From the NCBI GenBank assembly GCA_963760915.1, contig CAVXEU010000005.1:256966-320965 (forward strand): a stretch of 64,000 nucleotides of DNA, read 5' to 3'. Each line of letters begins with the position of its first letter. Positions within the stretch are counted from its first letter, which is position 1. The notes under the pieces are model-generated. The model was not told the DNA's origin. It was given only the letters and a program-made list of their open reading frames with translations, and did not search any database. Of this stretch, positions 1-64,000 are shown in pieces. The position numbers and the translations under genes were made by a program. This stretch comes from an uncultured Bacteroidales bacterium (GTDB lineage: Bacteria; Bacteroidota; Bacteroidia; Bacteroidales; VadinHA17).

Positions 1-2
1 AG

Positions 3-638
3 AACTGGGGAGGCAACAATTTTGAATGGAATGTAAATATGAATAAGGAGTTCAGAATAAATGTCGGCACTGACTTCTCATATCCGGCACGTAAAACAAA
101 TGTCAAATTAAATTATACCATAATAAAAAATTATACAGATTTTGGACTGACTGCGCATCCGGAACAATATACCGGTGGTTTGTCTGTTGCTGCAATTACT
201 GTAAGCAAGGAGCTGACAGCCTGGAAATTTCATCTTACTTCCGACGTTATTATTCAAAAAAGCAGTAAACCTGATGTGCTGGATCTGCCACTGGTCACTC
301 TGCGTTCAGCTGGTTACTTTGAGCATCTTTTCAGATTTAAGCAGACCGGAGGAAGGCTGAATACCCAGCTGGGAGCCGATGTGATTTTCAACACCCTGTA
401 TCACCCTTATTCATACATGCCTGCAACAGGCAGGTTTTACCGGCAGGATTTGGCCAGCGCCGGTAACTATCCATTCATTAATGTTTTTTTGAATCTTAAA
501 GTCAAACGAACAAGAGTCTTTGTTATGTTCGATCATGTGAATGCCGGACTGATGGGTTATAATTATGATATGGTACCCACTTATCCTATGAATATAAGGA
601 TGTTACGATACGGATTGGCCTGGACTTTCTATGATTAG
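3..638 (+). CDS. C-terminal part of a putative outer-membrane beta-barrel / porin-like protein (5' end outside window)
   Basis: The frame of ORF 39..638 stays open back to base 3 (NWGGNNFEWNVN precedes the first Met), so the gene enters from upstream. It has an alternating beta-strand-like pattern and an aromatic-rich C-terminus (GLAWTFYD). Confidence 0.45.
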   Translation, partial: NWGGNNFEWNVNMNKEFRINVGTDFSYPARKTNVKLNYTIIKNYTDFGLTAHPEQYTGGLSVAAITVSKELTAWKFHLTSDVIIQKSSKPDVLDLPLVTLRSAGYFEHLFRFKQTGGRLNTQLGADVIFNTLYHPYSYMPATGRFYRQDLASAGNYPFINVFLNLKVKRTRVFVMFDHVNAGLMGYNYDMVPTYPMNIRMLRYGLAWTFYD

Positions 639-649
639 AAAAATTGTTG

Positions 650-657
650 TATCTTTG
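650..657 (+). promoter_or_regulatory. Candidate Bacteroidota -7 promoter box (TAtcTTTG) for mltF
   Basis: Exact match to the TAnnTTTG consensus, 41 nt upstream of the TTG start at 699. No clean -33 TTTG at canonical spacing. Confidence 0.3.
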
Positions 658-698
658 CACCCGTTTTGTAATAAACATTATTAACCAATACAACACCT

Positions 699-2174
699 TT
701 GATTAAAAAGTTCATACCTCTATACACGTTTCTTTTAGCAGCATTAATTTCCTGTTCCTATTTTCACCCCGGTTCAAAAAGCAATAATGGTAATTATGTC
801 TCTCCTGATCTGGATTCGATAAGGAAGAGGGGAAAACTTATTGCTGTAACTGACTTCAACTCAATAAATTATTTCATTTATAAAGGAGAACCAATGGGAT
901 TTAATTACGAACTTTTAAAGTCGTTCTCAGACCATATTGGAATAGACCTTGAGATAGTTACGGAAAACAACCTAGGCATAGCATTTGAAATGCTTAAGAC
1001 AGGAGGTGCAGATCTTCTGGCAATTGGATTGACAGTCAATGCTTCACGGAAAAAAGATATCCTCTTTACCGATCCTATTGATGAAACCAGGCAGGTGCTT
1101 ATTCAGCGGAAACCTCATAACTGGCGCTCATTAACAATCGATGACATTGATAAAAAGCTTATAAGGAACCAGCTCGATCTTGCCAAAAAGACAGTATATG
1201 TTCAGGAAGGATCATCACATGTGGAATGCCTGGCTGCTCTTGCCAGAGAAATTGGAGACTCGATAAATATTATAGAGGTACCATATGATTCGGAGACTCT
1301 CATAAAACATGTTGCAAAGGGTGAGATTGACTATACCGTTTGTGATGAGAATGTTGCTTTGGTAAATGCAACTTATTATACTGATATAGATGTCAGTACA
1401 CCTGTTAGTTTTACCCAGAATCTAGCCTGGGGAATAAGAAAAATCAATTCCGAAGCTCTGCTGAGTGAACTGAATAACTGGATCACAGCTTATAAAAAGA
1501 CCGGTTCGTATGCAATGCTTTATGCCAAATATTACAGGAATTCCAGATCAAGTAAAATTGTAAAAAGCGACTATTATGCTCTTAATACGGGAAAAGTGTC
1601 ACGGTTCGATGATATCATAAGGGAATACAGCGTAAGTATTAACTGGGACTGGAGACTTCTTGCCTCTCTGATTTGCCAGGAATCGCATTTTGATCCTGAT
1701 GTTACATCATGGGCAGGAGCGTATGGGTTAATGCAGATAATGCCGGTTACCGGAAGAAATTTCGGGGTTGATATTACCTCGTCACCGGAAAATAATATAA
1801 GAGCAGGGATAATGTATATAAAATGGCTTCATAAAATATTCGATCCCAGGATCCCCGATGAAAAGGAACGCCTGAATTTTATTCTTGCTGCTTATAATGC
1901 GGGACCAGGACATGTTCTTGATGCAATGAAACTGGCTGAGAAGAACGGCCAGGATCCGAAGAAATGGGAAGCCAGTGTGGCTGTATGGCTATTGAGAAAA
2001 TCTGATCCTCTGTATTATAATGATACGGTTGTGAAAAACGGGTATTTCAAGGGCACTGAATCGGTGGCTTTTGTAACAGAAGTGCTAAACAGGTATGAAC
2101 ATTATAAGAACATCATACCTGAGGTTGAAAACAAACCTGTGGCATTGGGGATCTCGCAACTCAACCGCAGGTAA
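699..2174 (+). CDS. mltF: Membrane-bound lytic murein transglycosylase F-like protein (solute-binding domain + SLT domain)
   Basis: Lipoprotein-like signal (LLAALISCSY). The N-terminal half resembles a family-3 periplasmic binding protein. The C-terminal half has SLT catalytic motifs (ICQESHFDPDV, GLMQIMP, AYNAGPGHV). TTG start. Confidence 0.85.
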   Translation: MIKKFIPLYTFLLAALISCSYFHPGSKSNNGNYVSPDLDSIRKRGKLIAVTDFNSINYFIYKGEPMGFNYELLKSFSDHIGIDLEIVTENNLGIAFEMLKTGGADLLAIGLTVNASRKKDILFTDPIDETRQVLIQRKPHNWRSLTIDDIDKKLIRNQLDLAKKTVYVQEGSSHVECLAALAREIGDSINIIEVPYDSETLIKHVAKGEIDYTVCDENVALVNATYYTDIDVSTPVSFTQNLAWGIRKINSEALLSELNNWITAYKKTGSYAMLYAKYYRNSRSSKIVKSDYYALNTGKVSRFDDIIREYSVSINWDWRLLASLICQESHFDPDVTSWAGAYGLMQIMPVTGRNFGVDITSSPENNIRAGIMYIKWLHKIFDPRIPDEKERLNFILAAYNAGPGHVLDAMKLAEKNGQDPKKWEASVAVWLLRKSDPLYYNDTVVKNGYFKGTESVAFVTEVLNRYEHYKNIIPEVENKPVALGISQLNRR

Positions 2175-2267
2175 TGAATAGTAAGATAACTATTTACCAT
2201 ATCTGCAGGCAATGTTTCCAAATATGTGAGTCAACAAAATGAATTAAGGAGTACCGATATTACAATC

Positions 2268-2906
2268 TCAGGTTTCTATTTTGATACCTGCTCTTTTTAT
2301 GATTGTGAGTAATTCATAAAGTATCATCGCTGTTGCACCCCAGATGACATATCCATCATAGTCAAAATATTTTATATCAATTGTTTCACCTCTTACCTCA
2401 AAAGGCTTTGTTTTGATTATTGCCGGATCCATAAATTTTCTGAGATCAGCATCGATCAGAAATACAACCTCCTCTGACAGATGCTGGAATAAAGGCTCTT
2501 TTTTGTCCCAGCCTACTACGGGAGTGACTATCATATTGCTTAAAGGAATGAATAATGGAGTAAGTGTACCAATTACACTTATTTCAGATGTATCCACACC
2601 GGTCTCTTCATTTGCTTCACGTACAGCTGTCTGAATAATACTTACGTCAGATGCTTCCTTCTTCCCTCCCGGGAAACTTATCTGGCCACTATGGACACCC
2701 TCATACTCGGGACGTTGCATCAGTACTGTATGAACTGATCCGTCAGAAGGATAAAGAAGTATAAGAACCGCAGCTTCACGGGAATCTTTTCCGGGAGTCC
2801 GGGCGAAATCCTTTAACATTCTGTAAGATGACATAAACCATTGTACATCGATTCCGGGAAGATCTTTTTTAATCTCAGTTTTTAATAAGTTAATGAAGTT
2901 TTGCAT
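2268..2906 (-). CDS. Nudix hydrolase, CoA pyrophosphatase type
   Basis: Nudix box (FPGGKKE..REANEETGV) preceded by a VLMQRP..GQISFPGG CoA-pyrophosphatase-like signature. I prefer the ATG at 2906 (MQNFINLL) over the non-ATG start at 2948 in the ORF track. Confidence 0.8.
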   Translation of the reverse strand: MQNFINLLKTEIKKDLPGIDVQWFMSSYRMLKDFARTPGKDSREAAVLILLYPSDGSVHTVLMQRPEYEGVHSGQISFPGGKKEASDVSIIQTAVREANEETGVDTSEISVIGTLTPLFIPLSNMIVTPVVGWDKKEPLFQHLSEEVVFLIDADLRKFMDPAIIKTKPFEVRGETIDIKYFDYDGYVIWGATAMILYELLTIIKRAGIKIET

Positions 2907-3091
2907 TATGAAGCTTTTACCTTTAAAACCATCTTTCCTACCCCTCAATTATTCCTACATTTGGCTTTAACCTGATTTAAACAACATTTTTTTAATAACT
3001 GTTTATGTTAAAGTAATTATATAATCAGCTTCCTTCATAATTTGTTCACTTGAGAACCGGATTTTTTAAAAAGGTATATTCAGAGGGTCGG

Positions 3092-3126
3092 CAACAGGTG
3101 AAGTAAATATCCTAAAACACCTGCTG
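3092..3126 (-). terminator. Weak candidate terminator hairpin after the last permease gene of the array
   Basis: Inverted repeat caacaggtg (3092-3100) / cacctgctg (3118-3126), 8 of 9 complementary, with a 17-nt loop, 5 nt past the stop of the 3132..5444 gene. A T-rich run follows only after about 20 nt. Confidence 0.25.
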
Positions 3127-3131
3127 GCAAA

Positions 3132-5444
3132 TTACTCATACCTTAATGCCCGGACCGGATTTTTTGTTGCTGCACGCCAGCTTTGCCAGCTTACTGTCAG
3201 CAGGATGACTGACAATGCAATTATACCTGATACTGCAAAAATCCACCACCCAAAATCAGTTTTATAGGCAAAATTCTGCAGCCACTTATGCATGAAATAC
3301 CAGGCCACCGGACTGGCCAGTACACAGGCAAGGGCAACCCATTTCAGATAATCTTTGTTCAGCAATTGCAGTATGTTGATGATTCGGGCACCGTTAATTT
3401 TGCGGATGCCAATCTCTTTGGTACGATATCGGCTGGTCTGATAAGAGACAGCAAATAAGCCGATCATAGACAGGAACAGACTGATTAATGAGCATGATCC
3501 GATAAGCATAATGTAGTTTTTATTCTCCTTGTGGAGCCATTCATAACGGTCACCGACGGATTCAATATTTAGAGGGTAATCAGGGATCAGCTTTTGCCAG
3601 ACCAGAGTGATTGTCTGCCTTGCACGGGTAACTTGATTATCCGCTGGTTTAACCATCAGATGGCTGCCCTTATTGTCAAATGCTATGAAAGCTGGTTCTA
3701 TTGTCGATTTTAAGCTTGAATAATGAAAATCTTTTACAACTCCCGCCACAATCCTGTCGTCCATTCCCGGTAAGCTTTTTCCGATCAATGACTGGTTAGG
3801 GAATAAGCGTACCATTGACTCGTTTATCAACAATTTATTCTTGTCAGATGTGAGATTTTCAGAAAATCCGGGCCCATCAATCAGCTCTATACCCATCGTT
3901 GTCAAATAGTTTTCATCACCGGTAAAACCGGCAGGAGAATATTCCTTTTCAACGCCATCTTCCCTGTATTTCAATAAAAGTAAAAAATGCTCCAGTACGG
4001 GAGATGCACTAACCACAGACACCTTGTCAATTGAGATATCTTTCATCAATTCTTCCTTGAAAACTGTTGCTTTATTTGCGTACTGCCCTGGTAATTTAAC
4101 CTCAATCACCTGTTTGTTCAGCCCTATCGGACGATCGCTGATAAAATTCATTTGACGTATAATAACCATAGAACAAATTATAAGTCCTATAGAACTTGCA
4201 ATCTGCAAAATATTGAAAGCCGGCAACTGAACACGTTTAACCTTCTGACTCTGTGCTGACTTTAAAAAACCTGTATTTATATTTGAATGAATTCTATAAA
4301 AAGCAAACAGTAAGGTTACAATAAATAAGAACAGAACGATACCGGTAAGGATCATTAACTGTCCGCTCTGCAGAATAAAATTGTTTGTGATAGTGCTGCC
4401 TGTCAGTTTATTGAAAAAAGGTACCAATTCCGCCATTAATACCAGACTGAGGATAAATGACACACCAATTACAATCAGATTCTCCACCATAAAATCCAGA
4501 ACAAGACTAAATTCTGAACCACCATTTATCCTGCGTATATTATTCTCATTGGTTTTCCTGATCAGTTTATTGGTAAGCAATCCGAGATAATTGAATGAGG
4601 CCACACCTAAAATCATAAGTCCTATGATCAAAGCAATCAACAGATCATTTTTATTGCGACTTACCTCAAAACTTGCTCCTCTGGCTATGTTGAAATAAGT
4701 TTTCATAAAAGGTTCCAGGTAATATGAACCGGGGGTGCCGGTGTTTATTATAGGTATTGTCCCCTTCTTTTCCTTAAAGAGTTTTTCAACTTCCTGTGCA
4801 TTAGCCTGTTTTTTTAGTCTTACATAGCAACGGCTATCGGTTTCCCTGATAAGACGTACCATGTCAAAACGGATCTGGGTATTATCTGCAGGCTTTTCAA
4901 AGATTCCGGTAACCACCATATTCTCCCCTTTCTCACCATTGAAGAAGGTAATTACCTTTCCCACAGGATTTTCTGAACCAAAATATTTTTTAGCCAGTGT
5001 TGTTGATATCACCAGATTGTTGGCTGCTTCCAGGGCTGATCCCGGGTTGTTTGTCAACAGTTTATAAGAAAAAAAATCAAAGAAATTACTGCTGGCGGCA
5101 ATACATGCCGGCTTATCAAAATATTCTTCCTTATTGACAACAATCCGTTGGGAGCTGGCACCATTAATACGGCAAAAATCTTCCACCTGGGCAAAATTTT
5201 CCTTCATATATTCGGCAGATCCAAATCGGCAATGGTACATTTTTCCGCCGGGTATCCATGGATCATCACATTTCAGTGCATAGATCTGGTCATTCCTGCT
5301 CTGAAAATGGTCAGTTTTCAATTCCCTGCTTATGAAGATGATAATCAGGTTAAAAGCAGCTATGCCAATAGCAAGACTGATTATTATTACTGAAGTATTC
5401 AATCTGTCTCTTATAAGGCTTCTGAAAATCTGGGTTAGTTTCAT
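3132..5444 (-). CDS. Double-FtsX ABC-type permease, MacB/LolE superfamily (array paralog P1)
   Basis: 770 aa. Order: N-terminal TM, large extracytoplasmic domain, FtsX block, second extracytoplasmic domain, second FtsX block (RTKEIGIRKINGA followed by 3 TM). Tail SWQSWRAATKNPVRALRYE. Confidence 0.9.
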   Translation of the reverse strand: MKLTQIFRSLIRDRLNTSVIIISLAIGIAAFNLIIIFISRELKTDHFQSRNDQIYALKCDDPWIPGGKMYHCRFGSAEYMKENFAQVEDFCRINGASSQRIVVNKEEYFDKPACIAASSNFFDFFSYKLLTNNPGSALEAANNLVISTTLAKKYFGSENPVGKVITFFNGEKGENMVVTGIFEKPADNTQIRFDMVRLIRETDSRCYVRLKKQANAQEVEKLFKEKKGTIPIINTGTPGSYYLEPFMKTYFNIARGASFEVSRNKNDLLIALIIGLMILGVASFNYLGLLTNKLIRKTNENNIRRINGGSEFSLVLDFMVENLIVIGVSFILSLVLMAELVPFFNKLTGSTITNNFILQSGQLMILTGIVLFLFIVTLLFAFYRIHSNINTGFLKSAQSQKVKRVQLPAFNILQIASSIGLIICSMVIIRQMNFISDRPIGLNKQVIEVKLPGQYANKATVFKEELMKDISIDKVSVVSASPVLEHFLLLLKYREDGVEKEYSPAGFTGDENYLTTMGIELIDGPGFSENLTSDKNKLLINESMVRLFPNQSLIGKSLPGMDDRIVAGVVKDFHYSSLKSTIEPAFIAFDNKGSHLMVKPADNQVTRARQTITLVWQKLIPDYPLNIESVGDRYEWLHKENKNYIMLIGSCSLISLFLSMIGLFAVSYQTSRYRTKEIGIRKINGARIINILQLLNKDYLKWVALACVLASPVAWYFMHKWLQNFAYKTDFGWWIFAVSGIIALSVILLTVSWQSWRAATKNPVRALRYE

Positions 5445-5572
5445 AAAAAGTATATAAGGTCTTAACTAGATATTTTGATAGTTTCATTTTTTCCCTGCTT
5501 CAACGACTTCATAATGAGGCTTTCCGGGTTTTGATCATGATCAGAAATTGGTCAGTGTCCATGATCTCCTTT

Positions 5573-7948
5573 CTACTCATAGCGGATAGCTTCGACAGGG
5601 TTCCTGGTAGCAGCTGTAAGGCTTTGCCAGCTAACTGTCAATAATGCAACCAGAATCGCTGACAATCCTGCAAAAGCAAAAATCCACCAGCTTAACTCAG
5701 TTTTATAAGCGAACCTGTCCTGCCACACGGAAATAATATACATCGAAGCCGGAATTGAAATCAGGAGAGACAGTAGTACCCATTTAACAAAGCTGATATT
5801 CAGAAGATACAATACTTCCGCTATTGAAGCACCGTTGACTTTTCTTAATCCAATCTCTTTGGTTTTTCTTGAGATGCTGATTAGCGCAATTCCGAAAAGG
5901 CCCATAATTGACAATATAGCTGCCAGTAATGAGAATGCTCCGATAATCTTTTTCTGATTTTTCTCGTTACTGTAAAAATCACTTATCTGATCGGTAAGAT
6001 AACGGACCTCAAATATCTCATTTGGTGATATCTGACTGTAAAGTACCCGGAGCTGATTTATAACTGCCTGATCATTTGTACCATCGGTTTTAATAGCGAG
6101 AAGACCCATTCTGGCAGGATTCTGCTGGAGTATTACCATCGGTTGAATGAGAGTGTGGAGTGAATGAGCGTGAAAATCTTTTACAATTCCCTTTACATTA
6201 AACCCAAGGTATTGTTCCCCGGCCTTGACATTATATTTCAATGCACTTGACTCATTAAAAAGAATTTCCATGCGGTCGGACTTATATGTTCCGAAAGGTT
6301 CTCCGTCGATAACCTGAATGCCCAGCAATTCAGTCATTCCTTCTCCCATAATCAGGCCATCGAACCTGACCTTATCGCCAGCAGTAGTTGCCAGGTTTAC
6401 CGGAAGATATGCATCGAATGGAGGGATGAATGACGAACCAGCAGTGATGATAACTCCCGGTATCTTTTCAACTTCGTCACATATTGCCTTAAAACTTGCT
6501 TTTAATTCAGCTGAGTTCAGATCACTTATAATTACGTTTGAAGGATTGATACCTTTAAAACTGGTCATTGAGTATTTTATTTGTTTGGATACAGTTATTA
6601 CACAAACGACCAGAATAACATATATGCTGAAGTGGAATATTAAAAAAGAGTAATTCCATCTGCCTGAACGGTTTAGTGCGGAAGTTTTTCCAGATAGCAG
6701 GAGGAGCGAAGGTATGCGTGAAATTTTATAACCGATTATCAATCCTGAAATTACTCCGGTAAAAAGTACTACCGAAATAATCAGAAACCACATAATTGGA
6801 TTGGAAAAGATTCCCAGACTTAAGGATTTTCCAAGGGTGTTATTTATGAAGGATATTCCTGAACCAATAACAATAGATGCGGGGAAAAGACTTATAATGG
6901 TAACCAGATTTGATTCAATTATTATTTGTCGGTACAGAGAATTTTGCGAAGCTCCCAAAACTTTCCTTGTACCAAGTTCGCGAAGCCTGTCGGTGGTTCC
7001 TGCTCTGGTCAGAAAAATATAATTGGTTACCGATATCAGTAAAATAAGCAATGAAATTGCTTCATAATATTTTAAATCAATCGGATTCCCGGCTCTGCAG
7101 AAAGGACTGCCTCCTCTTGCACCGGATTGCAGGTAAATATCAGTCACGGGCTGAAGAATATACTTGAAATCCTTTGACCTTTCATCTTTTATAAGTTCTT
7201 TATAATTTGCCATTTTGGATACCAGGGCATCCCGATCCGTATTTTTATCAAGAACAACATATGATAAAAAGCTGCCATTTTCCCAGTTTAAAGCTGTTCT
7301 TTTCTCACTTCCGAAATCACCTAACGATCGCTGAAATTGGCTGAACATCTTTTCAGACAATTTAATATTGGCAATAAACAATGGAAACAGGGTGGAGGTT
7401 GAGGGGAAGTCCTTAAAAACTCCGCATACCGAGAGATCAATAAATTCATCATTAAGTTTTACAGATATAATATTCCCGATTGGGGAGGGATTACCAAAAT
7501 ATTTTAATGCTGTTTCCTCCGAGATCGCGACCTCAGATAATGAATGTGCTGCAGTTCCGGCAATTAACCTGATCCCCAGTATTGTGTAGATCGAGGGATC
7601 AGAGAATCCAAAATTTTTATCTCTTACAAGATCGTTTTTCCGGTTACGTAACTGAATTTCATTTGCCTGATAGAACCTGAAATAATCTTTTACTTCAGGG
7701 AATTCTCCTTTCATTGCTTCTGCCAGCGGATACTGTGTACTGCTTGATTCTCCGAACATTATACGGTAAATATTCTGGTGATCAGGAATAAATTTATCAA
7801 ATGATTTTTCATGAAGTACCAGCGCTAAGAGAAGGATAATACATCCCAATCCTAGCCCTAATCCAAAAATACTTATGACAGATTGTATTTTGTTACGGGT
7901 TATATTTCTGATACCTGTTTTAATAACTGAACTTATCATTGGGGTCAA
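5573..7948 (-). CDS. Double-FtsX ABC-type permease (array paralog P2)
   Basis: 791 aa with the same architecture: first-half RELGTRKVLGAS, second-half KTKEIGLRKVNGAS. Tail SWQSLTAATRNPVEAIRYE. The start may be the Met 3 codons downstream. Confidence 0.9.
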   Translation of the reverse strand: MTPMISSVIKTGIRNITRNKIQSVISIFGLGLGLGCIILLLALVLHEKSFDKFIPDHQNIYRIMFGESSSTQYPLAEAMKGEFPEVKDYFRFYQANEIQLRNRKNDLVRDKNFGFSDPSIYTILGIRLIAGTAAHSLSEVAISEETALKYFGNPSPIGNIISVKLNDEFIDLSVCGVFKDFPSTSTLFPLFIANIKLSEKMFSQFQRSLGDFGSEKRTALNWENGSFLSYVVLDKNTDRDALVSKMANYKELIKDERSKDFKYILQPVTDIYLQSGARGGSPFCRAGNPIDLKYYEAISLLILLISVTNYIFLTRAGTTDRLRELGTRKVLGASQNSLYRQIIIESNLVTIISLFPASIVIGSGISFINNTLGKSLSLGIFSNPIMWFLIISVVLFTGVISGLIIGYKISRIPSLLLLSGKTSALNRSGRWNYSFLIFHFSIYVILVVCVITVSKQIKYSMTSFKGINPSNVIISDLNSAELKASFKAICDEVEKIPGVIITAGSSFIPPFDAYLPVNLATTAGDKVRFDGLIMGEGMTELLGIQVIDGEPFGTYKSDRMEILFNESSALKYNVKAGEQYLGFNVKGIVKDFHAHSLHTLIQPMVILQQNPARMGLLAIKTDGTNDQAVINQLRVLYSQISPNEIFEVRYLTDQISDFYSNEKNQKKIIGAFSLLAAILSIMGLFGIALISISRKTKEIGLRKVNGASIAEVLYLLNISFVKWVLLSLLISIPASMYIISVWQDRFAYKTELSWWIFAFAGLSAILVALLTVSWQSLTAATRNPVEAIRYE

Positions 7949-8070
7949 ATTTTAGATTCAGATCCGCTTTTGGTTGTTCTTTATTCTTCTCATGAGTTCC
8001 AAATATAAAACGAATAAATTAGTTAAGCAACTAAACAAGTAATTATAATGTTGTTTTTTTAAAAAGTTTA

Positions 8071-10461
8071 CTATTCATATCGCAAGGATTCGACCGGATT
8101 TCTTGTTGCTGCCCTCCGGCTCTGATAAAATACAGTCATTAACGTTATTATGAGCACGATAAAGCCTGCAAATGCAAATACCCATAATCGCATTTCGATC
8201 CGGTACACAAAGTTCTGAAGCCATTTATGAACAGCATACCAGGCAACAGGACAGGCGATAATAAATGCAATTGCGACCCACTTAATAAATCCTGAATTCA
8301 ACATTAACAATACATCTGTTATTCCTGCTCCGTTAACTTTCCGTATGCCTATCTCCTTTGTTCGTCTTGCAATAAATACTGAGGTGACAGAGAATAGTCC
8401 GGAACAGATGATTAAAATTGTGAGAAGGGAAAAAAATCCGGTTATCTTAGCCTGCGAGAGCTCTTTGCTGTAAGCAGTATTATAAAGGTCGCTGATAAAT
8501 TCATAATTAAAAGGGTAATCAGGTAATTCCTCTTCCCAAACCTTTTTCAGATACGTTATAGCTTCATCTTTTCGGGCCAAATTGACTTTTACCAGAAAGC
8601 ATAGGTAGAATATTGGCTTTTGGAACAGAACATAAGGTTTTATCTCATGTTTCAGAGTATTGAAGTTAAAGTCACGTACAACACCCACAACATTTCCTCC
8701 GTAAAAAATATCGGGGGAGTCAAATTTTATTTTGAAAGGCTGGCCAATTGCTTCATCGGGACTCCATCCAAGCATCCTGACAGCTGTTTCATTCAATATG
8801 TAATCTTCTCTTTTTTTGTCTGGATTATAAATTGGAAAATTGTTGCCAGCAACCAGAGGAATATTGAAAAAATCAAGAAAATTATCCTCAACAGATAATA
8901 CATAAAGTTTTTTTTCCACAGTGTTATCCTTAATTCCCGGTGATTCGATACTGAAGGCATCGACTGTTTCACCGGAAGGTTCCTCTATTGAGGCTGTAAC
9001 ACTCTGTATAAGAGGGTTATGTAATGCTTTTATACGAAATGCGTTGTATTTAAACCTGACTTCCCAGTTTTGCTTTTTAAAAGCGAGAATATCACTGCTC
9101 ATATTCCCCATACTGTGGGATAGCATGAAACTATTCTGCCTGGCAATCGATATTGCTGCTACAAGAAGAATTATGGACATGCAAAATTGCCCGGTCATTA
9201 ATATGCCATAAGATGAAAGTCCAGGAATATTTTTATGGTGACTTTCCTTAAGTCCCGGCAATGATTTACGTATTGTTAATACATGGGAAATAACAGGCAG
9301 GCTGCCGGCTAATACCGGTAAAACTACTAATATTAATAAAACCAGCCAACCGGCAATTAAGTCAGAAATTCCGACTGGCAGAAGGCTGAAGCTGAAATAT
9401 GCCTTAGCCGGACCATCAGACAGATCGAGTAATATTACAGCAAATATGAGTGCCAGTGCAACACAAATAACTGATTCTGTCAATGACTGCACAATTATGA
9501 GCCTGGTTGTTGATCCTGTTATCCGCTGTATCTGTATCTGTTTCCTTAGTGTAAACAGTCTGGCTTTGTTGAGATTATAATAGTTTACCCACGAAACCAG
9601 AAGCATAACCAGTGCAACAATTATGAAAAGCCAGATAGCTGTAATATTACCGTTTGGTTCTGATTCCCTGTCTTTGTCCGAGTAGAGATGAATGTCTGTG
9701 ATCTTTTGAAGATAGGGTATGAAAGTGGTCTGATCCTTTTCCTGAACGACTTTCCTGATAAAGGAGGGGAATTGCGATAAAATTTTCTCAGGAGCAGTGT
9801 TTTGTTTTAACAGAAGATAAACATATGCCCATGAGGGTGATTCTTCGGGTCGTGCAAAAGAGGTCAGGATATCGAAGTGAATATGGGAATTTACAGGAGA
9901 ATCGTTCATAACTCCTTTAATTGTAAAAAGCACCATCCTGGTATCGTATTCGCCAGATAGCCAAATGTTTTGCCCAATCGGATCAGAGTTCCCGAAACAC
10001 TTGTGTGCAAGAGAAGACGAAATTACAGCCGAGTATGGTTCACTTAATACTTTCGCGGTATTACCTGAAAGCAGCCCGATATTAAAAACTTTAAAAAAAT
10101 TTGTATCGGTAGCAAATATCCTGTCCGAATAAAATTTATTCTCTCCTGCCTTAATTGCAGTATGGCGGTAGGGTTCAAGCCTGACCAGTTCTTCTATTTG
10201 CGGGAAATCAGCGGGTATCTGCCTTATCCATTTCTCCCAGCATCGGGCAAAATGAAGCCTGTTCCCGGAATTAATGGTCTCAAATGTCAGTCTGTATATA
10301 CGGTCGGAATCGGGCAGGTGCTTATCGTAGCTGAATTCGTTTTTAACCCATACTATAACAGCAAATGAACATGCAAAGCCAATCGTGAGACCTGTAATAT
10401 TCAATATGGTAAAGATCCTTAGCTTGAAAAGGTTCCGGAGTATGAGTTTTAAGTGGATCAT
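8071..10461 (-). CDS. Double-FtsX ABC-type permease (array paralog P3)
   Basis: 796 aa with the same architecture (RTKEIGIRKVNGAG). Tail FYQSRRAATRNPVESLRYE. Confidence 0.9.
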   Translation of the reverse strand: MIHLKLILRNLFKLRIFTILNITGLTIGFACSFAVIVWVKNEFSYDKHLPDSDRIYRLTFETINSGNRLHFARCWEKWIRQIPADFPQIEELVRLEPYRHTAIKAGENKFYSDRIFATDTNFFKVFNIGLLSGNTAKVLSEPYSAVISSSLAHKCFGNSDPIGQNIWLSGEYDTRMVLFTIKGVMNDSPVNSHIHFDILTSFARPEESPSWAYVYLLLKQNTAPEKILSQFPSFIRKVVQEKDQTTFIPYLQKITDIHLYSDKDRESEPNGNITAIWLFIIVALVMLLVSWVNYYNLNKARLFTLRKQIQIQRITGSTTRLIIVQSLTESVICVALALIFAVILLDLSDGPAKAYFSFSLLPVGISDLIAGWLVLLILVVLPVLAGSLPVISHVLTIRKSLPGLKESHHKNIPGLSSYGILMTGQFCMSIILLVAAISIARQNSFMLSHSMGNMSSDILAFKKQNWEVRFKYNAFRIKALHNPLIQSVTASIEEPSGETVDAFSIESPGIKDNTVEKKLYVLSVEDNFLDFFNIPLVAGNNFPIYNPDKKREDYILNETAVRMLGWSPDEAIGQPFKIKFDSPDIFYGGNVVGVVRDFNFNTLKHEIKPYVLFQKPIFYLCFLVKVNLARKDEAITYLKKVWEEELPDYPFNYEFISDLYNTAYSKELSQAKITGFFSLLTILIICSGLFSVTSVFIARRTKEIGIRKVNGAGITDVLLMLNSGFIKWVAIAFIIACPVAWYAVHKWLQNFVYRIEMRLWVFAFAGFIVLIITLMTVFYQSRRAATRNPVESLRYE

Positions 10462-10500
10462 GTTATTTATTCATTGCCGGGGATTTAACAAAAAGATATC

Positions 10501-12960
10501 TTACTCATATCTAAGTGCTTCCGCAGGGTTCCTTGTTGCAGCCCGCCAGCTCTGCCGGCTGACTGTAAGCAGTGCCAGTCCCAAAGCAAGCAATCCGGCC
10601 AAAACAAAAATCCACCAGTTCAGATCTGTTCTGTAGGCAAAGTTTTGCAGCCACTTATTCATGAGGTACCATGCAATTGGTGCAGCAATAATAAAAGCAA
10701 ATGTTACCCATTTTATAAATTCTTTATTGAGCATAATAATGACCTCTGTCACATTTGCGCCATTTATTTTTCGCATGCCGATTTCATTACGTTTCTGACT
10801 CAGATAAAATATGATCAACCCGTATAAACCAAGACATGCTATTGTAATGGAAAGTACGGTCAGCAATGTATAAAACTTCCCAAACCTTGCTTCGGACTTG
10901 TACTGTCTGAAGAAAAATTCATCGGCAAAAAAGTAATTCATAGGATCGGAGGTATAATGACTTGCCCAGGTACTTTTTAAGATTTTCAAAGCTTTATTAA
11001 TATCCGGGGTATTAAGTCTGACAGAGTAATAACCAAATTCGAATGGATGACCGTTGTTATATATCATAGGATAAATGGGTTTCTGCAGTCCTTCGTTGTG
11101 AAAATCAGACAGAACACCGATTACTTCAATTGGTACAGTATCCCTGTTAGACCGGTAAATAAAATTACCTATCGCTTCTTCGGCACTTTTAAATCCAAGT
11201 TCCTGCACGCTTCTTTCATTTATAATAACCCTGCGCCTGTTAAAAGATGGTGTTGGAGAAAAATTTCTACCGGCAATAAGCTTTAAACCGAAAGTCTCAA
11301 TAAGTCCATCGTCGGCATTATTCTCAAAAAATGTAGTATTCGGACGAATTCCTGCTTCAGGCCGTACATATTCGACATTACCATACCTGGGTGCCTGTCC
11401 GGGAGTAAAAGTATTTGCCGTAACTGATTTAAACTCGGGGTATTGAAGCAAATCATCCCGGAAAGCCAGATACTTTGTGCGTCTTGTTGTATCGCTATTT
11501 AATGAAGCCGGGGCGTTTAAAGTAATTACCTGACTAAAGTCAATACCCATATCGGCATTCTTCATGTATAAAATTTGCTTGTAAACCACCAGTGTGATGC
11601 TGATAAAGATTATTGATAGTGCCATCTGGGCTATCACCATTCCTTTTTGGAAGCTTCGTTTGTGTCTTACTGTTTTTTTACCACTAAATGGATTTAGCCC
11701 TGCCAGGGTTAAAGTATTGTAAATGCTTGAGAAAAATATCCCTGCCAGCGAAATGCCGGTTAATGACCATATAATATATTTACCCGGGAATACGGCCTGC
11801 GACAATGGAATTTCGAAATATCCGGCAAATGCGTTCAGAAGGGAACGGTACAAAATGAAAGCCAGGAGCATGGCAATAATATTTAATAAAAGAGTCTCCA
11901 GAAAAGATTGTATCCAAATATGTAAACCTGAAGCTCCTATAAGTTTTCTCATACCTATTTCATCAGCTCTTTTAGCCGCCAGTGCCGTTGACAGGTTGAC
12001 GTAGTTGATCCAGGCAATAAAGATGGTCAGCATCGCAATGACAAAAAGGAAAAACAGTGACTTCTGGTTTGTTTGTGACCCCAGTTCACCTTCCAGTCCG
12101 CGTAAATAATGAAGATCGGATAAAGGCTGGAGAAAAATTGTGGCAGTACGCTGGTTTACGGTTCGGGGAGTATTAGTATTTACCAGACTTGTCAGTGTTT
12201 CTTCCATGCTTTTTATTGAAACGCCGGGTTGTAGTTTTATATAATTCCAGTAGCCGTTATAATTCCAGTCTGGGTTTCTGCTGATCCAGTTGTACTGTTC
12301 CCACGTTTTCAGGGAAATAAAATAATCAGCCGTCAGGTGAGTGTTGGAGGGAAGGTCGTTATAGACACCTGTAATCTCAACCGGCATTCCTTCGTTTACT
12401 TTCATAATTTTACCGACCGGATCCTCATTTCCAAAAACTGCCGGTACTTTAGACCGGGCAATTATACCGGTTAGCGGCCTGGTAAAATCTACACTACCTT
12501 TTATTAATGTTAATGAAAATACCTTTTCGAACCCTTCATCTACCCATAGGACCCTCTGTTGCGCAAGCTGTGCATCCTTGTACCTGATCAGACAGGATTC
12601 AAAGTATGCGTCACCGTTTGCCTCAATTCCCGGAACATCTTTTTTACTTGCAAAGTATAATCCTCTTGATGTTTTAGTGCCGTGATAAAATTTTTCACTT
12701 CCATTTTTAGTGTCCATATTAACACGGTAAATGGAGGATGAATCCTTGAAAAATGAATCAAATGAAATTTCATAAAAAAGGTAATGAATTATGAACAGGA
12801 ATGCTGTTAAGCCCATGGTAAGCCCACAAACATTTATAATTGAAATCCCCCTGTTTTTCAACAGAGTCCGCATAGCTGACAAAAAATGAATTTTTAACAT
12901 TTTTAAATTTCCGTTTTGTGATTCGATTATTGCTATACTGCTAAGGTAATAATTATTCAA
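10501..12960 (-). CDS. Double-FtsX ABC-type permease (array paralog P4)
   Basis: 819 aa in the ORF track. By alignment with its paralogs the likely true start is the ATG at 12900 (MLKIHFLSAMRTLLKNRG), giving 800 aa. Tail SRQSWRAATRNPAEALRYE. Confidence 0.9.
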   Translation of the reverse strand: MNNYYLSSIAIIESQNGNLKMLKIHFLSAMRTLLKNRGISIINVCGLTMGLTAFLFIIHYLFYEISFDSFFKDSSSIYRVNMDTKNGSEKFYHGTKTSRGLYFASKKDVPGIEANGDAYFESCLIRYKDAQLAQQRVLWVDEGFEKVFSLTLIKGSVDFTRPLTGIIARSKVPAVFGNEDPVGKIMKVNEGMPVEITGVYNDLPSNTHLTADYFISLKTWEQYNWISRNPDWNYNGYWNYIKLQPGVSIKSMEETLTSLVNTNTPRTVNQRTATIFLQPLSDLHYLRGLEGELGSQTNQKSLFFLFVIAMLTIFIAWINYVNLSTALAAKRADEIGMRKLIGASGLHIWIQSFLETLLLNIIAMLLAFILYRSLLNAFAGYFEIPLSQAVFPGKYIIWSLTGISLAGIFFSSIYNTLTLAGLNPFSGKKTVRHKRSFQKGMVIAQMALSIIFISITLVVYKQILYMKNADMGIDFSQVITLNAPASLNSDTTRRTKYLAFRDDLLQYPEFKSVTANTFTPGQAPRYGNVEYVRPEAGIRPNTTFFENNADDGLIETFGLKLIAGRNFSPTPSFNRRRVIINERSVQELGFKSAEEAIGNFIYRSNRDTVPIEVIGVLSDFHNEGLQKPIYPMIYNNGHPFEFGYYSVRLNTPDINKALKILKSTWASHYTSDPMNYFFADEFFFRQYKSEARFGKFYTLLTVLSITIACLGLYGLIIFYLSQKRNEIGMRKINGANVTEVIIMLNKEFIKWVTFAFIIAAPIAWYLMNKWLQNFAYRTDLNWWIFVLAGLLALGLALLTVSRQSWRAATRNPAEALRYE

Positions 12961-13033
12961 CTCTTAATGTCCCGAAGTATTTACAGTTAAAGCACAAATA
13001 GAGTTTATCTGGAAGGATTCTTTACCCTAAACA

Positions 13034-15433
13034 CTATTCATAACGGAGTGCTTCAACAGGATTTCTTGTTGCAGCTCTCCAGCTTTGCCAGCTTACCGTT
13101 AACAATGCTATTCCAAAGGCAATCAGACCGGCTAATCCGAATATCCACCATGTTAATCCAGTCTTAAAAGCAAAGCCAAGCAGCCATTTATGCAAAGCAT
13201 ACCAGGTGAGAGGAATAGCAATTAGATAAGCTATTGTAATCAGGATTATAAAGTCTTTGTTTATCAGAAGCAGAATCTCTGAAACCTTAGCTCCGTTTAA
13301 TTTACGGATTCCGGTTTCTTTGGTACGCGATACAGCGATCATCATTACAAGTCCGAACAGTGAGAGACTGGTAATTATTACGGCCATCAGGCTGAACAGA
13401 ATAAAGCATCTGAAAAGCTGGATATGCGATTTGTACTGCGAATTGAAATAGTCGTCAAGGAAAAAATACTCAAAATACTGATCCTTAAAATATTTAGGAT
13501 ATTCAACTGTTACTTTTTTCACAATATCCTGAATATTCGCATTTCTGATCTTAAAAAACATAAAAGTTCCAATCTGGTCACAATTAAAAATGGTTGGTTT
13601 GACCTCCTGATCGAGTGAATTCTGGAAGTACCCGTCAATCACCCCTACAATTTCTCCTATATCTTCTTTATTGTCAGAGTCATATAATGTTTTGCCAATA
13701 ACGTCTCTGTAGTTATCTTCCCCGAAAGCCATAGCTGCTTCTTTATTAAGAATAACATGGCGCGATCCTCCGAGCCAGTTTGTTTCATCGCTGAAGAACT
13801 TCCTTCCGGCCAGAAGTCTCACTTTGAAAAAGTCAAAAAAATTGGGAGCCACATCCGACTGGAAGAATTGATAATCAAGTCTGTTCCTGCCTTTTATGGA
13901 AATTCCCCCTTTTACCCATCCGTTCTTTTCTCCCGGGATAACTGTTGAAAAGGTAACGCCTGTTATTCCGGGGTACTTCATAATACTCTCCTGAAAAGTC
14001 ACCTGGGATGTGTTGAATTCACTGGAGGATGGTCTTTTAACGACAAGTACCTGATCGATATCCATTGTAAATGCATCCTTTTGCATATATCTGATCTGTT
14101 TCAATGCTCCGATAGTGCTGCCGATAAGTATTATAGCGATTGTGAACTGGCTGATGAGTAGAATTTTCCGGGAATATTTTTTGTCGCCGGTTTGTATTTC
14201 TTTCTTTATAAAGGATATAGGAGCTACATTATAAATTTTCATACCAAGAATCAACCCTGTAATAAGACTTAATATTACCAGGATGCAGACCGGGATCAAC
14301 CATGTTCTTACATTGAAAAGGGTTCCAAGAGTGAAATCAAGATTCAGAAAAGATTTTAAAGCAGGAAAGAACAGGAATAAAAATACAAAAGCCAGGGCCA
14401 GACTTAACAGCCCGGTAAAAAGGGTTTCCGTTACAAAATCTGCAATAATCTCTTTTCGTGAGGCTCCGTTGATAATTCTGATTCCTATTGCATTAATTTT
14501 TCTGCTTGTACGTGCCGAATAAAGATTAAAATAATTGAGTCCGGCACTTATGAGAATCAGAAATGCTATAGCCAGCAGGACAGATAAGTATTTGCTGTTT
14601 CCGTTAGCTTCATATTCGAACCGGTAACTTGAATGTAAATGGATGTCTGTAATTGGCTGAAGATGGTACTCAATAGGGTAGGTCAGTTCAACCTTATTTG
14701 ATATCAGGTAATCCTTTGCCAGCGCAGTTATCTGGCTTGCAACATTTTCCGGATCACTTCCTTTGCGTAAAAGGAAATAGGTATTGGTGTTATTGCAGGT
14801 GTAACAATAGTTCTTATCGGTTATGGTTGACAATGATATTACAATATCAAATTTGAGATGTGAGTTTAAGGGGACATCTTTTATAACGCCCTGTATTGTA
14901 AGAGCTTTTTTACCCGGATTTACGCCATAAATTGTTTTCCCCACAGGATTTTCGTTCCCGAAGTACTTGCGTGCTGTCGATTCGGTAACTATTGCAACAT
15001 CCGGTTGTCTGAGAAAGCTTTTTCTATCACCTGAAATGACTGTATGGGAGAACAGGTCGAAAAAAGAACTGTCGGCAAACAAGGTTCTATCCTCCTTATA
15101 TATCTGTTCATTTGCCTGTACATACTGGGTTAATAGCTTACAGCGGCAAAAGTTTTCGACTGAAGGTATTTTTTCATATGCAATCTGTCCGACCATATAA
15201 TTGTTACCAACACTTTTATCGAGTCCGGTCTGATAATATCTGTAAAACACCAGTCGTTGTAACCGGTCCGCTTTATCAAAATACCTGTCATAGCTTCTTT
15301 CAAAGCCGATATACTGGAAGATAAGCAGGACTGCCATCATGCCTATTGCCAGTCCCAGTATATTAATGCTGCTGGCCCCTTTGTTTTTCAGGATGTTTCT
15401 GATTGCCAGCCTGATATTTTTGTTAATTACCAT
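13034..15433 (-). CDS. Double-FtsX ABC-type permease (array paralog P5)
   Basis: 799 aa with the same architecture (RTKETGIRKLNGAK). Tail SWQSWRAATRNPVEALRYE. Confidence 0.9.
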   Translation of the reverse strand: MVINKNIRLAIRNILKNKGASSINILGLAIGMMAVLLIFQYIGFERSYDRYFDKADRLQRLVFYRYYQTGLDKSVGNNYMVGQIAYEKIPSVENFCRCKLLTQYVQANEQIYKEDRTLFADSSFFDLFSHTVISGDRKSFLRQPDVAIVTESTARKYFGNENPVGKTIYGVNPGKKALTIQGVIKDVPLNSHLKFDIVISLSTITDKNYCYTCNNTNTYFLLRKGSDPENVASQITALAKDYLISNKVELTYPIEYHLQPITDIHLHSSYRFEYEANGNSKYLSVLLAIAFLILISAGLNYFNLYSARTSRKINAIGIRIINGASRKEIIADFVTETLFTGLLSLALAFVFLFLFFPALKSFLNLDFTLGTLFNVRTWLIPVCILVILSLITGLILGMKIYNVAPISFIKKEIQTGDKKYSRKILLISQFTIAIILIGSTIGALKQIRYMQKDAFTMDIDQVLVVKRPSSSEFNTSQVTFQESIMKYPGITGVTFSTVIPGEKNGWVKGGISIKGRNRLDYQFFQSDVAPNFFDFFKVRLLAGRKFFSDETNWLGGSRHVILNKEAAMAFGEDNYRDVIGKTLYDSDNKEDIGEIVGVIDGYFQNSLDQEVKPTIFNCDQIGTFMFFKIRNANIQDIVKKVTVEYPKYFKDQYFEYFFLDDYFNSQYKSHIQLFRCFILFSLMAVIITSLSLFGLVMMIAVSRTKETGIRKLNGAKVSEILLLINKDFIILITIAYLIAIPLTWYALHKWLLGFAFKTGLTWWIFGLAGLIAFGIALLTVSWQSWRAATRNPVEALRYE

Positions 15434-15462
15434 TGTAATGATTTTGTTTGTAATAATTTAGA

Positions 15463-17916
15463 CTATTCATATCTAAGGGCCTTCACCGGGTTCCTCGTCG
15501 CTGCCCGCCAGCTTTGCCAGCTAACAGTCAGCATGGCAAATAAAAGCGCCATAATTCCGGATAGAACAAAAACCCACCAGCTAAGCTCTGTTTTAAAAGA
15601 AAAATTCTGAAGCCATTTATTCATTGCGTACCATGCAACCGGTGTAGCAAAGACAAACGCAATCGCTATCCATTTCACGAAATCTTTGTTAAGGAGAACA
15701 ATAACTTCAATAATTGTTGCGCCATTTACTTTTCGAAGTCCTATTTCCTTGGTTCTTCTTTCATTCATACTCAACGAGAGCCCCAGAATCCCCAGAATAC
15801 ATAGAAAGACAGTGATAAAAGCAAACAGCAAAAGGAGATTCAGTGCTTTATGGTCAGATATATAATACCCGGCAATCCTGTCACTTAGAAATATGTATGG
15901 AAATACCTCGCCGGGAAAGACATTTTTCCATATTTTATCTATTTTATCCAGATCGCCTGGTAAAATTTCAGCTCTGTGGCTGCCGACAGTCTTTGAATTT
16001 GAAAGTTTTATATTCAAAGTCCTGAAACCGGCCGGATTATTATAAAAAACACAGGGTCTGATCTCATTGCGAAGTGAACCGGAATTAAAGTCCTCAACAA
16101 CACCCTTGATATATAGCCTGCTCGCGCCCGGACCTTGTATGATCTTACCAACAGCTTCATCTTTATTGAGGCCTATTTCAAACAGAAATTCCCTGTTTAA
16201 AATAATTGCACCGGCTGTATCACCGGAAGAAAAATTGCGTCCTGCTGCAAGTCTGAATGAATATAAATTCAGATATGAACTGTCGGCCATTTTAATCTCT
16301 GCATCAATTCTTTTTTCAGCATTATTGTTAAAATAGCTGAAGGAAGTCCATTGCTGGGATTCGGCTGGCACAACAGAACTAAAGCTTATCTCCTTTACAC
16401 CGGGAAAAGATAAAAGTTCACCTGATAACGCTGCCAGTTTTGAACCTGAATTTTCAGGCAATCTGGCGTAGATAATATTATCCGTGTTGTACCCCAGATC
16501 CTTGTGATTAATGTAATATATCTGCTTGACTATAAACAGAGTAGCAATTATAACTGCCTGTGCCACAACAAACTGAAGTATAACGCTTGCTTTTCCGAAA
16601 CTATTTCTGTTACCTGAGATGCCGGAATCACCGCTTTTTAACATTCTGGATAGCGATTTCAGGTTTAAATTATACGAGGAGAATACTACAGCCAGGAAAC
16701 CTCCGGAGAACAGAAGTGCCAGGACAAACAGAAACGCGGAAAAATTAATTTCCGGAATATATCCCCTGGGTATGTCTATGAAAGAATATAAATTTCCGAT
16801 TACAGAAAATACCAGCTGAACGCTCAACAGAAGAGCGAAGAAGTTTAACAGAAGCGATTCAGTAAGAAACTGAAAGAAAATTGTACGGGGATTGCTTCCA
16901 AGAATAAGCCTCAGCGCAATCTGCTTCTTCTGTTTGATTGTCTCTGCCAGAAAGAAGTTGCTGTAATTAAAACATGCGATCAGAAATATAAAACTGCCTA
17001 TAATGGTCAGTGCTAATAACAGGCCTCCGCTTACAGTACGGTTGTTGAAATTTCCGAAACTGCTTTCCTTGTGTACTTTCGACAGAGGCTGCAGCTTGAA
17101 CAATCGTCGCTCAGCATAATTACCATCAGCATGGGGGGAATAGATATCTTTGAACTTTTTCTCAATAGATTTAATGTCGCTTTTGTTATTCAGAACAACA
17201 TAACACTGAAAGTTGTCGGACAGGTTACCCCAGTCAGTGACTGATCCCGGATTAAGCTTTTCAGTATATGTTGGCAACGACAGAATAACTTTAAAAGGCA
17301 GGTCGGTATTTTCCGGGAAATCCTGGATAATACCAGCAATTGAAAATGTAGTTCCAAACAACCTGATATCTCTGCCTATTGGATCCTGGTTCTGGAAAAG
17401 TCTCTTTGCTGTTTCGTTGGTAATTACAGCAGTAAATGGTTTATCCAAAACCTGTTTACCTTCGCCATCAAGCCATTTTATACCACTTTTACCAAAATCA
17501 AAAACATCAAAAAATGAAGGTTCTGTGAATACGATGCCATCATCTAGCGAGAACGACTTTTCATCCTTGCTATCGCCTGAGAGGACGTTTATTTTCTGTC
17601 CATACACATATAACATGGATACAACATTTTGTATCTCAGGGATATTTCTTTTAAACTCACCCGGTAAAGCAGAAAAAACCCCGGTCCTGTATTCCAGTCC
17701 GCCTGTAGTGTAATCAAGTCCGGAAGTAACCCGTACAATCCTGAAGATATCTTTGCTTTGTGAATGAGAACTATCAAAACTCAATTCATAATTAATTTTA
17801 GTATAGATAATCAGACAACTGGTCAATCCTATTACCAGACCTGTGAATACCAGTAGATTTGATTTGAGATTTCGTGAAATCCTCCGTATCGCAATTTTTA
17901 GATTTTGTCCGTTCAT
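15463..17916 (-). CDS. Double-FtsX ABC-type permease (array paralog P6)
   Basis: 817 aa with the same architecture (RTKEIGLRKVNGAT). Tail SWQSWRAATRNPVKALRYE. Confidence 0.9.
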   Translation of the reverse strand: MNGQNLKIAIRRISRNLKSNLLVFTGLVIGLTSCLIIYTKINYELSFDSSHSQSKDIFRIVRVTSGLDYTTGGLEYRTGVFSALPGEFKRNIPEIQNVVSMLYVYGQKINVLSGDSKDEKSFSLDDGIVFTEPSFFDVFDFGKSGIKWLDGEGKQVLDKPFTAVITNETAKRLFQNQDPIGRDIRLFGTTFSIAGIIQDFPENTDLPFKVILSLPTYTEKLNPGSVTDWGNLSDNFQCYVVLNNKSDIKSIEKKFKDIYSPHADGNYAERRLFKLQPLSKVHKESSFGNFNNRTVSGGLLLALTIIGSFIFLIACFNYSNFFLAETIKQKKQIALRLILGSNPRTIFFQFLTESLLLNFFALLLSVQLVFSVIGNLYSFIDIPRGYIPEINFSAFLFVLALLFSGGFLAVVFSSYNLNLKSLSRMLKSGDSGISGNRNSFGKASVILQFVVAQAVIIATLFIVKQIYYINHKDLGYNTDNIIYARLPENSGSKLAALSGELLSFPGVKEISFSSVVPAESQQWTSFSYFNNNAEKRIDAEIKMADSSYLNLYSFRLAAGRNFSSGDTAGAIILNREFLFEIGLNKDEAVGKIIQGPGASRLYIKGVVEDFNSGSLRNEIRPCVFYNNPAGFRTLNIKLSNSKTVGSHRAEILPGDLDKIDKIWKNVFPGEVFPYIFLSDRIAGYYISDHKALNLLLLFAFITVFLCILGILGLSLSMNERRTKEIGLRKVNGATIIEVIVLLNKDFVKWIAIAFVFATPVAWYAMNKWLQNFSFKTELSWWVFVLSGIMALLFAMLTVSWQSWRAATRNPVKALRYE

Positions 17917-17998
17917 AGTTCAAATGTAAATTTGATCCTAAAATTTATTGTTTGTTATAAATCTGGTTTTCATGTAAAACATTACACAAAATATTTGA

Positions 17999-18226
17999 TT
18001 ATTCATATCTTAATGCCTCCACCGGGTTTCTTGTTGCTGCCATCAGGCTCTGCCAGGAACCACCCCTAAATCCCCCAGGGGGGACTTTGGATTCTGCTCT
18101 TAACCTCATCTTTAATTTTTCCCAGAGTAGTTTTTCACAAGTTGTCATGTTATTTCTAAGGATTTTGGCTGCCGAAAAAGTCTCAGGCAAGGCACCGTAA
18201 TACATTGATTTTTCTAATTCTTTCAT
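17999..18226 (-). CDS. 75-aa chimeric small ORF (DUF559-like N-terminal fragment fused to FtsX permease C-terminal tail); may be a pseudogene
   Basis: MKELEKSMYYGALPETFSAAKILRNNMTTCEKLLWEKLK.. matches the DUF559 N-terminal helix motif (A.xLRxxxTxxExxLWxxL). The C-terminus SWQSLMAATRNPVEALRYE equals the permease tail. Confidence 0.4.
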   Translation of the reverse strand: MKELEKSMYYGALPETFSAAKILRNNMTTCEKLLWEKLKMRLRAESKVPPGGFRGGSWQSLMAATRNPVEALRYE

Positions 18227-18281
18227 ATCTTTAAATTAGTACTAACCTGGTTAAGCCCCCCTTGGGGGGTTTGGGGATAGA

Positions 18282-18509
18282 TTACTCATACCTTAATGCC
18301 TCCACCGGGTTTCTTGTTGCTGCCATCAGGCTCTGCCAGGAACCACCCCTAAATCCCCCAGGGGGGACTTTGGATTCTGCTCTTAACCTCATCTTTAATT
18401 TTTCCCAGAGTAGTTTTTCACAAGTTGTCATGTTATTTCTAAGGATTTTGGCTGCCGAAAAAGTCTCGGGCAAGGCACCGTAATACATTGATTTTTCTAA
18501 TTCTTTCAT
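18282..18509 (-). CDS. 75-aa chimeric small ORF, copy 2 (identical protein)
   Basis: Identical translation to copy 1. Its 3 nucleotide differences from copy 1 are all synonymous. Confidence 0.4.
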   Translation of the reverse strand: MKELEKSMYYGALPETFSAAKILRNNMTTCEKLLWEKLKMRLRAESKVPPGGFRGGSWQSLMAATRNPVEALRYE

Positions 18510-18564
18510 ATCTTTAAATTATTACTAACCTGGTTAAGCCCCCCTTGGGGGGTTTGGGGGTTGA

Positions 18565-18792
18565 TTACTCATACCTTAATGCCTCCACCGGGTTTCTTGT
18601 TGCTGCCATCAGGCTCTGCCAGGAACCACCCCTAAATCCCCCAGGGGGGACTTTGGATTCTGCTCTTAACCTCATCTTTAATTTTTCCCAGAGTAGTTTT
18701 TCACAAGTTGTCATGTTATTTCTAAGGATTTTGGCTGCCGAAAAAGTCTCAGGCAAGGCACCGTAATACATTGATTTTTCTAATTCTTTCAT
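18565..18792 (-). CDS. 75-aa chimeric small ORF, copy 3 (identical protein)
   Basis: Identical translation to copies 1 and 2. Confidence 0.4.
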   Translation of the reverse strand: MKELEKSMYYGALPETFSAAKILRNNMTTCEKLLWEKLKMRLRAESKVPPGGFRGGSWQSLMAATRNPVEALRYE

Positions 18793-18847
18793 ATCTTTAA
18801 ATTAGTACTAACCTGGTTAAGCCCCCCTTGGGGGGTTTGGGGGTTGA

Positions 18848-18878
18848 TTATTCTTCAACCGGATTCCTTGTTGCTGCC
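18848..18878 (-). pseudogene. Vestigial permease 3' end (reads ..AATRNPVEE*), with a 12-nt internal deletion
   Basis: ttattcttcaaccggattccttgttgctgcc aligns with the last codons of the permease genes. Upstream of it (minus sense) there is no permease reading frame. Confidence 0.6.
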
Positions 18879-19021
18879 TTTATAATTCCTGTCATAAACA
18901 TTATTTGAAGTTATATTATGAGCATGAATTTCTAGATTTTATCATCACTCGAGATGATCCCGTCCACCAAATTTATGATACGGTTACCATATTTTCTTTC
19001 ACCCCCCGAAACACACTGGGG

Positions 19022-20023
19022 CTAATCCTCAAACCGTACATTTACATTTCCACCGCTTGAATGCATATAAACAGGAATTCCTCCATTATTCAAAGTTCCT
19101 TTTACACGATTCTTTTCAACTCTTCCGGAGAAATTACGTAGTTCAATATTAACCTTATCTGAGCTCAGATCCAGATCCAGTCCAAGGTCGTTCCCATTTT
19201 TGATAGTTGCATTGATTCCTCCCCCGCTGGATTGCAGGTATAATTCCTTGCTTAAGTTAGCAATATTAATACGGACCGGACCACCGCTGGATGTAGCTTT
19301 TACAGACCCTGCCTCCCCGGAAACGCTCACTCCGCCGCCGCTGCTGCCGGCATTCACATCACCGTGAATATTATTAAGGTGTACACCACCTCCGGAACTA
19401 TGGGCATAAACGCTGCCATGTGCATCATCCAAAGTGATACCCCCTCCGCTGGAACTCAAGTGAACATCACCGTTTTGATTATTTGTTGTTACTCCGCCAC
19501 CGGATGAACTTGCCGTTGTGGTTCCAGTGATATCTTCCAGTTGTACACCACCTCCGCTGCTCGAAAAATTATGAGTGCCTTTCACACCGGAAATTTTTAA
19601 TCCTCCTCCACTTGAGGATACATTGCATGACATTTCACGTGGGACTATAATTGTAAGTGAGATACCAGTATTCTGCCATGGATTTATACGTAACCTCCGT
19701 TCAATATTTGCAGTAATTACGGAACCATCTTTCCCGATATCCAAATTATAAATTCCCAGAACATCATCTACCGCCGGATCTGACGGAGATAAAAGCTTTC
19801 CGTTTTTTCTTATATATAACTCTACCACTACTTTATTCTGATCATGAGTTCTTACCTGTACTCCTCCGCCGGATGACTTTGCATTCAATGTACCGGGCTG
19901 ATCCAGATTGTATGTCTTTACTATGGTAGGAGTCCTGTTTTCCTGGGTAAATCCTTTACATGAAAGCAGTGTTACCAGCATTGCAATCATCGTGTACGTT
20001 TTTACATTTGTCTGAGTTTTCAT
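19022..20023 (-). CDS. DUF4097-like beta-helical repeat lipoprotein (putative adhesin family)
   Basis: Signal peptide plus lipobox (VTLLSCKG). About ten repeats of SSGGG[VI]x at an 18-residue period (SSSGGGVQLEDITGTTTA, SSSGGGVTTNNQNGDVHL, and so on). Confidence 0.7.
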   Translation of the reverse strand: MKTQTNVKTYTMIAMLVTLLSCKGFTQENRTPTIVKTYNLDQPGTLNAKSSGGGVQVRTHDQNKVVVELYIRKNGKLLSPSDPAVDDVLGIYNLDIGKDGSVITANIERRLRINPWQNTGISLTIIVPREMSCNVSSSGGGLKISGVKGTHNFSSSGGGVQLEDITGTTTASSSGGGVTTNNQNGDVHLSSSGGGITLDDAHGSVYAHSSGGGVHLNNIHGDVNAGSSGGGVSVSGEAGSVKATSSGGPVRINIANLSKELYLQSSGGGINATIKNGNDLGLDLDLSSDKVNIELRNFSGRVEKNRVKGTLNNGGIPVYMHSSGGNVNVRFED

Positions 20024-20192
20024 AGTAGAAATTTATTAAAGTTATGCCACTATTATTAATGAATTTGTTTATCTAAAATCAACCTTGAGTCCCTGCAGTA
20101 TTGTCTTTACAGCAAGCAGGTTGTGGGTCAGTTGTTCATTATTCAATCATATCTGAATACTTCAATACTCATGCTGTCCCGTCATTTCGGTG

Positions 20193-20420
20193 CTATTCAT
20201 ACCTCAGAGCCTCAACAGGGTTCCTCGTCGCTGCCATCAGGCTCTGCCAGGAACCACCCCTAAATCCCCCAGGGGGGACTTTGGATTCTGCTCTTAACCT
20301 CATCTTCAATTTTTCCCAGAGTAGTTTTTCACAAGTTGTCATGTTATTTCTAAGGATTTTGGCTGCCGAAAAAGTCTCGGGCAAGGCCCCGTAATACATT
20401 GATTTTTCTAATTCTTTCAT
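20193..20420 (-). CDS. 75-aa chimeric small ORF, copy 4 (identical protein)
   Basis: The translation is identical to copies 1-3 despite about 12 nucleotide differences from copy 1, all synonymous. Confidence 0.4.
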   Translation of the reverse strand: MKELEKSMYYGALPETFSAAKILRNNMTTCEKLLWEKLKMRLRAESKVPPGGFRGGSWQSLMAATRNPVEALRYE

Positions 20421-20475
20421 ATCCTTAAATTAGTACTAACCTGGATCAGCCCCCCTTGGGGGGTTTGGGGGTTGA
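20193..20475 (-). repeat. Solo fourth copy of the 283-bp unit, directly abutting the stop codon of permease P7
   Basis: Exactly 283 bp lie between the ORF stop at 20193 and the P7 stop at 20476. The body is near-identical to copies 1-3, but the terminal 43 nt match the adjacent P7 3' end instead. Confidence 0.95.
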
Positions 20476-22794
20476 TTACTCATACCTCAGAGCCTCAACA
20501 GGGTTCCTCGTCGCTGCCCACCAGCTTTGCATACTCACTGTAATTATGACAAATGAAACTGTGGCGATCCCGGCAAGTGCGAATATCCACCACCTGAGTT
20601 CAGTTCTGTAGGCAAAAGTCTGCAGCCATTTGTGCATAGCGTACCATGCAACAGGGGCGGCAATTAAAAATGAGACTGCAATTCTCTTAATGAAATCTTT
20701 ATTTAATATTGTTAACACTTCCGAGATACTGGCGCCGTTTATTTTCCTAATTCCAATCTCTTTTGACCTTGCAATACAATGCTGGAAAGTAAGACCGGTT
20801 ATTCCCATAAGGGTTAGTATAAGAGCCAGTATTGAAAAAATTGCTACTGCCAGACCCTGACGTTCTTCTTTCTGATACAGAGAGTTAAAAAACTGATCAT
20901 AAAAAGTGTAGTCAAACATATAGTCAGGTAGAATGGCATCCCAGGCGTCTTTAAGCTGTGCAAGCTGCTGTTCGGTATTTCCGGGTTCAATCCTCAGATT
21001 CAGGGCATTCATAAACCTGTTTTTAAATATTAAAGCAGCTGGCTCTCTTTCGGAATGAACAGAAGAAACCGAGAAGTCATTAACCACACCTATTACCTGC
21101 AATCCTCCATGTTCCTTAAATGTTTTGCCTTCAATGTCTGTCCAACCATATTTTTTCACAGCGGCCTGGTTAAGAATGCAGACTTTGTCTTCCTCGCCCT
21201 CGTGAAAGTTGCGTCCGGCAATAAGCTTTAATCCGAAAGTATTAACAAAATCCTCATCGACCTCCAGACAATTCAGCCAGAACTGGTTATTACTCTCCCC
21301 ACTTCCTGACCTCGAATTTATAAGTCCCGGTACCCCCATGCTGAGAGAGGCTGATTTAATGAATGGAAACCTGCCAAGTTCCTGTTTTACAAGATCTCCC
21401 TTTTCAAAGTTGCCCGGAAGAATTACCCTTACCAGGTGTTCTTTATCAAATCCCAGATCCGTCTGTTTTGCAAAAGTGATCTGCTTATATATTGTCAGGA
21501 CACATACCATTAATATAATAGATACAGTTGCCTGGAAAATTGACAGAACACTGTTTATTCCCTTTCCCTTTGTTTTAACTATATCAGCATGGAGAAATTT
21601 ACGAATATCAAATTTTGCATCCATGTACATGGGGGCAGCGGAAGTAATGAGGATAACCATTAAGATAATTGACGCAACAGCGAGGTTTGCAGGATATGAA
21701 TAGAGATTATGTAATTTCAAATCCCGTTCAAATAATTCCGAAGCAAATGGTAATACCTGTAATACAATGAATAATGCGATAATAAATCCCAGCAGAGTGC
21801 TCACGGTATTTTCAGTAATATGAAAAAGGGAGAGCTGACGGATTCCTGCCCCATGTGTTTTTTTAATTCCTGTTTCACGTAATCTTGAAAACTGGAGTGA
21901 GATTGTGAAGTTCACATGATTGAATATAGAAAGAAGAAGGATCAAAAGAGCAATAGCCGTAAACAGGTATATCATTGATGTGTTTGCCTGACGGTTCATA
22001 TTGTTGACAATACCTTTCTCGAAATAAATTTTTTTCAGGGATTGAATGATCAGTGGCCCTTCCGACCTGGTGGAGAAGTCTTTTATTTCACTGATCTTAT
22101 TGTTAAATTGCGCCGGGTCGTTGCCTTCTCTTAATTTTACATAGATGTTTGCAGGATACCAGATAATGCCATTATCGCCTGCCTGCATTATACGGGTTTT
22201 CTCACCTTCAATGTTGACGAAAAGGTCGGAATAGAAACTTGTATTATCGGGAAAATCCTCAATGACACCTGTTATCCTCGCACTTATGAATCCCCCGATA
22301 TCAATATTTCTGCCCAACGGACTTTCATCTCCGAACATATTTATGGCCAGTTTCTTTGATATAACTGCAGAGCCTGCCTCCGAAAAGGGTTCAGATGTAA
22401 ATCCTTCAATAAGCCTGAGATTGAATGTCCTGAAGAACTGGTTATCAGTTGAAATTGCATCTTTCAATTTTACATATTTATCTTCACAGGCAATATTAAA
22501 ATCCCATCCTGTAAGGTATTGTACAGGTGTTACGGATTCAATCTCCGGAAAGTCATTCCTGAGTTGTTGGGCGACTTTATAATTTATATTGCAGTCATTA
22601 TTATCCGATGCAATTAACCTGTAGATCCTCTTATAACCGTCAAAGTTATGATCAATTGTAGTTTCATTGAAAATAAACAGGGATATAATCAACACTACAG
22701 CAAATCCTATAGCAAATCCGCATATATTCAGTAACGAATAGACCCGGTTGTTTTTCAAGCCTCTTATGATTAGTTTTAAATTATAAAACAACAT
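20476..22794 (-). CDS. Double-FtsX ABC-type permease (array paralog P7)
   Basis: 772 aa with the same architecture (RSKEIGIRKINGAS). Tail SMQSWWAATRNPVEALRYE. Confidence 0.9.
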   Translation of the reverse strand: MLFYNLKLIIRGLKNNRVYSLLNICGFAIGFAVVLIISLFIFNETTIDHNFDGYKRIYRLIASDNNDCNINYKVAQQLRNDFPEIESVTPVQYLTGWDFNIACEDKYVKLKDAISTDNQFFRTFNLRLIEGFTSEPFSEAGSAVISKKLAINMFGDESPLGRNIDIGGFISARITGVIEDFPDNTSFYSDLFVNIEGEKTRIMQAGDNGIIWYPANIYVKLREGNDPAQFNNKISEIKDFSTRSEGPLIIQSLKKIYFEKGIVNNMNRQANTSMIYLFTAIALLILLLSIFNHVNFTISLQFSRLRETGIKKTHGAGIRQLSLFHITENTVSTLLGFIIALFIVLQVLPFASELFERDLKLHNLYSYPANLAVASIILMVILITSAAPMYMDAKFDIRKFLHADIVKTKGKGINSVLSIFQATVSIILMVCVLTIYKQITFAKQTDLGFDKEHLVRVILPGNFEKGDLVKQELGRFPFIKSASLSMGVPGLINSRSGSGESNNQFWLNCLEVDEDFVNTFGLKLIAGRNFHEGEEDKVCILNQAAVKKYGWTDIEGKTFKEHGGLQVIGVVNDFSVSSVHSEREPAALIFKNRFMNALNLRIEPGNTEQQLAQLKDAWDAILPDYMFDYTFYDQFFNSLYQKEERQGLAVAIFSILALILTLMGITGLTFQHCIARSKEIGIRKINGASISEVLTILNKDFIKRIAVSFLIAAPVAWYAMHKWLQTFAYRTELRWWIFALAGIATVSFVIITVSMQSWWAATRNPVEALRYE

Positions 22795-22940
22795 TTTTTT
22801 CGGTTTTTTAATTTGGGTTTATCCTTTTCTTCTTTAACAGTCCATATTATTATTAGTCCTTGCCAGATTGAAGTCAAAAACTTATATTTTTAATAAACTC
22901 TCATTTATTTATCATCTAATTTATTATCACACTATTAAGT

Positions 22941-22981
22941 CCCCCATTTGGGGTCCCGACAGCTATCGGGATAGGGGTTGA
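22941..22981 (-). repeat. Post-stop palindromic module related to the spacer of the 283-bp unit
   Basis: cccccatttgggg (22941-22953) plus a hairpin tcccga-cagcta-tcggga (22954-22971), then ggggttga next to the P8 stop. It shares ttaag.cccc..tgggg..ggggttgattaYtca with the unit spacers. Confidence 0.6.
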
Positions 22982-25354
22982 TTATTCATATCTCAGAGCC
23001 TCTACCGGATTCCTTAATGCTGATCTCCAGCTCAGCCAGCTTACAGTCAATAATGCAATTCCGAGAGCCAATACTCCTGAAAGGACAAATATCCACCAGC
23101 TTAAATCGGTTCGGTATGCAAAGTTTTCAAGCCACTTATGTATTGCATACCAGGCAAAAGGTAAAGCAATTAAAAAGGAGATGACGACCCATTTGATAAA
23201 GTCTTTATTAAGCATCACCATCAACTCAACTAATGTTGCTCCGTTCACCTTCCTGATCCCGATTTCTTTTATCCTGTTTTCACTTGAAATAACTGCCTGT
23301 CCAAACAATCCAAGGCATGCAATAAATACGGCAAGTGAACAAAAAAGATTGATCATTTTTGCAATACCATTATCGGCATCATATAATTTTTCGTAGTCCT
23401 GATCAAGAAAATGAGATTCAAATGGAATTCCGGGATTATATTCTATCCAGATTTTCTTAACTTTTGCAATTGTCCCGCTAATATCACCATTTATCTTAAA
23501 GAACAGTGCACTGAAATATGATTCTTTCGACTCATCCTGGTACAGATGAAAAACCTGGGGATTTATATTCTCATGCAGGGATTTAAAGTAGGTGTCTTTT
23601 ATTACCCCGACTATCCTGCCGCTCTTTCCATATAGCATAAATTCAGTTCCGATCGGATCGGACAGTCCCATTAATTTCATTGCTTTCTCATTTATGATAT
23701 AATCCTGTTTATCGCTGGCAAAATCTTTTGAGAAATTCCGTCCATATGAAAATTCTACACCGATCATATCAAAATAGTGATAGTCAATACGTGTAGTTTC
23801 CATCGCAATTAAATCGGTATTTCCCTGATTCTGCCACTCACCGTTAAGTTTCCACGAAAGACCTACTGTTCCGTTCACTTGTTGATACGGGAGACAATCT
23901 TTCAGACATACATCAGTAATCTCCGGAATTTGCAGCAAGGCATTTTTGACAGCTGCAATTTTTGTATAAATATTCCCTCTCAAAAATGTGTAGGCGATAT
24001 TATCTGTGCTAAAACCTAGTTTTTTTTCTCTTAAATAGTGCATTTGCTTATTGATACCAACTGCAACTATGATCATTATGACAGCAATTATGTTTTGAAA
24101 AATGACGAGACTTTTTAAAAGACCGGTTTTCTTTCTGGAATAACCATTAATAAGTTCTATGGCCTGCGAGTTTTTATAAACCAGTGAGGGATATACTGAG
24201 CAGAAAATCACAGTAAGCATAAATATGAAACCTGTCAGTATTAAAAAAGCCGGGGTGAATAACTCGTCACTTACCAGTTTATTCAGTGAACCAGGAAATG
24301 ACGGGCTTAAAAACCATAATAGCATCAACGTGAGGATGAATGCAAGTAAGACCAATGCCCCACTTTCAACGAAACTATTCCAAAAGATCATCGCCCCCCT
24401 TGCTCCAAATACTCTTTTTATTGAGGTGCTCTTATACCTTTTTATATGAAGCGATAATGTGAGGTTAATGTAATTTATACAGGCCAGGATCAGAATTAAA
24501 AGAGCAATAGTGCTGAAAATATACAGGTATCTGTAATCACCGGTTTTACCTAGTCTGTTATTGACTTTATAATCAAGATAGATGGCTTTTAAAGGCCTGA
24601 GAAGTACAGTAACTCCTCCGAATTTTACGTGAGGCATACCTTTTTCCTTAGCAACATAGTTAATTGCATTAGCGGCATCTTCGGAATTTGTGTTTTTTTT
24701 AAGTAATACGTATGTTCTGAAATTTGGATCTCCCCACTCCATTCCGCATAAATGAAATTCTTCAGCGAACTTTTGGGGAAGAATATAATCAAACTGAATA
24801 TGAGACTGAAGAGGAACATCCTCAATTAGTGCCAACACCTGAAGATTTCCTTCCCCCTCAATTTGTATTTCTTTATTTAAAGGATCAGATGACCCAAAAT
24901 ATCTTTTAGCAAATGACCGGGTAATAACTATGCTGTTTACCTGATCCAGAGCTTCTATGGGATCACCAGCAACGACTTTAAAGCTAAATATATCAAATAG
25001 TTGAGGGTCGGATGTAATCCCTTTCTCTTCAAAATACATATTGTCCTGATATTTAAATGCAAAACCCGGTGCATTTCTCAGGCGGACCGCCGACTGTATT
25101 GCAGCTACGTCGTTAATAATCGCAGGTGCCAGCGGAGCAGGAGTTCCAGCCATACTAAATTCGCCTTTATTGTTTTTGAAGTTTATCTGATAGATACGAT
25201 CAAAATTTACATTGAATTTATCATAGCAGGATTCATTGTAGACCCATGCTGCAATCAGCAGCACACTTGCCAGTCCAATACTTAATCCGAGAAGATTAAG
25301 TCCGGTGAAAAGTTTATATCGAAGGAGATTACGTATTATAATTTTTGCATTCAT
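22982..25354 (-). CDS. Double-FtsX ABC-type permease (array paralog P8, first gene of the array)
   Basis: 790 aa with the same architecture (RIKEIGIRKVNGAT). Tail SWLSWRSALRNPVEALRYE. Confidence 0.9.
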   Translation of the reverse strand: MNAKIIIRNLLRYKLFTGLNLLGLSIGLASVLLIAAWVYNESCYDKFNVNFDRIYQINFKNNKGEFSMAGTPAPLAPAIINDVAAIQSAVRLRNAPGFAFKYQDNMYFEEKGITSDPQLFDIFSFKVVAGDPIEALDQVNSIVITRSFAKRYFGSSDPLNKEIQIEGEGNLQVLALIEDVPLQSHIQFDYILPQKFAEEFHLCGMEWGDPNFRTYVLLKKNTNSEDAANAINYVAKEKGMPHVKFGGVTVLLRPLKAIYLDYKVNNRLGKTGDYRYLYIFSTIALLILILACINYINLTLSLHIKRYKSTSIKRVFGARGAMIFWNSFVESGALVLLAFILTLMLLWFLSPSFPGSLNKLVSDELFTPAFLILTGFIFMLTVIFCSVYPSLVYKNSQAIELINGYSRKKTGLLKSLVIFQNIIAVIMIIVAVGINKQMHYLREKKLGFSTDNIAYTFLRGNIYTKIAAVKNALLQIPEITDVCLKDCLPYQQVNGTVGLSWKLNGEWQNQGNTDLIAMETTRIDYHYFDMIGVEFSYGRNFSKDFASDKQDYIINEKAMKLMGLSDPIGTEFMLYGKSGRIVGVIKDTYFKSLHENINPQVFHLYQDESKESYFSALFFKINGDISGTIAKVKKIWIEYNPGIPFESHFLDQDYEKLYDADNGIAKMINLFCSLAVFIACLGLFGQAVISSENRIKEIGIRKVNGATLVELMVMLNKDFIKWVVISFLIALPFAWYAIHKWLENFAYRTDLSWWIFVLSGVLALGIALLTVSWLSWRSALRNPVEALRYE

Positions 25355-25393
25355 TCTGCCTTTTTTGGACTTACTTTATACTTATCATCATAC

Positions 25394-25735
25394 TCAATTC
25401 CGGGTTATTATCCTTCTGATCATCCTTAATTTAAAGATTCCACATAATTCATCATTGCTGATTTCCGGCACAGCCAGCTTACAGTCAGAATAGCTGAAGA
25501 TCGCACTTAAAAGGTAAAAAGCTGTTAAAAGCGGTACCGGAAAGAACAGGAATGCATCAGTGATAAAACTCAACAGTGTTACCGGCTGTTTTGCTCCTGT
25601 GAACTTTATAGCTCCGGTATTCACCTTGAAAACGTAATGACAGAGTTCTTCTTTATGCATATCGGCAACATTAATCAGTATTCGTTTATTACCATAATTA
25701 TGCCATAATTGTATATTGAAGATATACAGTATCAT
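25394..25735 (-). pseudogene. Possible decayed FtsX-domain fragment (113-aa ORF)
   Basis: IKFTGAKQPVTLLSFITDAFLFF resembles the FtsX loop/TM motif (LKA.GA...IL.QFL.EA.LL). At the DNA level acagccagcttacagtcag (about 25470-25488) resembles the P8 3' region tcagccagcttacagtcaa. It has no N-terminal TM or extracytoplasmic domain. Confidence 0.35.
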
Positions 25736-25918
25736 ACAATTTATTGTCGAGAATGCTGGTAAATAAATTTTACAGTTTCCTGTAAAAATATTTTACGCTA
25801 TATTGATTATGTCTTTAATATCAGTTATTTTTATAACTGACTTATTAACCTAATGAAAGAATCCGGAATGAGACTGAATCAGACCGAAAGAATTAAGAAA
25901 AGACAGATATACATTTAA

Positions 25919-27289
25919 ATGCAGACACACAGAGGCAATATTCTGGTTGTTGATGACAACAGGAGCATTCTCAGTGCACTTGAGATCTTGCTCACTCCGG
26001 AATTCGGAGATGTAAAACTTATTTCTAATCCAAACCTGATTCCTGCCGAATTAAGGAAACAAGATTATAACCTGGTTATTCTTGATATGAATTTCCAGGC
26101 TGGTGTTAATACCGGGAATGAGGGAATTTACTGGCTTGGAAGGATAAAAGAGACTAATCCGGAATTATCGGTTGTTATGATTACTGCCTACGGGGATATC
26201 GATGTGGCAGTTAAAGCCTTAAAGGCAGGAGCCTCAGACTTTGTTCTCAAACCATGGGACAATGCAAAATTACTTGCGACTCTGAAACTCGCCATCCAGC
26301 TTAATATTTCAAAAAATGAGGTAAGGCATCTCAAAGAAAGAGAAACTGAATTAAAAAGAGAGATCAACCGTGAACAGAAGTTTATTATCGGCTCTTCACC
26401 GCAGATTACGAATGTGCTGAATCTTGTCAGAAAGGTAGCAAAAACGGATGCCAACGTACTTATCACAGGTGAAAACGGAACCGGAAAAGAGTTGATAGCA
26501 CAGGAAATCCACCGTTTGTCTGACAGGTCCCATGAAGTTCTGGTAAGTGTTGATGTTGGTTCACTCAGCGAAACCCTGTTTGAAAGCGAGCTGTTCGGAC
26601 ATGTTAAAGGGGCATTTACCGACGCTCATGAAAGCCGTCAGGGTAAATTTGAAACAGCTGAGAGAGGGACTCTTTTCCTTGATGAAATAGGGAACCTGTC
26701 ATTTCCTCTTCAGGCGAAGCTGCTTGCGGCAATTGAGAACCGACAGATTTCACGGATAGGTTCCAATCAGCTCATTCCTATCGATATACGTCTGATAAGC
26801 GCAACCAACAGTAATCTCGAAAGTATGGTTAATTCAGGACTCTTCCGCGAAGACCTTCTTTACCGTATAAACACCATTCAGATTGAATTGCCACCTCTCC
26901 GTGAACGCGGCAATGATATAATAATCCTGGCCGAATTCTTCCTGAAAAAATATATTTTTAAATATAATAAGCCGAATATAAAAATTAATCAGCAGGCTAT
27001 TGAGCGACTGATTAAATATTCCTGGCCCGGAAATATCAGGGAGCTTCAGCACACAATTGAAAAGGCAGTGATATTAAGTGAAACAACTATTTTAAAACCA
27101 GATGATTTATATTTGAGGAACACCAGTGCCATTACAGGCAATGATACTGTTATTACCCTGGAAGAAATGGAAAAACAGATGATTATGAAGGCTCTGGAGA
27201 AAAATAATGGTAACTTCTCTGCAGCGGCAGAGCAGCTCGGAATAACAAGGCAAACGCTTTACAACAGATTTAAAAAATCCTCCATATGA
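25919..27289 (+). CDS. Sigma-54-dependent Fis-family response regulator (NtrC class)
   Basis: REC domain (ILVVDDN.., LVILDMNF), AAA+ domain (GENGTGKE, GAFTDA, ESELFGH, LFLDEIG) and C-terminal Fis-type HTH (AAAEQLGITRQTLYNRFKK). Confidence 0.9.
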   Translation: MQTHRGNILVVDDNRSILSALEILLTPEFGDVKLISNPNLIPAELRKQDYNLVILDMNFQAGVNTGNEGIYWLGRIKETNPELSVVMITAYGDIDVAVKALKAGASDFVLKPWDNAKLLATLKLAIQLNISKNEVRHLKERETELKREINREQKFIIGSSPQITNVLNLVRKVAKTDANVLITGENGTGKELIAQEIHRLSDRSHEVLVSVDVGSLSETLFESELFGHVKGAFTDAHESRQGKFETAERGTLFLDEIGNLSFPLQAKLLAAIENRQISRIGSNQLIPIDIRLISATNSNLESMVNSGLFREDLLYRINTIQIELPPLRERGNDIIILAEFFLKKYIFKYNKPNIKINQQAIERLIKYSWPGNIRELQHTIEKAVILSETTILKPDDLYLRNTSAITGNDTVITLEEMEKQMIMKALEKNNGNFSAAAEQLGITRQTLYNRFKKSSI

Positions 27290-28638
27290 TCAGTAAGAAC
27301 CTGTATTTTAATATTATACTCCGGGTAACCCTTATTGTGATTCTATCGGTTTTTCTCGGATATTTAATTGTAAAGGATCAATCATACCGTTATGCCCTTA
27401 TCTGTTTGCTGGTCATTATATTTCTAACAATCAGTCTTATATCATATTTAAACACAACCAATAAAAAGATCAGATTTTTCTTCGATTCTGTAAGAAACGA
27501 TGATTCAAGTCTTTCTTTCCCTGTTGAGGAGAAAAACAAAAGCGTTAGGGAGATATACAAGAGTCTGAACAGGGTGAACTTACAGATTCAGCAGTTAAAG
27601 ATAGAGAACAGAAACCAGGAGCAATATTTTCAGATACTCCTCGAACACCTTGCCACTGGAATCATCACTTATAACAATAAAGGATTCATATTGCATGCCA
27701 ATTCATCGGCTAAAAGACTTCTTTCATCTGATGTTCTGACACACCTTGATCAGATAGGAAGAATAGATCAGAGACTTTACCAGACCATTAAAAGCATCAG
27801 ACCGTCAGAAAGACGGCTTGTAGCTATTGGCTCAGGACAGGATGAAATTCAGCTTTCATTAAAAGCCACTTCATTTAAGGCAAATAATGCTGAACTGGGT
27901 ATTCTTTCGATTCAGGATATCAAGAATGAGCTGGATGAAAAGGAGCTTGAATCATGGATGAAGCTTATAAGGGTACTGATGCATGAAATCATGAATTCGA
28001 TAACTCCTATTACATCGCTTTCAGAGAGTCTTGCACATATATACAGTAAAGGCGGAGATCCAGTTTTACCGGAACAGGTGACCTCAAAGACAATTGCTAC
28101 AACCCTGCAGGGACTTAACGTAATAAAGGAACAGGGTAAGGGGCTGATGTCATTTGTTGAATCTTACCGAAAGCTGACCAGGGTGCCCGAACCTGTAAAG
28201 AAAATATTCAGGGTGGCTGATCTTATGAACCGTGTTATGATCCTTTACAGTTCCCTTGATAAAAGCGATAGAATAAAACTCTCGTTTTCGTTGAAAGATC
28301 CTGATCTTGAAATTTTTGCAGATCAAAATCTGATTTCACAGGTTCTTATCAATGTTGTAAAGAATGCCCTGGAGGCAAATGAGAATAATCCTGACGGGAA
28401 AATTGAAATCCTGGCTGGTGTAAACCATGATCGTCGGGCCGAGATATGTGTTATTGACAATGGACCGGGCATCCCGGAAGAGAATCTTGATGAAATATTT
28501 GTTCCGTTTTTTACCACCCGCAAAGATGGTTCTGGTATTGGTCTGAGTATATCAAAACAGATTATGAGGATACACGGAGGGAACCTGAAAGTAAAATCAG
28601 TACCTGGCAGAGAGACACAGTTTTGTCTTAGTTTTTAG
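27286..28638 (+). CDS. Sensor histidine kinase (2 TM, HisKA + HATPase_c)
   Basis: ATGA overlap with the regulator gene. H-box LMHEIMNSITPI, N-box VVKNALEAN, G-boxes DNGPGIPEE and GSGIGLSISKQI. Confidence 0.88.
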   Translation: MISKNLYFNIILRVTLIVILSVFLGYLIVKDQSYRYALICLLVIIFLTISLISYLNTTNKKIRFFFDSVRNDDSSLSFPVEEKNKSVREIYKSLNRVNLQIQQLKIENRNQEQYFQILLEHLATGIITYNNKGFILHANSSAKRLLSSDVLTHLDQIGRIDQRLYQTIKSIRPSERRLVAIGSGQDEIQLSLKATSFKANNAELGILSIQDIKNELDEKELESWMKLIRVLMHEIMNSITPITSLSESLAHIYSKGGDPVLPEQVTSKTIATTLQGLNVIKEQGKGLMSFVESYRKLTRVPEPVKKIFRVADLMNRVMILYSSLDKSDRIKLSFSLKDPDLEIFADQNLISQVLINVVKNALEANENNPDGKIEILAGVNHDRRAEICVIDNGPGIPEENLDEIFVPFFTTRKDGSGIGLSISKQIMRIHGGNLKVKSVPGRETQFCLSF

Positions 28639-29879
28639 TCGTATCGTATAGCTTTTACAGGGGTGATCCTGCTTATAAGCTGCGAGGGTACAAGGAGCAT
28701 AATAATAATTGCGGCCATTGTTCCGAAGTTGAGCAGTAAAACATGTGAAAGTTCAAGATTTATGGGTACTGTCTTAATGTAATAAGAGGCTGGATCAAGA
28801 GTTATTAAACCGGTTTTAAGCTGAAGATATGAAAGTCCGACACCAAAAAGATTACCCCATAATAATCCTTTACCAATTAGATAAACAGCCTGATAAAGAA
28901 AAATTCTCCTTATTGTGGAATCTTCAGAACCAAGTGCTTTCAGGACACCTATCATATTTGTCTTTTCTAGGATCAGTATAAGAAGACCGGAAATCATATT
29001 GAAGCCGGCAACAACAAGCATAAGTATTATAATGATTATCACGTTTATATCCTGAAAATTAAGCCAGTCGAATATCTGAGGATATTTTGTCCTGATGTTG
29101 GTCACCTTATACTTGGTATCCTCCTCTGTAAGCCTGTAACCAATTGCATCTCTTACAGCCATTGTAAGGGCATCGAGTTTATCAAAATCATAAATGAATA
29201 TTTCAAATCCGCTCACCTGATCATCAGTCCAGCCATTGAGCCGTCTTATATGACCGATATCACAAAAGACATAGATTTTATCAAATTCTTCAAGGCTGGT
29301 TTCATAAATGCCGCTTACTGTAAATTTTCTGCTACGGGGAGGATCCTGGATAAAATACATTGCAAAAGAATCACCTGTTTTCAACCTGAGCATATCGGAG
29401 ATCTTTTTGGAAATGATCACTTTATCAGTTCGCCCCGTATCTGTTACCGTAAAAACAGACCCATCGACCATATTGCTTTTGAAGTATGTCCAGTCAAAAT
29501 CACTTCCAATGCCTTTCAGTACAACACCCTGGATCTCATCAGCAGTCCTTATTATCCCGGCTTTTGTCGCAAAAACCTGTACATGTTTAATACCGGGTAT
29601 CTTTTTGATAACAGACACAAATTTCTGGGTATCGCTTATAGGTGTAGTTTCAAGTGAGAGGTTCGAATCGAAGTTTGTGATCTGTATATTTGATCCAAAG
29701 CCAACAACCTTTTCCCTTATCTGTTGTTTGAAACCTGTTAGTATTGCAACCGCCAGAATCATTACTGCAAGGCCCATTGCAATTCCGATTATGGCAATCA
29801 CATTTATAGGACGTGAGAATGATGTGCCCTCGCGTCTTCCTTTAATTAATTTCTGAGCTACAAAATATGGAAAGTTCAT
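28635..29879 (-). CDS. LolC/LolE-family single-FtsX ABC permease
   Basis: 414 aa. Order: N-terminal TM, about 230-aa periplasmic domain, FtsX block (NMIGVLKALGSEDSTIRRIF). Tail ITPVKAIRYD. Confidence 0.8.
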   Translation of the reverse strand: MNFPYFVAQKLIKGRREGTSFSRPINVIAIIGIAMGLAVMILAVAILTGFKQQIREKVVGFGSNIQITNFDSNLSLETTPISDTQKFVSVIKKIPGIKHVQVFATKAGIIRTADEIQGVVLKGIGSDFDWTYFKSNMVDGSVFTVTDTGRTDKVIISKKISDMLRLKTGDSFAMYFIQDPPRSRKFTVSGIYETSLEEFDKIYVFCDIGHIRRLNGWTDDQVSGFEIFIYDFDKLDALTMAVRDAIGYRLTEEDTKYKVTNIRTKYPQIFDWLNFQDINVIIIIILMLVVAGFNMISGLLILILEKTNMIGVLKALGSEDSTIRRIFLYQAVYLIGKGLLWGNLFGVGLSYLQLKTGLITLDPASYYIKTVPINLELSHVLLLNFGTMAAIIIMLLVPSQLISRITPVKAIRYD

Positions 29880-29894
29880 CTTTTTACTGATTCA

Positions 29895-29902
29895 CAAATT
29901 TA
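29895..29902 (-). promoter_or_regulatory. Candidate -7 box (TAaaTTTG on minus strand) for the LolE-like gene
   Basis: Plus-strand caaattta, 15 nt upstream of the ATG at 29879. Confidence 0.25.
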
Positions 29903-30119
29903 AGAAAATAGATCATTCTTTTTCCCGGAGAGATATTTAAATGAAGAATAAGCCCTGAGAAGGATGTCTATATTTAATAAGATTTATGATGAATATTTTA
30001 AAAACTGCTTTACAAGTGGAAAAGGGAAGGTTATTTTTTCCGGATCTGACAGCAGAGATGAAGCATTGATTTGAAATAGAAAAATAATCATAGATTTACA
30101 TTTAAATTCAAATTGACGC

Positions 30120-31292
30120 ATGAAAAAATCTCTTTTTTTAATCACTTTCATTGCTTCGGTTATATCATCATTTACGCAATCTGTTGAAAAGAAAATACCG
30201 GTTCCCGGTTCATATCAGACAGGAATGTACCTCGGTCTGATTAATGGGAAATCAATCGCTGTTGCAGCAAATCAGACTTCCATGGTCGGGCAGGCACACC
30301 TTATTGATAATCTGGTAGCAAATGGGGTTAATATCAAAGTAATATTCGCACCTGAACACGGATTCAGAAATATGGCTGATGCAGGTGATCAGATTGAAAA
30401 TGGCAGAGATCCCGGTACGGGAATATCCATAATTAGTCTGTATGGTTCACATATGAAGCCCACTCCCGACGATCTCAGGGGCATTGATGTAGTAGTATTT
30501 GATATACAGGACGTTGGGGCAAGATTTTATACATACATATCAACACTTCATTTAATACTTGAATCATGTGCTGAGAACCATGTTAAGTGTATAGTTCTTG
30601 ACAGGCCTAATCCAAATGGCTTCTATACCGATGGAAATATTCCGGATACGGCCTATCGCTCTTTCGTAGGGATGGATCCGATACCGGTTGTGCATGGCAT
30701 GACTGTGGGAGAATATGCCCTTATGGCAAACGGAGAGGGATGGCTAAAAGGTGGAGTCAAATGTGACCTGACAGTTATTAAGTGTAAAAATTACACTCAT
30801 AATACTTTGTATGAACTGCCTGTAAGACCTTCGCCTAATTTACCAAACCAGACATCAGTATATCTTTATCCTTCGCTCTGTTTTTTTGAAGGGACTGTGA
30901 TCTCATGCGGAAGAGGCACTCAATTCCCTTTTCAGATATTTGGCAGTCCTGACCTTCCTCACAGCGGTTTTAGCTTTACTCCTGAAAGTGTTGCCGGCGC
31001 AAGAAATCCGCCACTGCTTGGTGTTAAATGTTACGGCATTGATCTCAGGGATGCAATAAAGAGGAAGGTTGTACCAGTGCCCAGACTTAATCTGGAATGG
31101 ATTATAGGGGCATATAATGAATTTCCGCAAAAGGATAAATTCTTTACTTCTTATTTTGATGTTCTTGCAGGTGGTCCAGTACTGAGAGAACAAATACAGA
31201 ATGGAATGACCGCCAGTCAGATACGTGATTCGTGGAAAGAAGGACTTGAGAAATTCTCCAAAATCAGAGAGAAGTATCTTCTATACAGATAA
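30120..31292 (+). CDS. DUF1343-family protein (NamZ-like exo-beta-N-acetylmuramidase family)
   Basis: Signal peptide. AANQTSMVG..., FAPEHGFRNMADAG and LDRPNPNG are characteristic DUF1343 blocks as I recall them. Confidence 0.75.
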   Translation: MKKSLFLITFIASVISSFTQSVEKKIPVPGSYQTGMYLGLINGKSIAVAANQTSMVGQAHLIDNLVANGVNIKVIFAPEHGFRNMADAGDQIENGRDPGTGISIISLYGSHMKPTPDDLRGIDVVVFDIQDVGARFYTYISTLHLILESCAENHVKCIVLDRPNPNGFYTDGNIPDTAYRSFVGMDPIPVVHGMTVGEYALMANGEGWLKGGVKCDLTVIKCKNYTHNTLYELPVRPSPNLPNQTSVYLYPSLCFFEGTVISCGRGTQFPFQIFGSPDLPHSGFSFTPESVAGARNPPLLGVKCYGIDLRDAIKRKVVPVPRLNLEWIIGAYNEFPQKDKFFTSYFDVLAGGPVLREQIQNGMTASQIRDSWKEGLEKFSKIREKYLLYR

Positions 31293-31361
31293 CCGGCTGC
31301 AGTATAAATTATTTTGAAGCCCATCGGGAGAGGAGGGGCTGCTGGTTCAAAGGTAAAACTT

Positions 31362-32558
31362 CTATACTCTTCCGGGGTAAACCTTAAGGGCTTCGGCAAG
31401 AATCATCATTGCCTGCCTGAGATCGTCTATTTTAAGAACATATGCGATGCGCACTTCATCTTTACCAAAACCAGGTGTTGAGTAAAAACCGGATGCAGGA
31501 GCGACCATAACTGTCTCATTATTATACTCAAATTCTTCAAGAAGCCACTGGGCGAATCTGTCAGCATCATCAACAGGAAGTCTTACTACGGTGTAGAATG
31601 CTCCTTTTGGTTTAGGACAATATACTCCCGGAATTTTATTAAGAGCCTCCACCATATAGTTTCTGCGGGCCGTATATTCTTTGTTAACATCCTTAAAGTA
31701 CTGGTCAGGAGTATCGATCGAAGCTTCACCTGCTATCTGTCCAAGTCCGGGAGGCGAGAGACGCGCCTGTGCAAATTTCATAGCAGTTGAAATGACCTGC
31801 TTGTTTTTTGTTATGAGTGCACCGATTCTTATCCCGCATTCGCTGTAACGTTTTGAAACAGAATCAAGAAGTATGACGTTATCTTCAATTCCTATAAGAT
31901 TCATCGCTGAAAAATGTTCAGCACCGTCATAGCAAAAGTCGCGGTACGCTTCATCAGAGAATAGAAACAAATCATGTTTTCTTACAATCTCTTTCAGGTG
32001 TTGAAGTTCTTCCCCTGAATATAGATATCCTGTAGGATTATTAGGATTGCATACAATTATACCTCTGGTTTTCTCATTGATCTTTTTTTCTATTTCATTA
32101 ATAGAAGGAAGAGCAAAATCATCTTTGATATATGATGTAACCGGAACGATTTTAATACCGGCAGTTGTTGCAAATCCATTATAATTTGCATAGAAAGGTT
32201 CCGGAGTTATTACTTCTTCACCTGGATTTATACATGACATAAATGCAAATAATATTGCCTCCGATCCTCCGGTAGTTATAAGCATTTCAGTATGATCAAT
32301 ATCAATGCCTATTGTATGGTAATATGCTGCAAGTTTGCGGCGATATGATTCATTACCTGCAGAATGGCTGTATTCCAGCACTTTAAGATCAATGTTCCGT
32401 AATGCATCAAGAGCAACCTCAGGAGTCGGGATATCAGGCTGACCTATATTGAGATGATAAACTTTTCTTCCTTTACGTTTTGCTTCCTCGGAATAGGGTA
32501 CGAGCTTTCTGATAGGTGATGAAGGCATCGCTTTTCCTTTGTTGGATATTGCTGGCAT
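31362..32558 (-). CDS. Pyridoxal-phosphate-dependent class I/II aminotransferase (aspartate/aromatic type)
   Basis: 398 aa. CNPNNPTG and the PLP-lysine motif SVSKRYSECGIRIGAL. Confidence 0.85.
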   Translation of the reverse strand: MPAISNKGKAMPSSPIRKLVPYSEEAKRKGRKVYHLNIGQPDIPTPEVALDALRNIDLKVLEYSHSAGNESYRRKLAAYYHTIGIDIDHTEMLITTGGSEAILFAFMSCINPGEEVITPEPFYANYNGFATTAGIKIVPVTSYIKDDFALPSINEIEKKINEKTRGIIVCNPNNPTGYLYSGEELQHLKEIVRKHDLFLFSDEAYRDFCYDGAEHFSAMNLIGIEDNVILLDSVSKRYSECGIRIGALITKNKQVISTAMKFAQARLSPPGLGQIAGEASIDTPDQYFKDVNKEYTARRNYMVEALNKIPGVYCPKPKGAFYTVVRLPVDDADRFAQWLLEEFEYNNETVMVAPASGFYSTPGFGKDEVRIAYVLKIDDLRQAMMILAEALKVYPGRV

Positions 32559-32593
32559 ATTTATAAGTTATAAGGATCTTAATAAACTGACGA

Positions 32594-32601
32594 CAAAAAT
32601 A
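32594..32601 (-). promoter_or_regulatory. Candidate -7 box (TAttTTTG on minus strand) for the aminotransferase gene
   Basis: Plus-strand caaaaata, 35 nt upstream of the ATG at 32558. Confidence 0.3.
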
Positions 32602-32679
32602 ATTAAATTATTTGAGTATCGGGAATCTGTAACAAAGAGTCATTTTGGGCTAAAGCCCGATTATCAGGACGACTTGCTC

Positions 32680-32862
32680 AGGGGCTGTCGAAAAAGACCT
32701 TTTTAACCGCAGAGAACGCAAATCGAAGCGAAGAGAAGATCCCGACCGAAGCGTCGGGAGTGCGCAAAGCACGCAAAGTTAAGACACTATAATTAAGCTC
32801 TTTGCGTACCGATAGCTATCGGTATTTGCGGTTAATGGATTTCGACTTTTTCAACAGCCCCT
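32680..32862. repeat. MITE-like / REP-like palindromic intergenic element (about 183 bp)
   Basis: Terminal inverted repeats aggggctgtcgaaaaag (left) and ctttttcaacagcccct (right), 16 of 17. Subterminal inverted repeat ttaaccgca / tgcggttaa. Internal hairpin cccgac-cgaagc-gtcggg (32741-32758), a perfect 18-nt palindrome taccgatagctatcggta (32807-32824) and repeated cgcaaag motifs. Confidence 0.6.
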
Positions 32863-33094
32863 ATTAATAATCTTCCCTTAATTGATTATGGGATTCCCCG
32901 CTGAAGCCCGGAATGGCGGGCCATTATTCGGAGCTGATAATACAGAAAGCAGACAGTTTTTAAAAGTTACATCTTCGTGCGGCACTTAATAAATGGTATT
33001 CATATCCGGTATTTTGAAAATGAATACAAGATCCTTTTTGAATGTAACAGCCGACCTTTTTAGATTTGCATTCACCTTATGTAATGAATTTTTG

Positions 33095-33102
33095 TAATTT
33101 TG
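33095..33102 (+). promoter_or_regulatory. Candidate -7 box (TAatTTTG) for valS
   Basis: Exact TAnnTTTG match 36 nt upstream of the ATG at 33139. The nearest TTTG (33065-33068) lies 26 nt upstream, longer than the canonical spacing. Confidence 0.3.
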
Positions 33103-33138
33103 CAGTTCATTTATTTTAGATAAAACCATCAACATAAT

Positions 33139-35772
33139 ATGGATATTCCTTCAAAGTACGAGCCCGGGAAAGCCGAGAACAGATGGTATGGTTACTGGAT
33201 GGACCACGGATTTTTCAAGAGCACTCCCGACAACAGAGAACCTTACACAATTGTTATTCCACCTCCAAATGTCACAGGTGTTCTTCATATGGGTCATATG
33301 CTCAACAATACTATTCAGGATGTCCTGGTGCGTCGTGCAAGGATGCAGGGTAAAAACGCCTGCTGGGTTCCGGGTACTGATCATGCATCAATAGCTACCG
33401 AGGCAAAAGTTGTAGCGAAGCTTAAAGTGGAAGGTATTGAAAAGCGCGATCTTACCAGAGAAGAATTCCTCGGACATGCCTGGGATTGGACCAATAAACA
33501 TGGTGGAATTATTCTTGAGCAGCTAAAAAGGCTTGGTGCTTCCTGTGACTGGGATCGAACCCTATTCACCATGGATGAAAAGAGATATGACTCTGTAATA
33601 AAGGTATTTGTCGATTTGTATAATAAAGGGCTTATTTACAGAGGAGTAAGGATGGTGAACTGGGATCCTCAGGCAATGACTGCAGTTTCTGATGAGGAAG
33701 TTAATTATACCGATGAAAAATCAAAGCTTTATTATGTCCGGTATAAGATAGTAGGAGAGGATGGTTATGTAACGGTTGCAACAACCCGCCCTGAAACAAT
33801 ACTGGGTGATACAGCTGTCTGTGCAAATCCGAAGGATGAGAGGTATAAGCATCTGAAAGGGAAGAAGGTCATTGTTCCGATGGCCAACCGCGAGGTTCCT
33901 TTTATATTCGACAGCTATGTTGACCCGGAGTTTGGTACTGGTTGCCTTAAAATAACTCCTGCTCATGATATTAATGATTATGAGATCGGTCTCAGGCATA
34001 AATTAACGTCTATTGATGTGTTTAACGCAGATGGCACAATCAGTCGGGAAGCAGGAATGTTTGTCGGGATTGACAGGTTTAAAGCTAAAGAGCTTTCTGA
34101 AACGGAGTTACTAAAATCCGGCGATCTGGTGAAAGTGGAAGCTTATAATAATAAGATAGGCCGATCGGAACGTACAAATGCGGTTATTGAACCAAGATTA
34201 TCATTGCAGTGGTTCCTGAAGATGAAGGAGCTTTCAAAGCCTGCCCTGTCTTCCGTATTGGATGATGATGTGAGGATTTATCCGGCAAAATTCAAGAATC
34301 TTTACCGACACTGGATGGAGAATGTGCGGGACTGGTGCATAAGCCGTCAGTTGTGGTGGGGACACAGAATCCCTGCATGGTATTATAATGATAACGAATT
34401 TGTTGTAGCAGGGAATATTTCAGAGGCAATTGATCTTGCAAGGAAGAAAAGTAACAATTATTCGTTAACTGAAAACGATCTTCACCAGGACGAGGATGTG
34501 CTGGACACATGGTTTTCATCGTGGTTATGGCCGATAACAGCCTTTGACGGTATCAATAACCGGGATAATCCTGATATAAAATATTATTATCCAACAAATG
34601 ATCTTATCACTGCACCTGAGATTCTGTTTTTCTGGGTAGCTCGTATGATAATTGCCGGCTATGAATACCGCGGGCAAAAACCTTTCAATAATGTATATCT
34701 TACAGGACTCGTTCGTGATCAGCAGCGACGAAAGATGTCAAAATCGCTGGGAAACTCTCCGGAGCCTCTTGAACTAATTGAAAAATACGGGGCTGACGGG
34801 GTAAGAGTTGGAATGCTTTTGTGTTCACCGGCTGGTAATGACCTATTATATGAGGACAGTCTGCCTGAGCAGGGACGAAATTTTGCAAATAAAATCTGGA
34901 ATGCATTCAGGCTGGTAAAAAGCTGGAATATTGATAATAAAATTGAACAGCCGGATTCTTCTAAAGTTGCAGTGGAGTGGATGGAAGAGGTTATCAGGAA
35001 ATCCATAAACGAGATTGACAGGAACTTCAGGAAATTCAGGATTTCAGAGGCTCTGATGATAGCATACAGATTATTCTGGGATGAATTTTCGGGCTGGTAT
35101 CTCGAGATCATCAAACCTGAATATCAGAAACCGATTGATATGATAACTTATGAAGCAACTGTATCTGTATTTGACAGGCTCCTAAAGATAATCCATCCCT
35201 TTATGCCATTCATTACTGAGGAGATATGGCAGTTACTGCTCGAGAGAAAAGATGGTGAAAGCCTCATGGTTACCATGATGCCTGAGCCTGAAAAATTCAA
35301 AAGTGAAGTGGCTGACCTATTTGAGTCGGTTAAAGAAACAGTCAGCATGTTAAGAACTGCCAGGAAAAACAAGAATATTGCAAATAAGGAAAGCCTGGTT
35401 CTTCTTATCAGATCTGACGAGGATAATTTTTCAAATCGGTTTTTTCCGGTAATTACCAAATTATGTAATTTATCGGAGATATCATTCGTTTCTGAAAAAC
35501 CTGAGGGAGCTGCCTCATTTATGGTAGGTACAACAGAATATTTTATTCCTATGGGGGGTAAACTTGATGTTGAAAGTGAACTTGCCAGGATTATGGAGGA
35601 ACTCGAATATCACCTGGGATTTTTGAAATCAGTGGACAAAAAACTTGAAAATGAGCGTTTTATACAGAATGCTCCTTCCAGAGTACTCGAGCTGGAAAGA
35701 AAGAAAAAAAGCGATGCTGAGATGAAAATTAGATCGCTGGAGGAAAGATTGAAGGAGTTGAAAAGTCTGTAA
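33139..35772 (+). CDS. valS: Valine--tRNA ligase
   Basis: 877 aa. HIGH-type motif [18 protein letters not shown] motif present ([10 protein letters not shown]) and a C-terminal coiled coil. Confidence 0.95.
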
Positions 35773-35779
35773 ATAAATA

Positions 35780-37081
35780 TTACGGTCTTAGCTTCCTGAC
35801 AAAATAATTCTGTTCAACAGGGATTACCTCCCACTCCGGGTTAAGCATAAGGTGCCATCCTTCACCCGTAATCCTGTTTTTATCTGCTTTATATCCCTTT
35901 GCGGTAATTCTGATATATTTGAAATTATTTGAAACCAGACAACCGCCTTTTTCAACAGTTAATTTCCCCCAGTTATCAGACACTCTCATTGAGTTATAAA
36001 TCGTGCCCAGCGTGTCGAGTGAATGGATATCTTCTGGTTCATAGTCAAAATACGGACTTTCCAGTTCTATGTACACAACAGGTTTTTCAGTAAATGTGCT
36101 GGTCCGTCTGTGAATATTATCTTTAATACTTGCAACCCTTTTCTCCTCTTCCCTGTTTATAACATCAATATCGTAATTAACCGCAAGACTTCCTGCAACA
36201 TCTCTGCAGATTAAGGGCAACTCTATATTATAAAGTTCTTTTACAGCATTCCCCAAATCAAAACTATCGGTTTTGATTGTTTGAAAGTCAAATCCTTTAT
36301 CGTGCAGCAAGGTTGCATACAATGCACCATGAATGAATCCGTAAGATCTTGCATATGATTGCATTGAATAAATCCTGTCGAGATTTTCGAAAAGCTTCGA
36401 TTTGAAATCCTCCGGTGAATTGGTACAAAGAAGGGTATATGTAAAAGTGGCAAGGCCTTCATACGTCTCGAAACGGGTTTCATCGTATGCATATTTGGGA
36501 TAGAGCTCCCTGTTGGAACCTCTGAAAATAAGTGCATCCCTTATTGCAAGATGTCGCTCTTCACCTTCGGAATTAATTGCTTTTCGTAAAGCTTTCCATT
36601 CAAGTTTTATCCACAATCTGGCCTCCTTTTCATCCATATTGTTCGTGTTGAAACTGGCTGGCATAATTCCTTCAGATTCCTGGAATCGATGAAAAAGGCT
36701 GTGAATTGCCCTGGTTTCAATCCTGTAAGCTTCTTCCTCAGCCGGCAGTGCAGCCATTGCAAACTGTGCTCCTCCAAATTTTACAGGAGCATTATTTATC
36801 AGGAGTTCTTTGGGATACAATCCTGTATAAATACCTTCATTACCTTTGAGGAGACCCTCCTTATCAGGTGTGTTTGATACAATCCTTCTGCTGGTGCGGT
36901 CAACAATCATTATCGGGCCGTAGAGGTTTTTTCCCCACAGGTTACCATTATCGCGATTGCAGTTATCCTCAATTGTCTTAAAATACAAGGCTGCTTTATC
37001 AGGTGTAAAATATGTTTGAGTCTTCTCTCCCTGACAACTTATTAGAAACAGGAAGATCGGGATGTATATCCAATTTTTCAT
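35780..37081 (-). CDS. Hypothetical lipoprotein
   Basis: Long ORF. I prefer the ATG at 37081 (MKNWIYIPIFLFLISCQGEK, a lipobox) over the upstream start at 37132. No family recognised. Confidence 0.6.
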   Translation of the reverse strand: MKNWIYIPIFLFLISCQGEKTQTYFTPDKAALYFKTIEDNCNRDNGNLWGKNLYGPIMIVDRTSRRIVSNTPDKEGLLKGNEGIYTGLYPKELLINNAPVKFGGAQFAMAALPAEEEAYRIETRAIHSLFHRFQESEGIMPASFNTNNMDEKEARLWIKLEWKALRKAINSEGEERHLAIRDALIFRGSNRELYPKYAYDETRFETYEGLATFTYTLLCTNSPEDFKSKLFENLDRIYSMQSYARSYGFIHGALYATLLHDKGFDFQTIKTDSFDLGNAVKELYNIELPLICRDVAGSLAVNYDIDVINREEEKRVASIKDNIHRRTSTFTEKPVVYIELESPYFDYEPEDIHSLDTLGTIYNSMRVSDNWGKLTVEKGGCLVSNNFKYIRITAKGYKADKNRITGEGWHLMLNPEWEVIPVEQNYFVRKLRP

Positions 37082-37471
37082 TCTGTCCGGTTTGTCGGCC
37101 CGAAAGTAATGAAAAATATTGCAAATATTCAAACCTTATATAAGCGAAGTCAAATCCAGGCACTTTCCGGTTTATTTCATGACCCGGGTTATTTTATAAA
37201 AGTAATTCAGGAGGGATTAATGATTTTTTTGAGGCTAAGTTCGTGCAGGACATGGAGATACTAAAGCCTGCAGAGTTCAAATTTGTATATGTTTCTTACT
37301 GGTAATCTGCTGATTGTATTCCTGATAATATGAGGTTATTTTGAAGAGATGGAATTCTTCTACCCGGAGTAATTGATAAGATTCCTAAAAAAATTTAGTC
37401 ATTTGATGACAAGGGGCTAAGTGAAAAACTGGCCGGCAGAAGTGATGAGATAGGTCAGCTCATAAGGCAGT

Positions 37472-38407
37472 TTATTCACTACGGCTGACAATAAGAACTT
37501 TTTCACTGCCTTCAGCATGTGCTGCTTTTATACTGACATTCAGTTCAAATCCGATAAGAATGGCAATTGAATTAAGGTACAACCAGATAAGAATAACCAT
37601 AAGAGTTCCAATTGAGCCATATAGTTTATTGTACTGCCCGAAATTATTTACGTATGCTGAAAATCCAAGAGAAGTAAGAATAAAAAGCATTGTTGCAAGA
37701 GTTGAGCCGGGAGAGAAAAATCTAAAGTCAGTTCGTTTGGCCGGCGCAAGATAATATAAAAATGAAATAGCAAGAAAGAGCAGAGGAATGATCAGAATCC
37801 ACTTAAGAAAGGTCAGCAGGTAAATAACCAGATTCCTTTCGATTAACTGGCGCTCCAATAACTGGTTCATCAGCATCTTTCCAGAGATCACCAGAAACCC
37901 TGCTGCGGAGATCATGAAAACAACTATTAAAAGCAATACAATCGAAATTTTCCGCTGGTTAATCCATGATCTTCTTTTAAAGGAATGTGCCGAGACAACG
38001 AAAGCATGAATAACTGCATGAATTCCATTTGTTGAGAAAATGACTGTTGCAACAAACATGATCAGAAGCAGCCCCCCGCTCTTATTTGTAACTACATCTA
38101 TAATAGTTGTTTCCAGAAAATTGAAAGCATTTGCAGGAAGAATATTCTCAAAAAGTCTGATCAGCTCCTCCTGGAAGTTAGGAATCGGAACAAATGGTAT
38201 CAGCGCAAAAAGAAAAATTGAAGCAGGAAGCAAGGCCATTAGGAGATTAAAGGCAATTGAGGATGCCCTGGTTACAAGCACTCCTTTGGTGAAACCTTTA
38301 ATTATGAAGGTAATTACATGGCTTATTGGCACACCGTCAAATCCAGGCAATACCAGTTTCTTAATCCTCTCCTTACCATTGAAAGCTGCAACTTCCTTTA
38401 GGTTCAT
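37472..38407 (-). CDS. YihY/BrkB-family membrane protein
   Basis: 311 aa. RASSIAFNLLMALLPASIFLFALIPF and about 6 TM segments are typical of YihY (formerly called RNase BN). Confidence 0.75.
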   Translation of the reverse strand: MNLKEVAAFNGKERIKKLVLPGFDGVPISHVITFIIKGFTKGVLVTRASSIAFNLLMALLPASIFLFALIPFVPIPNFQEELIRLFENILPANAFNFLETTIIDVVTNKSGGLLLIMFVATVIFSTNGIHAVIHAFVVSAHSFKRRSWINQRKISIVLLLIVVFMISAAGFLVISGKMLMNQLLERQLIERNLVIYLLTFLKWILIIPLLFLAISFLYYLAPAKRTDFRFFSPGSTLATMLFILTSLGFSAYVNNFGQYNKLYGSIGTLMVILIWLYLNSIAILIGFELNVSIKAAHAEGSEKVLIVSRSE

Positions 38408-38410
38408 TGG

Positions 38411-39265
38411 TTATATAGCTTTAAGGCTCATATCCAGGCTGGTGATATGGTGCGTAAGTGCACCCACAGAAATAAAATCCACACCACATTCAGCATACGA
38501 TCTTATTGTAGCCAGAGTTATCCCTCCTGAGGATTCTGTTTCGTACCTGCCGGAAATAATTTTTACTGCAGAAAGAGTCTCATCAACGTTGAAATTGTCC
38601 AGCATAATACGATCAATTTTACCTACAGCAAGAATGGTTTTTACATCCTCAAGGCTTCTTGCTTCAATTTCGACTTTAAGATTCAATTTGTTTTTTTTAA
38701 GATAGTCATGGGTTCTGGTAATTGCCTTCTCAATCCCACCGGCATAATCAATATGATTATCCTTAAGCATGATCATATCATATAATCCCATTCTGTGATT
38801 CATTCCTCCACCTAACCTTACAGCTTCTTTCTCAAGGAATCTCATTCCCGGAGTGGTCTTTCGGGTATCAAGAATTTTGGTCCGAAGTCCTTCCAATTGC
38901 ATTGCATATTCATGTGTGCTGGTAGCAATACCACTCATCCTTTGCATAACATTGAGAACCAGTCGTTCCGACTTCAGAATTGACTGATCCGGCCCTGAAA
39001 GGAAGAACGCAATATCACCGGGTTCCACAACGGATCCATCATTTAAGAGAACATCGAATTTTAAGTCTTTATCAATTACAGAAAAGAATTCACCTGCTAC
39101 CCTTATTCCTGCAAGTATTCCTTTTTCTTTTATAAGCAGTTTTGCTTTACCTGAAGACTTTTCTGGTATGCATGCCAGTGAAGAATGATCACCATCCCCT
39201 AAATCCTCAGCGAGAACTCTCAGTATGAATTCCCTGAGAACATTATTTTCCATTGTCAGATTCAA
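38411..39265 (-). CDS. nadC: Nicotinate-nucleotide diphosphorylase (carboxylating)
   Basis: 284 aa. DTRKTTPG, MLKDNH, MLDNF and ESSGGIT blocks of quinolinate phosphoribosyltransferase. Confidence 0.9.
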   Translation of the reverse strand: MNLTMENNVLREFILRVLAEDLGDGDHSSLACIPEKSSGKAKLLIKEKGILAGIRVAGEFFSVIDKDLKFDVLLNDGSVVEPGDIAFFLSGPDQSILKSERLVLNVMQRMSGIATSTHEYAMQLEGLRTKILDTRKTTPGMRFLEKEAVRLGGGMNHRMGLYDMIMLKDNHIDYAGGIEKAITRTHDYLKKNKLNLKVEIEARSLEDVKTILAVGKIDRIMLDNFNVDETLSAVKIISGRYETESSGGITLATIRSYAECGVDFISVGALTHHITSLDMSLKAI

Positions 39266-39647
39266 TACGAATTTGATAAATAAGTAATTCCTGACCGACT
39301 TTCTTAAGAAGAAAATATACCCGGAAATCCCCTTTCGCGGTCTTCAGATTGCCTATTGCATACTGAGCATCATTTTTTGCACCCTGGTGCCTGATATTAA
39401 AATCCCTGGTCTGGTATTCATTGAAAAAATCTTTCAGGATTGTCTCAGCTACATTCTTTTTGTAGAAATCTTCTTTATCCAGAAGTAGAAGCTCGATCGT
39501 TGAATTCATGTACTTTGATAATTCAGCAGCATTCCCAGCCTTTATGGCAATTGAAATTCCACCGGGTATTTTCGCCTCATCCTGTGCAGTGACAGTGATA
39601 CTGCACATGGCTATAAATATTACCGGAATAATACTTAAGGATTTCAT
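39243..39647 (-). CDS. DUF4783-like secreted protein
   Basis: 134 aa with a signal peptide. Its pattern resembles the small family commonly found next to nadC in Bacteroidota. It overlaps the nadC start by 23 nt. Confidence 0.55.
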   Translation of the reverse strand: MKSLSIIPVIFIAMCSITVTAQDEAKIPGGISIAIKAGNAAELSKYMNSTIELLLLDKEDFYKKNVAETILKDFFNEYQTRDFNIRHQGAKNDAQYAIGNLKTAKGDFRVYFLLKKVGQELLIYQIRIESDNGK

Positions 39648-39692
39648 TTCAATTAATTTTAATTATTGCCGACCATTATAAGAAATACAATA

Positions 39693-39700
39693 CAAATTTA
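39693..39700 (-). promoter_or_regulatory. Candidate -7 box (TAaaTTTG on minus strand) for the DUF4783-nadC-yihY operon
   Basis: Plus-strand caaattta, 45 nt upstream of the ATG at 39647. Confidence 0.3.
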
Positions 39701-39966
39701 ATACAATTTGAATAAGATATCCTTCGGGAAACGATCAATCTCATTATAAATACTGAGCAACAATTATCGGGCCACATATCAACGCCCTCATACGGAGGCC
39801 ATTTTCCACAGAGACTAATTTTACTCTACTGGTTCTAAATTACAGAAAAATAGGGTATTAGTCTTAAGTATCAGAACTGATATCTGCCTGATTCATTATA
39901 TATAATAATTGATATGGACAGCATTTACTTTGCTGTGAAAAGATCTTTTTAAGAAGTTTTAATTGC

Positions 39967-39974
39967 TATTTTTG
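39967..39974 (+). promoter_or_regulatory. Candidate -7 box (TAttTTTG) for rlmH
   Basis: Exact TAnnTTTG match 44 nt upstream of the ATG at 40019. Confidence 0.3.
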
Positions 39975-40018
39975 CAGATACCGGGCAGATCGGTTATGAA
40001 AAAGAGCAGGCACTTTCT

Positions 40019-40492
40019 ATGAAGATCGCTTTATTGCAAACAGGCAAAACCACAGACAAGAATATTTCAGCGATAGTTGATCTTTATTCTTCCCGTATCA
40101 GGAAATATACCGGCTTTGATTTAATTACTCTGCCTGACCTGAAAAATACCAGGAACATGTCCGTTCAGGAACAGAAAACCAGGGAGGGGAAAAAAATAAT
40201 TCAGTCGGTCACAGCAGATGACTTTGTTATATTGCTTGATGAGAAAGGTAAAGAATTCAGAACAGTTGAATTTTCTGGATGGATTGAAAAAATTTTTATG
40301 TTGCCGAAAAAAAGGATAATTTTTGTTATTGGCGGGTCGTGGGGTTTTTCGGAAGAAGTTTACGACAGGAGCGATTTCAGAATTTCACTTTCGAAAATGA
40401 CCTTCCCTCATCAACTGGTACGATTATTGTTTCTTGAACAGCTTTACAGGGTATTTACAATCATCAATGGAGAGCCTTATCATCATGAATAA
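40019..40492 (+). CDS. rlmH: 23S rRNA (pseudouridine1915-N3)-methyltransferase
   Basis: 157 aa. SPOUT-type C-terminus FVIGGSWGFSEEV..LSLSKMTFPHQLVRLLFLEQLYR. Confidence 0.9.
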   Translation: MKIALLQTGKTTDKNISAIVDLYSSRIRKYTGFDLITLPDLKNTRNMSVQEQKTREGKKIIQSVTADDFVILLDEKGKEFRTVEFSGWIEKIFMLPKKRIIFVIGGSWGFSEEVYDRSDFRISLSKMTFPHQLVRLLFLEQLYRVFTIINGEPYHHE

Positions 40493-40509
40493 CTTATTAA
40501 AATCAGAAA

Positions 40510-43500
40510 ATGAGGGGTAAACATTTCAGGATATTTCTGATCATTCTTACTCTTGCATTGGTATTAATGGCAATTGCTGCAGAATCAGTTTATTTCAGCG
40601 ATTTTGAATACCGGTTCAGAACTAAGATGTTTAACAGAGAGCTCAGCTCCAAGGAAAAAATTATGGAGGATTGTCTCGAAGGTATGAGACCAATCCTTGC
40701 TAATGAAAACCATCACGGATCTGTATCAGAAAATAACCTTTTTTCAGAAGCAGGACAAAATAATATCACAATTCTCGAATATCTTGACAATACACTTTTT
40801 TATTGGTCTGATAACGGGTTTGATGTGCCCAGGCATCTTACAGACACAACTTACAATAAGCCTCTGGTCTTTTTACAGAACGGATGGTTTTTGCCAAAAA
40901 AAATACAGGCAGGGAATGAAACTATTGTTGGTTTGCTGAGATTACATACCGACTATGGTTTTGAAAATGATATTATTAAGAGTGGATTTGACAAAGAGTT
41001 CAGGATTCCCCAAAATGTAGGTTTCAGTACGGATAAAAAAGCATCAGCTTTTCATATTTTTGACAGAGAAGGTGATTTCCTTTTTTCGATTGTATTCCCT
41101 GAAACAAAGGAAAATACATATTTCATTCTCATTCCCTTATGCTTATGGTCGCTTGCATTAATTGTTTTTATACTGCTGATTCTTGAATTTGTAAAATGGT
41201 TTGTGAGTAAAGGAATGAATCGACTGGCAACTGGCTTTGTGTTATTAGTATTTTCTTCAATATATCTGCTTATACTCCTGACAGACAGGCCTTTGGTATT
41301 ACTGCAGACCAAGCTTTTTTCTCCTTACGTATTTTCATATAATTATATTATTCCCTCCCTGGGACATCTTTTGCTGTTAAGTATTCTTGCTGTGATATTT
41401 TCCTTCGTGTGTTACAGACATTTTCCGTTTAAAGAGCGGCAGGAAAGTACAGGGATAAAGAAATACCTTTTAGTATCAGTTTTGCTGATTGCAGGAGCAA
41501 TTCTATTTAGTCTGTTTCATTTGATCTTCAGCCAGCTTATTTCTACCTCAAACATTAATTTTGAAACTTATAAGGTTCTTGAACTCAGTATATTCAGCAT
41601 TGCTGGTTTTGTATCAGTATTCCTGTTGCTAATGGTTCCGATATTTTTTCTTCTAAAAATATTTCATGCTCTGAAAAATTTCCGGACCCGTACCATATTC
41701 ATATCGGCCATCCCTTCACTGTTAGTCATTGCAGCCATATTCCACAATGATACTGAAATTTTAATTCCACTTGAAATATTTTATATAGTTCTGACTGGAA
41801 GTATATGGATTTCAGGTAAAAAAAATGTAGGTATATTCAATACGACTGTTATTTTCTCAATGATTTTTGGTTTATATTCTCTCTATTTTATTACTATTCT
41901 TTCAGAAGAGAAGACAACCGATAACCTTAAGATTCAGGCTGTTTCTTTTTCTACAGAGAACGACCCGGAAGCTGAGCACCTTTTACTTGATCTGTGGCCT
42001 GCAATATCAGCTGACACTATTCTTAACAATATGATGAATGCTGAAAAATTCTATAAGGAGGACTTTGACAGAATTTACAAATATCTTCATGAAACATATT
42101 TCAGCGGGTATTGGGGTAATTTTAATTTTAGCATTGTACTTTGCCGTAATGATGAGTCGCTCCGGATTGGTCCGGGTAACGATCAGTCTGAAAACTGTTT
42201 CGGATTTTTCGATGAACGAATAAAACGAGACGGACATAAGCTTACCGGCACCAATTTCTATTTTATTGATAATCAGGGTGGCAGGTCATACTACCTGGGC
42301 CGTTTATTCTATAAGACAAAATGGAAAGTCACAAATGGATTGTTCATCGAACTGTACAGTGATGTAAATGTCTTCCAGCCCGGATATTCTGCTCTGCTGC
42401 TTGATAAAAAATATCACGGATATGCAGGACTGAAAGACTATTCCTTTGCGAAATATATAAACGGAGAGATGGTTCTGAGAACAGGTGAATTCCCATATGA
42501 TAAGACCGATGCGGAATATATAGATAAGAATTCAGAATACAGGATCTTTAAAAAAGACGGATATAAACATGTTCTTTACAAGAATGGCAATGCAACTGTT
42601 ATAATTTCACGCCCAGTCCTGACTGCAGGTGATATGATAATCTCCTTTGCTTATTTGTTTGGATTTATTCTTATTTTTTCGAACTTATCTGTTCTTCTGA
42701 TAAGACGGCCTTTGGTCAGGGGTGTAAATATTTTTAATTTCCGGCAAAAGCTGCAACTATCGTATATAGTGATACTTTTATTTTCCTTCATTCTTATAGG
42801 AGTTGTTGTTGCATTTTTAACAATAAGCCAGTACAGGTCGAAACATATAGAAAACATTAAGGAGAAACTAAATTCGGTTTATCTTGAGCTTGATAATAAG
42901 CTCTCGATGGAGAAGTATCTGTCTGCTGACTGGAGAAATAATAGTTATTCATCACTGAATGAGTTGCTTATATCACTTTCCAATATATTTAATACTGATA
43001 TCAATCTTTATAATCAGAGTGGTTTTCTAATAGGTACATCGCGCCCTGAGATTTTTTACCGCGATCTGACGAGTCAGAGGATAAATAATACTGCATTGAT
43101 AAATCTCAAACAACTAACCAGAAGTGAATTTTTTCAGAAGGAGAAAATAGGCAATCTTGAATATCTATCAGCTTATGTACCCTTTTTTAATACAGACGGC
43201 AATGTTCTTGCATTTTTGAATCTGCCATATTTCAGAATGCAAAGTGTTCTGGCAAAGGAGATATCAAATCTGATAGTTGCTGTTATTAATTTCACACTAC
43301 TTCTTATTGTTATTACAATGAGTCTTGCCGTGTTTATAAGCGGAAGGCTCACCGCACCTTTGGCAATGCTGAGCGAGGGCCTTGCATCTGTCGGTGTGGG
43401 TAAGAAAAGTGAACATCTTGCATACAGGGGGAATGATGAAATAGGGGAACTTGTTAAACAATATAACAGGATGGTTGATGAGATCGAAGAAAGCACCCAT

Positions 43501-44208
43501 AAGCTTGCCAATTCGGAAAGGGAGTATGCCTGGAGAGAGATGGCCAAGCAGATAGCACATGAGATCAAGAATCCTCTTACGCCTATGAAGCTGAATGTTC
43601 AGCAGCTGTTCAAATCGTGGAACGATAGAGCTCCTGGATTTGAAAAAAAGCTTGAGCTGTTTACAAGGAACCAGATTGAATATATTGATAACCTCTCGTC
43701 TATCGCGTCAGCATTTTCAGCTTTTGCAAAAATGCCGGGAACAAATCCCATGGAGATAAATTTGCTTGATCAGATTAAAACAACCCTTGAGCTTTTCAAG
43801 AATACCGACAATATTACTTTCGAAGTGCATTGGCCTCATGAGACCAGGGTAATGGTTTATGCAGATAAAGAGCACCTAAACGGAGTTTTTTCTAATCTCA
43901 TAAAGAACGGCATACAGTCAATTCCCCAGGGCAGGGAGGGTTTGATAAAAGTTAACACAGAAGTGAAAAGAGATACAGTAGTGGTTACAATAGCGGACAA
44001 TGGGACCGGGATACCTGAAGAGCTGCAGAAAAAGCTTTTCACGCCTAACTTCACAACCAAATCCTCGGGGATGGGTTTGGGATTATCGATAGTTAAAAAA
44101 TATATTGAAAGTGCCAAGGGTAGAATATGGTTTGAATCGGAAGCTGATAAAGGTGCTGTCTTTTATGTTGAACTGCCTTTGAAATATACTGTTGAAAAAT
44201 TGAGATAA
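40510..44208 (+). CDS. Large multi-TM sensor histidine kinase (no receiver domain)
   Basis: 1232 aa with about 11 hydrophobic segments separating three extracytoplasmic regions. It has a HAMP-like linker, H-box AHEIKNPLTPM, N-box SNLIKNGIQS, and G-boxes DNGTGIPEE and GMGLGLSIVKKY. Confidence 0.85.
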   Translation: MRGKHFRIFLIILTLALVLMAIAAESVYFSDFEYRFRTKMFNRELSSKEKIMEDCLEGMRPILANENHHGSVSENNLFSEAGQNNITILEYLDNTLFYWSDNGFDVPRHLTDTTYNKPLVFLQNGWFLPKKIQAGNETIVGLLRLHTDYGFENDIIKSGFDKEFRIPQNVGFSTDKKASAFHIFDREGDFLFSIVFPETKENTYFILIPLCLWSLALIVFILLILEFVKWFVSKGMNRLATGFVLLVFSSIYLLILLTDRPLVLLQTKLFSPYVFSYNYIIPSLGHLLLLSILAVIFSFVCYRHFPFKERQESTGIKKYLLVSVLLIAGAILFSLFHLIFSQLISTSNINFETYKVLELSIFSIAGFVSVFLLLMVPIFFLLKIFHALKNFRTRTIFISAIPSLLVIAAIFHNDTEILIPLEIFYIVLTGSIWISGKKNVGIFNTTVIFSMIFGLYSLYFITILSEEKTTDNLKIQAVSFSTENDPEAEHLLLDLWPAISADTILNNMMNAEKFYKEDFDRIYKYLHETYFSGYWGNFNFSIVLCRNDESLRIGPGNDQSENCFGFFDERIKRDGHKLTGTNFYFIDNQGGRSYYLGRLFYKTKWKVTNGLFIELYSDVNVFQPGYSALLLDKKYHGYAGLKDYSFAKYINGEMVLRTGEFPYDKTDAEYIDKNSEYRIFKKDGYKHVLYKNGNATVIISRPVLTAGDMIISFAYLFGFILIFSNLSVLLIRRPLVRGVNIFNFRQKLQLSYIVILLFSFILIGVVVAFLTISQYRSKHIENIKEKLNSVYLELDNKLSMEKYLSADWRNNSYSSLNELLISLSNIFNTDINLYNQSGFLIGTSRPEIFYRDLTSQRINNTALINLKQLTRSEFFQKEKIGNLEYLSAYVPFFNTDGNVLAFLNLPYFRMQSVLAKEISNLIVAVINFTLLLIVITMSLAVFISGRLTAPLAMLSEGLASVGVGKKSEHLAYRGNDEIGELVKQYNRMVDEIEESTHKLANSEREYAWREMAKQIAHEIKNPLTPMKLNVQQLFKSWNDRAPGFEKKLELFTRNQIEYIDNLSSIASAFSAFAKMPGTNPMEINLLDQIKTTLELFKNTDNITFEVHWPHETRVMVYADKEHLNGVFSNLIKNGIQSIPQGREGLIKVNTEVKRDTVVVTIADNGTGIPEELQKKLFTPNFTTKSSGMGLGLSIVKKYIESAKGRIWFESEADKGAVFYVELPLKYTVEKLR

Positions 44209-44282
44209 TCAGGGGTTCACCGAATATTTGCAATTGAATTATTCAATATATTACTTATATTAGCAGTTCATATAAGGTTTTA

Positions 44283-47200
44283 ATGCCAGGAAGGTCGTAC
44301 CGCAATATAAAAATGATATTTATTAGTCTGTTAATTCTTTCAGGATTAACTGTATCCGTATTTTCTCAGGATGTAAAAATAGGTGGAATAATAAATGGTT
44401 ACAAACATGTTACAATGGTCGGCCCGGGTACTGATAATGTAACTTTAAACAATATCGATGGCATAACATCCGGAGATACAGTACTTCTTATCCAGATGCA
44501 GGGGGTAGGGATCAGTACTTCAGACGGTATATACGGACAGGGTGTAATTGATACGATCGGAAAGCCCGGCGGGTATGAATTTCTTCTTGTCGGGGCAGTA
44601 GATAATGGTACAAAGAAGGTTTTTTTTACCAGGAATATTCTTAATTCATTTGATGTTAGAGGGAATGTTCAGCTTATACAGGTTCCTTGCTATACCGCAG
44701 CCACAGTTACGGCGACTGTTACCTCCAAATCGTGGGACGACACTGACAAGACGGGTGGTGTTGTAGCGATGATCGTGGGAGGGAAGCTCAGGCTGGATGC
44801 AGATATTGATGTTTCGGGGCAAGGCTTCAAAGGGGGAAAAGATACTATCGGGATTGGCGAATGTGTAATGGTCAATCAGACAGCCAACAGCCATGATTCA
44901 TATCCCCGTACATGGTTAAATGCAGGTTACAAGGGTGAAGGAATCGCAAATTATGATGAGTTAAGAAATCTGTTATACCCGCTTCATGCTAAAGGACAAG
45001 GGATAAACCTGACTGGTGGCGGCGGCGGTAATGGCAAGTATTCGGGCGGCGGTGGCGGATCGAACAGAGGTAAAGGAGGTGACGGTACCTATGAAAAAAA
45101 CCTGGGAGTTGGGTCCTGTCCCGACTTTCAGCCCGGGGCTTTTGGTGGAACCACGGTATTGGCATCCGTAATAGAGAATGACTTTTTCATGGGAGGAGGT
45201 GGCGGATCATCAACTCATGCTTTAGGATCATCAGGATCATCCGGCGGAAACGGTGGAGGAATCATCATCATCATTGCCGATACTATATCCGGTAACGGTC
45301 ATTTTCTTAAGGCAGATGGACAAACAGCAGCAAATGCGGATGGAGACGGTGGAGCAGGAGGAGGAGGAGCAGGCGGGTCCGTAATTCTTACTTTACAAAG
45401 CTTTTCATCTGACCCTGCCGATTTATTGACAGTTTCAGTAAAGGGAGGCAACGGAGGTATTAACCCGGCCGGATATGGAAATGGCGGTGGTGGCGGTGGT
45501 GGCCTGGTATGGCTGAGTACACCAACAAAGCCTGCAAAAGTTTCAGTGGACTACAATTATGGATCGCCGGGAACAACAGATGGTAATGGCGATATTAGAT
45601 ACAATTTTATTCCAAAACTCAACGGATTCCTTTTTAACACAATCCGCTCATCGGTAACCGGAAATCAGGTCGATTCGATATGTTCAAATGTACCCTTCGG
45701 TCAGATTACGGGAACAGTGCCGGTTGGAGGTACCTCTCCTTATACTTTTCAATGGGAAAGAAGTATACTGCCAGACACTACTAATTTCAGCCCCGCAGCC
45801 GGAATCAATAACCAGCAGAATTATTCTCCCGGATTATTATCACAGACAACCTGGTTCAGGCGGACTGTAACAGACCAGGGTACCCCTGTCATTACCGATA
45901 TAAGCAATCCTGTTAAAATCATAGTTCAGCAAGCCATCACAGGTAACCTGGTTGGGAACGACGCAACGATTTGTTATAATCAGGTTCCTGTCAGTTTAGT
46001 CCCTCTAAATGCGGGACCGGCAAATGGCAGCAGTTATAATTACTATTATTATAAATGGATTCAGAATAATACTAATGCAAATTGGGATACATCACCTGAC
46101 GCATCAGGTATTAATAATTCACCTTCAGGAAGTTACGATCCTCCGGCACTGACCGATACAACTTACTACCAGCGTGTTGTAACATCAGGCCGTTGTATTG
46201 ATTACAGTCCTACAGTGACAATAACAGTTCTTCCATTAATTACGGGAAACATAACCACACGCTCCGATTCGGTGATTTGTGAAGGGGCTCAGTTCGTCCC
46301 TCTCAGCGCATCAGCTGCCGGAGGTGGCAATGCAACTTATCTTTATCAGTGGCAGGACAGTGCAGCCTCTTCAGTATCATTTTTGCCTGCTGCAGGAGTC
46401 AATACCGGTATTACTTATCTTCCCGACACCTCAACCTTTGCAGTTACTGAGCAAAGATTCCTGAGAAGAGTTGTGTTTTCCGGACCGTTAAATGTCTGTA
46501 AAAGCCAGAGTGAGCCAATTCTTCTCACGAGGTATCATAAAATAATTAATAATTCCATTCTTGCCGATCAGACGATCTGTTCCGGTGATACTCCTCTTCC
46601 TCTCACAGGTCTGACTCCGGCACAAGGCAAAGCAGGGGAATATACGTATGTCTGGCAGGACAGTATCAGGCAGGGAGTCTGGACCACCAGGGCCACAACA
46701 CCATTGACCTTTTCTCCTCCGGCCCTCACTGATTCAACATGGTACAGAAGGATTGTATACTCAGGTGTTTACAAATCATTGCCAGTATGTACAAGTACCA
46801 GTCCTCTTTTAAGGATAGCCGTTCATAAGCCAATAGAAAATAATAATATATCATTAATTTCCGGCAATTTTTCTGATACAACTATCTGTAACGGACAGAT
46901 ACCTCATCAGCTTCTGGGAACTGTTCCGACAGGTGGGACAGATTTGCCCGGAGATTATATTTATCAATGGAAATATTCAACAGATAATTCCATATTCATT
47001 CCGGTACCTTCAGGAGGTATTGGAGCCAGCTATCAGCCCCTTTCCCTCACAGCAACAACCTATTTCAAAAGGGAGGTCACATCAGGAACCTGTCCGGGAG
47101 AAAGCAATGTAATTACGGTTAATGTCCTTCCTTCAATAACCGGGAATACAATATCTGCCAATCAGACAGTGTGTTATAATACATCCCCAGCTCAATTGAC

Positions 47201-48527
47201 AAGTGCTGATATCCTGGGTGGGGGAAATGGCGCAGGGTCTTACACGTTCTATTGGGAGCAGAGCCTGAATAATGGGATCACATGGACAGCTGCATCAGGT
47301 ACAAATAATTCCCCGGCGGGAGAATATTCTCCACCGGTACTTACTGTTCCTGTTAAGTACAGACGTACAGCAACATCAGGAGCAAACGGATGTTGTACTT
47401 CAGTATCAAATGTTATTGATATTTCAATATACCCGCCATTACCAACAGGTACAATTACAAGTACTGCCGATACTACGATATGTGAAGGTTCCAAAGTCCG
47501 TTTAAATATTCATTTAACGGGTCAGACAAAATGGAATGTAAGATATCTTGAAAACTCGGTTCTGAGCAACCCTGTATCAATTGCGGCAACCGATACAACT
47601 TTACTTGTAAGTCCTGTAACAGGAACTGCCCTTACCATTTTTAATTATTCGCTTGAATCTGTTGTGGACAGGAATGGATGTAATGCTGTCGTTCTTGACG
47701 GGAGCAGGAAGGCAACCGTTTATAAGGTTCCGGTAGCCGATGCTGGTATTGACAGATCAGTCTGCGGGCCGGTTGTAAATCTGGCAGCAACTCCATCGGT
47801 AGGAACAGGAGCCTGGTATTATCCTTCGGCTGTTATTGCTTCTACAATCAATAGTCCTTCATCAATTACAGTTACAATAGATTCAACTTTCAGCGGTGGT
47901 GATATTTCACATAAATTTTACTGGGAGGAGATCAACTGGCAGTGCAGGAACAAAGATTCTGTAACTATCACTTTCGATAAGCGGGTGAGTTCTGTTGATG
48001 CAGGAGCTGACACCAGTATTTACTCATTTGATAATACAATTCAAATGTCTGCCGGTCCTCTTTTATCCTGGCAGACAGGCCTGTGGACTGTTGAAAGCGG
48101 TTCAGGCATTATTAATCCTGCAACAGGTAACCATGCAGAAGTTTCAAATCTGGCGACAGGGCAGAATATTTTCCTTTGGACAGTTACTAACGGAGAATGC
48201 CACAATCAGGATCAGGTGAATATTCTTGTTCATAATGAGTTTATACCAAAGGGATTTTCGCCTAACGATGATCAGATAAATGATACATTTATTATAGAAG
48301 GATTGACACCTGATCTGGAAGCTGAATTCAGAGTTGTTAACGGAGCTGGTACAGAGGTGTTTTCAACAGGCAATTTAAATGGTCAGGTATGGAAGGACTG
48401 GGATGGAAAGAATTCAAATGGTGCAGGTCTTCCTGAAGGTACCTACTATTATTTGCTCAAGGTAACTTCGAAAATCACCGGTCAGGTTTTCAAGCGAAGC
48501 GGATTTATTATGCTTAAGAGGTATTGA
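44283..48527 (+). CDS. T9SS type-B (gliding-motility-associated) C-terminal-domain cargo protein, 1414 aa
   Basis: Signal peptide, a glycine-rich N-terminal domain, six or seven tandem modules of about 95 aa bounded by Cys, and a C-terminus FIPKGFSPNDDQINDTFIIEG...WDGKNSNGAGLPEGTYYYLLKV typical of the type-B CTD. Confidence 0.85.
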   Translation: MPGRSYRNIKMIFISLLILSGLTVSVFSQDVKIGGIINGYKHVTMVGPGTDNVTLNNIDGITSGDTVLLIQMQGVGISTSDGIYGQGVIDTIGKPGGYEFLLVGAVDNGTKKVFFTRNILNSFDVRGNVQLIQVPCYTAATVTATVTSKSWDDTDKTGGVVAMIVGGKLRLDADIDVSGQGFKGGKDTIGIGECVMVNQTANSHDSYPRTWLNAGYKGEGIANYDELRNLLYPLHAKGQGINLTGGGGGNGKYSGGGGGSNRGKGGDGTYEKNLGVGSCPDFQPGAFGGTTVLASVIENDFFMGGGGGSSTHALGSSGSSGGNGGGIIIIIADTISGNGHFLKADGQTAANADGDGGAGGGGAGGSVILTLQSFSSDPADLLTVSVKGGNGGINPAGYGNGGGGGGGLVWLSTPTKPAKVSVDYNYGSPGTTDGNGDIRYNFIPKLNGFLFNTIRSSVTGNQVDSICSNVPFGQITGTVPVGGTSPYTFQWERSILPDTTNFSPAAGINNQQNYSPGLLSQTTWFRRTVTDQGTPVITDISNPVKIIVQQAITGNLVGNDATICYNQVPVSLVPLNAGPANGSSYNYYYYKWIQNNTNANWDTSPDASGINNSPSGSYDPPALTDTTYYQRVVTSGRCIDYSPTVTITVLPLITGNITTRSDSVICEGAQFVPLSASAAGGGNATYLYQWQDSAASSVSFLPAAGVNTGITYLPDTSTFAVTEQRFLRRVVFSGPLNVCKSQSEPILLTRYHKIINNSILADQTICSGDTPLPLTGLTPAQGKAGEYTYVWQDSIRQGVWTTRATTPLTFSPPALTDSTWYRRIVYSGVYKSLPVCTSTSPLLRIAVHKPIENNNISLISGNFSDTTICNGQIPHQLLGTVPTGGTDLPGDYIYQWKYSTDNSIFIPVPSGGIGASYQPLSLTATTYFKREVTSGTCPGESNVITVNVLPSITGNTISANQTVCYNTSPAQLTSADILGGGNGAGSYTFYWEQSLNNGITWTAASGTNNSPAGEYSPPVLTVPVKYRRTATSGANGCCTSVSNVIDISIYPPLPTGTITSTADTTICEGSKVRLNIHLTGQTKWNVRYLENSVLSNPVSIAATDTTLLVSPVTGTALTIFNYSLESVVDRNGCNAVVLDGSRKATVYKVPVADAGIDRSVCGPVVNLAATPSVGTGAWYYPSAVIASTINSPSSITVTIDSTFSGGDISHKFYWEEINWQCRNKDSVTITFDKRVSSVDAGADTSIYSFDNTIQMSAGPLLSWQTGLWTVESGSGIINPATGNHAEVSNLATGQNIFLWTVTNGECHNQDQVNILVHNEFIPKGFSPNDDQINDTFIIEGLTPDLEAEFRVVNGAGTEVFSTGNLNGQVWKDWDGKNSNGAGLPEGTYYYLLKVTSKITGQVFKRSGFIMLKRY

Positions 48528-48567
48528 TTGAAATATTAATTAAAAATTGCTCAATGATTTTCTTCAA

Positions 48568-49539
48568 ATGAATAAGTTAAAGCTAATATTACTCTCACTG
48601 TTTTTATTTGCTTTCCTGAAGGCTACTTGTCAGGCTATTCCTGACTCTACGGGTATAAGTCTTGGATATCCTGTGTATAGTCAATACCTTCAGAATGGTC
48701 TTGTTATTAATCCTGCTTATACTGGCTCAAGGGGAGCGCTCAGCACTTTCTTATCTTACAGAATTCAGTGGATGGGTATTAAGGATTCTCCTGTTCTCCA
48801 GTCTGTATCGCTGCATACTCCTATGAAAAATGACAGGGTAGCACTTGGCTTAATGGCTCAGTTCATGCAATTCGGGTTCACGAAGGCAACAAGCTTATAT
48901 GCCAGTTATGCTTACTCCATCAGGGTTGCAAACGGGAAACTTTCATTTGGGCTTAAAGCAGGTGCTGATATGTCAAACACCGTTTACCCTGATAACAGCA
49001 CTGACAGATTTCTTACAACCTCAAATGACCCTGTCTTTGTAAATGATAAACCATACATTCTTCCTAATGTTGGTGCTGGAATGTACTATTACAGCGATAG
49101 GCTGTTTGCCGGAGTATCCGTACCTTCATTTCTGAGTTACAGAAAGACCGGGACAGGATCCGTTCAGGCTTATCATAGCTTCAATGAATATGATATTCTC
49201 TTTTCAGCCGGCGGACTTGTTATATTTTCAGATTTTTTAAAATTCAAACCCTCGTTTCTTATTGACTATTCTTTAGAGAACCCAAAGAAACTTACCCGGT
49301 TGGATATAAATGGTAATTTTATTTTAGCGGATCTTATATGGATAGGAGGAGCCTGGAGAACTTCAGAGGAGGTTGCAGTCGGTATTCTTCAGGTTCAGCT
49401 TAATCCACAGCTTATGTTCGGCTTTTCTTATGATTATCCGGTCGGAATGATGAATTCTTATTCAAAGGGATCAAGTGAATTTGTACTAAGATATGAATTT
49501 GGTTATAAGGTAAGTGCAGCTAATCCGCGGTATTTCTAA
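48568..49539 (+). CDS. PorP/SprF-family type IX secretion membrane protein
   Basis: Signal peptide (MNKLKLILLSLFLFAF) and the family N-terminal block YPVYSQYLQNGLVINPAYTG. Beta-barrel-like, ending ..AANPRYF. I prefer the ATG at 48568 over the TTG at 48547. Confidence 0.85.
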   Translation: MNKLKLILLSLFLFAFLKATCQAIPDSTGISLGYPVYSQYLQNGLVINPAYTGSRGALSTFLSYRIQWMGIKDSPVLQSVSLHTPMKNDRVALGLMAQFMQFGFTKATSLYASYAYSIRVANGKLSFGLKAGADMSNTVYPDNSTDRFLTTSNDPVFVNDKPYILPNVGAGMYYYSDRLFAGVSVPSFLSYRKTGTGSVQAYHSFNEYDILFSAGGLVIFSDFLKFKPSFLIDYSLENPKKLTRLDINGNFILADLIWIGGAWRTSEEVAVGILQVQLNPQLMFGFSYDYPVGMMNSYSKGSSEFVLRYEFGYKVSAANPRYF

Positions 49540-49543
49540 TTTT

Positions 49544-50980
49544 ATGATGAAAAATTATTTTTATATCATAATAAGTTGTCTGATAATTCAGTTTGTCTCA
49601 CAGAAGATCATTGCACAACAACCTTCTACTTATATAGTTAAGAGGATGCCATTCAATTCAGATCTATTCAGCGACATATCCCCTGTGATAGTTAAAGATG
49701 GAATAATCTTCTGTTCAAACAGACGTTTCAGCGTATTTACAGATCTCACAGCCTATGACGGTCACAGGCTTTACAATATTTATATGGCTGAAAGAAAAGA
49801 TTCTTCAGACTGGGGCAGAACAGAAGAGTTTAACAGCGAGAGGAATTCCAGGTTCAATAACGGTCCCTTATGTATCGCTCCTGATGGCAGAACTGTATAT
49901 TTCACAAGCGAAGTTGAGACTGGCCCTGCTGCACTGAAAAGGAACTTTGTTAATCATAGCGGGATATTTGTGGCAACGATGTCAGGCACCAATCTGGACT
50001 CTATTCGTCCGTTTAAGTATAATAGTTCACAGTATGAGGTTGCTCAGCCTTCGATAAGCAGCGATGGCAAATTTCTTTTTTTTGCTTCCGATATGCCTGG
50101 AGGTCAGGGTAAGTCGGATCTCTGGTACTGTGAATTTATTAACGGTGATTGGGCATCTCCTGTTAATCTTGGCCCCGGAGTGAATTCATCCGATGTTGAA
50201 AATTTCCCTTACTTACACCCTACCGGCAGACTCTATTTCTCTTCTGACAGGCCTGGAGGTATCGGTAATCTGGATGTCTATTTTACTTCTAAGACATTAG
50301 ATAAATGGGACGATCCTGTGCGTCTTCCTGAACCGATAAATTCCACATTTGATGACTTTGGGTTAGTTGCTGAAAGTAATTTTCAAAACGGTTATTTTGC
50401 TACAAACCGCAGAAAATCAGACGATATTTTTAAATTTACTTCAACAATTATAAGGAAAGCTACATGCGACACGCTCCGGGAAAATAGTTATTGTTACCGT
50501 TTTCTTGAGGAGAATGCAGTTAAATACGATTCAATGCCTTTCCGGTACGAATGGAACTTCGGCGATGGGAATAAAGCTGAAGGAGTTGTTGTGGAACACT
50601 GCTATAGCGGACCTGGAAAATATACGGTTCAGCTTGATGTAGTAAACCTTATAACAAAGGAGGTAAAGTATAATGAAAAGACCGATACTCTTTTAATAAC
50701 AGCTATTGTACAACCTTATATTTCAGGACCTGATGAGGTTACAGCAGGTATCCCGATAAAACTGAGTGCTGACAGTACAAATCTTCCGGGATGGAAAATT
50801 GCACAGTATTACTGGAACTTCGATGACGAATCAATAGAAATTGGCAAGGATGTTGTTAAGATGTATTCAAAGCCAGGCACCTACAATGTTCAGCTTATTG
50901 TTTCAACTGAACCTGAAAAGGGAGGAGTGGTCAGGGAAGCATGTATATCGAAAAATATTATCGTGATACCTAAGCCCTGA
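49544..50980 (+). CDS. PD40 (TolB-like beta-propeller repeat) + two PKD-domain secreted protein
   Basis: Repeated PD40-like blocks (PSISSDGKFLFFASD, PYLHPTGRLYFSSDR). Two PKD signatures (YEWNFGDGN..GKYTVQLDVVN; YYWNFDDES..GTYNVQLIVS). No OmpA domain. I prefer the ATG at 49544. Confidence 0.7.
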   Translation: MMKNYFYIIISCLIIQFVSQKIIAQQPSTYIVKRMPFNSDLFSDISPVIVKDGIIFCSNRRFSVFTDLTAYDGHRLYNIYMAERKDSSDWGRTEEFNSERNSRFNNGPLCIAPDGRTVYFTSEVETGPAALKRNFVNHSGIFVATMSGTNLDSIRPFKYNSSQYEVAQPSISSDGKFLFFASDMPGGQGKSDLWYCEFINGDWASPVNLGPGVNSSDVENFPYLHPTGRLYFSSDRPGGIGNLDVYFTSKTLDKWDDPVRLPEPINSTFDDFGLVAESNFQNGYFATNRRKSDDIFKFTSTIIRKATCDTLRENSYCYRFLEENAVKYDSMPFRYEWNFGDGNKAEGVVVEHCYSGPGKYTVQLDVVNLITKEVKYNEKTDTLLITAIVQPYISGPDEVTAGIPIKLSADSTNLPGWKIAQYYWNFDDESIEIGKDVVKMYSKPGTYNVQLIVSTEPEKGGVVREACISKNIIVIPKP

Positions 50981-51009
50981 TTCTGAAATTATATTAATAT
51001 TGAGTTTAA

Positions 51010-52014
51010 ATGGAATTGAGTAAACAATTTTATAGAATCCTGATCCTGACATTTTTTCTTGGATTACCAGCCGGGGCTAATCTATCCGGACAGGCAGTGC
51101 CGGGTAAAGATGAGAACATTCCTTTTCTAGTAACTTTTGGGAAAGACGGAAAGACATCATGGGGCGATGCCAATTTTTATGAGATATGGTTCTTCACAAT
51201 AATGAAGGATTATAAACAGCCATTTTATGTCAGGGTATTTGACCCTGATTGCGGTGGAGAGAATGATGAGATACAGGGAATTTTTAATACCAAAACGATG
51301 TTCTCAGTATATGGTGGGAAAGGGGTGGATCCTGAAAAGAACGAAGAATCTCAGGGTCTTATTAAAGGAGCTGACTATAAAAAGGGCAACCTGCTGGGTT
51401 CAAAGATTTTTGCCAGCGAAGCAAGGTATGACAACAAATATTATACTTTCGGACCATTTAACCCTACTGAGGGAGATTTTAACGAACGATGGAACAGTTA
51501 TATTTTTAAGGTAGTATGTGAAGGCGTAAGCGGTGATGATGGGAATCTTTACAGGTACTTTCTCAGCAGTTCTCCAAACAGCAATATTCCGATAGAAGGT
51601 GCCAATGCATTTACTTATGAATATACCTTTCGTATGTGGAATGATTTTAAGAGTGTTGCTCATATTTACCCGTACATAGATACAGGTATAGTATATATAA
51701 AGCAGACGAACTTTGACTGGGATTTTGATGGAAGTATTTTAGTTGTTTCAAAATACAAACAGGGGATCAGTGTTGAAATCTCGGGAGAGGACAACTGGGT
51801 GAGTTCCAATATCCCGATTGAACCAGCAGAGATAGGCGCTTCACTTGATTTTCAGTTTCATAAAAGACAGGGAGATTTGGTAAAAAACAATAACGTAGTA
51901 ATAACTCTTAAAAACCAGAGAAACGATGCTCTGAAGTTCTATAGCTCACCAATTGGCGGAGTTCCGGTTTATCAGCCCAAAATGGTTATAGAACCCCTGA
52001 AACCAAAGAAATAA
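51010..52014 (+). CDS. Hypothetical secreted protein
   Basis: 334 aa with a signal peptide (ILILTFFLGLPAGANLSG). No family recognised. Tightly packed between the PD40/PKD and SpoIIE genes. Confidence 0.6.
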   Translation: MELSKQFYRILILTFFLGLPAGANLSGQAVPGKDENIPFLVTFGKDGKTSWGDANFYEIWFFTIMKDYKQPFYVRVFDPDCGGENDEIQGIFNTKTMFSVYGGKGVDPEKNEESQGLIKGADYKKGNLLGSKIFASEARYDNKYYTFGPFNPTEGDFNERWNSYIFKVVCEGVSGDDGNLYRYFLSSSPNSNIPIEGANAFTYEYTFRMWNDFKSVAHIYPYIDTGIVYIKQTNFDWDFDGSILVVSKYKQGISVEISGEDNWVSSNIPIEPAEIGASLDFQFHKRQGDLVKNNNVVITLKNQRNDALKFYSSPIGGVPVYQPKMVIEPLKPKK

Positions 52015-52026
52015 GTAAAGCCTGAG

Positions 52027-55000
52027 ATGAGATTTAAAAATGCTTTAAGAATGCTGATAAGTACTTTCGGGTACTTGTTATTATTCCCTCTAATATCTAA
52101 CGGTCAGACATACAGCTTCAGGAATTATGACCGTGAAGATCACATTCCAAACAGTTTTGTGTATACGATCAGCCAGTCGGACAATGGATTTCTTTGGATA
52201 GGTACCGGTATTGGCGACGGAGTTTCACGTTTTGACGGTTATGATTTTTTTAATGTGCCATATCCCGATTCATCTATTGTTCGATACCCTACAGTCAGCA
52301 TTAAAGATAAAAGAGGTGTCCTGTGGTTTGGTTGCAGCGATGGCACAGTATTCTATTCAAAAGAGAATAAACTTATCCCAGTTGCTATTAATAATTTAAA
52401 TATTATCAGCGATCTTATAGAGGGACCTGATGGCTGGATCTATATTATTCCACAGGGTAAGGCACTTTTTGGGATCAATCCGGACTATCCTGAGGAGATA
52501 AATAAATATTCGTTCTCAGGTGATCCTTTGATTTATTCAGCTTCTTTTACCAGGTCAGGCAATTTACTTATTGGGGTCAGGGATAGTATACTGGTATGCA
52601 GGCTCAGGAAAGATTCCGTATCAGTGATAAGGGTTGTTGAAGGATTCGACAATTCGGGAGTAAATGCGATTCATATGATTGACGATTCGACAAGATTTGT
52701 CATAGGTACGGATGATAATGGCTTATTTCAATTATTGCTATCTGATTATAACGAAGAGCTTACACGGTTCCCCGGTCATCCTGAATGGGAATCTCTCAAT
52801 GTTCAGTCTATCTTCGAAGATTCTGAAAAAAATCTTTGGATTTCCACTTTCGGATCCGGCGTAATAGAGTTTAAGTTATCAGATAATTACAAAACAGTTG
52901 AATCTGTACGAAATTATAATACTGAAACAGGATTAACCGGGAATGATGTAAAAACAGTCTTTCAGGATATTGAAGGGAATTATTGGTTTGGGATGTATGG
53001 TAAAGGTCTGTCTATGCTTACTTCATATGCTTTCAGCTCTTATAACCCCGGTAAAAACTCCCTGGAAAATAACATTCTGTATGTTAATAAGTTTAATGAC
53101 AAATATATTCTTGGTACTCCTACAGGTTTCCATCTATTTGATCCACGTGAGGGTAAATCGCTCTCTTTCACCTCACTTGCAAGTCAGGTAGGGAAAGTTC
53201 TGATCTCTTCTTACTACCTTGATAAGGAGAAAAACCTATGGATCGGAACTGAGGGAAATGGCTTGTTTGTCAGAAGCAGTTCCGGTAAGGTAACGCTGTT
53301 CTACAGATCAGGAGATACCGGAGCCGATAATATCAGGGATATTGAAACGGATGGCAGGAACATCTGGCTTGCCACGACTAATGGAGTAATTGTACTTGAC
53401 CGGATAACTGAAAAGGTGAAGGCTGGTCCATTTGATATCAGTTCCGGATTACCTCATAACAGTATCAATAAGATATTGCTAACCAATGACGGAACAGCAT
53501 ATATTGGAACAGAGAGTGATAAGTTATATTCAATTGACAGTGACTTTAGTGTTCATACGGGCAAATCCACTATGTACGGCAGCATTAAAAATAAGATTCT
53601 CTCACTTGCACTTGGTCAGAATGGAGAAATCTGGGCTGCTACCAATGGTAATGGGATATTTGAATTCCAAAATGATTCGGTAACAGCAATTACCCGATCA
53701 AATGATCTTTGGTCAAATTACTGTTACAGTATACTGTCAGATTCGGAAGGATATATATGGGTTGGTCATGATAAGGGACTGTCCAGTTTTGATCCTGAAA
53801 ATGGAACAATGAGAGTTTTCGGGACCGATTTTGCTATTACAGGTATATGCAATCCTGAAGGAATGTTCGAATCGGGCAACGGAATGATTTTCATTGGAAC
53901 AACTTCAGGCCTGATTGTTTACGAAAGACGTAAGGACAGACATACAACTATACCCCCTTTTAATAATATTAATTATGTGACCATTAATGATGTACTGTAT
54001 CCTTATCAGCCATCATACACACTTCCATACAGTAAGTACCGTATTACGGTAAGTTACTCCGGAATAAATTTTAATGCTACCGATAAAGTATATTACAGCA
54101 CATATCTTGAAAACTTTGACAATGACTGGAGCAAATTGAACAGTTTAAGGGAGGTTACATATAGTCTTAGCGAAGGTAAGTATAAATTCAATCTTATATC
54201 TGTTAATGAAAATGGCATGTCGCAGGAATATCCTGCATCATTTGACCTGATTATCAGACTACCCTTTTGGAGAACATGGTGGTTTATTTTAGTAGTAATT
54301 CTCGTTGTGACCGGGATTGTAATTTTTATAATAATTCAAAGGGACAAAGCTCAGAAGAAAATTCAGGATTACCTTGAAAGTGAACTTGAAGCCAGAACAA
54401 GTGTTGTAATGAAGCAAAAAGGGGAGATAGAACTTCAGAACATTGAGATTACCGATAGCATTAATTATGCCAAACGGATTCAGACAAGTATCCTTCCTGA
54501 TATTGGCCGGCTTAAAGAGTCATTTAAAGATGCTTTTATACTTTTCTATCCGCGGGATATAGTCAGTGGAGACTTTTACTGGTTCGATACTATTGATGAA
54601 GATAAATTCATATTAGTATGTGCTGATTCTACCGGGCATGGCGTACCGGGTGCATTCATGTCAATGATTGGATCCACGCTCCTGCAGGATATAGTAACAA
54701 GAAAGAGAATATCCAAACCATCGGAAATTCTTTCGCTCCTGGATAAACAGATCTTTTCCACTCTTAATCAGAATGTGGAACTGGGTGTTTCAAATGACGG
54801 AATGGATATGGTTGTGTGCGAGTTTGATGTAAGAACACGGCACATAAGGTTTGCATCTGCCATGAGGCCTGTGATAATCGTTATGGATGGTGAATCATAT
54901 TATATTAAGGGCAACAGGTCATCTATCGGAGGCGAATCTGTTGTGGAGAAGTTCTTCGATGATCAGGAATACTATTTAAGGGAGGGAGACACGATTTATC

Positions 55001-55200
55001 TCTTTTCTGATGGTTTACCAGATCAGTTTGGCGGTCCTGACGGGAAAAAACTGAAAATTGCCAGGTTGAAGAAGATGATAGAGAAGATTTCTAAAATGCC
55101 TATGGATAAGCAGGAAGATGCAATGTCTAAATTCTACTTTGAGTGGAAAGGTAATTACGATCAGGTAGATGATATACTTCTGATTGGTGTAAAGGTATAG
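52027..55200 (+). CDS. Two-component-regulator propeller + Y_Y_Y + TM + SpoIIE/PP2C phosphatase domain protein
   Basis: 1057 aa. The N-terminal repeats (GFLWIGT, NLWISTFGSGV, NYWFGMYGKGL, NLWIGTEGNGL, IWAATNGNGI) are typical of the propeller sensor domain. It has a single TM (WWFILVVILVVTGIVIFIII). The C-terminal PP2C-type motifs are SGDFYWF, ADSTGHGVPGA and SDGLPDQFGG. Confidence 0.85.
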   Translation: MRFKNALRMLISTFGYLLLFPLISNGQTYSFRNYDREDHIPNSFVYTISQSDNGFLWIGTGIGDGVSRFDGYDFFNVPYPDSSIVRYPTVSIKDKRGVLWFGCSDGTVFYSKENKLIPVAINNLNIISDLIEGPDGWIYIIPQGKALFGINPDYPEEINKYSFSGDPLIYSASFTRSGNLLIGVRDSILVCRLRKDSVSVIRVVEGFDNSGVNAIHMIDDSTRFVIGTDDNGLFQLLLSDYNEELTRFPGHPEWESLNVQSIFEDSEKNLWISTFGSGVIEFKLSDNYKTVESVRNYNTETGLTGNDVKTVFQDIEGNYWFGMYGKGLSMLTSYAFSSYNPGKNSLENNILYVNKFNDKYILGTPTGFHLFDPREGKSLSFTSLASQVGKVLISSYYLDKEKNLWIGTEGNGLFVRSSSGKVTLFYRSGDTGADNIRDIETDGRNIWLATTNGVIVLDRITEKVKAGPFDISSGLPHNSINKILLTNDGTAYIGTESDKLYSIDSDFSVHTGKSTMYGSIKNKILSLALGQNGEIWAATNGNGIFEFQNDSVTAITRSNDLWSNYCYSILSDSEGYIWVGHDKGLSSFDPENGTMRVFGTDFAITGICNPEGMFESGNGMIFIGTTSGLIVYERRKDRHTTIPPFNNINYVTINDVLYPYQPSYTLPYSKYRITVSYSGINFNATDKVYYSTYLENFDNDWSKLNSLREVTYSLSEGKYKFNLISVNENGMSQEYPASFDLIIRLPFWRTWWFILVVILVVTGIVIFIIIQRDKAQKKIQDYLESELEARTSVVMKQKGEIELQNIEITDSINYAKRIQTSILPDIGRLKESFKDAFILFYPRDIVSGDFYWFDTIDEDKFILVCADSTGHGVPGAFMSMIGSTLLQDIVTRKRISKPSEILSLLDKQIFSTLNQNVELGVSNDGMDMVVCEFDVRTRHIRFASAMRPVIIVMDGESYYIKGNRSSIGGESVVEKFFDDQEYYLREGDTIYLFSDGLPDQFGGPDGKKLKIARLKKMIEKISKMPMDKQEDAMSKFYFEWKGNYDQVDDILLIGVKV

Positions 55201-55205
55201 TTACT

Positions 55206-55724
55206 CTATTTGTAATAAATATTATTTTCGGATAAAATTATCTCGCCGGTTGAAGCTATATTGCTTTCATTCATGGCTCTGTCGGTTAAATAGAAATCAT
55301 AGCTTATTGTATCTGCAGAAGTATAAAAGAGGTAAAGAAAGGTAACAGATATCGTACCTTTTAATATCTTGTTCTGTCCAAGTCTTTCCAGATAAGGTAT
55401 CCTGTATGGTGAGGGTTTTAACGGGTCATTATCCGGAGCTTGTACCATAAGTCCGTTCGATTTACGGAAAAGAGTAAAAAACAGGTTTGTGGTGTCAGGC
55501 TGATCTCCCGAAGGTGGCTGTAATCCAATGTTGCCATCACCATCCTCAAAATAGAATTTTAGTCTTCCCCCTTTAGTAACGTTTCCGAGAATATCAATGG
55601 TATCAAATACTGCAAAGCTTCTGAATTCAATATGAGGAATCGCCGGTAAGGTCTGTATTTTACGGCACGAATCTAGTGTTAACACTGCTATTATGATTAT
55701 TGCAAGGTACTTTATAGTTCTCAT
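55206..55724 (-). CDS. Hypothetical lipoprotein
   Basis: I prefer the ATG at 55724 (MRTIKYLAIIIIAVLTLDSCRK, a lipobox). No family recognised. Lies downstream of der. Confidence 0.55.
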   Translation of the reverse strand: MRTIKYLAIIIIAVLTLDSCRKIQTLPAIPHIEFRSFAVFDTIDILGNVTKGGRLKFYFEDGDGNIGLQPPSGDQPDTTNLFFTLFRKSNGLMVQAPDNDPLKPSPYRIPYLERLGQNKILKGTISVTFLYLFYTSADTISYDFYLTDRAMNESNIASTGEIILSENNIYYK

Positions 55725-55772
55725 ACTTTCAAGGTAATAATTTTCGTTATACAAAAACCACACCAAATCTGG

Positions 55773-57077
55773 TTATTTTTTCCTGAAAAATATTCTTAAA
55801 GGAACTCCGGTAAAATCAAATTTTTCTCTCATCCGGTTCTCAAGATACCTTTTATAAGGGTCTTTCACATACTGGGGCAGATTGCAGAAAAATGCAAATG
55901 CCGGAGTGTAAATCGGCAACTGGGTAACATATTTGATCTTAACGTATTTGCCTTTCAAAGCCGGAGGTGGATTATTTTTGACTATCTGAAGCATCACTTC
56001 ATTCAATTCGGATGTACTGATCTTCCTGTTCCTGTTCTGATTTACCATTTCGATCAGTTCCAATACTTTATGAATCCTTTGTTTATTGGTAGCCGATATA
56101 AAAAGTATGGGGTAATCGGTAAAAGGTGCTGTTTTTTCTCTTATGTCCTTCTCAAAAAGGATAGTCGTATTATTTTCTTTTTCAATAAGATCCCACTTGT
56201 TCACAAGTACAATCATACCTTTGTTGTTTTTCTGGATCAACGACATGATATTAAGGTCCTGTGCTTCGATTCCCCTGGTGGCATCAATAAGAAGAAGACA
56301 TATATCGGAACTCTCAATTGTTTTCACAGCCCTCATTACAGAGTAAAACTCGATATCTTCACTGACTTTTCCCTTCTTACGTAAACCGGCGGTGTCGACC
56401 AGAAGAAAATCGTGCTGAAATTTATTAAATCTGGTGTAAATTGAATCGCGGGTTGTTCCTGCAACAGGTGTCACGATATTTCTTTCTTCTCCCAGCAGTG
56501 AATTAACCAGCGATGATTTACCGACATTTGGCCGACCGACAATAGCGATCCTTGGCAGATCAGGTATTATTCCGGGTTCTTCTTCAGGCAAACTTTTTAC
56601 AACAGCATCAAGAAGCTCACCGGTACCGCCTCCATTCATTGAACTTAGCGGGAAATAATCTCCAAGTCCAAGATTATAAAACTCTGTTGCATCCAGTAAT
56701 CTCTGACCATTGTCAACCTTATTAACGACAAGCATTACCTTTTTGTCTATTCTTCTAAGAAGCGAAGCAATGGCTGAATCAAGTTCATGAATACCAATTG
56801 TAACATCAACCATAAACAGAATTATATCAGCCTCTTCAATAGCAAGAAGTACTTGTTTGTTTATCTCTTCTTCAAATATATCATCAGAATTTTTAACATA
56901 ACCACCGGTATCGATAACTGAAAAATCAATACCGTTCCAGTTCGACATCCCATAGTTACGATCGCGGGTTACTCCGCTTATTTCGTCAACAATAGCTTCC
57001 CTTGAATCCGTCAGCCTGTTAAAGAGTGTCGATTTCCCAACATTGGGCCTGCCAACTATTGCAACTATTCTACTCAT
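55773..57077 (-). CDS. der: Ribosome-biogenesis GTPase Der (EngA)
   Basis: Two tandem GTPase domains (GRPNVGKST twice, DTGG/DTAG, NKVD/NKWD) plus a C-terminal KH-like domain. Confidence 0.95.
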
Positions 57078-57097
57078 AAGTCTTTATAAAAAAAAGT

Positions 57098-57976
57098 CTA
57101 TCGATAGCCAAATCTTTTAAGTATTAATGGTTTATCTCTCCAGTCTTTTGTTACTTTCACATATAATTCAAGAAAAACTTTTTTTCCGAAAAAATCTTCC
57201 ATATCATGTCTTGCTTCAGTTCCCACTCTTTTTAGCATCAATCCCTTATGACCTATAATTATGCCTTTCTGACTATCACGGGTGACATGAATAAGTGCCC
57301 TGATTTTGATAATATTTTTTTCTTCAGCAAAACTCTCAATCTCTGTTTCAACTGAATAAGGTATCTCTTTATTATAATTTAACAGAATTTTTTCGCGTAT
57401 TATCTCTGATGCAAAAAATCGCTCATATTTATCTGTAAGCTGATCTTTGGGAAAGAAAGGAGGACCAACAGGCAGTTTGGTAAGAATAGCACTAAGAAGA
57501 GAATCGAGATTGAAATTCTTAAGAGCAGAAATTGGTATTACAGGCGATTTTGGGAAAGCATGGGACCATAGCTCCACAATTTTTTCAAGATCAGTCTGAT
57601 TGGTGAGGTCAACTTTATTTATTACAATAATTACTGGTATATCCGATTTACTGATCCTGTCAATATAATCACCCTCATAGGCATTACGTTCTGTTACATC
57701 TGAAATATAAACTATCAAATCGGCATCGGTGATCGCTATATTAACGGAGTTCATCATGGTCTCCTGGAGCTTGTACTGAGGTTTGAGTATTCCGGGAGTA
57801 TCAGAATAGACTATCTGATAATCATCACCGTTAACAATCCCCATTATCCTGTGACGTGTGGTTTGAGCTTTGGCGGTAATGATGGAAAGCTTTTGACCGA
57901 CGAGAGAATTCATAATAGTCGATTTCCCTACGTTGGGGTTTCCCAGTATGTTTACAAATCCAGATCTGTGATCCAT
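57098..57976 (-). CDS. era: GTPase Era
   Basis: GNPNVGKST, DTPG, NKVD and a C-terminal KH domain (VTRDSQKGIIIGHKGLMLKRVG). Confidence 0.95.
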   Translation of the reverse strand: MDHRSGFVNILGNPNVGKSTIMNSLVGQKLSIITAKAQTTRHRIMGIVNGDDYQIVYSDTPGILKPQYKLQETMMNSVNIAITDADLIVYISDVTERNAYEGDYIDRISKSDIPVIIVINKVDLTNQTDLEKIVELWSHAFPKSPVIPISALKNFNLDSLLSAILTKLPVGPPFFPKDQLTDKYERFFASEIIREKILLNYNKEIPYSVETEIESFAEEKNIIKIRALIHVTRDSQKGIIIGHKGLMLKRVGTEARHDMEDFFGKKVFLELYVKVTKDWRDKPLILKRFGYR

Positions 57977-57985
57977 CTCCAGTGA

Positions 57986-58840
57986 TTAAAATATTCCCCG
58001 TTTAAGCATGCTTACTTCTTTATCGGTAAGGAACCTCCATTTCCCCCTCTTGACATTTTTTTTTGTAAGTCCTGCAAAATATACTCTGTCGAGCTTTTTA
58101 ACTTTATAGCCCATTGTTTCAAACATTCTTCGTACTATCCTGTTCTGTCCGGAATGGAGTTCTATGCCAATCTGGCTTTTGTCGTCCTGATCAGCATAAG
58201 AGACTGCATCTGAAACTACCGTTACACCATCGATTTCAATCCCTTCGGTAAGCTTGAACAGGTCATTTTTGGTTACTGGTTTGTCTAGAAAAACATGATA
58301 GATCTTTTTCCTTTTATATTTGGGATGTGTTAGTTTCCCGGCAAGATCACCGTCGTTTGTGAGCAGAAGGACCCCTGTTGTTGCCTTATCAAGCCTTCCG
58401 ACAGGATATACCCGTTGCGGGCAACTGTCGCCTATAAGATCAAGAACAGTGTGTTCGGCATGAGGGTCTTCAACAGTTGTTACATAATCTTTCGGTTTAT
58501 TCATAAGGATATAAACCTTTTTTTCAGCGGACAGTCTTTTGTTCTTGAAACGTACATCATCATCATAGGTAACCCTCGTTCCCATATCTGTTACAACTCT
58601 GCCGTTAACGGTTATCAGTCCGTTTTTGATATGCTCATCAGCATCCCTGCGGGAGCATACCCCGCTATTGGCTATGAATCTGTTAAGTCTGATCTGTGTC
58701 GTCTCCTTTATTGAGCCTCCCTTGACCTGTTTCCCATACCTCAATACTGGTTTTTCACCTGGTTTCCTTATTTTCCTATCCTTCACAACTGGTTTCTCAA
58801 ATTTTGAATAAGGCTTCACTGAAGGTTTTCGGTTCTCCAT
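57986..58840 (-). CDS. rluB: RsuA/RluB-family rRNA pseudouridine synthase with basic N-terminal extension
   Basis: S4 domain (RLNRFIANSGVCSRRDADEHIKNGLITVNG) and catalytic Asp motif VGRLDKATTGVLLLTNDG. Confidence 0.8.
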   Translation of the reverse strand: MENRKPSVKPYSKFEKPVVKDRKIRKPGEKPVLRYGKQVKGGSIKETTQIRLNRFIANSGVCSRRDADEHIKNGLITVNGRVVTDMGTRVTYDDDVRFKNKRLSAEKKVYILMNKPKDYVTTVEDPHAEHTVLDLIGDSCPQRVYPVGRLDKATTGVLLLTNDGDLAGKLTHPKYKRKKIYHVFLDKPVTKNDLFKLTEGIEIDGVTVVSDAVSYADQDDKSQIGIELHSGQNRIVRRMFETMGYKVKKLDRVYFAGLTKKNVKRGKWRFLTDKEVSMLKRGIF

Positions 58841-58860
58841 ATCAATAAATTATCAGGGTG

Positions 58861-58868
58861 CAAAGGTA
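58861..58868 (-). promoter_or_regulatory. Candidate -7 box (TAccTTTG on minus strand) for the rluB-era-der operon
   Basis: Plus-strand caaaggta, 20 nt upstream of the ATG at 58840. Confidence 0.3.
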
Positions 58869-58936
58869 CAATTATTTGGTAATATAATAATTTGATGTTT
58901 TTTTTGCACCTTTGCAGGCGTGAAAATCTAATCTGT

Positions 58937-60319
58937 ATGGCACTAATAAAATCTATTTCAGGTATTAGGGGAACAATTGGTGGTAAACCAGGTGAGAGCC
59001 TTTCGCCTCTTGACATAGTGAAATTCACAGCAGCTTTTGGAGCCTGGATTCAGCAAAGGCATAAAAGAAACAGCCTGCGGATCATAGTCGGACGCGATGC
59101 CCGTAAATCAGGACCTATGGTTAACAGTATGGTAATTACCACACTGAGAAGTATGGGAATAAGTGTAACTGATATCGGAATGGCTACGACACCAACAGTT
59201 GAACTGGCAGTTACCGGGCTTAAAGCTGATGGAGGAATAGTTATTACTGCAAGCCACAATCCTGCCGAATGGAATGCCCTGAAATTGCTTAATGAACAAG
59301 GTGAATTTTTATCCTCCCGGGATGGATCGGAAGTGCTGGAAATAGCTGCAGAGGAAAATTTCAACTTTATTTCATCTGATCTGACTGGAGACCTGGATCT
59401 GGATAATTCATGGGGGGGAAAGCATATAGAAAAGATTCTTTTGCTGGATCTTGTTGATGTGAAAGCAATTAGCGCCGCCTCTTTCACTATTGCTATAGAT
59501 TGCATTAATTCTGTGGGAGGGATTATCCTGCCAGAGTTGTTAAAGTCTCTCGGAGTAACAAAAGTGATTGGCATAAATACCAGTGCTGACGGGAATTTTG
59601 CACATAACCCTGAACCATTGCCTGAAAACCTGAAAGGCATCTCTGATCTGGTTTTAAAGGAGAAGGCGGATTTAGGATTTGTTGTAGATCCGGATGTTGA
59701 CCGCCTTGCTATTGTATGCGAAGACGGATCTATGTTTGGAGAAGAGTATACACTTGTTTCAGTATCTGATTATATACTTAAACACACACCCGGCAATACT
59801 GTATCTAATTTGTCATCCACCAGAGCACTAAGAGATATAACATCCAAGTATGGATCCACACATTATTCCTCTGCTGTGGGGGAGGTAAATGTTGTGCAGG
59901 AGATGAAAAGGAGAAATGCTGTAATAGGGGGAGAAGGGAATGGAGGAATAATTTATCCGAAACTTCATTACGGACGTGATGCACTGGCAGGGATAGCTCT
60001 TTTTCTGTCGCATCTGGCAAAAACCAAAACAAAATGCTCCTCTTTAAGAAAGTCTTATCCTGATTATGTTATAGCAAAAAAGAAACTTGCCCTTGACCCG
60101 GAAACTGAGTTTAGTCATATAGTCGGTCTGGTCAGGAAACATTTTCAGGATCATTTGTCTGACTACAGAGATGGATTATGGATTGAACATCAGCATGGAT
60201 GGGTTCAGATCAGAAAATCAAATACAGAACCAATAATTAGAATATATGCAGAAGGGAGAACATCTAAAGAGGCAGAGGATCTGGCTAATACGGTTATTGG
60301 AATTGTTAAAAAAGCCTAA
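58937..60319 (+). CDS. glmM: Phosphoglucosamine mutase
   Basis: Family start MALIKSISGIRG, active-site TASHNPAEWNALK and metal loop DPDVDRL. I prefer the ATG at 58937 over the upstream start at 58892. Confidence 0.85.
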   Translation: MALIKSISGIRGTIGGKPGESLSPLDIVKFTAAFGAWIQQRHKRNSLRIIVGRDARKSGPMVNSMVITTLRSMGISVTDIGMATTPTVELAVTGLKADGGIVITASHNPAEWNALKLLNEQGEFLSSRDGSEVLEIAAEENFNFISSDLTGDLDLDNSWGGKHIEKILLLDLVDVKAISAASFTIAIDCINSVGGIILPELLKSLGVTKVIGINTSADGNFAHNPEPLPENLKGISDLVLKEKADLGFVVDPDVDRLAIVCEDGSMFGEEYTLVSVSDYILKHTPGNTVSNLSSTRALRDITSKYGSTHYSSAVGEVNVVQEMKRRNAVIGGEGNGGIIYPKLHYGRDALAGIALFLSHLAKTKTKCSSLRKSYPDYVIAKKKLALDPETEFSHIVGLVRKHFQDHLSDYRDGLWIEHQHGWVQIRKSNTEPIIRIYAEGRTSKEAEDLANTVIGIVKKA

Positions 60320-60443
60320 TTTGATTTTATTTTTCAGGCCAACCGGAATAAATCCGCATGAATGGATGTCTTTAAAGCATAAAGGCAAAAAAGTATTGAT
60401 AGTTAAATATTGTTAACTAATAAAAAGCATTAAGCCTTTTTAA

Positions 60444-60451
60444 TACTTTTG
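60444..60451 (+). promoter_or_regulatory. Candidate -7 box (TActTTTG) for the adaptor-permease-TolC operon
   Basis: Exact TAnnTTTG match 40 nt upstream of the ATG at 60492. Confidence 0.3.
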
Positions 60452-60491
60452 TGGCTGATTTTTTTGAATATATTAATTATTAAAAATTCAG

Positions 60492-62087
60492 ATGAAAAGA
60501 ACAGTTATTATTACAAGTATTGTTGTTGTAGCAGCGATCATAATCCTGGTTGTTATCAGCAGGTCTTCAGCCAAGAAAGATATATCGAATCTGTATGCTG
60601 AAGCTAAGCAGGGCCAGTTTGACATAGTAGTTACCACAACAGGTGAATTACAGGCAAAAAAATCGACTGATATTTTTGGTCCGGAAATTACGCAGAGCCG
60701 GAATATCAGGGCACAGGACATTAAAATAACAGATTTGGTGCCGGAGGGAACAGAAGTTAAAGCCGGTGATTATGTTGCAACTCTTGACAGGACGGCTTTT
60801 GATAATAGCCTGAAGGATGAGCTTGAAAGGCTTACAACATATGAGACAAATCTTGAAATGAAAATTCTTGATACAGCTGTTACTCTAAGTAACCTGAGGG
60901 ATAATATAAAGAACCTGAGATTTTCGGTTGAAGAGGCTTCAATAACTCTTCAGCAATCGAAGTACGAGCCTCCTACAACCATTCGTCAGGCTGAAATTTC
61001 TCTTGATAAAGCAAACCGTTCTCTTGATCAGGCTATCAGAGGTTACTCTCTCAAAGTTGAACAGGCCAAATCAGATATGAGAACAGCCAAGAATAACGTA
61101 TCTGAAGAACGGACCAGGGTAAGTGATCTGCAAACTGTTTTATCCAAGTTTGTAGTTACAGCTCCTTCCTCAGGTATGATTATATACAAAAGAGACAGGA
61201 TGGGGGCAAAAAGAAAAGTCGGATCATCAATCAGCCCATGGGATAACGTTGTTGCCACCTTGCCAGACATGTCATCAATGATCTCAAAAACCTATGTCAA
61301 TGAGATTGATGTCAGCAAAGTTAAGCCCAATCAGAAAGTAGAAATTGTTGTTGATGCTTTTCCTGAAAAATCTTATACAGGTGTTGTGACAAGTGTTGCA
61401 AATATTGGTGAGCAACTGCCAAATGCTGACGCCAAAGTATTTGAGGTGAATATTGAAGTTAATGAATCTGACCCTATACTGCGTCCATCAATGACGACAG
61501 GTAATAAGATTATTACAAAAACAATCGATAATGTTACCTATATTCCTCTTGAAAGTGTACAGGCCGGACCTGACAGTATTCCGTTTGTCTATCTGAAGAA
61601 TGGTAATAAGCAGATTGTTGTACTCGGTGAATCGAACGAAAATAATGTAATTGTTGAGCAGGGAATTACTCCGGGAACTCAAGTTTACCTGAGCACACCT
61701 GAAAATGCAGAAAACTTTAAACTGGTTGGTGAAGACTTGATATCAATAATCAGAGAAAAAGAGAATGCTAAAAAGGCTGAAGAACAGCGTGTAAGGGAAG
61801 AAGCTCAAAAATCAAGAGATATGCGGGGTGGAGGAATGCCTGGTGGTCGTGGCGGAATGAATATTACGCCTGAAATGATGCAGCAATTTCAGAATATGAG
61901 AGGAGAGCCAGGACAGGGAAGAGTCAGAGACACTTCAGCAATGAGACGTATGATGAACAATCGTAACGGACAGCAGGGAGCACCCAGGGATACTTCAGCA
62001 AGACGCAGAGTAAACTCACAATCAGGTGGTCAGCAGCCTGCCAGACAAAATGGACCTTCTCCGGCTCAGCCTTCAAATAATAATTAA
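60492..62087 (+). CDS. HlyD/MacA-type periplasmic adaptor (membrane fusion protein) with about 100-aa low-complexity tail
   Basis: N-terminal TM, coiled-coil hairpin region and beta-barrel blocks (VVTAPSSGMIIY, VDAFPEKSYTGVVTSV). The C-terminus is rich in R/G/M/Q/N. Confidence 0.8.
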   Translation: MKRTVIITSIVVVAAIIILVVISRSSAKKDISNLYAEAKQGQFDIVVTTTGELQAKKSTDIFGPEITQSRNIRAQDIKITDLVPEGTEVKAGDYVATLDRTAFDNSLKDELERLTTYETNLEMKILDTAVTLSNLRDNIKNLRFSVEEASITLQQSKYEPPTTIRQAEISLDKANRSLDQAIRGYSLKVEQAKSDMRTAKNNVSEERTRVSDLQTVLSKFVVTAPSSGMIIYKRDRMGAKRKVGSSISPWDNVVATLPDMSSMISKTYVNEIDVSKVKPNQKVEIVVDAFPEKSYTGVVTSVANIGEQLPNADAKVFEVNIEVNESDPILRPSMTTGNKIITKTIDNVTYIPLESVQAGPDSIPFVYLKNGNKQIVVLGESNENNVIVEQGITPGTQVYLSTPENAENFKLVGEDLISIIREKENAKKAEEQRVREEAQKSRDMRGGGMPGGRGGMNITPEMMQQFQNMRGEPGQGRVRDTSAMRRMMNNRNGQQGAPRDTSARRRVNSQSGGQQPARQNGPSPAQPSNNN

Positions 62088-62106
62088 TAATTAAACAGGA
62101 AATAAA

Positions 62107-63492
62107 ATGTTTAAATTTATCTTACGATATTTCCACGATATTGAAATTGCCGTAGAATCCATCGTTTCTAATAAGCTTAAATCAATGCTTACGGCTCTTG
62201 GAATAATTTTTGGTGTGGCTGCAGTTATTGCCATGCTCGCGATAGGAAAGGGAGCAAAGCAGGAAATAATGGAACAGATGAAGATGGTAGGGGTAAATAA
62301 TATTCTTATCAATCCGGTAATTCCTGACAAATCCTCCTCTTCGGATCAGGGAGAGAAACAGCAAAAGAAATTTTCAAGAGGATTAAACCTGCTTGATGTA
62401 GATGCTATCAGAGAAACTCTTCCTTCCGTTAAAAGGATTAGCCCGGAGATTTCATTCAATTCAACCGCTATGCTTAACGGAGTGAAATATACTGCAAAAC
62501 TTGTCGGGGTATCAAATGATTATTTCTACCTGTATAACCTGCCACTGGTTGGAGGAGCCTTTTTCAATGATTACCAGGAACAGAATGGTATACAGGTTTG
62601 CATTATTGGTGCAAATATCAGGGCAAAATTCTTCAGTAAAGTTGATCCGCTGGGACAGTATATCAAATTTAACGGCATCTGGTTGAAAGTTATTGGTGTA
62701 CTTCAAAAAACCAATGTAAGCCTTACAGGATTTGAAGAAAAGGGGGTGAATGTTTATAATGATAATATTTACATTCCTATTCAGACAATGTTACTAAGAT
62801 ATCAGAACAGGGCTCTTCTTAATACGAAACTTGTTTCTGAGGCAACATCAATTCAGCTTTTCGGACGAGGTGGAGGTGGTGGCGGTATGTCAAGAGTTGT
62901 AGTAAGCAGTTCTGACGCATCAACCGATGTGGAAACTAATTATAACCAGCTCGACAGGATTGTTGTACAGGTGAGTGAAACAGAACAACTTGCACCAACT
63001 ACTGAAATCCTGAGCCGGATGTTGACCAGAAGGCATACAGGCGTAAAAGACTTCGAAATAACAGTACCGGAGTTACTGCTGAAACAACAGCAGAGAACCA
63101 AAGATATTTTCAATATTGTCCTGGGGGCAATTGCCAGTATTTCACTTATCGTAGGGGGTATAGGAATTATGAACATCATGTTTGCTTCCGTTATGGAAAG
63201 AATTAAAGAGATTGGGACCAGGATGGCAATCGGAGCAAAGAAAATGGATATTGTTGTACAGTTTCTCTCTGAAGCAGTTCTTATTAGTGTCTCAGGTGGT
63301 TTTATCGGAGTATTCTTCGGAGTAATAATGGCAAAACTTATAGAACAGATAGCCGGGATTATGACTATTGTATCATTCTTTTCGGTATTTATTGCTTTCG
63401 GTGTATCGGCAGCCGTTGGAGTTATTTTTGGCTATTCACCAGCAAAAAGAGCATCTGAAAAAGACCCGATCGAATCATTGAGATATGAATAA
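62107..63492 (+). CDS. MacB-like single-FtsX ABC permease (no fused ATPase)
   Basis: 461 aa. Order: N-terminal TM, MacB-type periplasmic core domain, FtsX block (RIKEIGTRMAIGAKKMDIVVQFLSEAVLIS). Tail KDPIESLRYE. Confidence 0.85.
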   Translation: MFKFILRYFHDIEIAVESIVSNKLKSMLTALGIIFGVAAVIAMLAIGKGAKQEIMEQMKMVGVNNILINPVIPDKSSSSDQGEKQQKKFSRGLNLLDVDAIRETLPSVKRISPEISFNSTAMLNGVKYTAKLVGVSNDYFYLYNLPLVGGAFFNDYQEQNGIQVCIIGANIRAKFFSKVDPLGQYIKFNGIWLKVIGVLQKTNVSLTGFEEKGVNVYNDNIYIPIQTMLLRYQNRALLNTKLVSEATSIQLFGRGGGGGGMSRVVVSSSDASTDVETNYNQLDRIVVQVSETEQLAPTTEILSRMLTRRHTGVKDFEITVPELLLKQQQRTKDIFNIVLGAIASISLIVGGIGIMNIMFASVMERIKEIGTRMAIGAKKMDIVVQFLSEAVLISVSGGFIGVFFGVIMAKLIEQIAGIMTIVSFFSVFIAFGVSAAVGVIFGYSPAKRASEKDPIESLRYE

Positions 63493-63502
63493 ATTATTTA
63501 AG

Positions 63503-64000
63503 ATGAAGAAATTACTTTTGTTTACCCTGATAGCTGTACTTTTCTTGTCAGCTAATAAAATTAATGCTCAGGAAGTTAAGTCCCTAACATTTGATGAGGT
63601 AGTTAAGCTTGCTGAAGAACAATCACCAAATGCCCTGATTGCAAAGCACAGATTTCGTGGCAGCTACTGGCAGTACAGAACATTCGTCGCCCAATACCGG
63701 CCGGCGCTTACTCTCACGGGGACAACTCCTGATTACAGTACTGCCTATGATAAAGTCTGGAATTCACAGACAAACAGTTATGATTACAAGGCAACCAATA
63801 CTCTCAGCAATCTTGGATCACTTTCACTGGCACAGAATATCGGTTTCACTGGTGGATCAATATCATTGAATTCGGATCTGACTATATTCAATGATTTTGA
63901 AAATGACACACGTCGATACATAACTGCTCCCCTGAGTATTGGTTTGAATCAGCCATTGTTCAGATATAATGCCCTGAAGTGGCAGAAGAAAACCGAACCA
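63503..64000 (+). CDS. TolC-family outer-membrane efflux protein (3' end outside window)
   Basis: The ATG at 63503 opens a frame that stays open to the window edge (166 codons). It has a signal peptide MKKLLLFTLIAVLFLSANKINAQ and the block LTFDEVVKLAEEQSPNALIAK typical of TolC-like N-termini. It is absent from the ORF track because it has no stop. Confidence 0.75.
   Translation, partial: MKKLLLFTLIAVLFLSANKINAQEVKSLTFDEVVKLAEEQSPNALIAKHRFRGSYWQYRTFVAQYRPALTLTGTTPDYSTAYDKVWNSQTNSYDYKATNTLSNLGSLSLAQNIGFTGGSISLNSDLTIFNDFENDTRRYITAPLSIGLNQPLFRYNALKWQKKTEP

Follow-up and report, generated by a model that had tools for sequence, protein, structure and literature searches.

Four copies of a truncated cassette among permease genes

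The window (the whole 64,000-nt stretch analysed) carries on its minus strand four copies of a 283-bp unit, each adjoining the end of a permease gene or of another unit. Tandem Repeats Finder reported one array at 17995-18850 (period 283, 3.0 copies, 98% matches, zero indels), and BLASTN of one unit against the window placed units at 17999-18276/81, 18282-18564 and 18565-18847, with a fourth copy at 20194-20475 (94.7% identity to the array unit used as query). The array units are 98.6-99.3% identical to one another. This agrees with the initial annotation, which had described three tandem units at 17999-18847 and counted four copies in the window. In minus-strand order, each unit consists of a left inverted repeat, a shortened DUF559 gene, a right inverted repeat and a 57-nt copy of a permease tail. 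The features are:

15463-17916, minus: next intact permease, 817 aa, 82 nt downstream of the array
17999-18281, minus: unit 1 of the array, with the outermost right tail, which has 2 silent sites unlike the inner tails
18282-18564, minus: unit 2 of the array (283 bp; Tandem Repeats Finder, BLASTN)
18565-18847, minus: unit 3 of the array (283 bp; Tandem Repeats Finder, BLASTN)
18815-18847, minus: left terminal inverted repeat of unit 3 (TCAACCCCCAAACCCCCCAAGGGGGGCTTAACC), beginning at the first base past the preceding stop codon; equivalents in the other units at 18532-18564, 18249-18281 and 20443-20475
18677-18792, minus: DUF559 5' fragment of unit 3, ATG plus codons 1-39 in the original frame
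18677-18686, minus: deletion junction of unit 3 (AAAAATTAAA), within the DUF559 5' fragment
18632-18676, minus: DUF559 3' fragment of unit 3, the last 14 codons (DEVKSRIQSPPWGI) plus TAG
18622-18654, minus: right terminal inverted repeat of unit 3 (AAAGTCCCCCCTGGGGGATTTAGGGGTGGTTCC), overlapping the final DUF559 codons and TAG; equivalents at 18339-18371, 18056-18088 and 20250-20282
18565-18621, minus: 57-nt permease tail copy of unit 3 (WQSLMAATRNPVEALRYE plus stop), a direct repeat between units; equivalents at 18282-18338, 17999-18055 and 20193-20249
18848-18901, minus: gutted permease gene of 17 codons, MFMTGIIK (start codon plus 8 codons) joined to the final 9 codons of the tail; it supplies the array's 'left tail'
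18932-18994, minus: remnant of an ABC-transporter ATPase gene, of which the final 20 codons and the stop survive, the rest being deleted relative to related locus L216
19022-20023, minus: DUF4097 gene, between the two cassette sites
20193-20475, minus: unit 4, the dispersed copy, directly 3' of the stop of permease 20476-22794
20476-22794, minus: intact MacB_PCD/FtsX permease, 772 aa, its stop codon adjoining unit 4
22925-22981, minus: degenerate hairpin mini-element (tcaacccctatcccgatagctgtcgggaccccaaatgggggactt), directly past the stop of permease 22982-25354

The array is attached to the gene end of the gutted permease, and the 30-31 nt at 18848-18878, previously taken for the truncated start of another unit, are the stop-proximal tail of that gene. 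One permease and one ATPase gene have been deleted next to the array. A strong hairpin begins straight after each stop codon preceding a unit, and the two ends of a unit pair with each other in a single-strand fold. Palindromes of the form C5-N(1-2)-G5 are confined to the four units (8 and 4 matches in the 64-kb window, vs 0.01 and 0.04 expected), and the palindrome scan found no dispersed hairpin copies in the window beyond them.

Origin of the unit from an intact DUF559 cassette

All four copies contain a 75-codon ATG-to-stop ORF on the minus strand, with identical translations. The initial annotation had read it as an intact chimera of a DUF559-like N-terminus and the tail of an FtsX permease. 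Both similarities hold: the first ~40 residues are 80-94% identical to the N-termini of 132-aa PF04480 proteins, and the last 19 codons match the 3' ends of seven flanking permease genes (72-81% nt identity over the last 57 nt of each unit by BLASTN in the window). The chimera itself dissolves on comparison with full-length relatives, which identify the unit as a DUF559 cassette with a frame-shifting internal deletion of 238 bp. The closest full cassette, at locus L132, yields two local alignments, one covering unit positions 51-171 and the other 162-257; they overlap by 10 nt (AAAAATTAAA/AAAAATTGAA), and 238 nt of the cassette are absent from the unit. Unit 4 has the same deletion endpoints as the array units, with G replacing A at the mismatch within the 10-nt junction repeat. 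The 132-aa relatives end in …SRIQSPPWGI and a stop, encoded by the same AAAGTCCCCCCTGGGGGATTTAG that forms the G/C-rich 'junction' of the unit; this had been considered a separate part, and is instead the last DUF559 codons read out of frame together with the right terminal inverted repeat. Residues 40-56 of the ORF are this DUF559 3' end out of frame with the ATG, so that its TAG is skipped, and the ORF then closes in the tail copy (last 18 codons plus stop), agreeing with the consensus WQSWRAATRNPVEALRYE at 16/18 residues.

An intact cassette measures ~465 bp, or 522 bp with its tail. In full cassettes, the DUF559 gene (132 codons) begins 53-55 nt past the stop of a permease gene of FtsX/MacB type, and a tail copy comprising the last 18 codons and stop comes after it. 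The cassette is bracketed by ~30-nt terminal inverted repeats, each with a C-run/G-run hairpin. Across 37 elements, aligning each left end with the reverse-complemented right end of the same element gave a score of 23.0, vs 15.1 for the ends of other elements, 12.4 in direct orientation and 6.5 for shuffled sequence; even the non-palindromic hairpin loops are inverted between the ends (TGAA/TTCA, TAAA/TTTA). The proposed abutment on FtsX 3' ends holds for the full cassettes, which lie after permease stops, but not for the wider family: the permease tail is upstream in only 12/66 related DUF559 loci, so the tail association is lineage-specific, and non-FtsX relatives showed no flanking repeat above shuffled controls.

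Deletion derivatives that keep both ends and both tails were found at five other loci (L133, L134, L135, L085 and L050), where they arose independently. In L135, a single derivative follows one permease and at least four tandem copies follow another. Other independent assemblies show tandem cassettes too: L004-L007 and L010 have two copies, and L050/L149 a mixed set of three. Most of the comparison loci are metagenome assemblies, which may collapse repeats or join them wrongly. The cassette loci have no associated recombinase gene, the 64-kb window has no intact DUF559 gene, and among the comparison loci retrieved none came from the same genome.

The parent proteins of the cassettes match PF04480 over profile positions 4-108 at 109-117.5 bits (P0003, P0014, P0016, L100, L016, L024). 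With dN/dS of 0.05-0.26 among 13 intact DUF559 genes, each of 132 codons, the nuclease gene of the intact cassette is predicted to be functional. Its closest solved structure is 3hrl (E 5e-16 with a single sequence, 3e-21 with a profile). The Vsr model TIGR00632 scored 16.7 bits (E 0.0067) for P0003, vs an NCBIfam cut-off of 97.85, and was unmatched by P0014. Sequence and profile searches at E <= 10 did not recover the catalytic domain of I-Bth0305I (3r3p); a Foldseek search with a model of the nuclease ranked it second (E 0.073, TM 0.38/0.48), the model having a mean pLDDT of 58 from a shallow alignment. A defence-system or phage protein was also considered and rejected, the matches being weak and partial (a methyl-directed restriction enzyme model and PHROGs of unknown function). 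The right palindrome contains CCTGG, a Vsr/Dcm site; its relevance to a Vsr-like nuclease is speculation.

Recombination within the permease tails

Comparison of an orthologous locus with one cassette (L008) and with two (L004) revealed a recombinant gene tail, with the 5' part of the left tail and the 3' part of the middle tail. The two tails flanking one cassette usually differ at several silent sites (in L001 at 7/57, all silent). Tails outside genes match the consensus as closely as genic ones do (1.25-1.44 vs 1.2-1.9 mismatches), and the excess of third-position variability is alike in both. A classical target-site duplication was rejected on these grounds, since tails at one locus usually differ and bear the codon-position signature of functional genes. 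The tails flanking unit 4 share an identical stretch of 37 nt, which a single simple crossover does not predict.

The host permeases are only 27-32% identical to one another, while cassette DNA at two sites in one genome is 92-95% identical in L135 and ~98% in the window; the cassette therefore moves independently of its host gene. At L216, which has no element, the permease tail, spacer and DUF4097 gene are orthologous to the unit 4 tail, upstream spacer and DUF4097 gene of the window (20250-19022; 88% identity over 1231 nt), and L216 is an empty orthologous site.

The 283-bp unit as a probable cassette remnant

The unit is probably a non-autonomous remnant of a small selfish DUF559 cassette, spread and amplified through recombination of the permease tails. 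The initial suggestion of a non-autonomous recombinational or mobile module riding on the permease 3' end came close to this. The comparisons above establish where the unit came from, its deletion and its inverted repeats, as well as the fact that tails recombine and that the cassette is independent of its host gene; the proposed course of events is as follows. In the window lineage, 238 bp were lost between two 10-nt direct repeats inside the DUF559 gene. The frameshift carries the reading frame past the DUF559 TAG, and it happens to run on in the frame of the tail copy, so that the 75-codon ORF is a mere side effect. Every cassette is flanked by 57-bp tails, which are direct repeats and recombination substrates; recombination between them would change copy number, and so produce the three-unit array, would delete neighbouring genes, and would move a cassette with its tail between unrelated permease paralogues. 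The intact DUF559 nuclease may drive spread in a homing-like manner, by cutting empty tails or hairpin ends, and truncated units may rely on host recombination or on an intact cassette at some other site. To our knowledge, a 132-aa PD-(D/E)XK protein is not a known transposase.

Alternative readings

The 75-aa product might instead be a functional small protein under purifying selection, perhaps with DUF559 helices that regulate or inhibit an intact nuclease. As first counted, and as we find, the 55-nt spacer has 6 variable sites among the four copies and the ORF outside the tail has 3 (codons 11, 14 and 38), all synonymous third positions (3/3, P 0.009-0.02); the spacer is thus more variable than the ORF (6/55 vs 3/171, Fisher P 0.007), one protein is encoded by all copies, and the unit still has the intact gene's start codon with the region upstream of it. 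These counts weakly favour selection on the ORF, and another explanation is at hand. One of the three silent sites is the sole mismatch between the two 10-nt repeats behind the deletion, and so units 1-3 and unit 4 may have separate parents that were selected as intact genes. The tail of unit 4 has a further 9-11 differences from the array units, all silent, a product of tail exchange with functional gene ends. Equivalent derivatives in L135 are altered both by in-frame stop codons and by amino-acid replacements, and the exact product occurs once, in one contig, among 5.8 billion protein clusters. In the suggested profile searches it reached 14.4 bits against PF04480 (E 0.035, profile positions 5-29 alone), under the gathering threshold of 20.6 bits for a domain of ~109 positions, and did not match PF02687 (FtsX); NCBIfam, PADLOC and PHROGs gave zero matches, and the catalytic core and its residues are gone, as is the original frame from residue 40 to 56. 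We read the identity of the four proteins as recent copying, in place of the constraint first suggested, and consider a selected small protein quite unlikely; the ORF is no designed chimera but an accident of the deletion. For annotation, short 'conserved' ORFs that end in …AATRNPVEALRYE or contain …VPPGGFRGG… are read-through artefacts of these cassettes.

That the units serve the permease operon mainly as structural signals in RNA or DNA (as terminators, attenuators or hairpins that stabilise mRNA), with the DUF559 fragment as incidental filler, is suggested by the hairpin past each stop codon, by compensatory changes in the hairpin stems of relatives and by terminator-like sites on the opposite strand in a simple scan. 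We find this unlikely: no T-tract follows the hairpins on the coding strand, and the hairpins are inverted copies of each other that co-vary by lineage, a DNA-level mark of element ends. A known RNA family was rejected (no Rfam match for window positions 17000-21500 at E <= 1, or for ten mini-element loci at the gathering threshold), as was a globally structured RNA or DNA, the whole-element fold being no stabler than shuffles (z = -0.2). The near-identity of units longer than short reads, and the fact that homology to the related locus ends exactly at the repeat edge, would fit an assembly artefact in the array or at the unit 4 junction; yet each unit has private SNPs, the outer tails are unlike the inner ones, the flanks are unique, the source contig measures 394,740 bp, and tandem cassettes recur in the independent assemblies named above, which makes an artefact very improbable. 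Least credible of all is a role for the tail copies as silent cassettes in a programmed C-terminal variation of the permeases, as in pilin or shufflon-type systems. Tail DNA does swap into a functional gene end, and predicted targets of programmed inversion are enriched for 'DUF559 domain-containing protein' (PMC9881135), but the repeats are direct and not inverted, the loci lack an associated recombinase gene, and the tail peptide is nearly invariant (WQSWRAATRNPVEALRYE), so that tail exchange changes almost nothing at the protein level; this invariance led us to reject such a system.

A candidate class of mobile cassettes

The cassette family behind the unit appears to be undescribed; in accord with the initial annotation, which knew of no such element, literature on DUF559 with FtsX, homing endonucleases, inverted repeats and selfish elements held no description of the arrangement. 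More tentatively, and with some doubt, we suggest from sequence comparison that DUF559 genes of Bacteroidota may be the nucleases of an unrecognised class of mobile cassettes: Vsr-like, with hairpin-bearing terminal inverted repeats and abundant miniature derivatives, and in some lineages with a portable 57-bp end of the target gene for hopping among paralogues. The tail copy would give homology on both sides, permitting hops among permease paralogues of ~30% identity, and hopping would also reshuffle and delete permease genes. DUF559 is a large family without an assigned function (3hrl is annotated merely as an endonuclease-like protein), and if the suggestion is true, this would be a first biological role for a large orphan family. 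Three features suggest that the genes belong to selfish elements: co-varying inverted repeats that systematically bracket them, their miniature derivatives and, in some lineages, their carriage on a duplicated end of the host gene. With the 57-bp tails working as portable sites of recombination, part of the fast turnover of large FtsX/MacB-type permease arrays in Bacteroidota is also accounted for.

Comparison with known systems

Miniature inverted-repeat transposable elements (MITEs) derive from autonomous elements by internal deletion. The unit is similarly small and present in several copies, with full-length relatives, ~30-nt terminal inverted repeats and a gene broken by an internal deletion (238 nt vs L132) that leaves none intact. 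It differs in lacking a short identical target-site duplication, being flanked by 57-bp non-identical copies of a host gene end; in having a parent that encodes a PD-(D/E)XK-type nuclease and no known transposase; and in that the window derivative was seen in one genome only. REP/RAYT (REPIN) systems likewise place an enzyme gene between inverted hairpin repeats, with many short hairpin repeats scattered or clustered in the same genomes. However, RAYT is an HUH Y1 (IS200/IS605-like) transposase whereas the sole protein of the cassette is DUF559, and the window has no dispersed copies beyond the four units.

Integrative elements with a replacement 3' end (tRNA-gene-targeting islands, phages) also leave the host gene intact and its 3' end doubled as a direct repeat, and from such a repeat around an element, tandem arrays and excision by recombination follow naturally. 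The cassette has no integrase, its repeats are not identical core sites, and its targets are paralogues of 27-32% identity with nothing but the tail in common. The seg and mob genes of T4-like phages are free-standing endonuclease genes capable of intronless homing. As in the cassette, the endonuclease gene stands between conserved genes, and its spread would come about through repair with co-conversion of flanking DNA; the cassette is instead cellular and hops among paralogues, with its own downstream homology arm and inverted-repeat ends.

Free-standing genes for Vsr-like (EDxHD) homing endonucleases are known, such as I-Bth0305I and the 'fractured gene' endonucleases (PMC2677866; PMC3424549). 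These share with the cassette a small nuclease gene of the Vsr/DUF559 cluster alone beside a conserved host-gene segment, a hairpin upstream of the start, and a scattered occurrence in which some sites are occupied and others empty. Vsr, DUF559 and 3r3p have been placed in one cluster, and this clan-level link comes from the literature only (PMC3424549), sequence similarity to 3r3p being undetectable here and the fold match weak, from a low-confidence model. The cassette differs further in lying after a stop codon and not in an intron, intein or split gene, in having terminal inverted repeats and a duplicated 57-bp host tail, and in forming tandem arrays and deletion derivatives. A homing endonuclease role for the cassette nuclease may be glimpsed indirectly in the empty site at L216, the independence from the host gene and the recombinant tails.

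Repeat units and the protein they encode

The 283-bp array described in the initial annotation is confirmed: Tandem Repeats Finder places one array at 17995-18850 (period 283, 3.0 copies, 98% matches, no indels), and a BLASTN search of the window with one unit returns the three array units plus a dispersed fourth copy at 20194-20475 (94.7% identity). In the same search, seven permease gene 3' ends match the unit's initial ~57 nt (plus strand) at 72-81%.

17999-18281, 18282-18564 and 18565-18847, minus strand: units 1-3, tandem array
20193-20475, minus strand: unit 4, dispersed copy

Each unit bears a 75-codon minus-strand ORF with, as annotated, the same translation in 4/4 copies. Our recount reproduced the variation among copies: six sites in the 55-nt spacer and three in the ORF outside the tail (the 57-nt permease 3' end, i.e. 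the last 18 codons and stop), all silent third positions. A palindrome scan of the whole 64 kb found no C-run/G-run palindromes outside the units.

In a protein search, the 75-aa product itself turned up just once, on one contig, and many 132-aa proteins aligned with its first ~40 residues at 80-94% identity. These are bona fide DUF559 proteins (PF04480 at 109-117 bits), all ending in …SRI(Q/K)SPPWGI*, encoded in their loci as AAA AGT CCC CCC TGG GGG ATT TAG. The G/C-rich junction, annotated as a separate part of the unit, is the same sequence as this DUF559 ending.

The parent cassette

The comparison loci, mostly metagenome assemblies, show a common layout for the parent cassette, a DUF559 gene between inverted repeats. 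In all full-length FtsX-linked examples the permease gene and its stop codon are followed at once by the left repeat (TTTACCCCCAAACCCCCCAAGGGGGGCTT…), with the DUF559 ATG 53-55 nt past the permease stop. The right repeat (…AAGTCCCCCCTGGGGGATTTAGGGGTGG) contains the last DUF559 codons and TAG, and 4-6 nt further on the permease's last 18 codons and stop are repeated. Among 37 distinct elements, left ends scored a mean of 23.0 against the reverse complement of their own right ends, versus 15.1 for other elements' right ends, 12.4 in direct orientation and 6.5 when shuffled. Non-palindromic hairpin loops are inverted between the ends (TGAA/TTCA, TAAA/TTTA), and end sequences vary among DUF559 lineages while both ends of one element always match. 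To judge from these comparisons, the repeats are true terminal inverted repeats.

Thirteen intact DUF559 genes, every one exactly 132 codons, have dN/dS of 0.05-0.26, which points to strong purifying selection; the predicted nuclease is therefore probably functional. Among 66 related DUF559 loci (47-82% identity) sampled from metagenomes and flanked by enough sequence, the left hairpin is present in 43, a right hairpin across the stop codon in 33 and an upstream permease tail in 12, the tail association extending over several divergent lineages.

Origin of the 75-codon ORF

Local alignment with the closest full-length cassette (L132) matches unit positions 51-171 to cassette positions 49-169, and 162-257 to 398-493. 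The two alignments overlap by 10 nt (AAAAATTAAA / AAAAATTGAA), and both versions of this direct repeat occur in the intact L132 cassette, so that 238 nt were deleted between two imperfect direct repeats in the window lineage. As 238 cannot be divided by three, the reading frame shifts past the DUF559 stop, and the new frame happens to coincide with that of the copied permease tail. The ORF therefore consists of DUF559 codons 1-39, 17 out-of-frame codons and the tail. The annotated DUF559-like N-terminus holds in that codons 1-39 derive from a DUF559 gene, but the product itself scores 14.4 bits against PF04480, below the 20.6-bit Pfam threshold, and is without the conserved DUF559 core (D60, E71, D73, H77, K97; numbering of alignment A1). 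The reading of an intact chimera should be dropped: the unit is a cassette minus 238 nt, with its frame shifted.

We consider it very unlikely that the 75-aa protein is functional and the ORF kept by selection. The chance of all three non-tail changes being silent is nominally 0.009-0.02, and variable sites are denser in the spacer than in the ORF (Fisher P 0.007). However, the codon 38 site (A in units 1-3, G in unit 4) is the sole mismatch between the 10-nt deletion repeats: the junction reads AAAAATTAAA in units 1-3 (18677-18686, 18394-18403, 18111-18120) and AAAAATTGAA in unit 4 (20305-20314). This suggests that deletion took place independently within two parent cassettes, or that one event was resolved alternatively, in which case the remaining silent differences would be inherited from intact genes under selection. 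The codon 14 variant is common to units 2 and 4, indicating conversion between copies, and silent differences in the tails are accounted for by exchange with functional tails. In derivative copies at another locus, L135, the DUF559 frame is interrupted by stops and contains amino-acid changes. The array is decayed mobile-element debris, amplified by recombination; most simply, its three units arose by unequal recombination or slippage between flanking tails.

Tail recombination and movement

Two cassettes are present in L004-L007 and L010, and one at that locus in L008. The L008 gene tail is a recombinant of the L004 left tail (5' part) and the L004 middle tail (3' part), with the crossover within a 17-nt stretch common to both. 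Copy number thus changes by tail-tail recombination, and a non-genic tail (an extra copy) can become a functional gene end. Non-genic tails (37-38 distinct) carry 1.25-1.44 mismatches to the peptide consensus versus 1.2-1.9 for genic tails, and their codon-position entropies (0.40/0.28/1.08 versus 0.44/0.30/1.24) show the same third-position excess. Such a pattern would be expected from continual exchange with functional tails, not from decay, and the 57-bp tails are the active recombination substrate. The tails flanking unit 4 have an identical stretch of 37 nt in common; one crossover alone would not produce it, and it may stem from conversion at a later stage.

Cassette-hosting permeases are just 27-32% identical, whereas two sites within a genome carry cassette DNA with 92-95% identity in L135 and, over the element portion, ~98% in the window. 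Movement of the cassette is therefore independent of host-gene duplication. An intact nuclease would stimulate tail events by cutting empty tails or hairpin ends, as its family membership suggests: DUF559 has been clustered with Vsr and the homing endonuclease I-Bth0305I (PMC3424549), and free-standing Vsr-like homing endonucleases are described (PMC2677866).

History of the window locus

Eight MacB_PCD/FtsX permease paralogues (~770-820 aa, minus strand) surround the units, and a DUF4097 gene lies between the two cassette sites. Its orthologues on related metagenomic contigs are 88-90% identical; named matches among the more distant homologues (69-72% identity) are annotated as Mangrovibacterium or Prolixibacteraceae. 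Window 20250-19022 corresponds to 4772-6002 of the element-free related locus L216 (88% over 1231 nt), homology ending exactly at the tail's 5' edge. The unit 4 right tail, spacer and DUF4097 gene are thus orthologous to the L216 permease tail, spacer and DUF4097. Past DUF4097, L216 continues with an ABC ATPase gene and a 774-aa permease, and of these two genes the window retains just a remnant each:

18994-18932, minus strand: ABC ATPase remnant, last 20 codons
18901-18848, minus strand: permease relic, 17 codons, MFMTGIIK + AATRNPVEE* (cf. MFISGIVRA in L216)

The three-unit array is attached to this relic, whose tail had been annotated as the truncated start of a fourth unit. The relic's deletion fuses N-terminal …IIKA to tail AATRNP… where both coding sequences look alike. 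In all, the window locus shows three deletions beside cassette tails.

The window permeases that were compared (3132-25354) are 26-33% identical to each other and to those of related loci, except for single pairs at 40% and 69%, and conservation across paralogues is limited to the last ~18 codons. By this measure the permease array has turned over much faster than the embedded DUF4097 gene.

Smaller hairpin elements also follow permease genes. At window 22925-22981 a degenerate mini-element begins at the first base past the stop of permease 22982-25354, starting TCAACCCC as the units do, then hairpin tcccgatagctgtcggga, then ccccaaatggggg. In L216 a tcccgatagctatcggga hairpin and a partial duplicated tail (9054-9135) directly follow a permease stop, and in the related element-free locus L220 one ~230-nt hairpin-rich repeat follows two different permeases (2271-2500, 8513-8745).

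Relation to known systems

The cassette layout recalls REP/RAYT but has no HUH transposase; the duplicated host-gene end resembles that of integrative elements that replace a target 3' end, but there is no integrase; and, unlike homing endonuclease genes, the cassette has no intron or intein context. Sequence and profile searches detected no similarity of its protein to I-Bth0305I, to which a low-confidence model gives a weak fold match. Cassettes have no short target-site duplication. The family falls outside all of these classes, and full-text literature searches turned up no account of DUF559 genes that have inverted repeats at their ends or lie beside FtsX permease genes. It seems to be a form of nuclease-driven selfish DNA not described before, which offers DUF559 a role that can be tested and permease array turnover a mechanism. 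In one survey, 'DUF559 domain-containing protein' was enriched among predicted inversion targets (PMC9881135); cassette inverted repeats might contribute.

Derivatives and miniature elements

At five other loci, cassettes have independently lost interior sequence while both ends and both tails remain.

Internally deleted cassettes at comparison loci
L133: derivative, different breakpoints
L134: derivative, interior ~90 nt
L085: derivative, interior 51 nt
L050: mixed array of derivative, full gene and another derivative
L135: 5'-deleted derivative, one copy after one permease and at least 4 tandem copies (period ~209) after the next

The window array thus has a near counterpart in L135.

A right-end motif scan of the genome collection returned at least 119 stretches, and among those listed almost all are from Bacteroidales or Bacteroidota MAGs. 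Of the ~150 motif instances among the matches listed, some 60 belong to miniature elements of ~75 nt, in which a ~29-nt linker joins a left to a right hairpin; these have no permease tails beside them. In Bacteroidales (L131, L112, L027, L109, L014 and ~50 others) an outer 14-16-nt inverted repeat encloses these elements, differing in sequence by copy with complementarity kept, e.g. GAGGCTGTCTCAAAAG … CTTTTGAGACAGCCTC. The resulting nested palindrome of ~140 nt (e.g. L131 around 7108, minus strand) has no Rfam family, and could be a structured RNA or the outcome of insertion into hairpin terminators.

The right-end motif CCCCCTGGGGGATTTAGGGG also occurs in tandem arrays of 69-nt and ~140-nt units in MAG CAWBYC01:

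L013 5600-6700
L042 6300-7350
L045 450-1120
L095 7580-7670

A DUF559 gene 63% identical to P0014, a 132-aa DUF559 protein, adjoins one array (L013 6739-7131). Elsewhere (L207 200-1000, L173 1000-1660) DUF559 genes are embedded among short hairpin repeats of other kinds, arrayed on either side, a layout similar to REP/RAYT but with a PD-(D/E)XK-type nuclease as the enzyme. Public gene calls include short ORFs ending …VPPGGFRGG(F)WQSWRAATRNPVEALRYE (L135 3185-3200, P0019; also P0002, P0017, P0018), which result from reading on through a cassette right end into the frame of the tail; at L135 site 1 the read-through is due to a C-run shorter by one base.

Follow-up and report, generated by a model that had tools for sequence, protein, structure and literature searches.

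Free-standing homing endonuclease genes include seg and mob of the T-even phages, and I-Bth0305I is a Vsr-like homing nuclease. The cassette described here, which carries a DUF559 nuclease gene and lies behind MacB/FtsX-type ABC permease genes of Bacteroidales, resembles them in several respects: a small nuclease gene is its sole cargo, it has a fixed position beside a conserved gene segment, its presence seems to vary among related genomes, its flank is exchanged with the gene, and copies decay by internal deletion. Homing, however, proceeds without target duplication, whereas the cassette has the last ~57 nt of its target on both sides; it also has hairpin ends, targets dozens of paralogs per genome rather than one allele, and carries tails whose middle parts look derived from the target and not from a donor. 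Judged by donor-marker co-conversion without target duplication, the cassette falls outside the class, with ~57 nt duplicated and site-specific mid-tails in sibling copies.

In the ends-in gap-repair model of Orr-Weaver, Szostak and Rothstein, a cut or gapped plasmid integrates by homologous recombination. The model predicts a direct duplication around the insert, target-type sequence in the gap region of both copies, element-type edges and variable junctions, all of which are features of the cassette sites, and its reversal, a pop-out between the repeats, matches the difference between two loci discussed below (L006 and L010). It describes laboratory gene targeting, however, and the homology of the cassette is only about 57 nt long and imperfect. 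MITEs and REP/REPIN-RAYT systems share with the cassette short inverted-repeat hairpin ends, many deleted non-autonomous copies and one small gene between repeats, and mini-elements of about 75 nt (hairpin A, spacer, hairpin B) are likewise dispersed in the same group of genomes. The cassette differs from them in encoding a PD-(D/E)xK protein of the DUF559 family and not an HUH Y1 (RAYT) or DDE transposase, in lacking a short target duplication of fixed length, and in that the permease lineage depends on a carried piece of the target. As in islands and prophages that target tRNA or tmRNA genes, the 3' end is replaced so that the target gene stays intact, and the gene end forms the direct repeat at both borders; unlike them, the cassette has no integrase or recombinase, is 0.2-0.55 kb in size and has no fixed exchange point.

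The window, the whole 64,000-nt stretch of DNA that was analyzed, contains four units of this kind. P7, an intact MacB/FtsX-type ABC permease gene of 772 aa (20476-22794, minus strand, like all features below; Pfam MacB_PCD E=3.8e-32, FtsX E=2.4e-13), has orthologs at 78-83% amino acid identity and precedes a solo unit, c4 (20193-20475), which directly adjoins the P7 stop codon (20476-20478, TTA on the plus strand). An earlier sequence-only reading had placed this unit against the stop codon, with a 283-bp period kept and a body about 98% identical to three other copies. We reproduced these coordinates, and the bodies differ at 6 of 240 positions (c4 versus c3, 234/240 or 97.5%, with mismatches at unit positions 115, 187, 196, 232, 253 and 255). 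Repeat analysis and alignment delimit the other three 283-nt units, c1 (17999-18281), c2 (18282-18564) and c3 (18565-18847), which form a tandem array at 17999-18847 (detected at 17995-18850 with period 283, three copies and 98% matches), are 98-99% identical to one another and have the internal deletion of c4. Sequence comparison identified an orphan partial tail preceding the array ('rem', 18848-18878; AATRNPVEE and a stop, with a 12-nt internal deletion), and no permease body lies upstream of it. Between c4 and the array are a DUF4097 ('toastrack') gene (19022-20023; Pfam E=2.9e-06, and synteny) and the native flank that joins the right tail to it (20024-20192), orthologous to the spacer between a 794-aa permease and DUF4097 in loci L134 and L136. 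An Rfam scan of 17800-20600 on both strands at E<=1 gave no covariance-model match.

Along the gene strand, the cassette consists of the permease stop codon, hairpin A, a 132-aa DUF559 gene that ends inside hairpin B, and a second permease tail of ~57 nt. The two hairpins, of about 21-28 nt, are an imperfect inverted-repeat pair. Hairpin A of c4, the left inverted-repeat end (ACCCCCAAACCCCCCAAGGGGGGCTG, 20447-20472), starts 3 nt past the P7 stop codon, and the inverted-repeat arms in the window (20450-20470 and 20257-20277) are 21 nt long and 81% complementary. At about 50 other sites the permease stop codon is likewise followed by the A motif, and A co-varies with the reverse complement of B in other loci, as with CCCCTGAAGGGG at both ends in L159. 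In a promoter and terminator scan the B and A hairpins scored as terminator-like on the plus strand only, which is antisense to the genes, and this was uninformative. Inside c4, tblastn against P0014 identifies codons 1-41 of the 132-codon DUF559 gene (20298-20420), and alignment identifies a 3'-end remnant that contains hairpin B (codons ~117-132, 20256-20310, ending in SRIQSPPWGI and a stop). The deletion between them, aligned to the full-length copies L015 and L003, is clean and lies between short direct repeats. A 6-nt linker read from the sequence, GGTTCC (20250-20255), leads from hairpin B to the tail copy; other loci have linkers of 4-14 nt at this boundary.

The 75-aa ORF of the unit runs through codons 1-41 of DUF559, then the DUF559 3' end (its last ~16 codons) in another reading frame, and then the permease tail. 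We rejected it as a real gene, since it joins three reading frames of different origin; a Pfam search with it at E<=0.01 gave no match. The unit had been read as a permease-tail/DUF559 chimera, and both parts are indeed present, but this description misses that the unit is a deletion derivative bounded by hairpins. We propose, with moderate confidence, that the 283-nt unit derives by internal deletion from a small selfish DUF559 cassette and is non-autonomous. In full-length copies the 132-aa DUF559 protein is the single ORF, and they contain no transposase (DDE, HUH, serine or tyrosine) or integrase gene.

The assignment of the fragment to DUF559 is borne out by the first ~40 residues of the 75-aa ORF, which share 78-94% identity with 132-aa PF04480 proteins at their N-termini. 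Alone, the fragment stays below the Pfam threshold (E=0.035), and the window holds no intact DUF559 copy; the full-length relatives P0003 (E=1.5e-31) and P0014 (E=6.3e-34) match PF04480 past the curated cut-off. The gene flanked by the hairpins is PF04480, and the Pfam search returned no match to an HUH (RAYT-type) family. The motifs QHPI, DF.CH, E.DG, YD..R and RF.N.E are invariant or nearly so in 19 cassette-borne proteins, and the cassette genes have a median dN/dS of 0.11; the nuclease gene is under purifying selection. The sole match in a sequence search of solved structures is the uncharacterised PDB 3HRL (E=4.8e-16). Vsr, DUF559 and PDB 3r3p, a homing endonuclease of a group I intron, are classed in one PD-(D/E)XK clade (PMC3424549). 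Full-text matches for the name DUF559 contained no account of mobility.

The cassette arrangement recurs behind permease ORFs at some 50 unique sites, in contigs of metagenomes and Bacteroidales MAGs from JGI, ENA, Logan and NCBI. Copies are full-length or deleted, solo or in arrays, and the internal deletions differ among the window, L001, L002 and L155, while the insertion position relative to the permease stop codon is constant. DUF559 proteins 80-98% identical lie behind permease paralogs that are 31-51% identical: 21 of 29 cassette pairs with DUF559 at least 80% identical follow permeases at most 50% identical. Because near-identical nucleases follow such divergent permeases, the cassette is mobile and moves between paralogs. 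Two copies on one 466-kb contig, L142 and L195, have DUF559 proteins 98% identical behind permeases 39% identical; their DNA aligns closely from TATGAGTGA and hairpin A through hairpin B and GCTGGCAGAGCTGG, and the tails between those limits are site-specific, the same pattern as for c4 versus c1-c3. Some DUF559 cassettes with these same hairpins lie apart from permeases, and a search around them for flanking direct repeats of at least 14 nt found none; for this reason the hairpins, rather than the tail, may be what the nuclease recognises. The hairpin A motif is not specific as a probe (more than 118 matches, most adjoining neither permease nor DUF559), and the source contig is absent among the matches listed. 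Viral contigs scanned with the B-plus-tail junction pattern gave 0 matches.

The permease-derived part of c4 spans 57 nt (20193-20249) and encodes WQSLMAATRNPVEALRYE and a stop. Its first 14 nt (TGGCAGAGCCTGAT, 20236-20249) are of element type, being identical to copies 1-3 and matching P7 at 7 of 14 positions, and its last 43 nt (20193-20235) are of site type, matching the P7 tail at 41 of 43 positions versus 33 of 43 for copies 1-3. The left tail, defined by tail alignments as the last 57 nt of P7 (20476-20532, encoding MQSWWAATRNPVEALRYE and a stop), ends in GAGTAA, the type of copies 2 and 3; the two differences in its match to the last 43 nt of c4 are positions 1 and 4, in the stop codon and the last sense codon. 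Against c3, the c4 tail differs at unit positions 1, 4, 13, 15, 16, 22, 25, 31, 34 and 37. The earlier figures of 10 differences from c1 and 41 of 43 matches with P7 were recovered exactly, as was the switch at gctgcc/atcagg, which lies within the 57-nt permease-derived part (gctgcc is 20230-20235). Also in agreement with that reading, P1 is the nearest intact tail to copies 2 and 3, with 37 of 43 positions matching and 6 differing. The best pair among the eight permeases in the window reaches 35 of 43, and 2,422 left/right pairs from different loci match at a mean of 33.3 of 43 positions (sd 2.6), with 0.33% reaching 41; on these grounds the match between P7 and c4 exceeds chance.

To call the c4 tail a second copy of the last 14 codons of P7 accounts for the 41 of 43 matches but is too simple. 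The 57-nt tail of c4 and its flank are collinear with the 3' end of a different permease, the 794-aa permease of L134 (88% over 1,231 nt including DUF4097); the last 43 nt match the tail of that permease at 37 of 43 positions, and both end in GAATAG. The P7 tail, in turn, matches the tails of its three orthologs at 26-30 of 43 positions, with gene DNA 82% identical. The copying may therefore have run in either direction. A nearest-tail search across all loci returned several unrelated tails at 34-35 of 39 positions, which is not decisive for nativeness. Separately, an unusual 'WW' codon pair is common to the P7/c4 tail and the 770-aa permease of L155, and we draw no conclusion from it.

Across loci, 14 of 50 same-site tail pairs match at 41 or more of 43 positions, versus the 0.33% of background pairs. 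Perfect repeats of 57-59 nt flank the cassette in L142, L145 and L186; in L150, L158 and L161 the mismatches are confined to the last 1-4 nt, and many sites show 9-14 mismatches over the 57 positions of the two tails. Shared tracts span lengths from about 17 nt to at least 57 nt. We checked whether the breakpoint is fixed and found that the switch from element to site sequence in the right tail varies between sites, at ~27-30 nt from the end in L006_7875, ~33 in L179, 37-44 in the window, 45-52 in L195, and 55 or more in L050 and L142. The ratio of same-site to background mismatches is 0.76 at the 5' end of the tail and in its last 4 nt, and about 0.5 mid-tail, a weak trend (bootstrap P=0.09 and 0.04). 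Occupied tails are nearer the element-borne tail consensus than unoccupied ones (48.0 versus 44.7 of 57, p=0.002), and intact cassettes tend to have more similar tails than deleted ones, a marginal trend (p=0.06). Third codon positions hold 67% of left/right mismatches, and most right tails are still readable as intact permease C-termini; decay of a once-identical duplicate would not explain this, and further exchange with functional paralogs is required.

Recombination between tails may also reshape the permease arrays. In the same context L006 has two cassettes and L010 one, and the L010 tail is a hybrid of the 5' part of one L006 tail (T_a) and the 3' part of the other (T_b), with one cassette missing: unequal crossover between permease tails occurs in nature. 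L134 and L136 have two extra permease genes between the P7 ortholog and DUF4097 that are missing in the window, and in L134 a permease end with its flank stands where the window has the cassette. The P7 body is joined to a tail whose flank belongs to another permease of L134, for which at least one further rearrangement must be assumed. Gene order is scrambled between the arrays of the window, L134, L137, L138 and L155, and partial second tails without a cassette follow permease stop codons in L134, L137 and L155. To look for empty sites, right flanks were compared with all loci by BLAST. This gave no empty allele of the P7 site from the same species and one usable cross-species case, L183, which has tail and flank without a cassette, versus B, tail and flank in L192 (81% identity). 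Several other matches in this search were due to another repeated hairpin and were discarded.

These observations are consistent with a mechanism in which the cassette seems to enter gene ends by recombination through its ~57-nt tail copy, without an ordinary transposase, a reading to which we give about an even chance. The element would comprise hairpin A, the 132-aa gene for the Vsr-like PD-(D/E)xK protein, hairpin B and one ~57-nt MacB/FtsX tail. It would enter a new permease by homologous recombination of the Campbell ('ends-in') type, its tail copy pairing with the conserved tail of the target gene. If the element-borne tail were broken or gapped, the gap would be filled from the target, and the product would read gene body, [t1 t2 t3'], A, nuclease, B, [t1' t2 t3], native flank. 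Here t2 would be target sequence now duplicated, t1' and t3' would be short element-borne ends, and the target gene would stay in frame. At P7/c4, t3' would correspond to the final GAGTAA region, t1' to TGGCAGAGCCTGAT and t2 to the shared tract (25-40 nt by the junction limits), which would make the sharp breakpoint gctgcc/atcagg the t1'/t2 junction. The tail repeats could then permit unequal crossover, by which units would be lost or multiplied into tandem arrays such as copies 1-3, and whole permease genes deleted or reshuffled. We infer that the initiating break is the work of the DUF559 nuclease and that the element-borne tail is where this break or gap lies, and we presume an excised intermediate, linear or circular; the polarity assigned to each integration event is likewise presumed. 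A single reciprocal crossover of a circle with a tail of the c1-c3 type at P7/c4 was rejected, because the two tails would then be unlike at the 8 positions where c1-c3 differ from the shared tract. It counts against the proposal that 57 nt at about 80% identity should be a poor substrate for RecA-type recombination.

Of the three explanations offered from the sequence alone, homing or gene conversion with the tail as homology arm comes closest to the data, and none is complete. We favor homology-guided integration because the cassette moves between paralogs, junctions within the tail vary, and occupied tails are nearer the element consensus. Some of these data would also follow if the cassette had arrived with a foreign tail, by single crossover or another route, and gene conversion had later homogenised tails 283-540 nt apart, with tracts ending where homology stops. 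Recombination of neighboring tails is seen in L006 versus L010, tract lengths vary, many sites have unlike tails so that identity is not universal, and mostly synonymous mismatches are expected from repeated overwriting by functional copies. We nevertheless consider this unlikely: several intact full-length cassettes have perfect 57-59-nt repeats, the P7/c4 tract spans 8 positions unlike c1-c3 and would be a poor conversion substrate (43 nt, roughly 80%), and conversion should ignore cassette integrity, against the weak trend noted above. Classical intronless homing, in which DUF559 would cut an unoccupied tail and repair from a donor cassette flanked by two like tails would leave both the P7 and c4 tails donor-derived, with native sequence only from the last ~4 nt and the flank onward, fits the membership of DUF559 in a clade with a homing endonuclease, the several sites where tail differences are confined to the last 4 nt, and the low match of the P7 tail to its three orthologs despite 82% gene DNA identity. 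That low match is weak evidence, however, as orthologous permeases in general show little conservation of their tails. Homing would moreover spread one donor tail, whereas sibling cassettes carry different mid-tails (c4 versus c1-c3; L142 versus L195), and the 37 of 43 matches of c4 with the L134 permease equal the 88% of the adjoining flank, as if this sequence were native to the site. The P7/c4 tract could be donor sequence, by classical homing with co-conversion, if the donor was unlike c1-c3; overall we regard homing as rather improbable.

Unequal crossing-over of permease 3' ends, as the earlier reading had suggested, also happens, as L010 versus L006 and the two permeases that the window lacks relative to L134 attest, but is incomplete as an explanation. 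In its strict form there would have been no transposition at P7: the c4 tail would be the leftover of a deleted permease, with deletions and unequal crossovers as the only events and the P7 tail swapped alongside. The two more permeases kept by L134 and L136, the collinearity of the c4 tail and flank with the end of the last one, the scrambled arrays and the cassette-less second tails all agree with this, but it leaves unexplained a body 97.5% like c1-c3 behind P7, the element-type sequence on both sides of the site-type tract and the near-identical cassettes behind unrelated paralogs elsewhere, and we doubt it strongly. As for the very long target duplication, the phrase holds as a description, with near-identical tails at many independent sites and perfect ones over 57-59 nt in three; it fails for the staggered cut of a transposase, with a tract of ~17 to at least 57 nt and many unlike tails. 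A true transposon making cuts about 40-57 nt apart, followed by gap filling, would account for the terminal inverted repeats, the perfect direct repeats at some sites and the constant position of the insertion behind the stop codon. Set against it are the lack of a fixed tract length, the same cassette type elsewhere without flanking direct repeats of 14 nt or more, and the absence of a transposase or integrase gene from the cassette; to our knowledge DUF559 is not a known transposase fold. We judge a true transposon highly improbable.

More tentatively, homology-guided integration may point to an unrecognised kind of mobile element: a nuclease-cut, hairpin-ended cassette, recombined by the host via a carried ~57-nt address label, with DUF559, a large family lacking an assigned function, as its engine, gene-end duplication driving array formation and reshuffling of the permease family, and the ~75-nt mini-elements as its non-autonomous relatives. 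As regards annotation, the 75-aa ORFs, and those of 30-65 aa like them that are called in metagenomes (P0002, P0017-P0019), are chimeric artefacts of the element and not genes. If our proposal is true, it would give the widespread DUF559 family (PF04480) its first concrete biological role and define a mode of movement between homing and transposition, by a nuclease-only cassette that is guided by homology, duplicates its target and leaves the host gene intact. The 3' tails, conserved and increased in number by the cassette, would then be portable recombination sites, which would account for the marked differences in gene order between relatives in the large MacB/FtsX permease arrays of Bacteroidales.

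The window carries eight permease genes of MacB/FtsX type (ORFs; Pfam), arranged head-to-tail and all on the minus strand: P1 (3132-5444), P2 (5573-7948), P3 (8071-10461), P4 (10501-12960), P5 (13034-15433), P6 (15463-17916), P7 (20476-22794) and P8 (22982-25354). Among them lies a 283-nt unit, present as three tandem copies at 17999-18847 and as a solo copy, copy 4, at 20193-20475. The end of copy 4 coincides with the P7 stop codon. In agreement with the sequence-only reading, its body is near-identical to the array copies (6 mismatches in 240 nt against copy 3), its terminal 43 nt are diverged from the array (10 mismatches against copy 3 over the first 43 nt), and these same 43 nt match the last 43 nt of P7 at 41 positions, the two exceptions lying in the last sense codon and the stop codon. 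Since the permease-derived part of the unit spans 57 nt (WQSLMAATRNPVEALRYE and stop), the switch at gctgcc|atcagg falls within it. The best pair among the window's own permease tails reaches 35/43, and only 0.33% of 2,422 unrelated tail pairs, taken as background, attain 41/43. This confirms that the match between copy 4 and the P7 tail is real and beyond chance.

An orphan partial tail (AATRNPVEE and stop, with a 12-nt internal deletion) precedes the three-copy array in region 18848-19021, and its homology begins close to the GGCAGC position where copy 4 has its breakpoint. The 143 nt between this tail and the DUF4097 stop codon in the window show no permease homology. At the position after DUF4097, the related locus L134 has an ABC ATPase gene instead of the orphan tail and array. 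A weak tandem repeat at 42650-42688 (20-nt x2, score 50) is unrelated to the unit.

The unit's 75-aa ORF is closely related both to 132-aa PF04480 (DUF559) proteins and to short metagenomic ORFs. Its first ~40 residues are 78-94% identical to the 132-aa proteins, which end ...SRIQSPPWGI, and the short ORFs join ...PPGGFRGG to FWQSWRAATRNPVEALRYE, as the window ORF does; PPGGFRGG is the DNA of SPPWGI and its stop in another reading frame. Alignment with full-length elements shows that the window unit has cleanly lost an internal segment (codon ~41 to ~117) bounded by two short direct repeats. Its parent resembles the cassette at L015 (about 95% identity over shared parts). On the gene strand, the full element runs from the permease end (...WQSWRAATRNPVEALRYE and stop) through hairpin A (TTTACCCCCAAACCCCCCAAGGGGGGCTT), a spacer of about 25 nt, a DUF559 ORF whose final codons lie within hairpin B (AAGTCCCCCCTGGGGGATTTAGGGGTGG), and a linker of 4-14 nt, to a second copy of a permease gene's last ~57 nt, followed by flank. 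Hairpins A and B are imperfect inverted repeats (window arms 20450-20470 and 20257-20277) and co-vary in other loci.

About 50 unique sites share this architecture of permease tail, hairpin A, DUF559 gene or remnant, hairpin B and tail copy. They were collected from contigs encoding homologs, a hairpin-A genome scan and a metagenome scan for the B-linker-tail junction, and include full-length cassettes (L003, L006, L015, L042, L095, L142, L145, L158, L186 and others), independently deleted copies (window, L001, L002, L155) and tandem arrays (window, L001, L006, L042, L095). The record titles of the hairpin-A scan matches give uncultured Bacteroidales, along with other Bacteroidota, as hosts; a scan of viral contigs for the junction of hairpin B and tail gave no match. 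Near-complete MAGs such as CAWELF010000001.1 (4.38 Mb), and the 466-kb contig JGI20214J51088_10000001, are among the carriers. At L006 (4479-5399; also L007-L009 and L012), two full-length cassettes stand in tandem, with proteins about 91% identical and a dS of about 0.2. Either this array stems from two separate arrivals or it is old, unlike the window array with its 98-99% identical units. The full-length cassette at L186 (4128-4700) has a different left hairpin (CTCCCCCAGAGGGGGAG), and the identity of its 59-nt repeat runs about 30 nt beyond the stop codon into the next hairpin, which suggests the start of a further unit.

By profile match, the cassette proteins clearly belong to PF04480; their core motifs are invariant, and their genes are under purifying selection (median dN/dS 0.11). 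Sequence comparison indicates that the cassette moves: 21 of the 29 cassette pairs with DUF559 proteins at least 80% identical sit behind permeases at most 50% identical over their last 250 residues. Two loci on one 466-kb contig, L142 and L195, encode DUF559 proteins 98% identical behind paralogous permeases 39% identical. Their DNA aligns closely from TATGAGTGA plus hairpin A to hairpin B plus GCTGGCAGAGCTGG; inside these limits each site has tails of its own, the left resembling the right. The pattern first noticed in copy 4, an element-type body (like sibling cassettes) with a site-type tail (like the local permease), thereby recurs in an independent genome. DUF559 belongs to a PD-(D/E)XK clade with Vsr and a group I intron homing endonuclease (PMC3424549). 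Because it is the sole gene in the cassette, is kept under purifying selection and falls in this clade, we infer that the DUF559 protein makes the initiating break. DUF559 proteins are also reportedly enriched near predicted inversion-prone inverted repeats (PMC9881135), which fits the inverted repeats flanking the cassette genes.

Both hairpins also occur away from permeases. Mini-elements of ~75 nt, composed of hairpin A, a ~22-nt spacer and hairpin B without a DUF559 gene, are found at L069 (around 800-1080, minus strand), L087, L058, L109, L033, L070 and other loci of the hairpin-A scan, enclosed on the outside by a perfect inverted repeat (GAGGCTGTCTCAAAAG...CTTTTGAGACAGCCTC). Some Bacteroidales MAGs contain many of them; CALMJY01 has about 20 hairpin-A loci among the matches listed, not all of them confirmed mini-elements. 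The mini-elements appear to be a MITE family of their own that shares its ends with the cassette. The hairpin-A motif also forms short-period tandem arrays at L038 (6246-7192, about 140 nt x7), L105 (around 4123-4678, minus strand, about 70 nt x7) and L122 (around 3151-3722, minus strand, 52 nt x11), the last close to a DUF559 fragment (4055-4204). Hairpins A and B also flank DUF559 genes of a second class (L016, L026, L081, L092, L096, L102), whose identity to those behind permeases is 59-67%. These genes occupy unrelated intergenic sites, where neither a permease tail nor a flanking direct repeat of at least 14 nt is present.

We further compared the left tail, the permease's own end before the cassette, with the right tail, the second copy after it. 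Same-site tails match at a mean of 37.6/43 positions against 33.3/43 in the background, and 14 of 50 pairs reach at least 41/43. Several intact cassettes have perfect direct repeats of 57-59 nt and others differ only in the last 1-4 nt, the length of identity not being fixed between sites. Nor is the breakpoint fixed: the right tail switches from element-type to site-type at a shared block of ~17 nt in L006 and, counted from the tail end, at about 27-30 nt (the second L006 site), about 33 nt (L179), 37-44 nt (window), 45-52 nt (L195) and at least 55 nt (L050 and L142). Depletion of left/right mismatches relative to background is weakest at the 5' end and last 4 nt (ratio 0.76) and strongest mid-tail (about 0.5), with modest support (P=0.09 and 0.04). 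Permease tails with a cassette are nearer the element-borne consensus than unoccupied tails of the same loci (p=0.002). Since 67% of left/right mismatches fall at third codon positions and right tails are mostly still readable as permease C-termini, tails are also being exchanged with other functional tails, beyond mere decay.

Unequal crossing-over between permease 3' ends, one origin proposed for copy 4, has a direct counterpart in the L006-L014 population. There, the permease is followed by two diverged cassettes in some contigs and by one in others, and the tail of the one-cassette allele is a hybrid: its 5' part is that of the first tail and, through a block of 17 identical nt, it passes into the 3' part of the second. 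This is a crossover between tails, seen directly.

The closest P7 orthologs share 78-83% protein identity. L134 and L136 have the order P7 ortholog, P1 ortholog, a 794-aa permease that the window lacks, a 171-nt spacer, DUF4097 and ABC ATPase. On the minus strand, window 20250-19022 can be aligned over 1,231 nt, at 88% identity, to the terminal 58 nt of the 794-aa gene plus the spacer and DUF4097; therefore, the copy 4 tail and flank occupy the place of another permease's 3' end in the relative. Both this tail and the 794-aa permease gene terminate in GAATAG, and the 43 nt match the latter's tail at 37/43, on par with the flank identity. The P7 tail matches those of its own orthologs at only 26-30/43, ortholog tails being generally poorly conserved. 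The P5 ortholog of L155 precedes a 284-nt unit that carries a different deletion and has tails 56/57 identical; a DUF4097 gene comes next. Permease arrays appear to be reshuffled at conserved 3' tails, and because gene order around DUF4097 differs in every relative examined (window 3132-25354 against L134, L137, L138 and L155), the history of the P7 site includes at least one deletion or body/tail exchange besides cassette insertion.

L155 has two DUF4097 copies, each after a different permease. Its P1 ortholog (9311-11623, minus strand), also before a DUF4097 gene, ends SWQSWWAATRNPVEALRYE and stop, and has in common with window P7 (20476-20535) an unusual WW and 35/39 of the middle tail, a score that several unrelated tails equal; tail types may travel with the downstream flank rather than the gene body. 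A second, partial copy of the tail 3' end (e.g., ...GGAGGCATTGAGGTATGAGTAA) lies 35-45 nt past some permease stop codons without a cassette, at L134 (5863-5960, then hairpin-A-like sequence), L137 (5083-5130) and L155 (9221-9310). These are possible footprints of lost cassettes.

Three features characterize the tails: apart from a few terminal nt the left is site-type, the right changes to site-type after 8-30 nt of element-type sequence, and the junctions depend on the site. In double-strand-gap repair, or Campbell-type "ends-in" integration, a molecule carries a broken or gapped segment of its target, and the gap is repaired from the target. The observed pattern with its variable junctions is the expected product of such a process: a cassette with a broken or gapped tail copy would integrate by ends-in homologous recombination into a permease tail, and the gap in the element-borne tail would be filled from the target sequence. 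With no gap, a plain single crossover would result (compare L006/L010). The reverse reaction would remove the unit, and arrays would arise by repeated integrations or unequal crossover. The polarity of all these events is one that we infer from sequence, and no same-species empty site was found among the loci collected.

An insertion with a long target duplication had been suggested for copy 4. The gene end is indeed duplicated, with repeats perfect up to 57-59 nt, but a staggered cut at fixed positions is contradicted by junctions that vary from site to site. These same junctions, lying within the tail, fit the suggestion of homing or gene conversion with the tail as homology arm insofar as integration is guided by homology; classical homing, however, is contradicted by the site-specific middle tail tracts of sibling cassettes, though it may hold for P7 and copy 4. 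Subsequent gene conversion between the two tails is a serious rival to gap repair during ends-in integration.

In part the cassette behaves as a free-standing homing endonuclease gene does, and in part as does a MITE that has an autonomous partner. It nevertheless falls outside the definition of either: its target becomes duplicated, over no fixed short length, and it encodes neither a transposase nor an integrase. The full-text literature found under the name DUF559 holds no account of mobility. Altogether, we rate this as a selfish nuclease cassette whose insertion into a paralogous gene family would be both homology-guided and target-duplicating.
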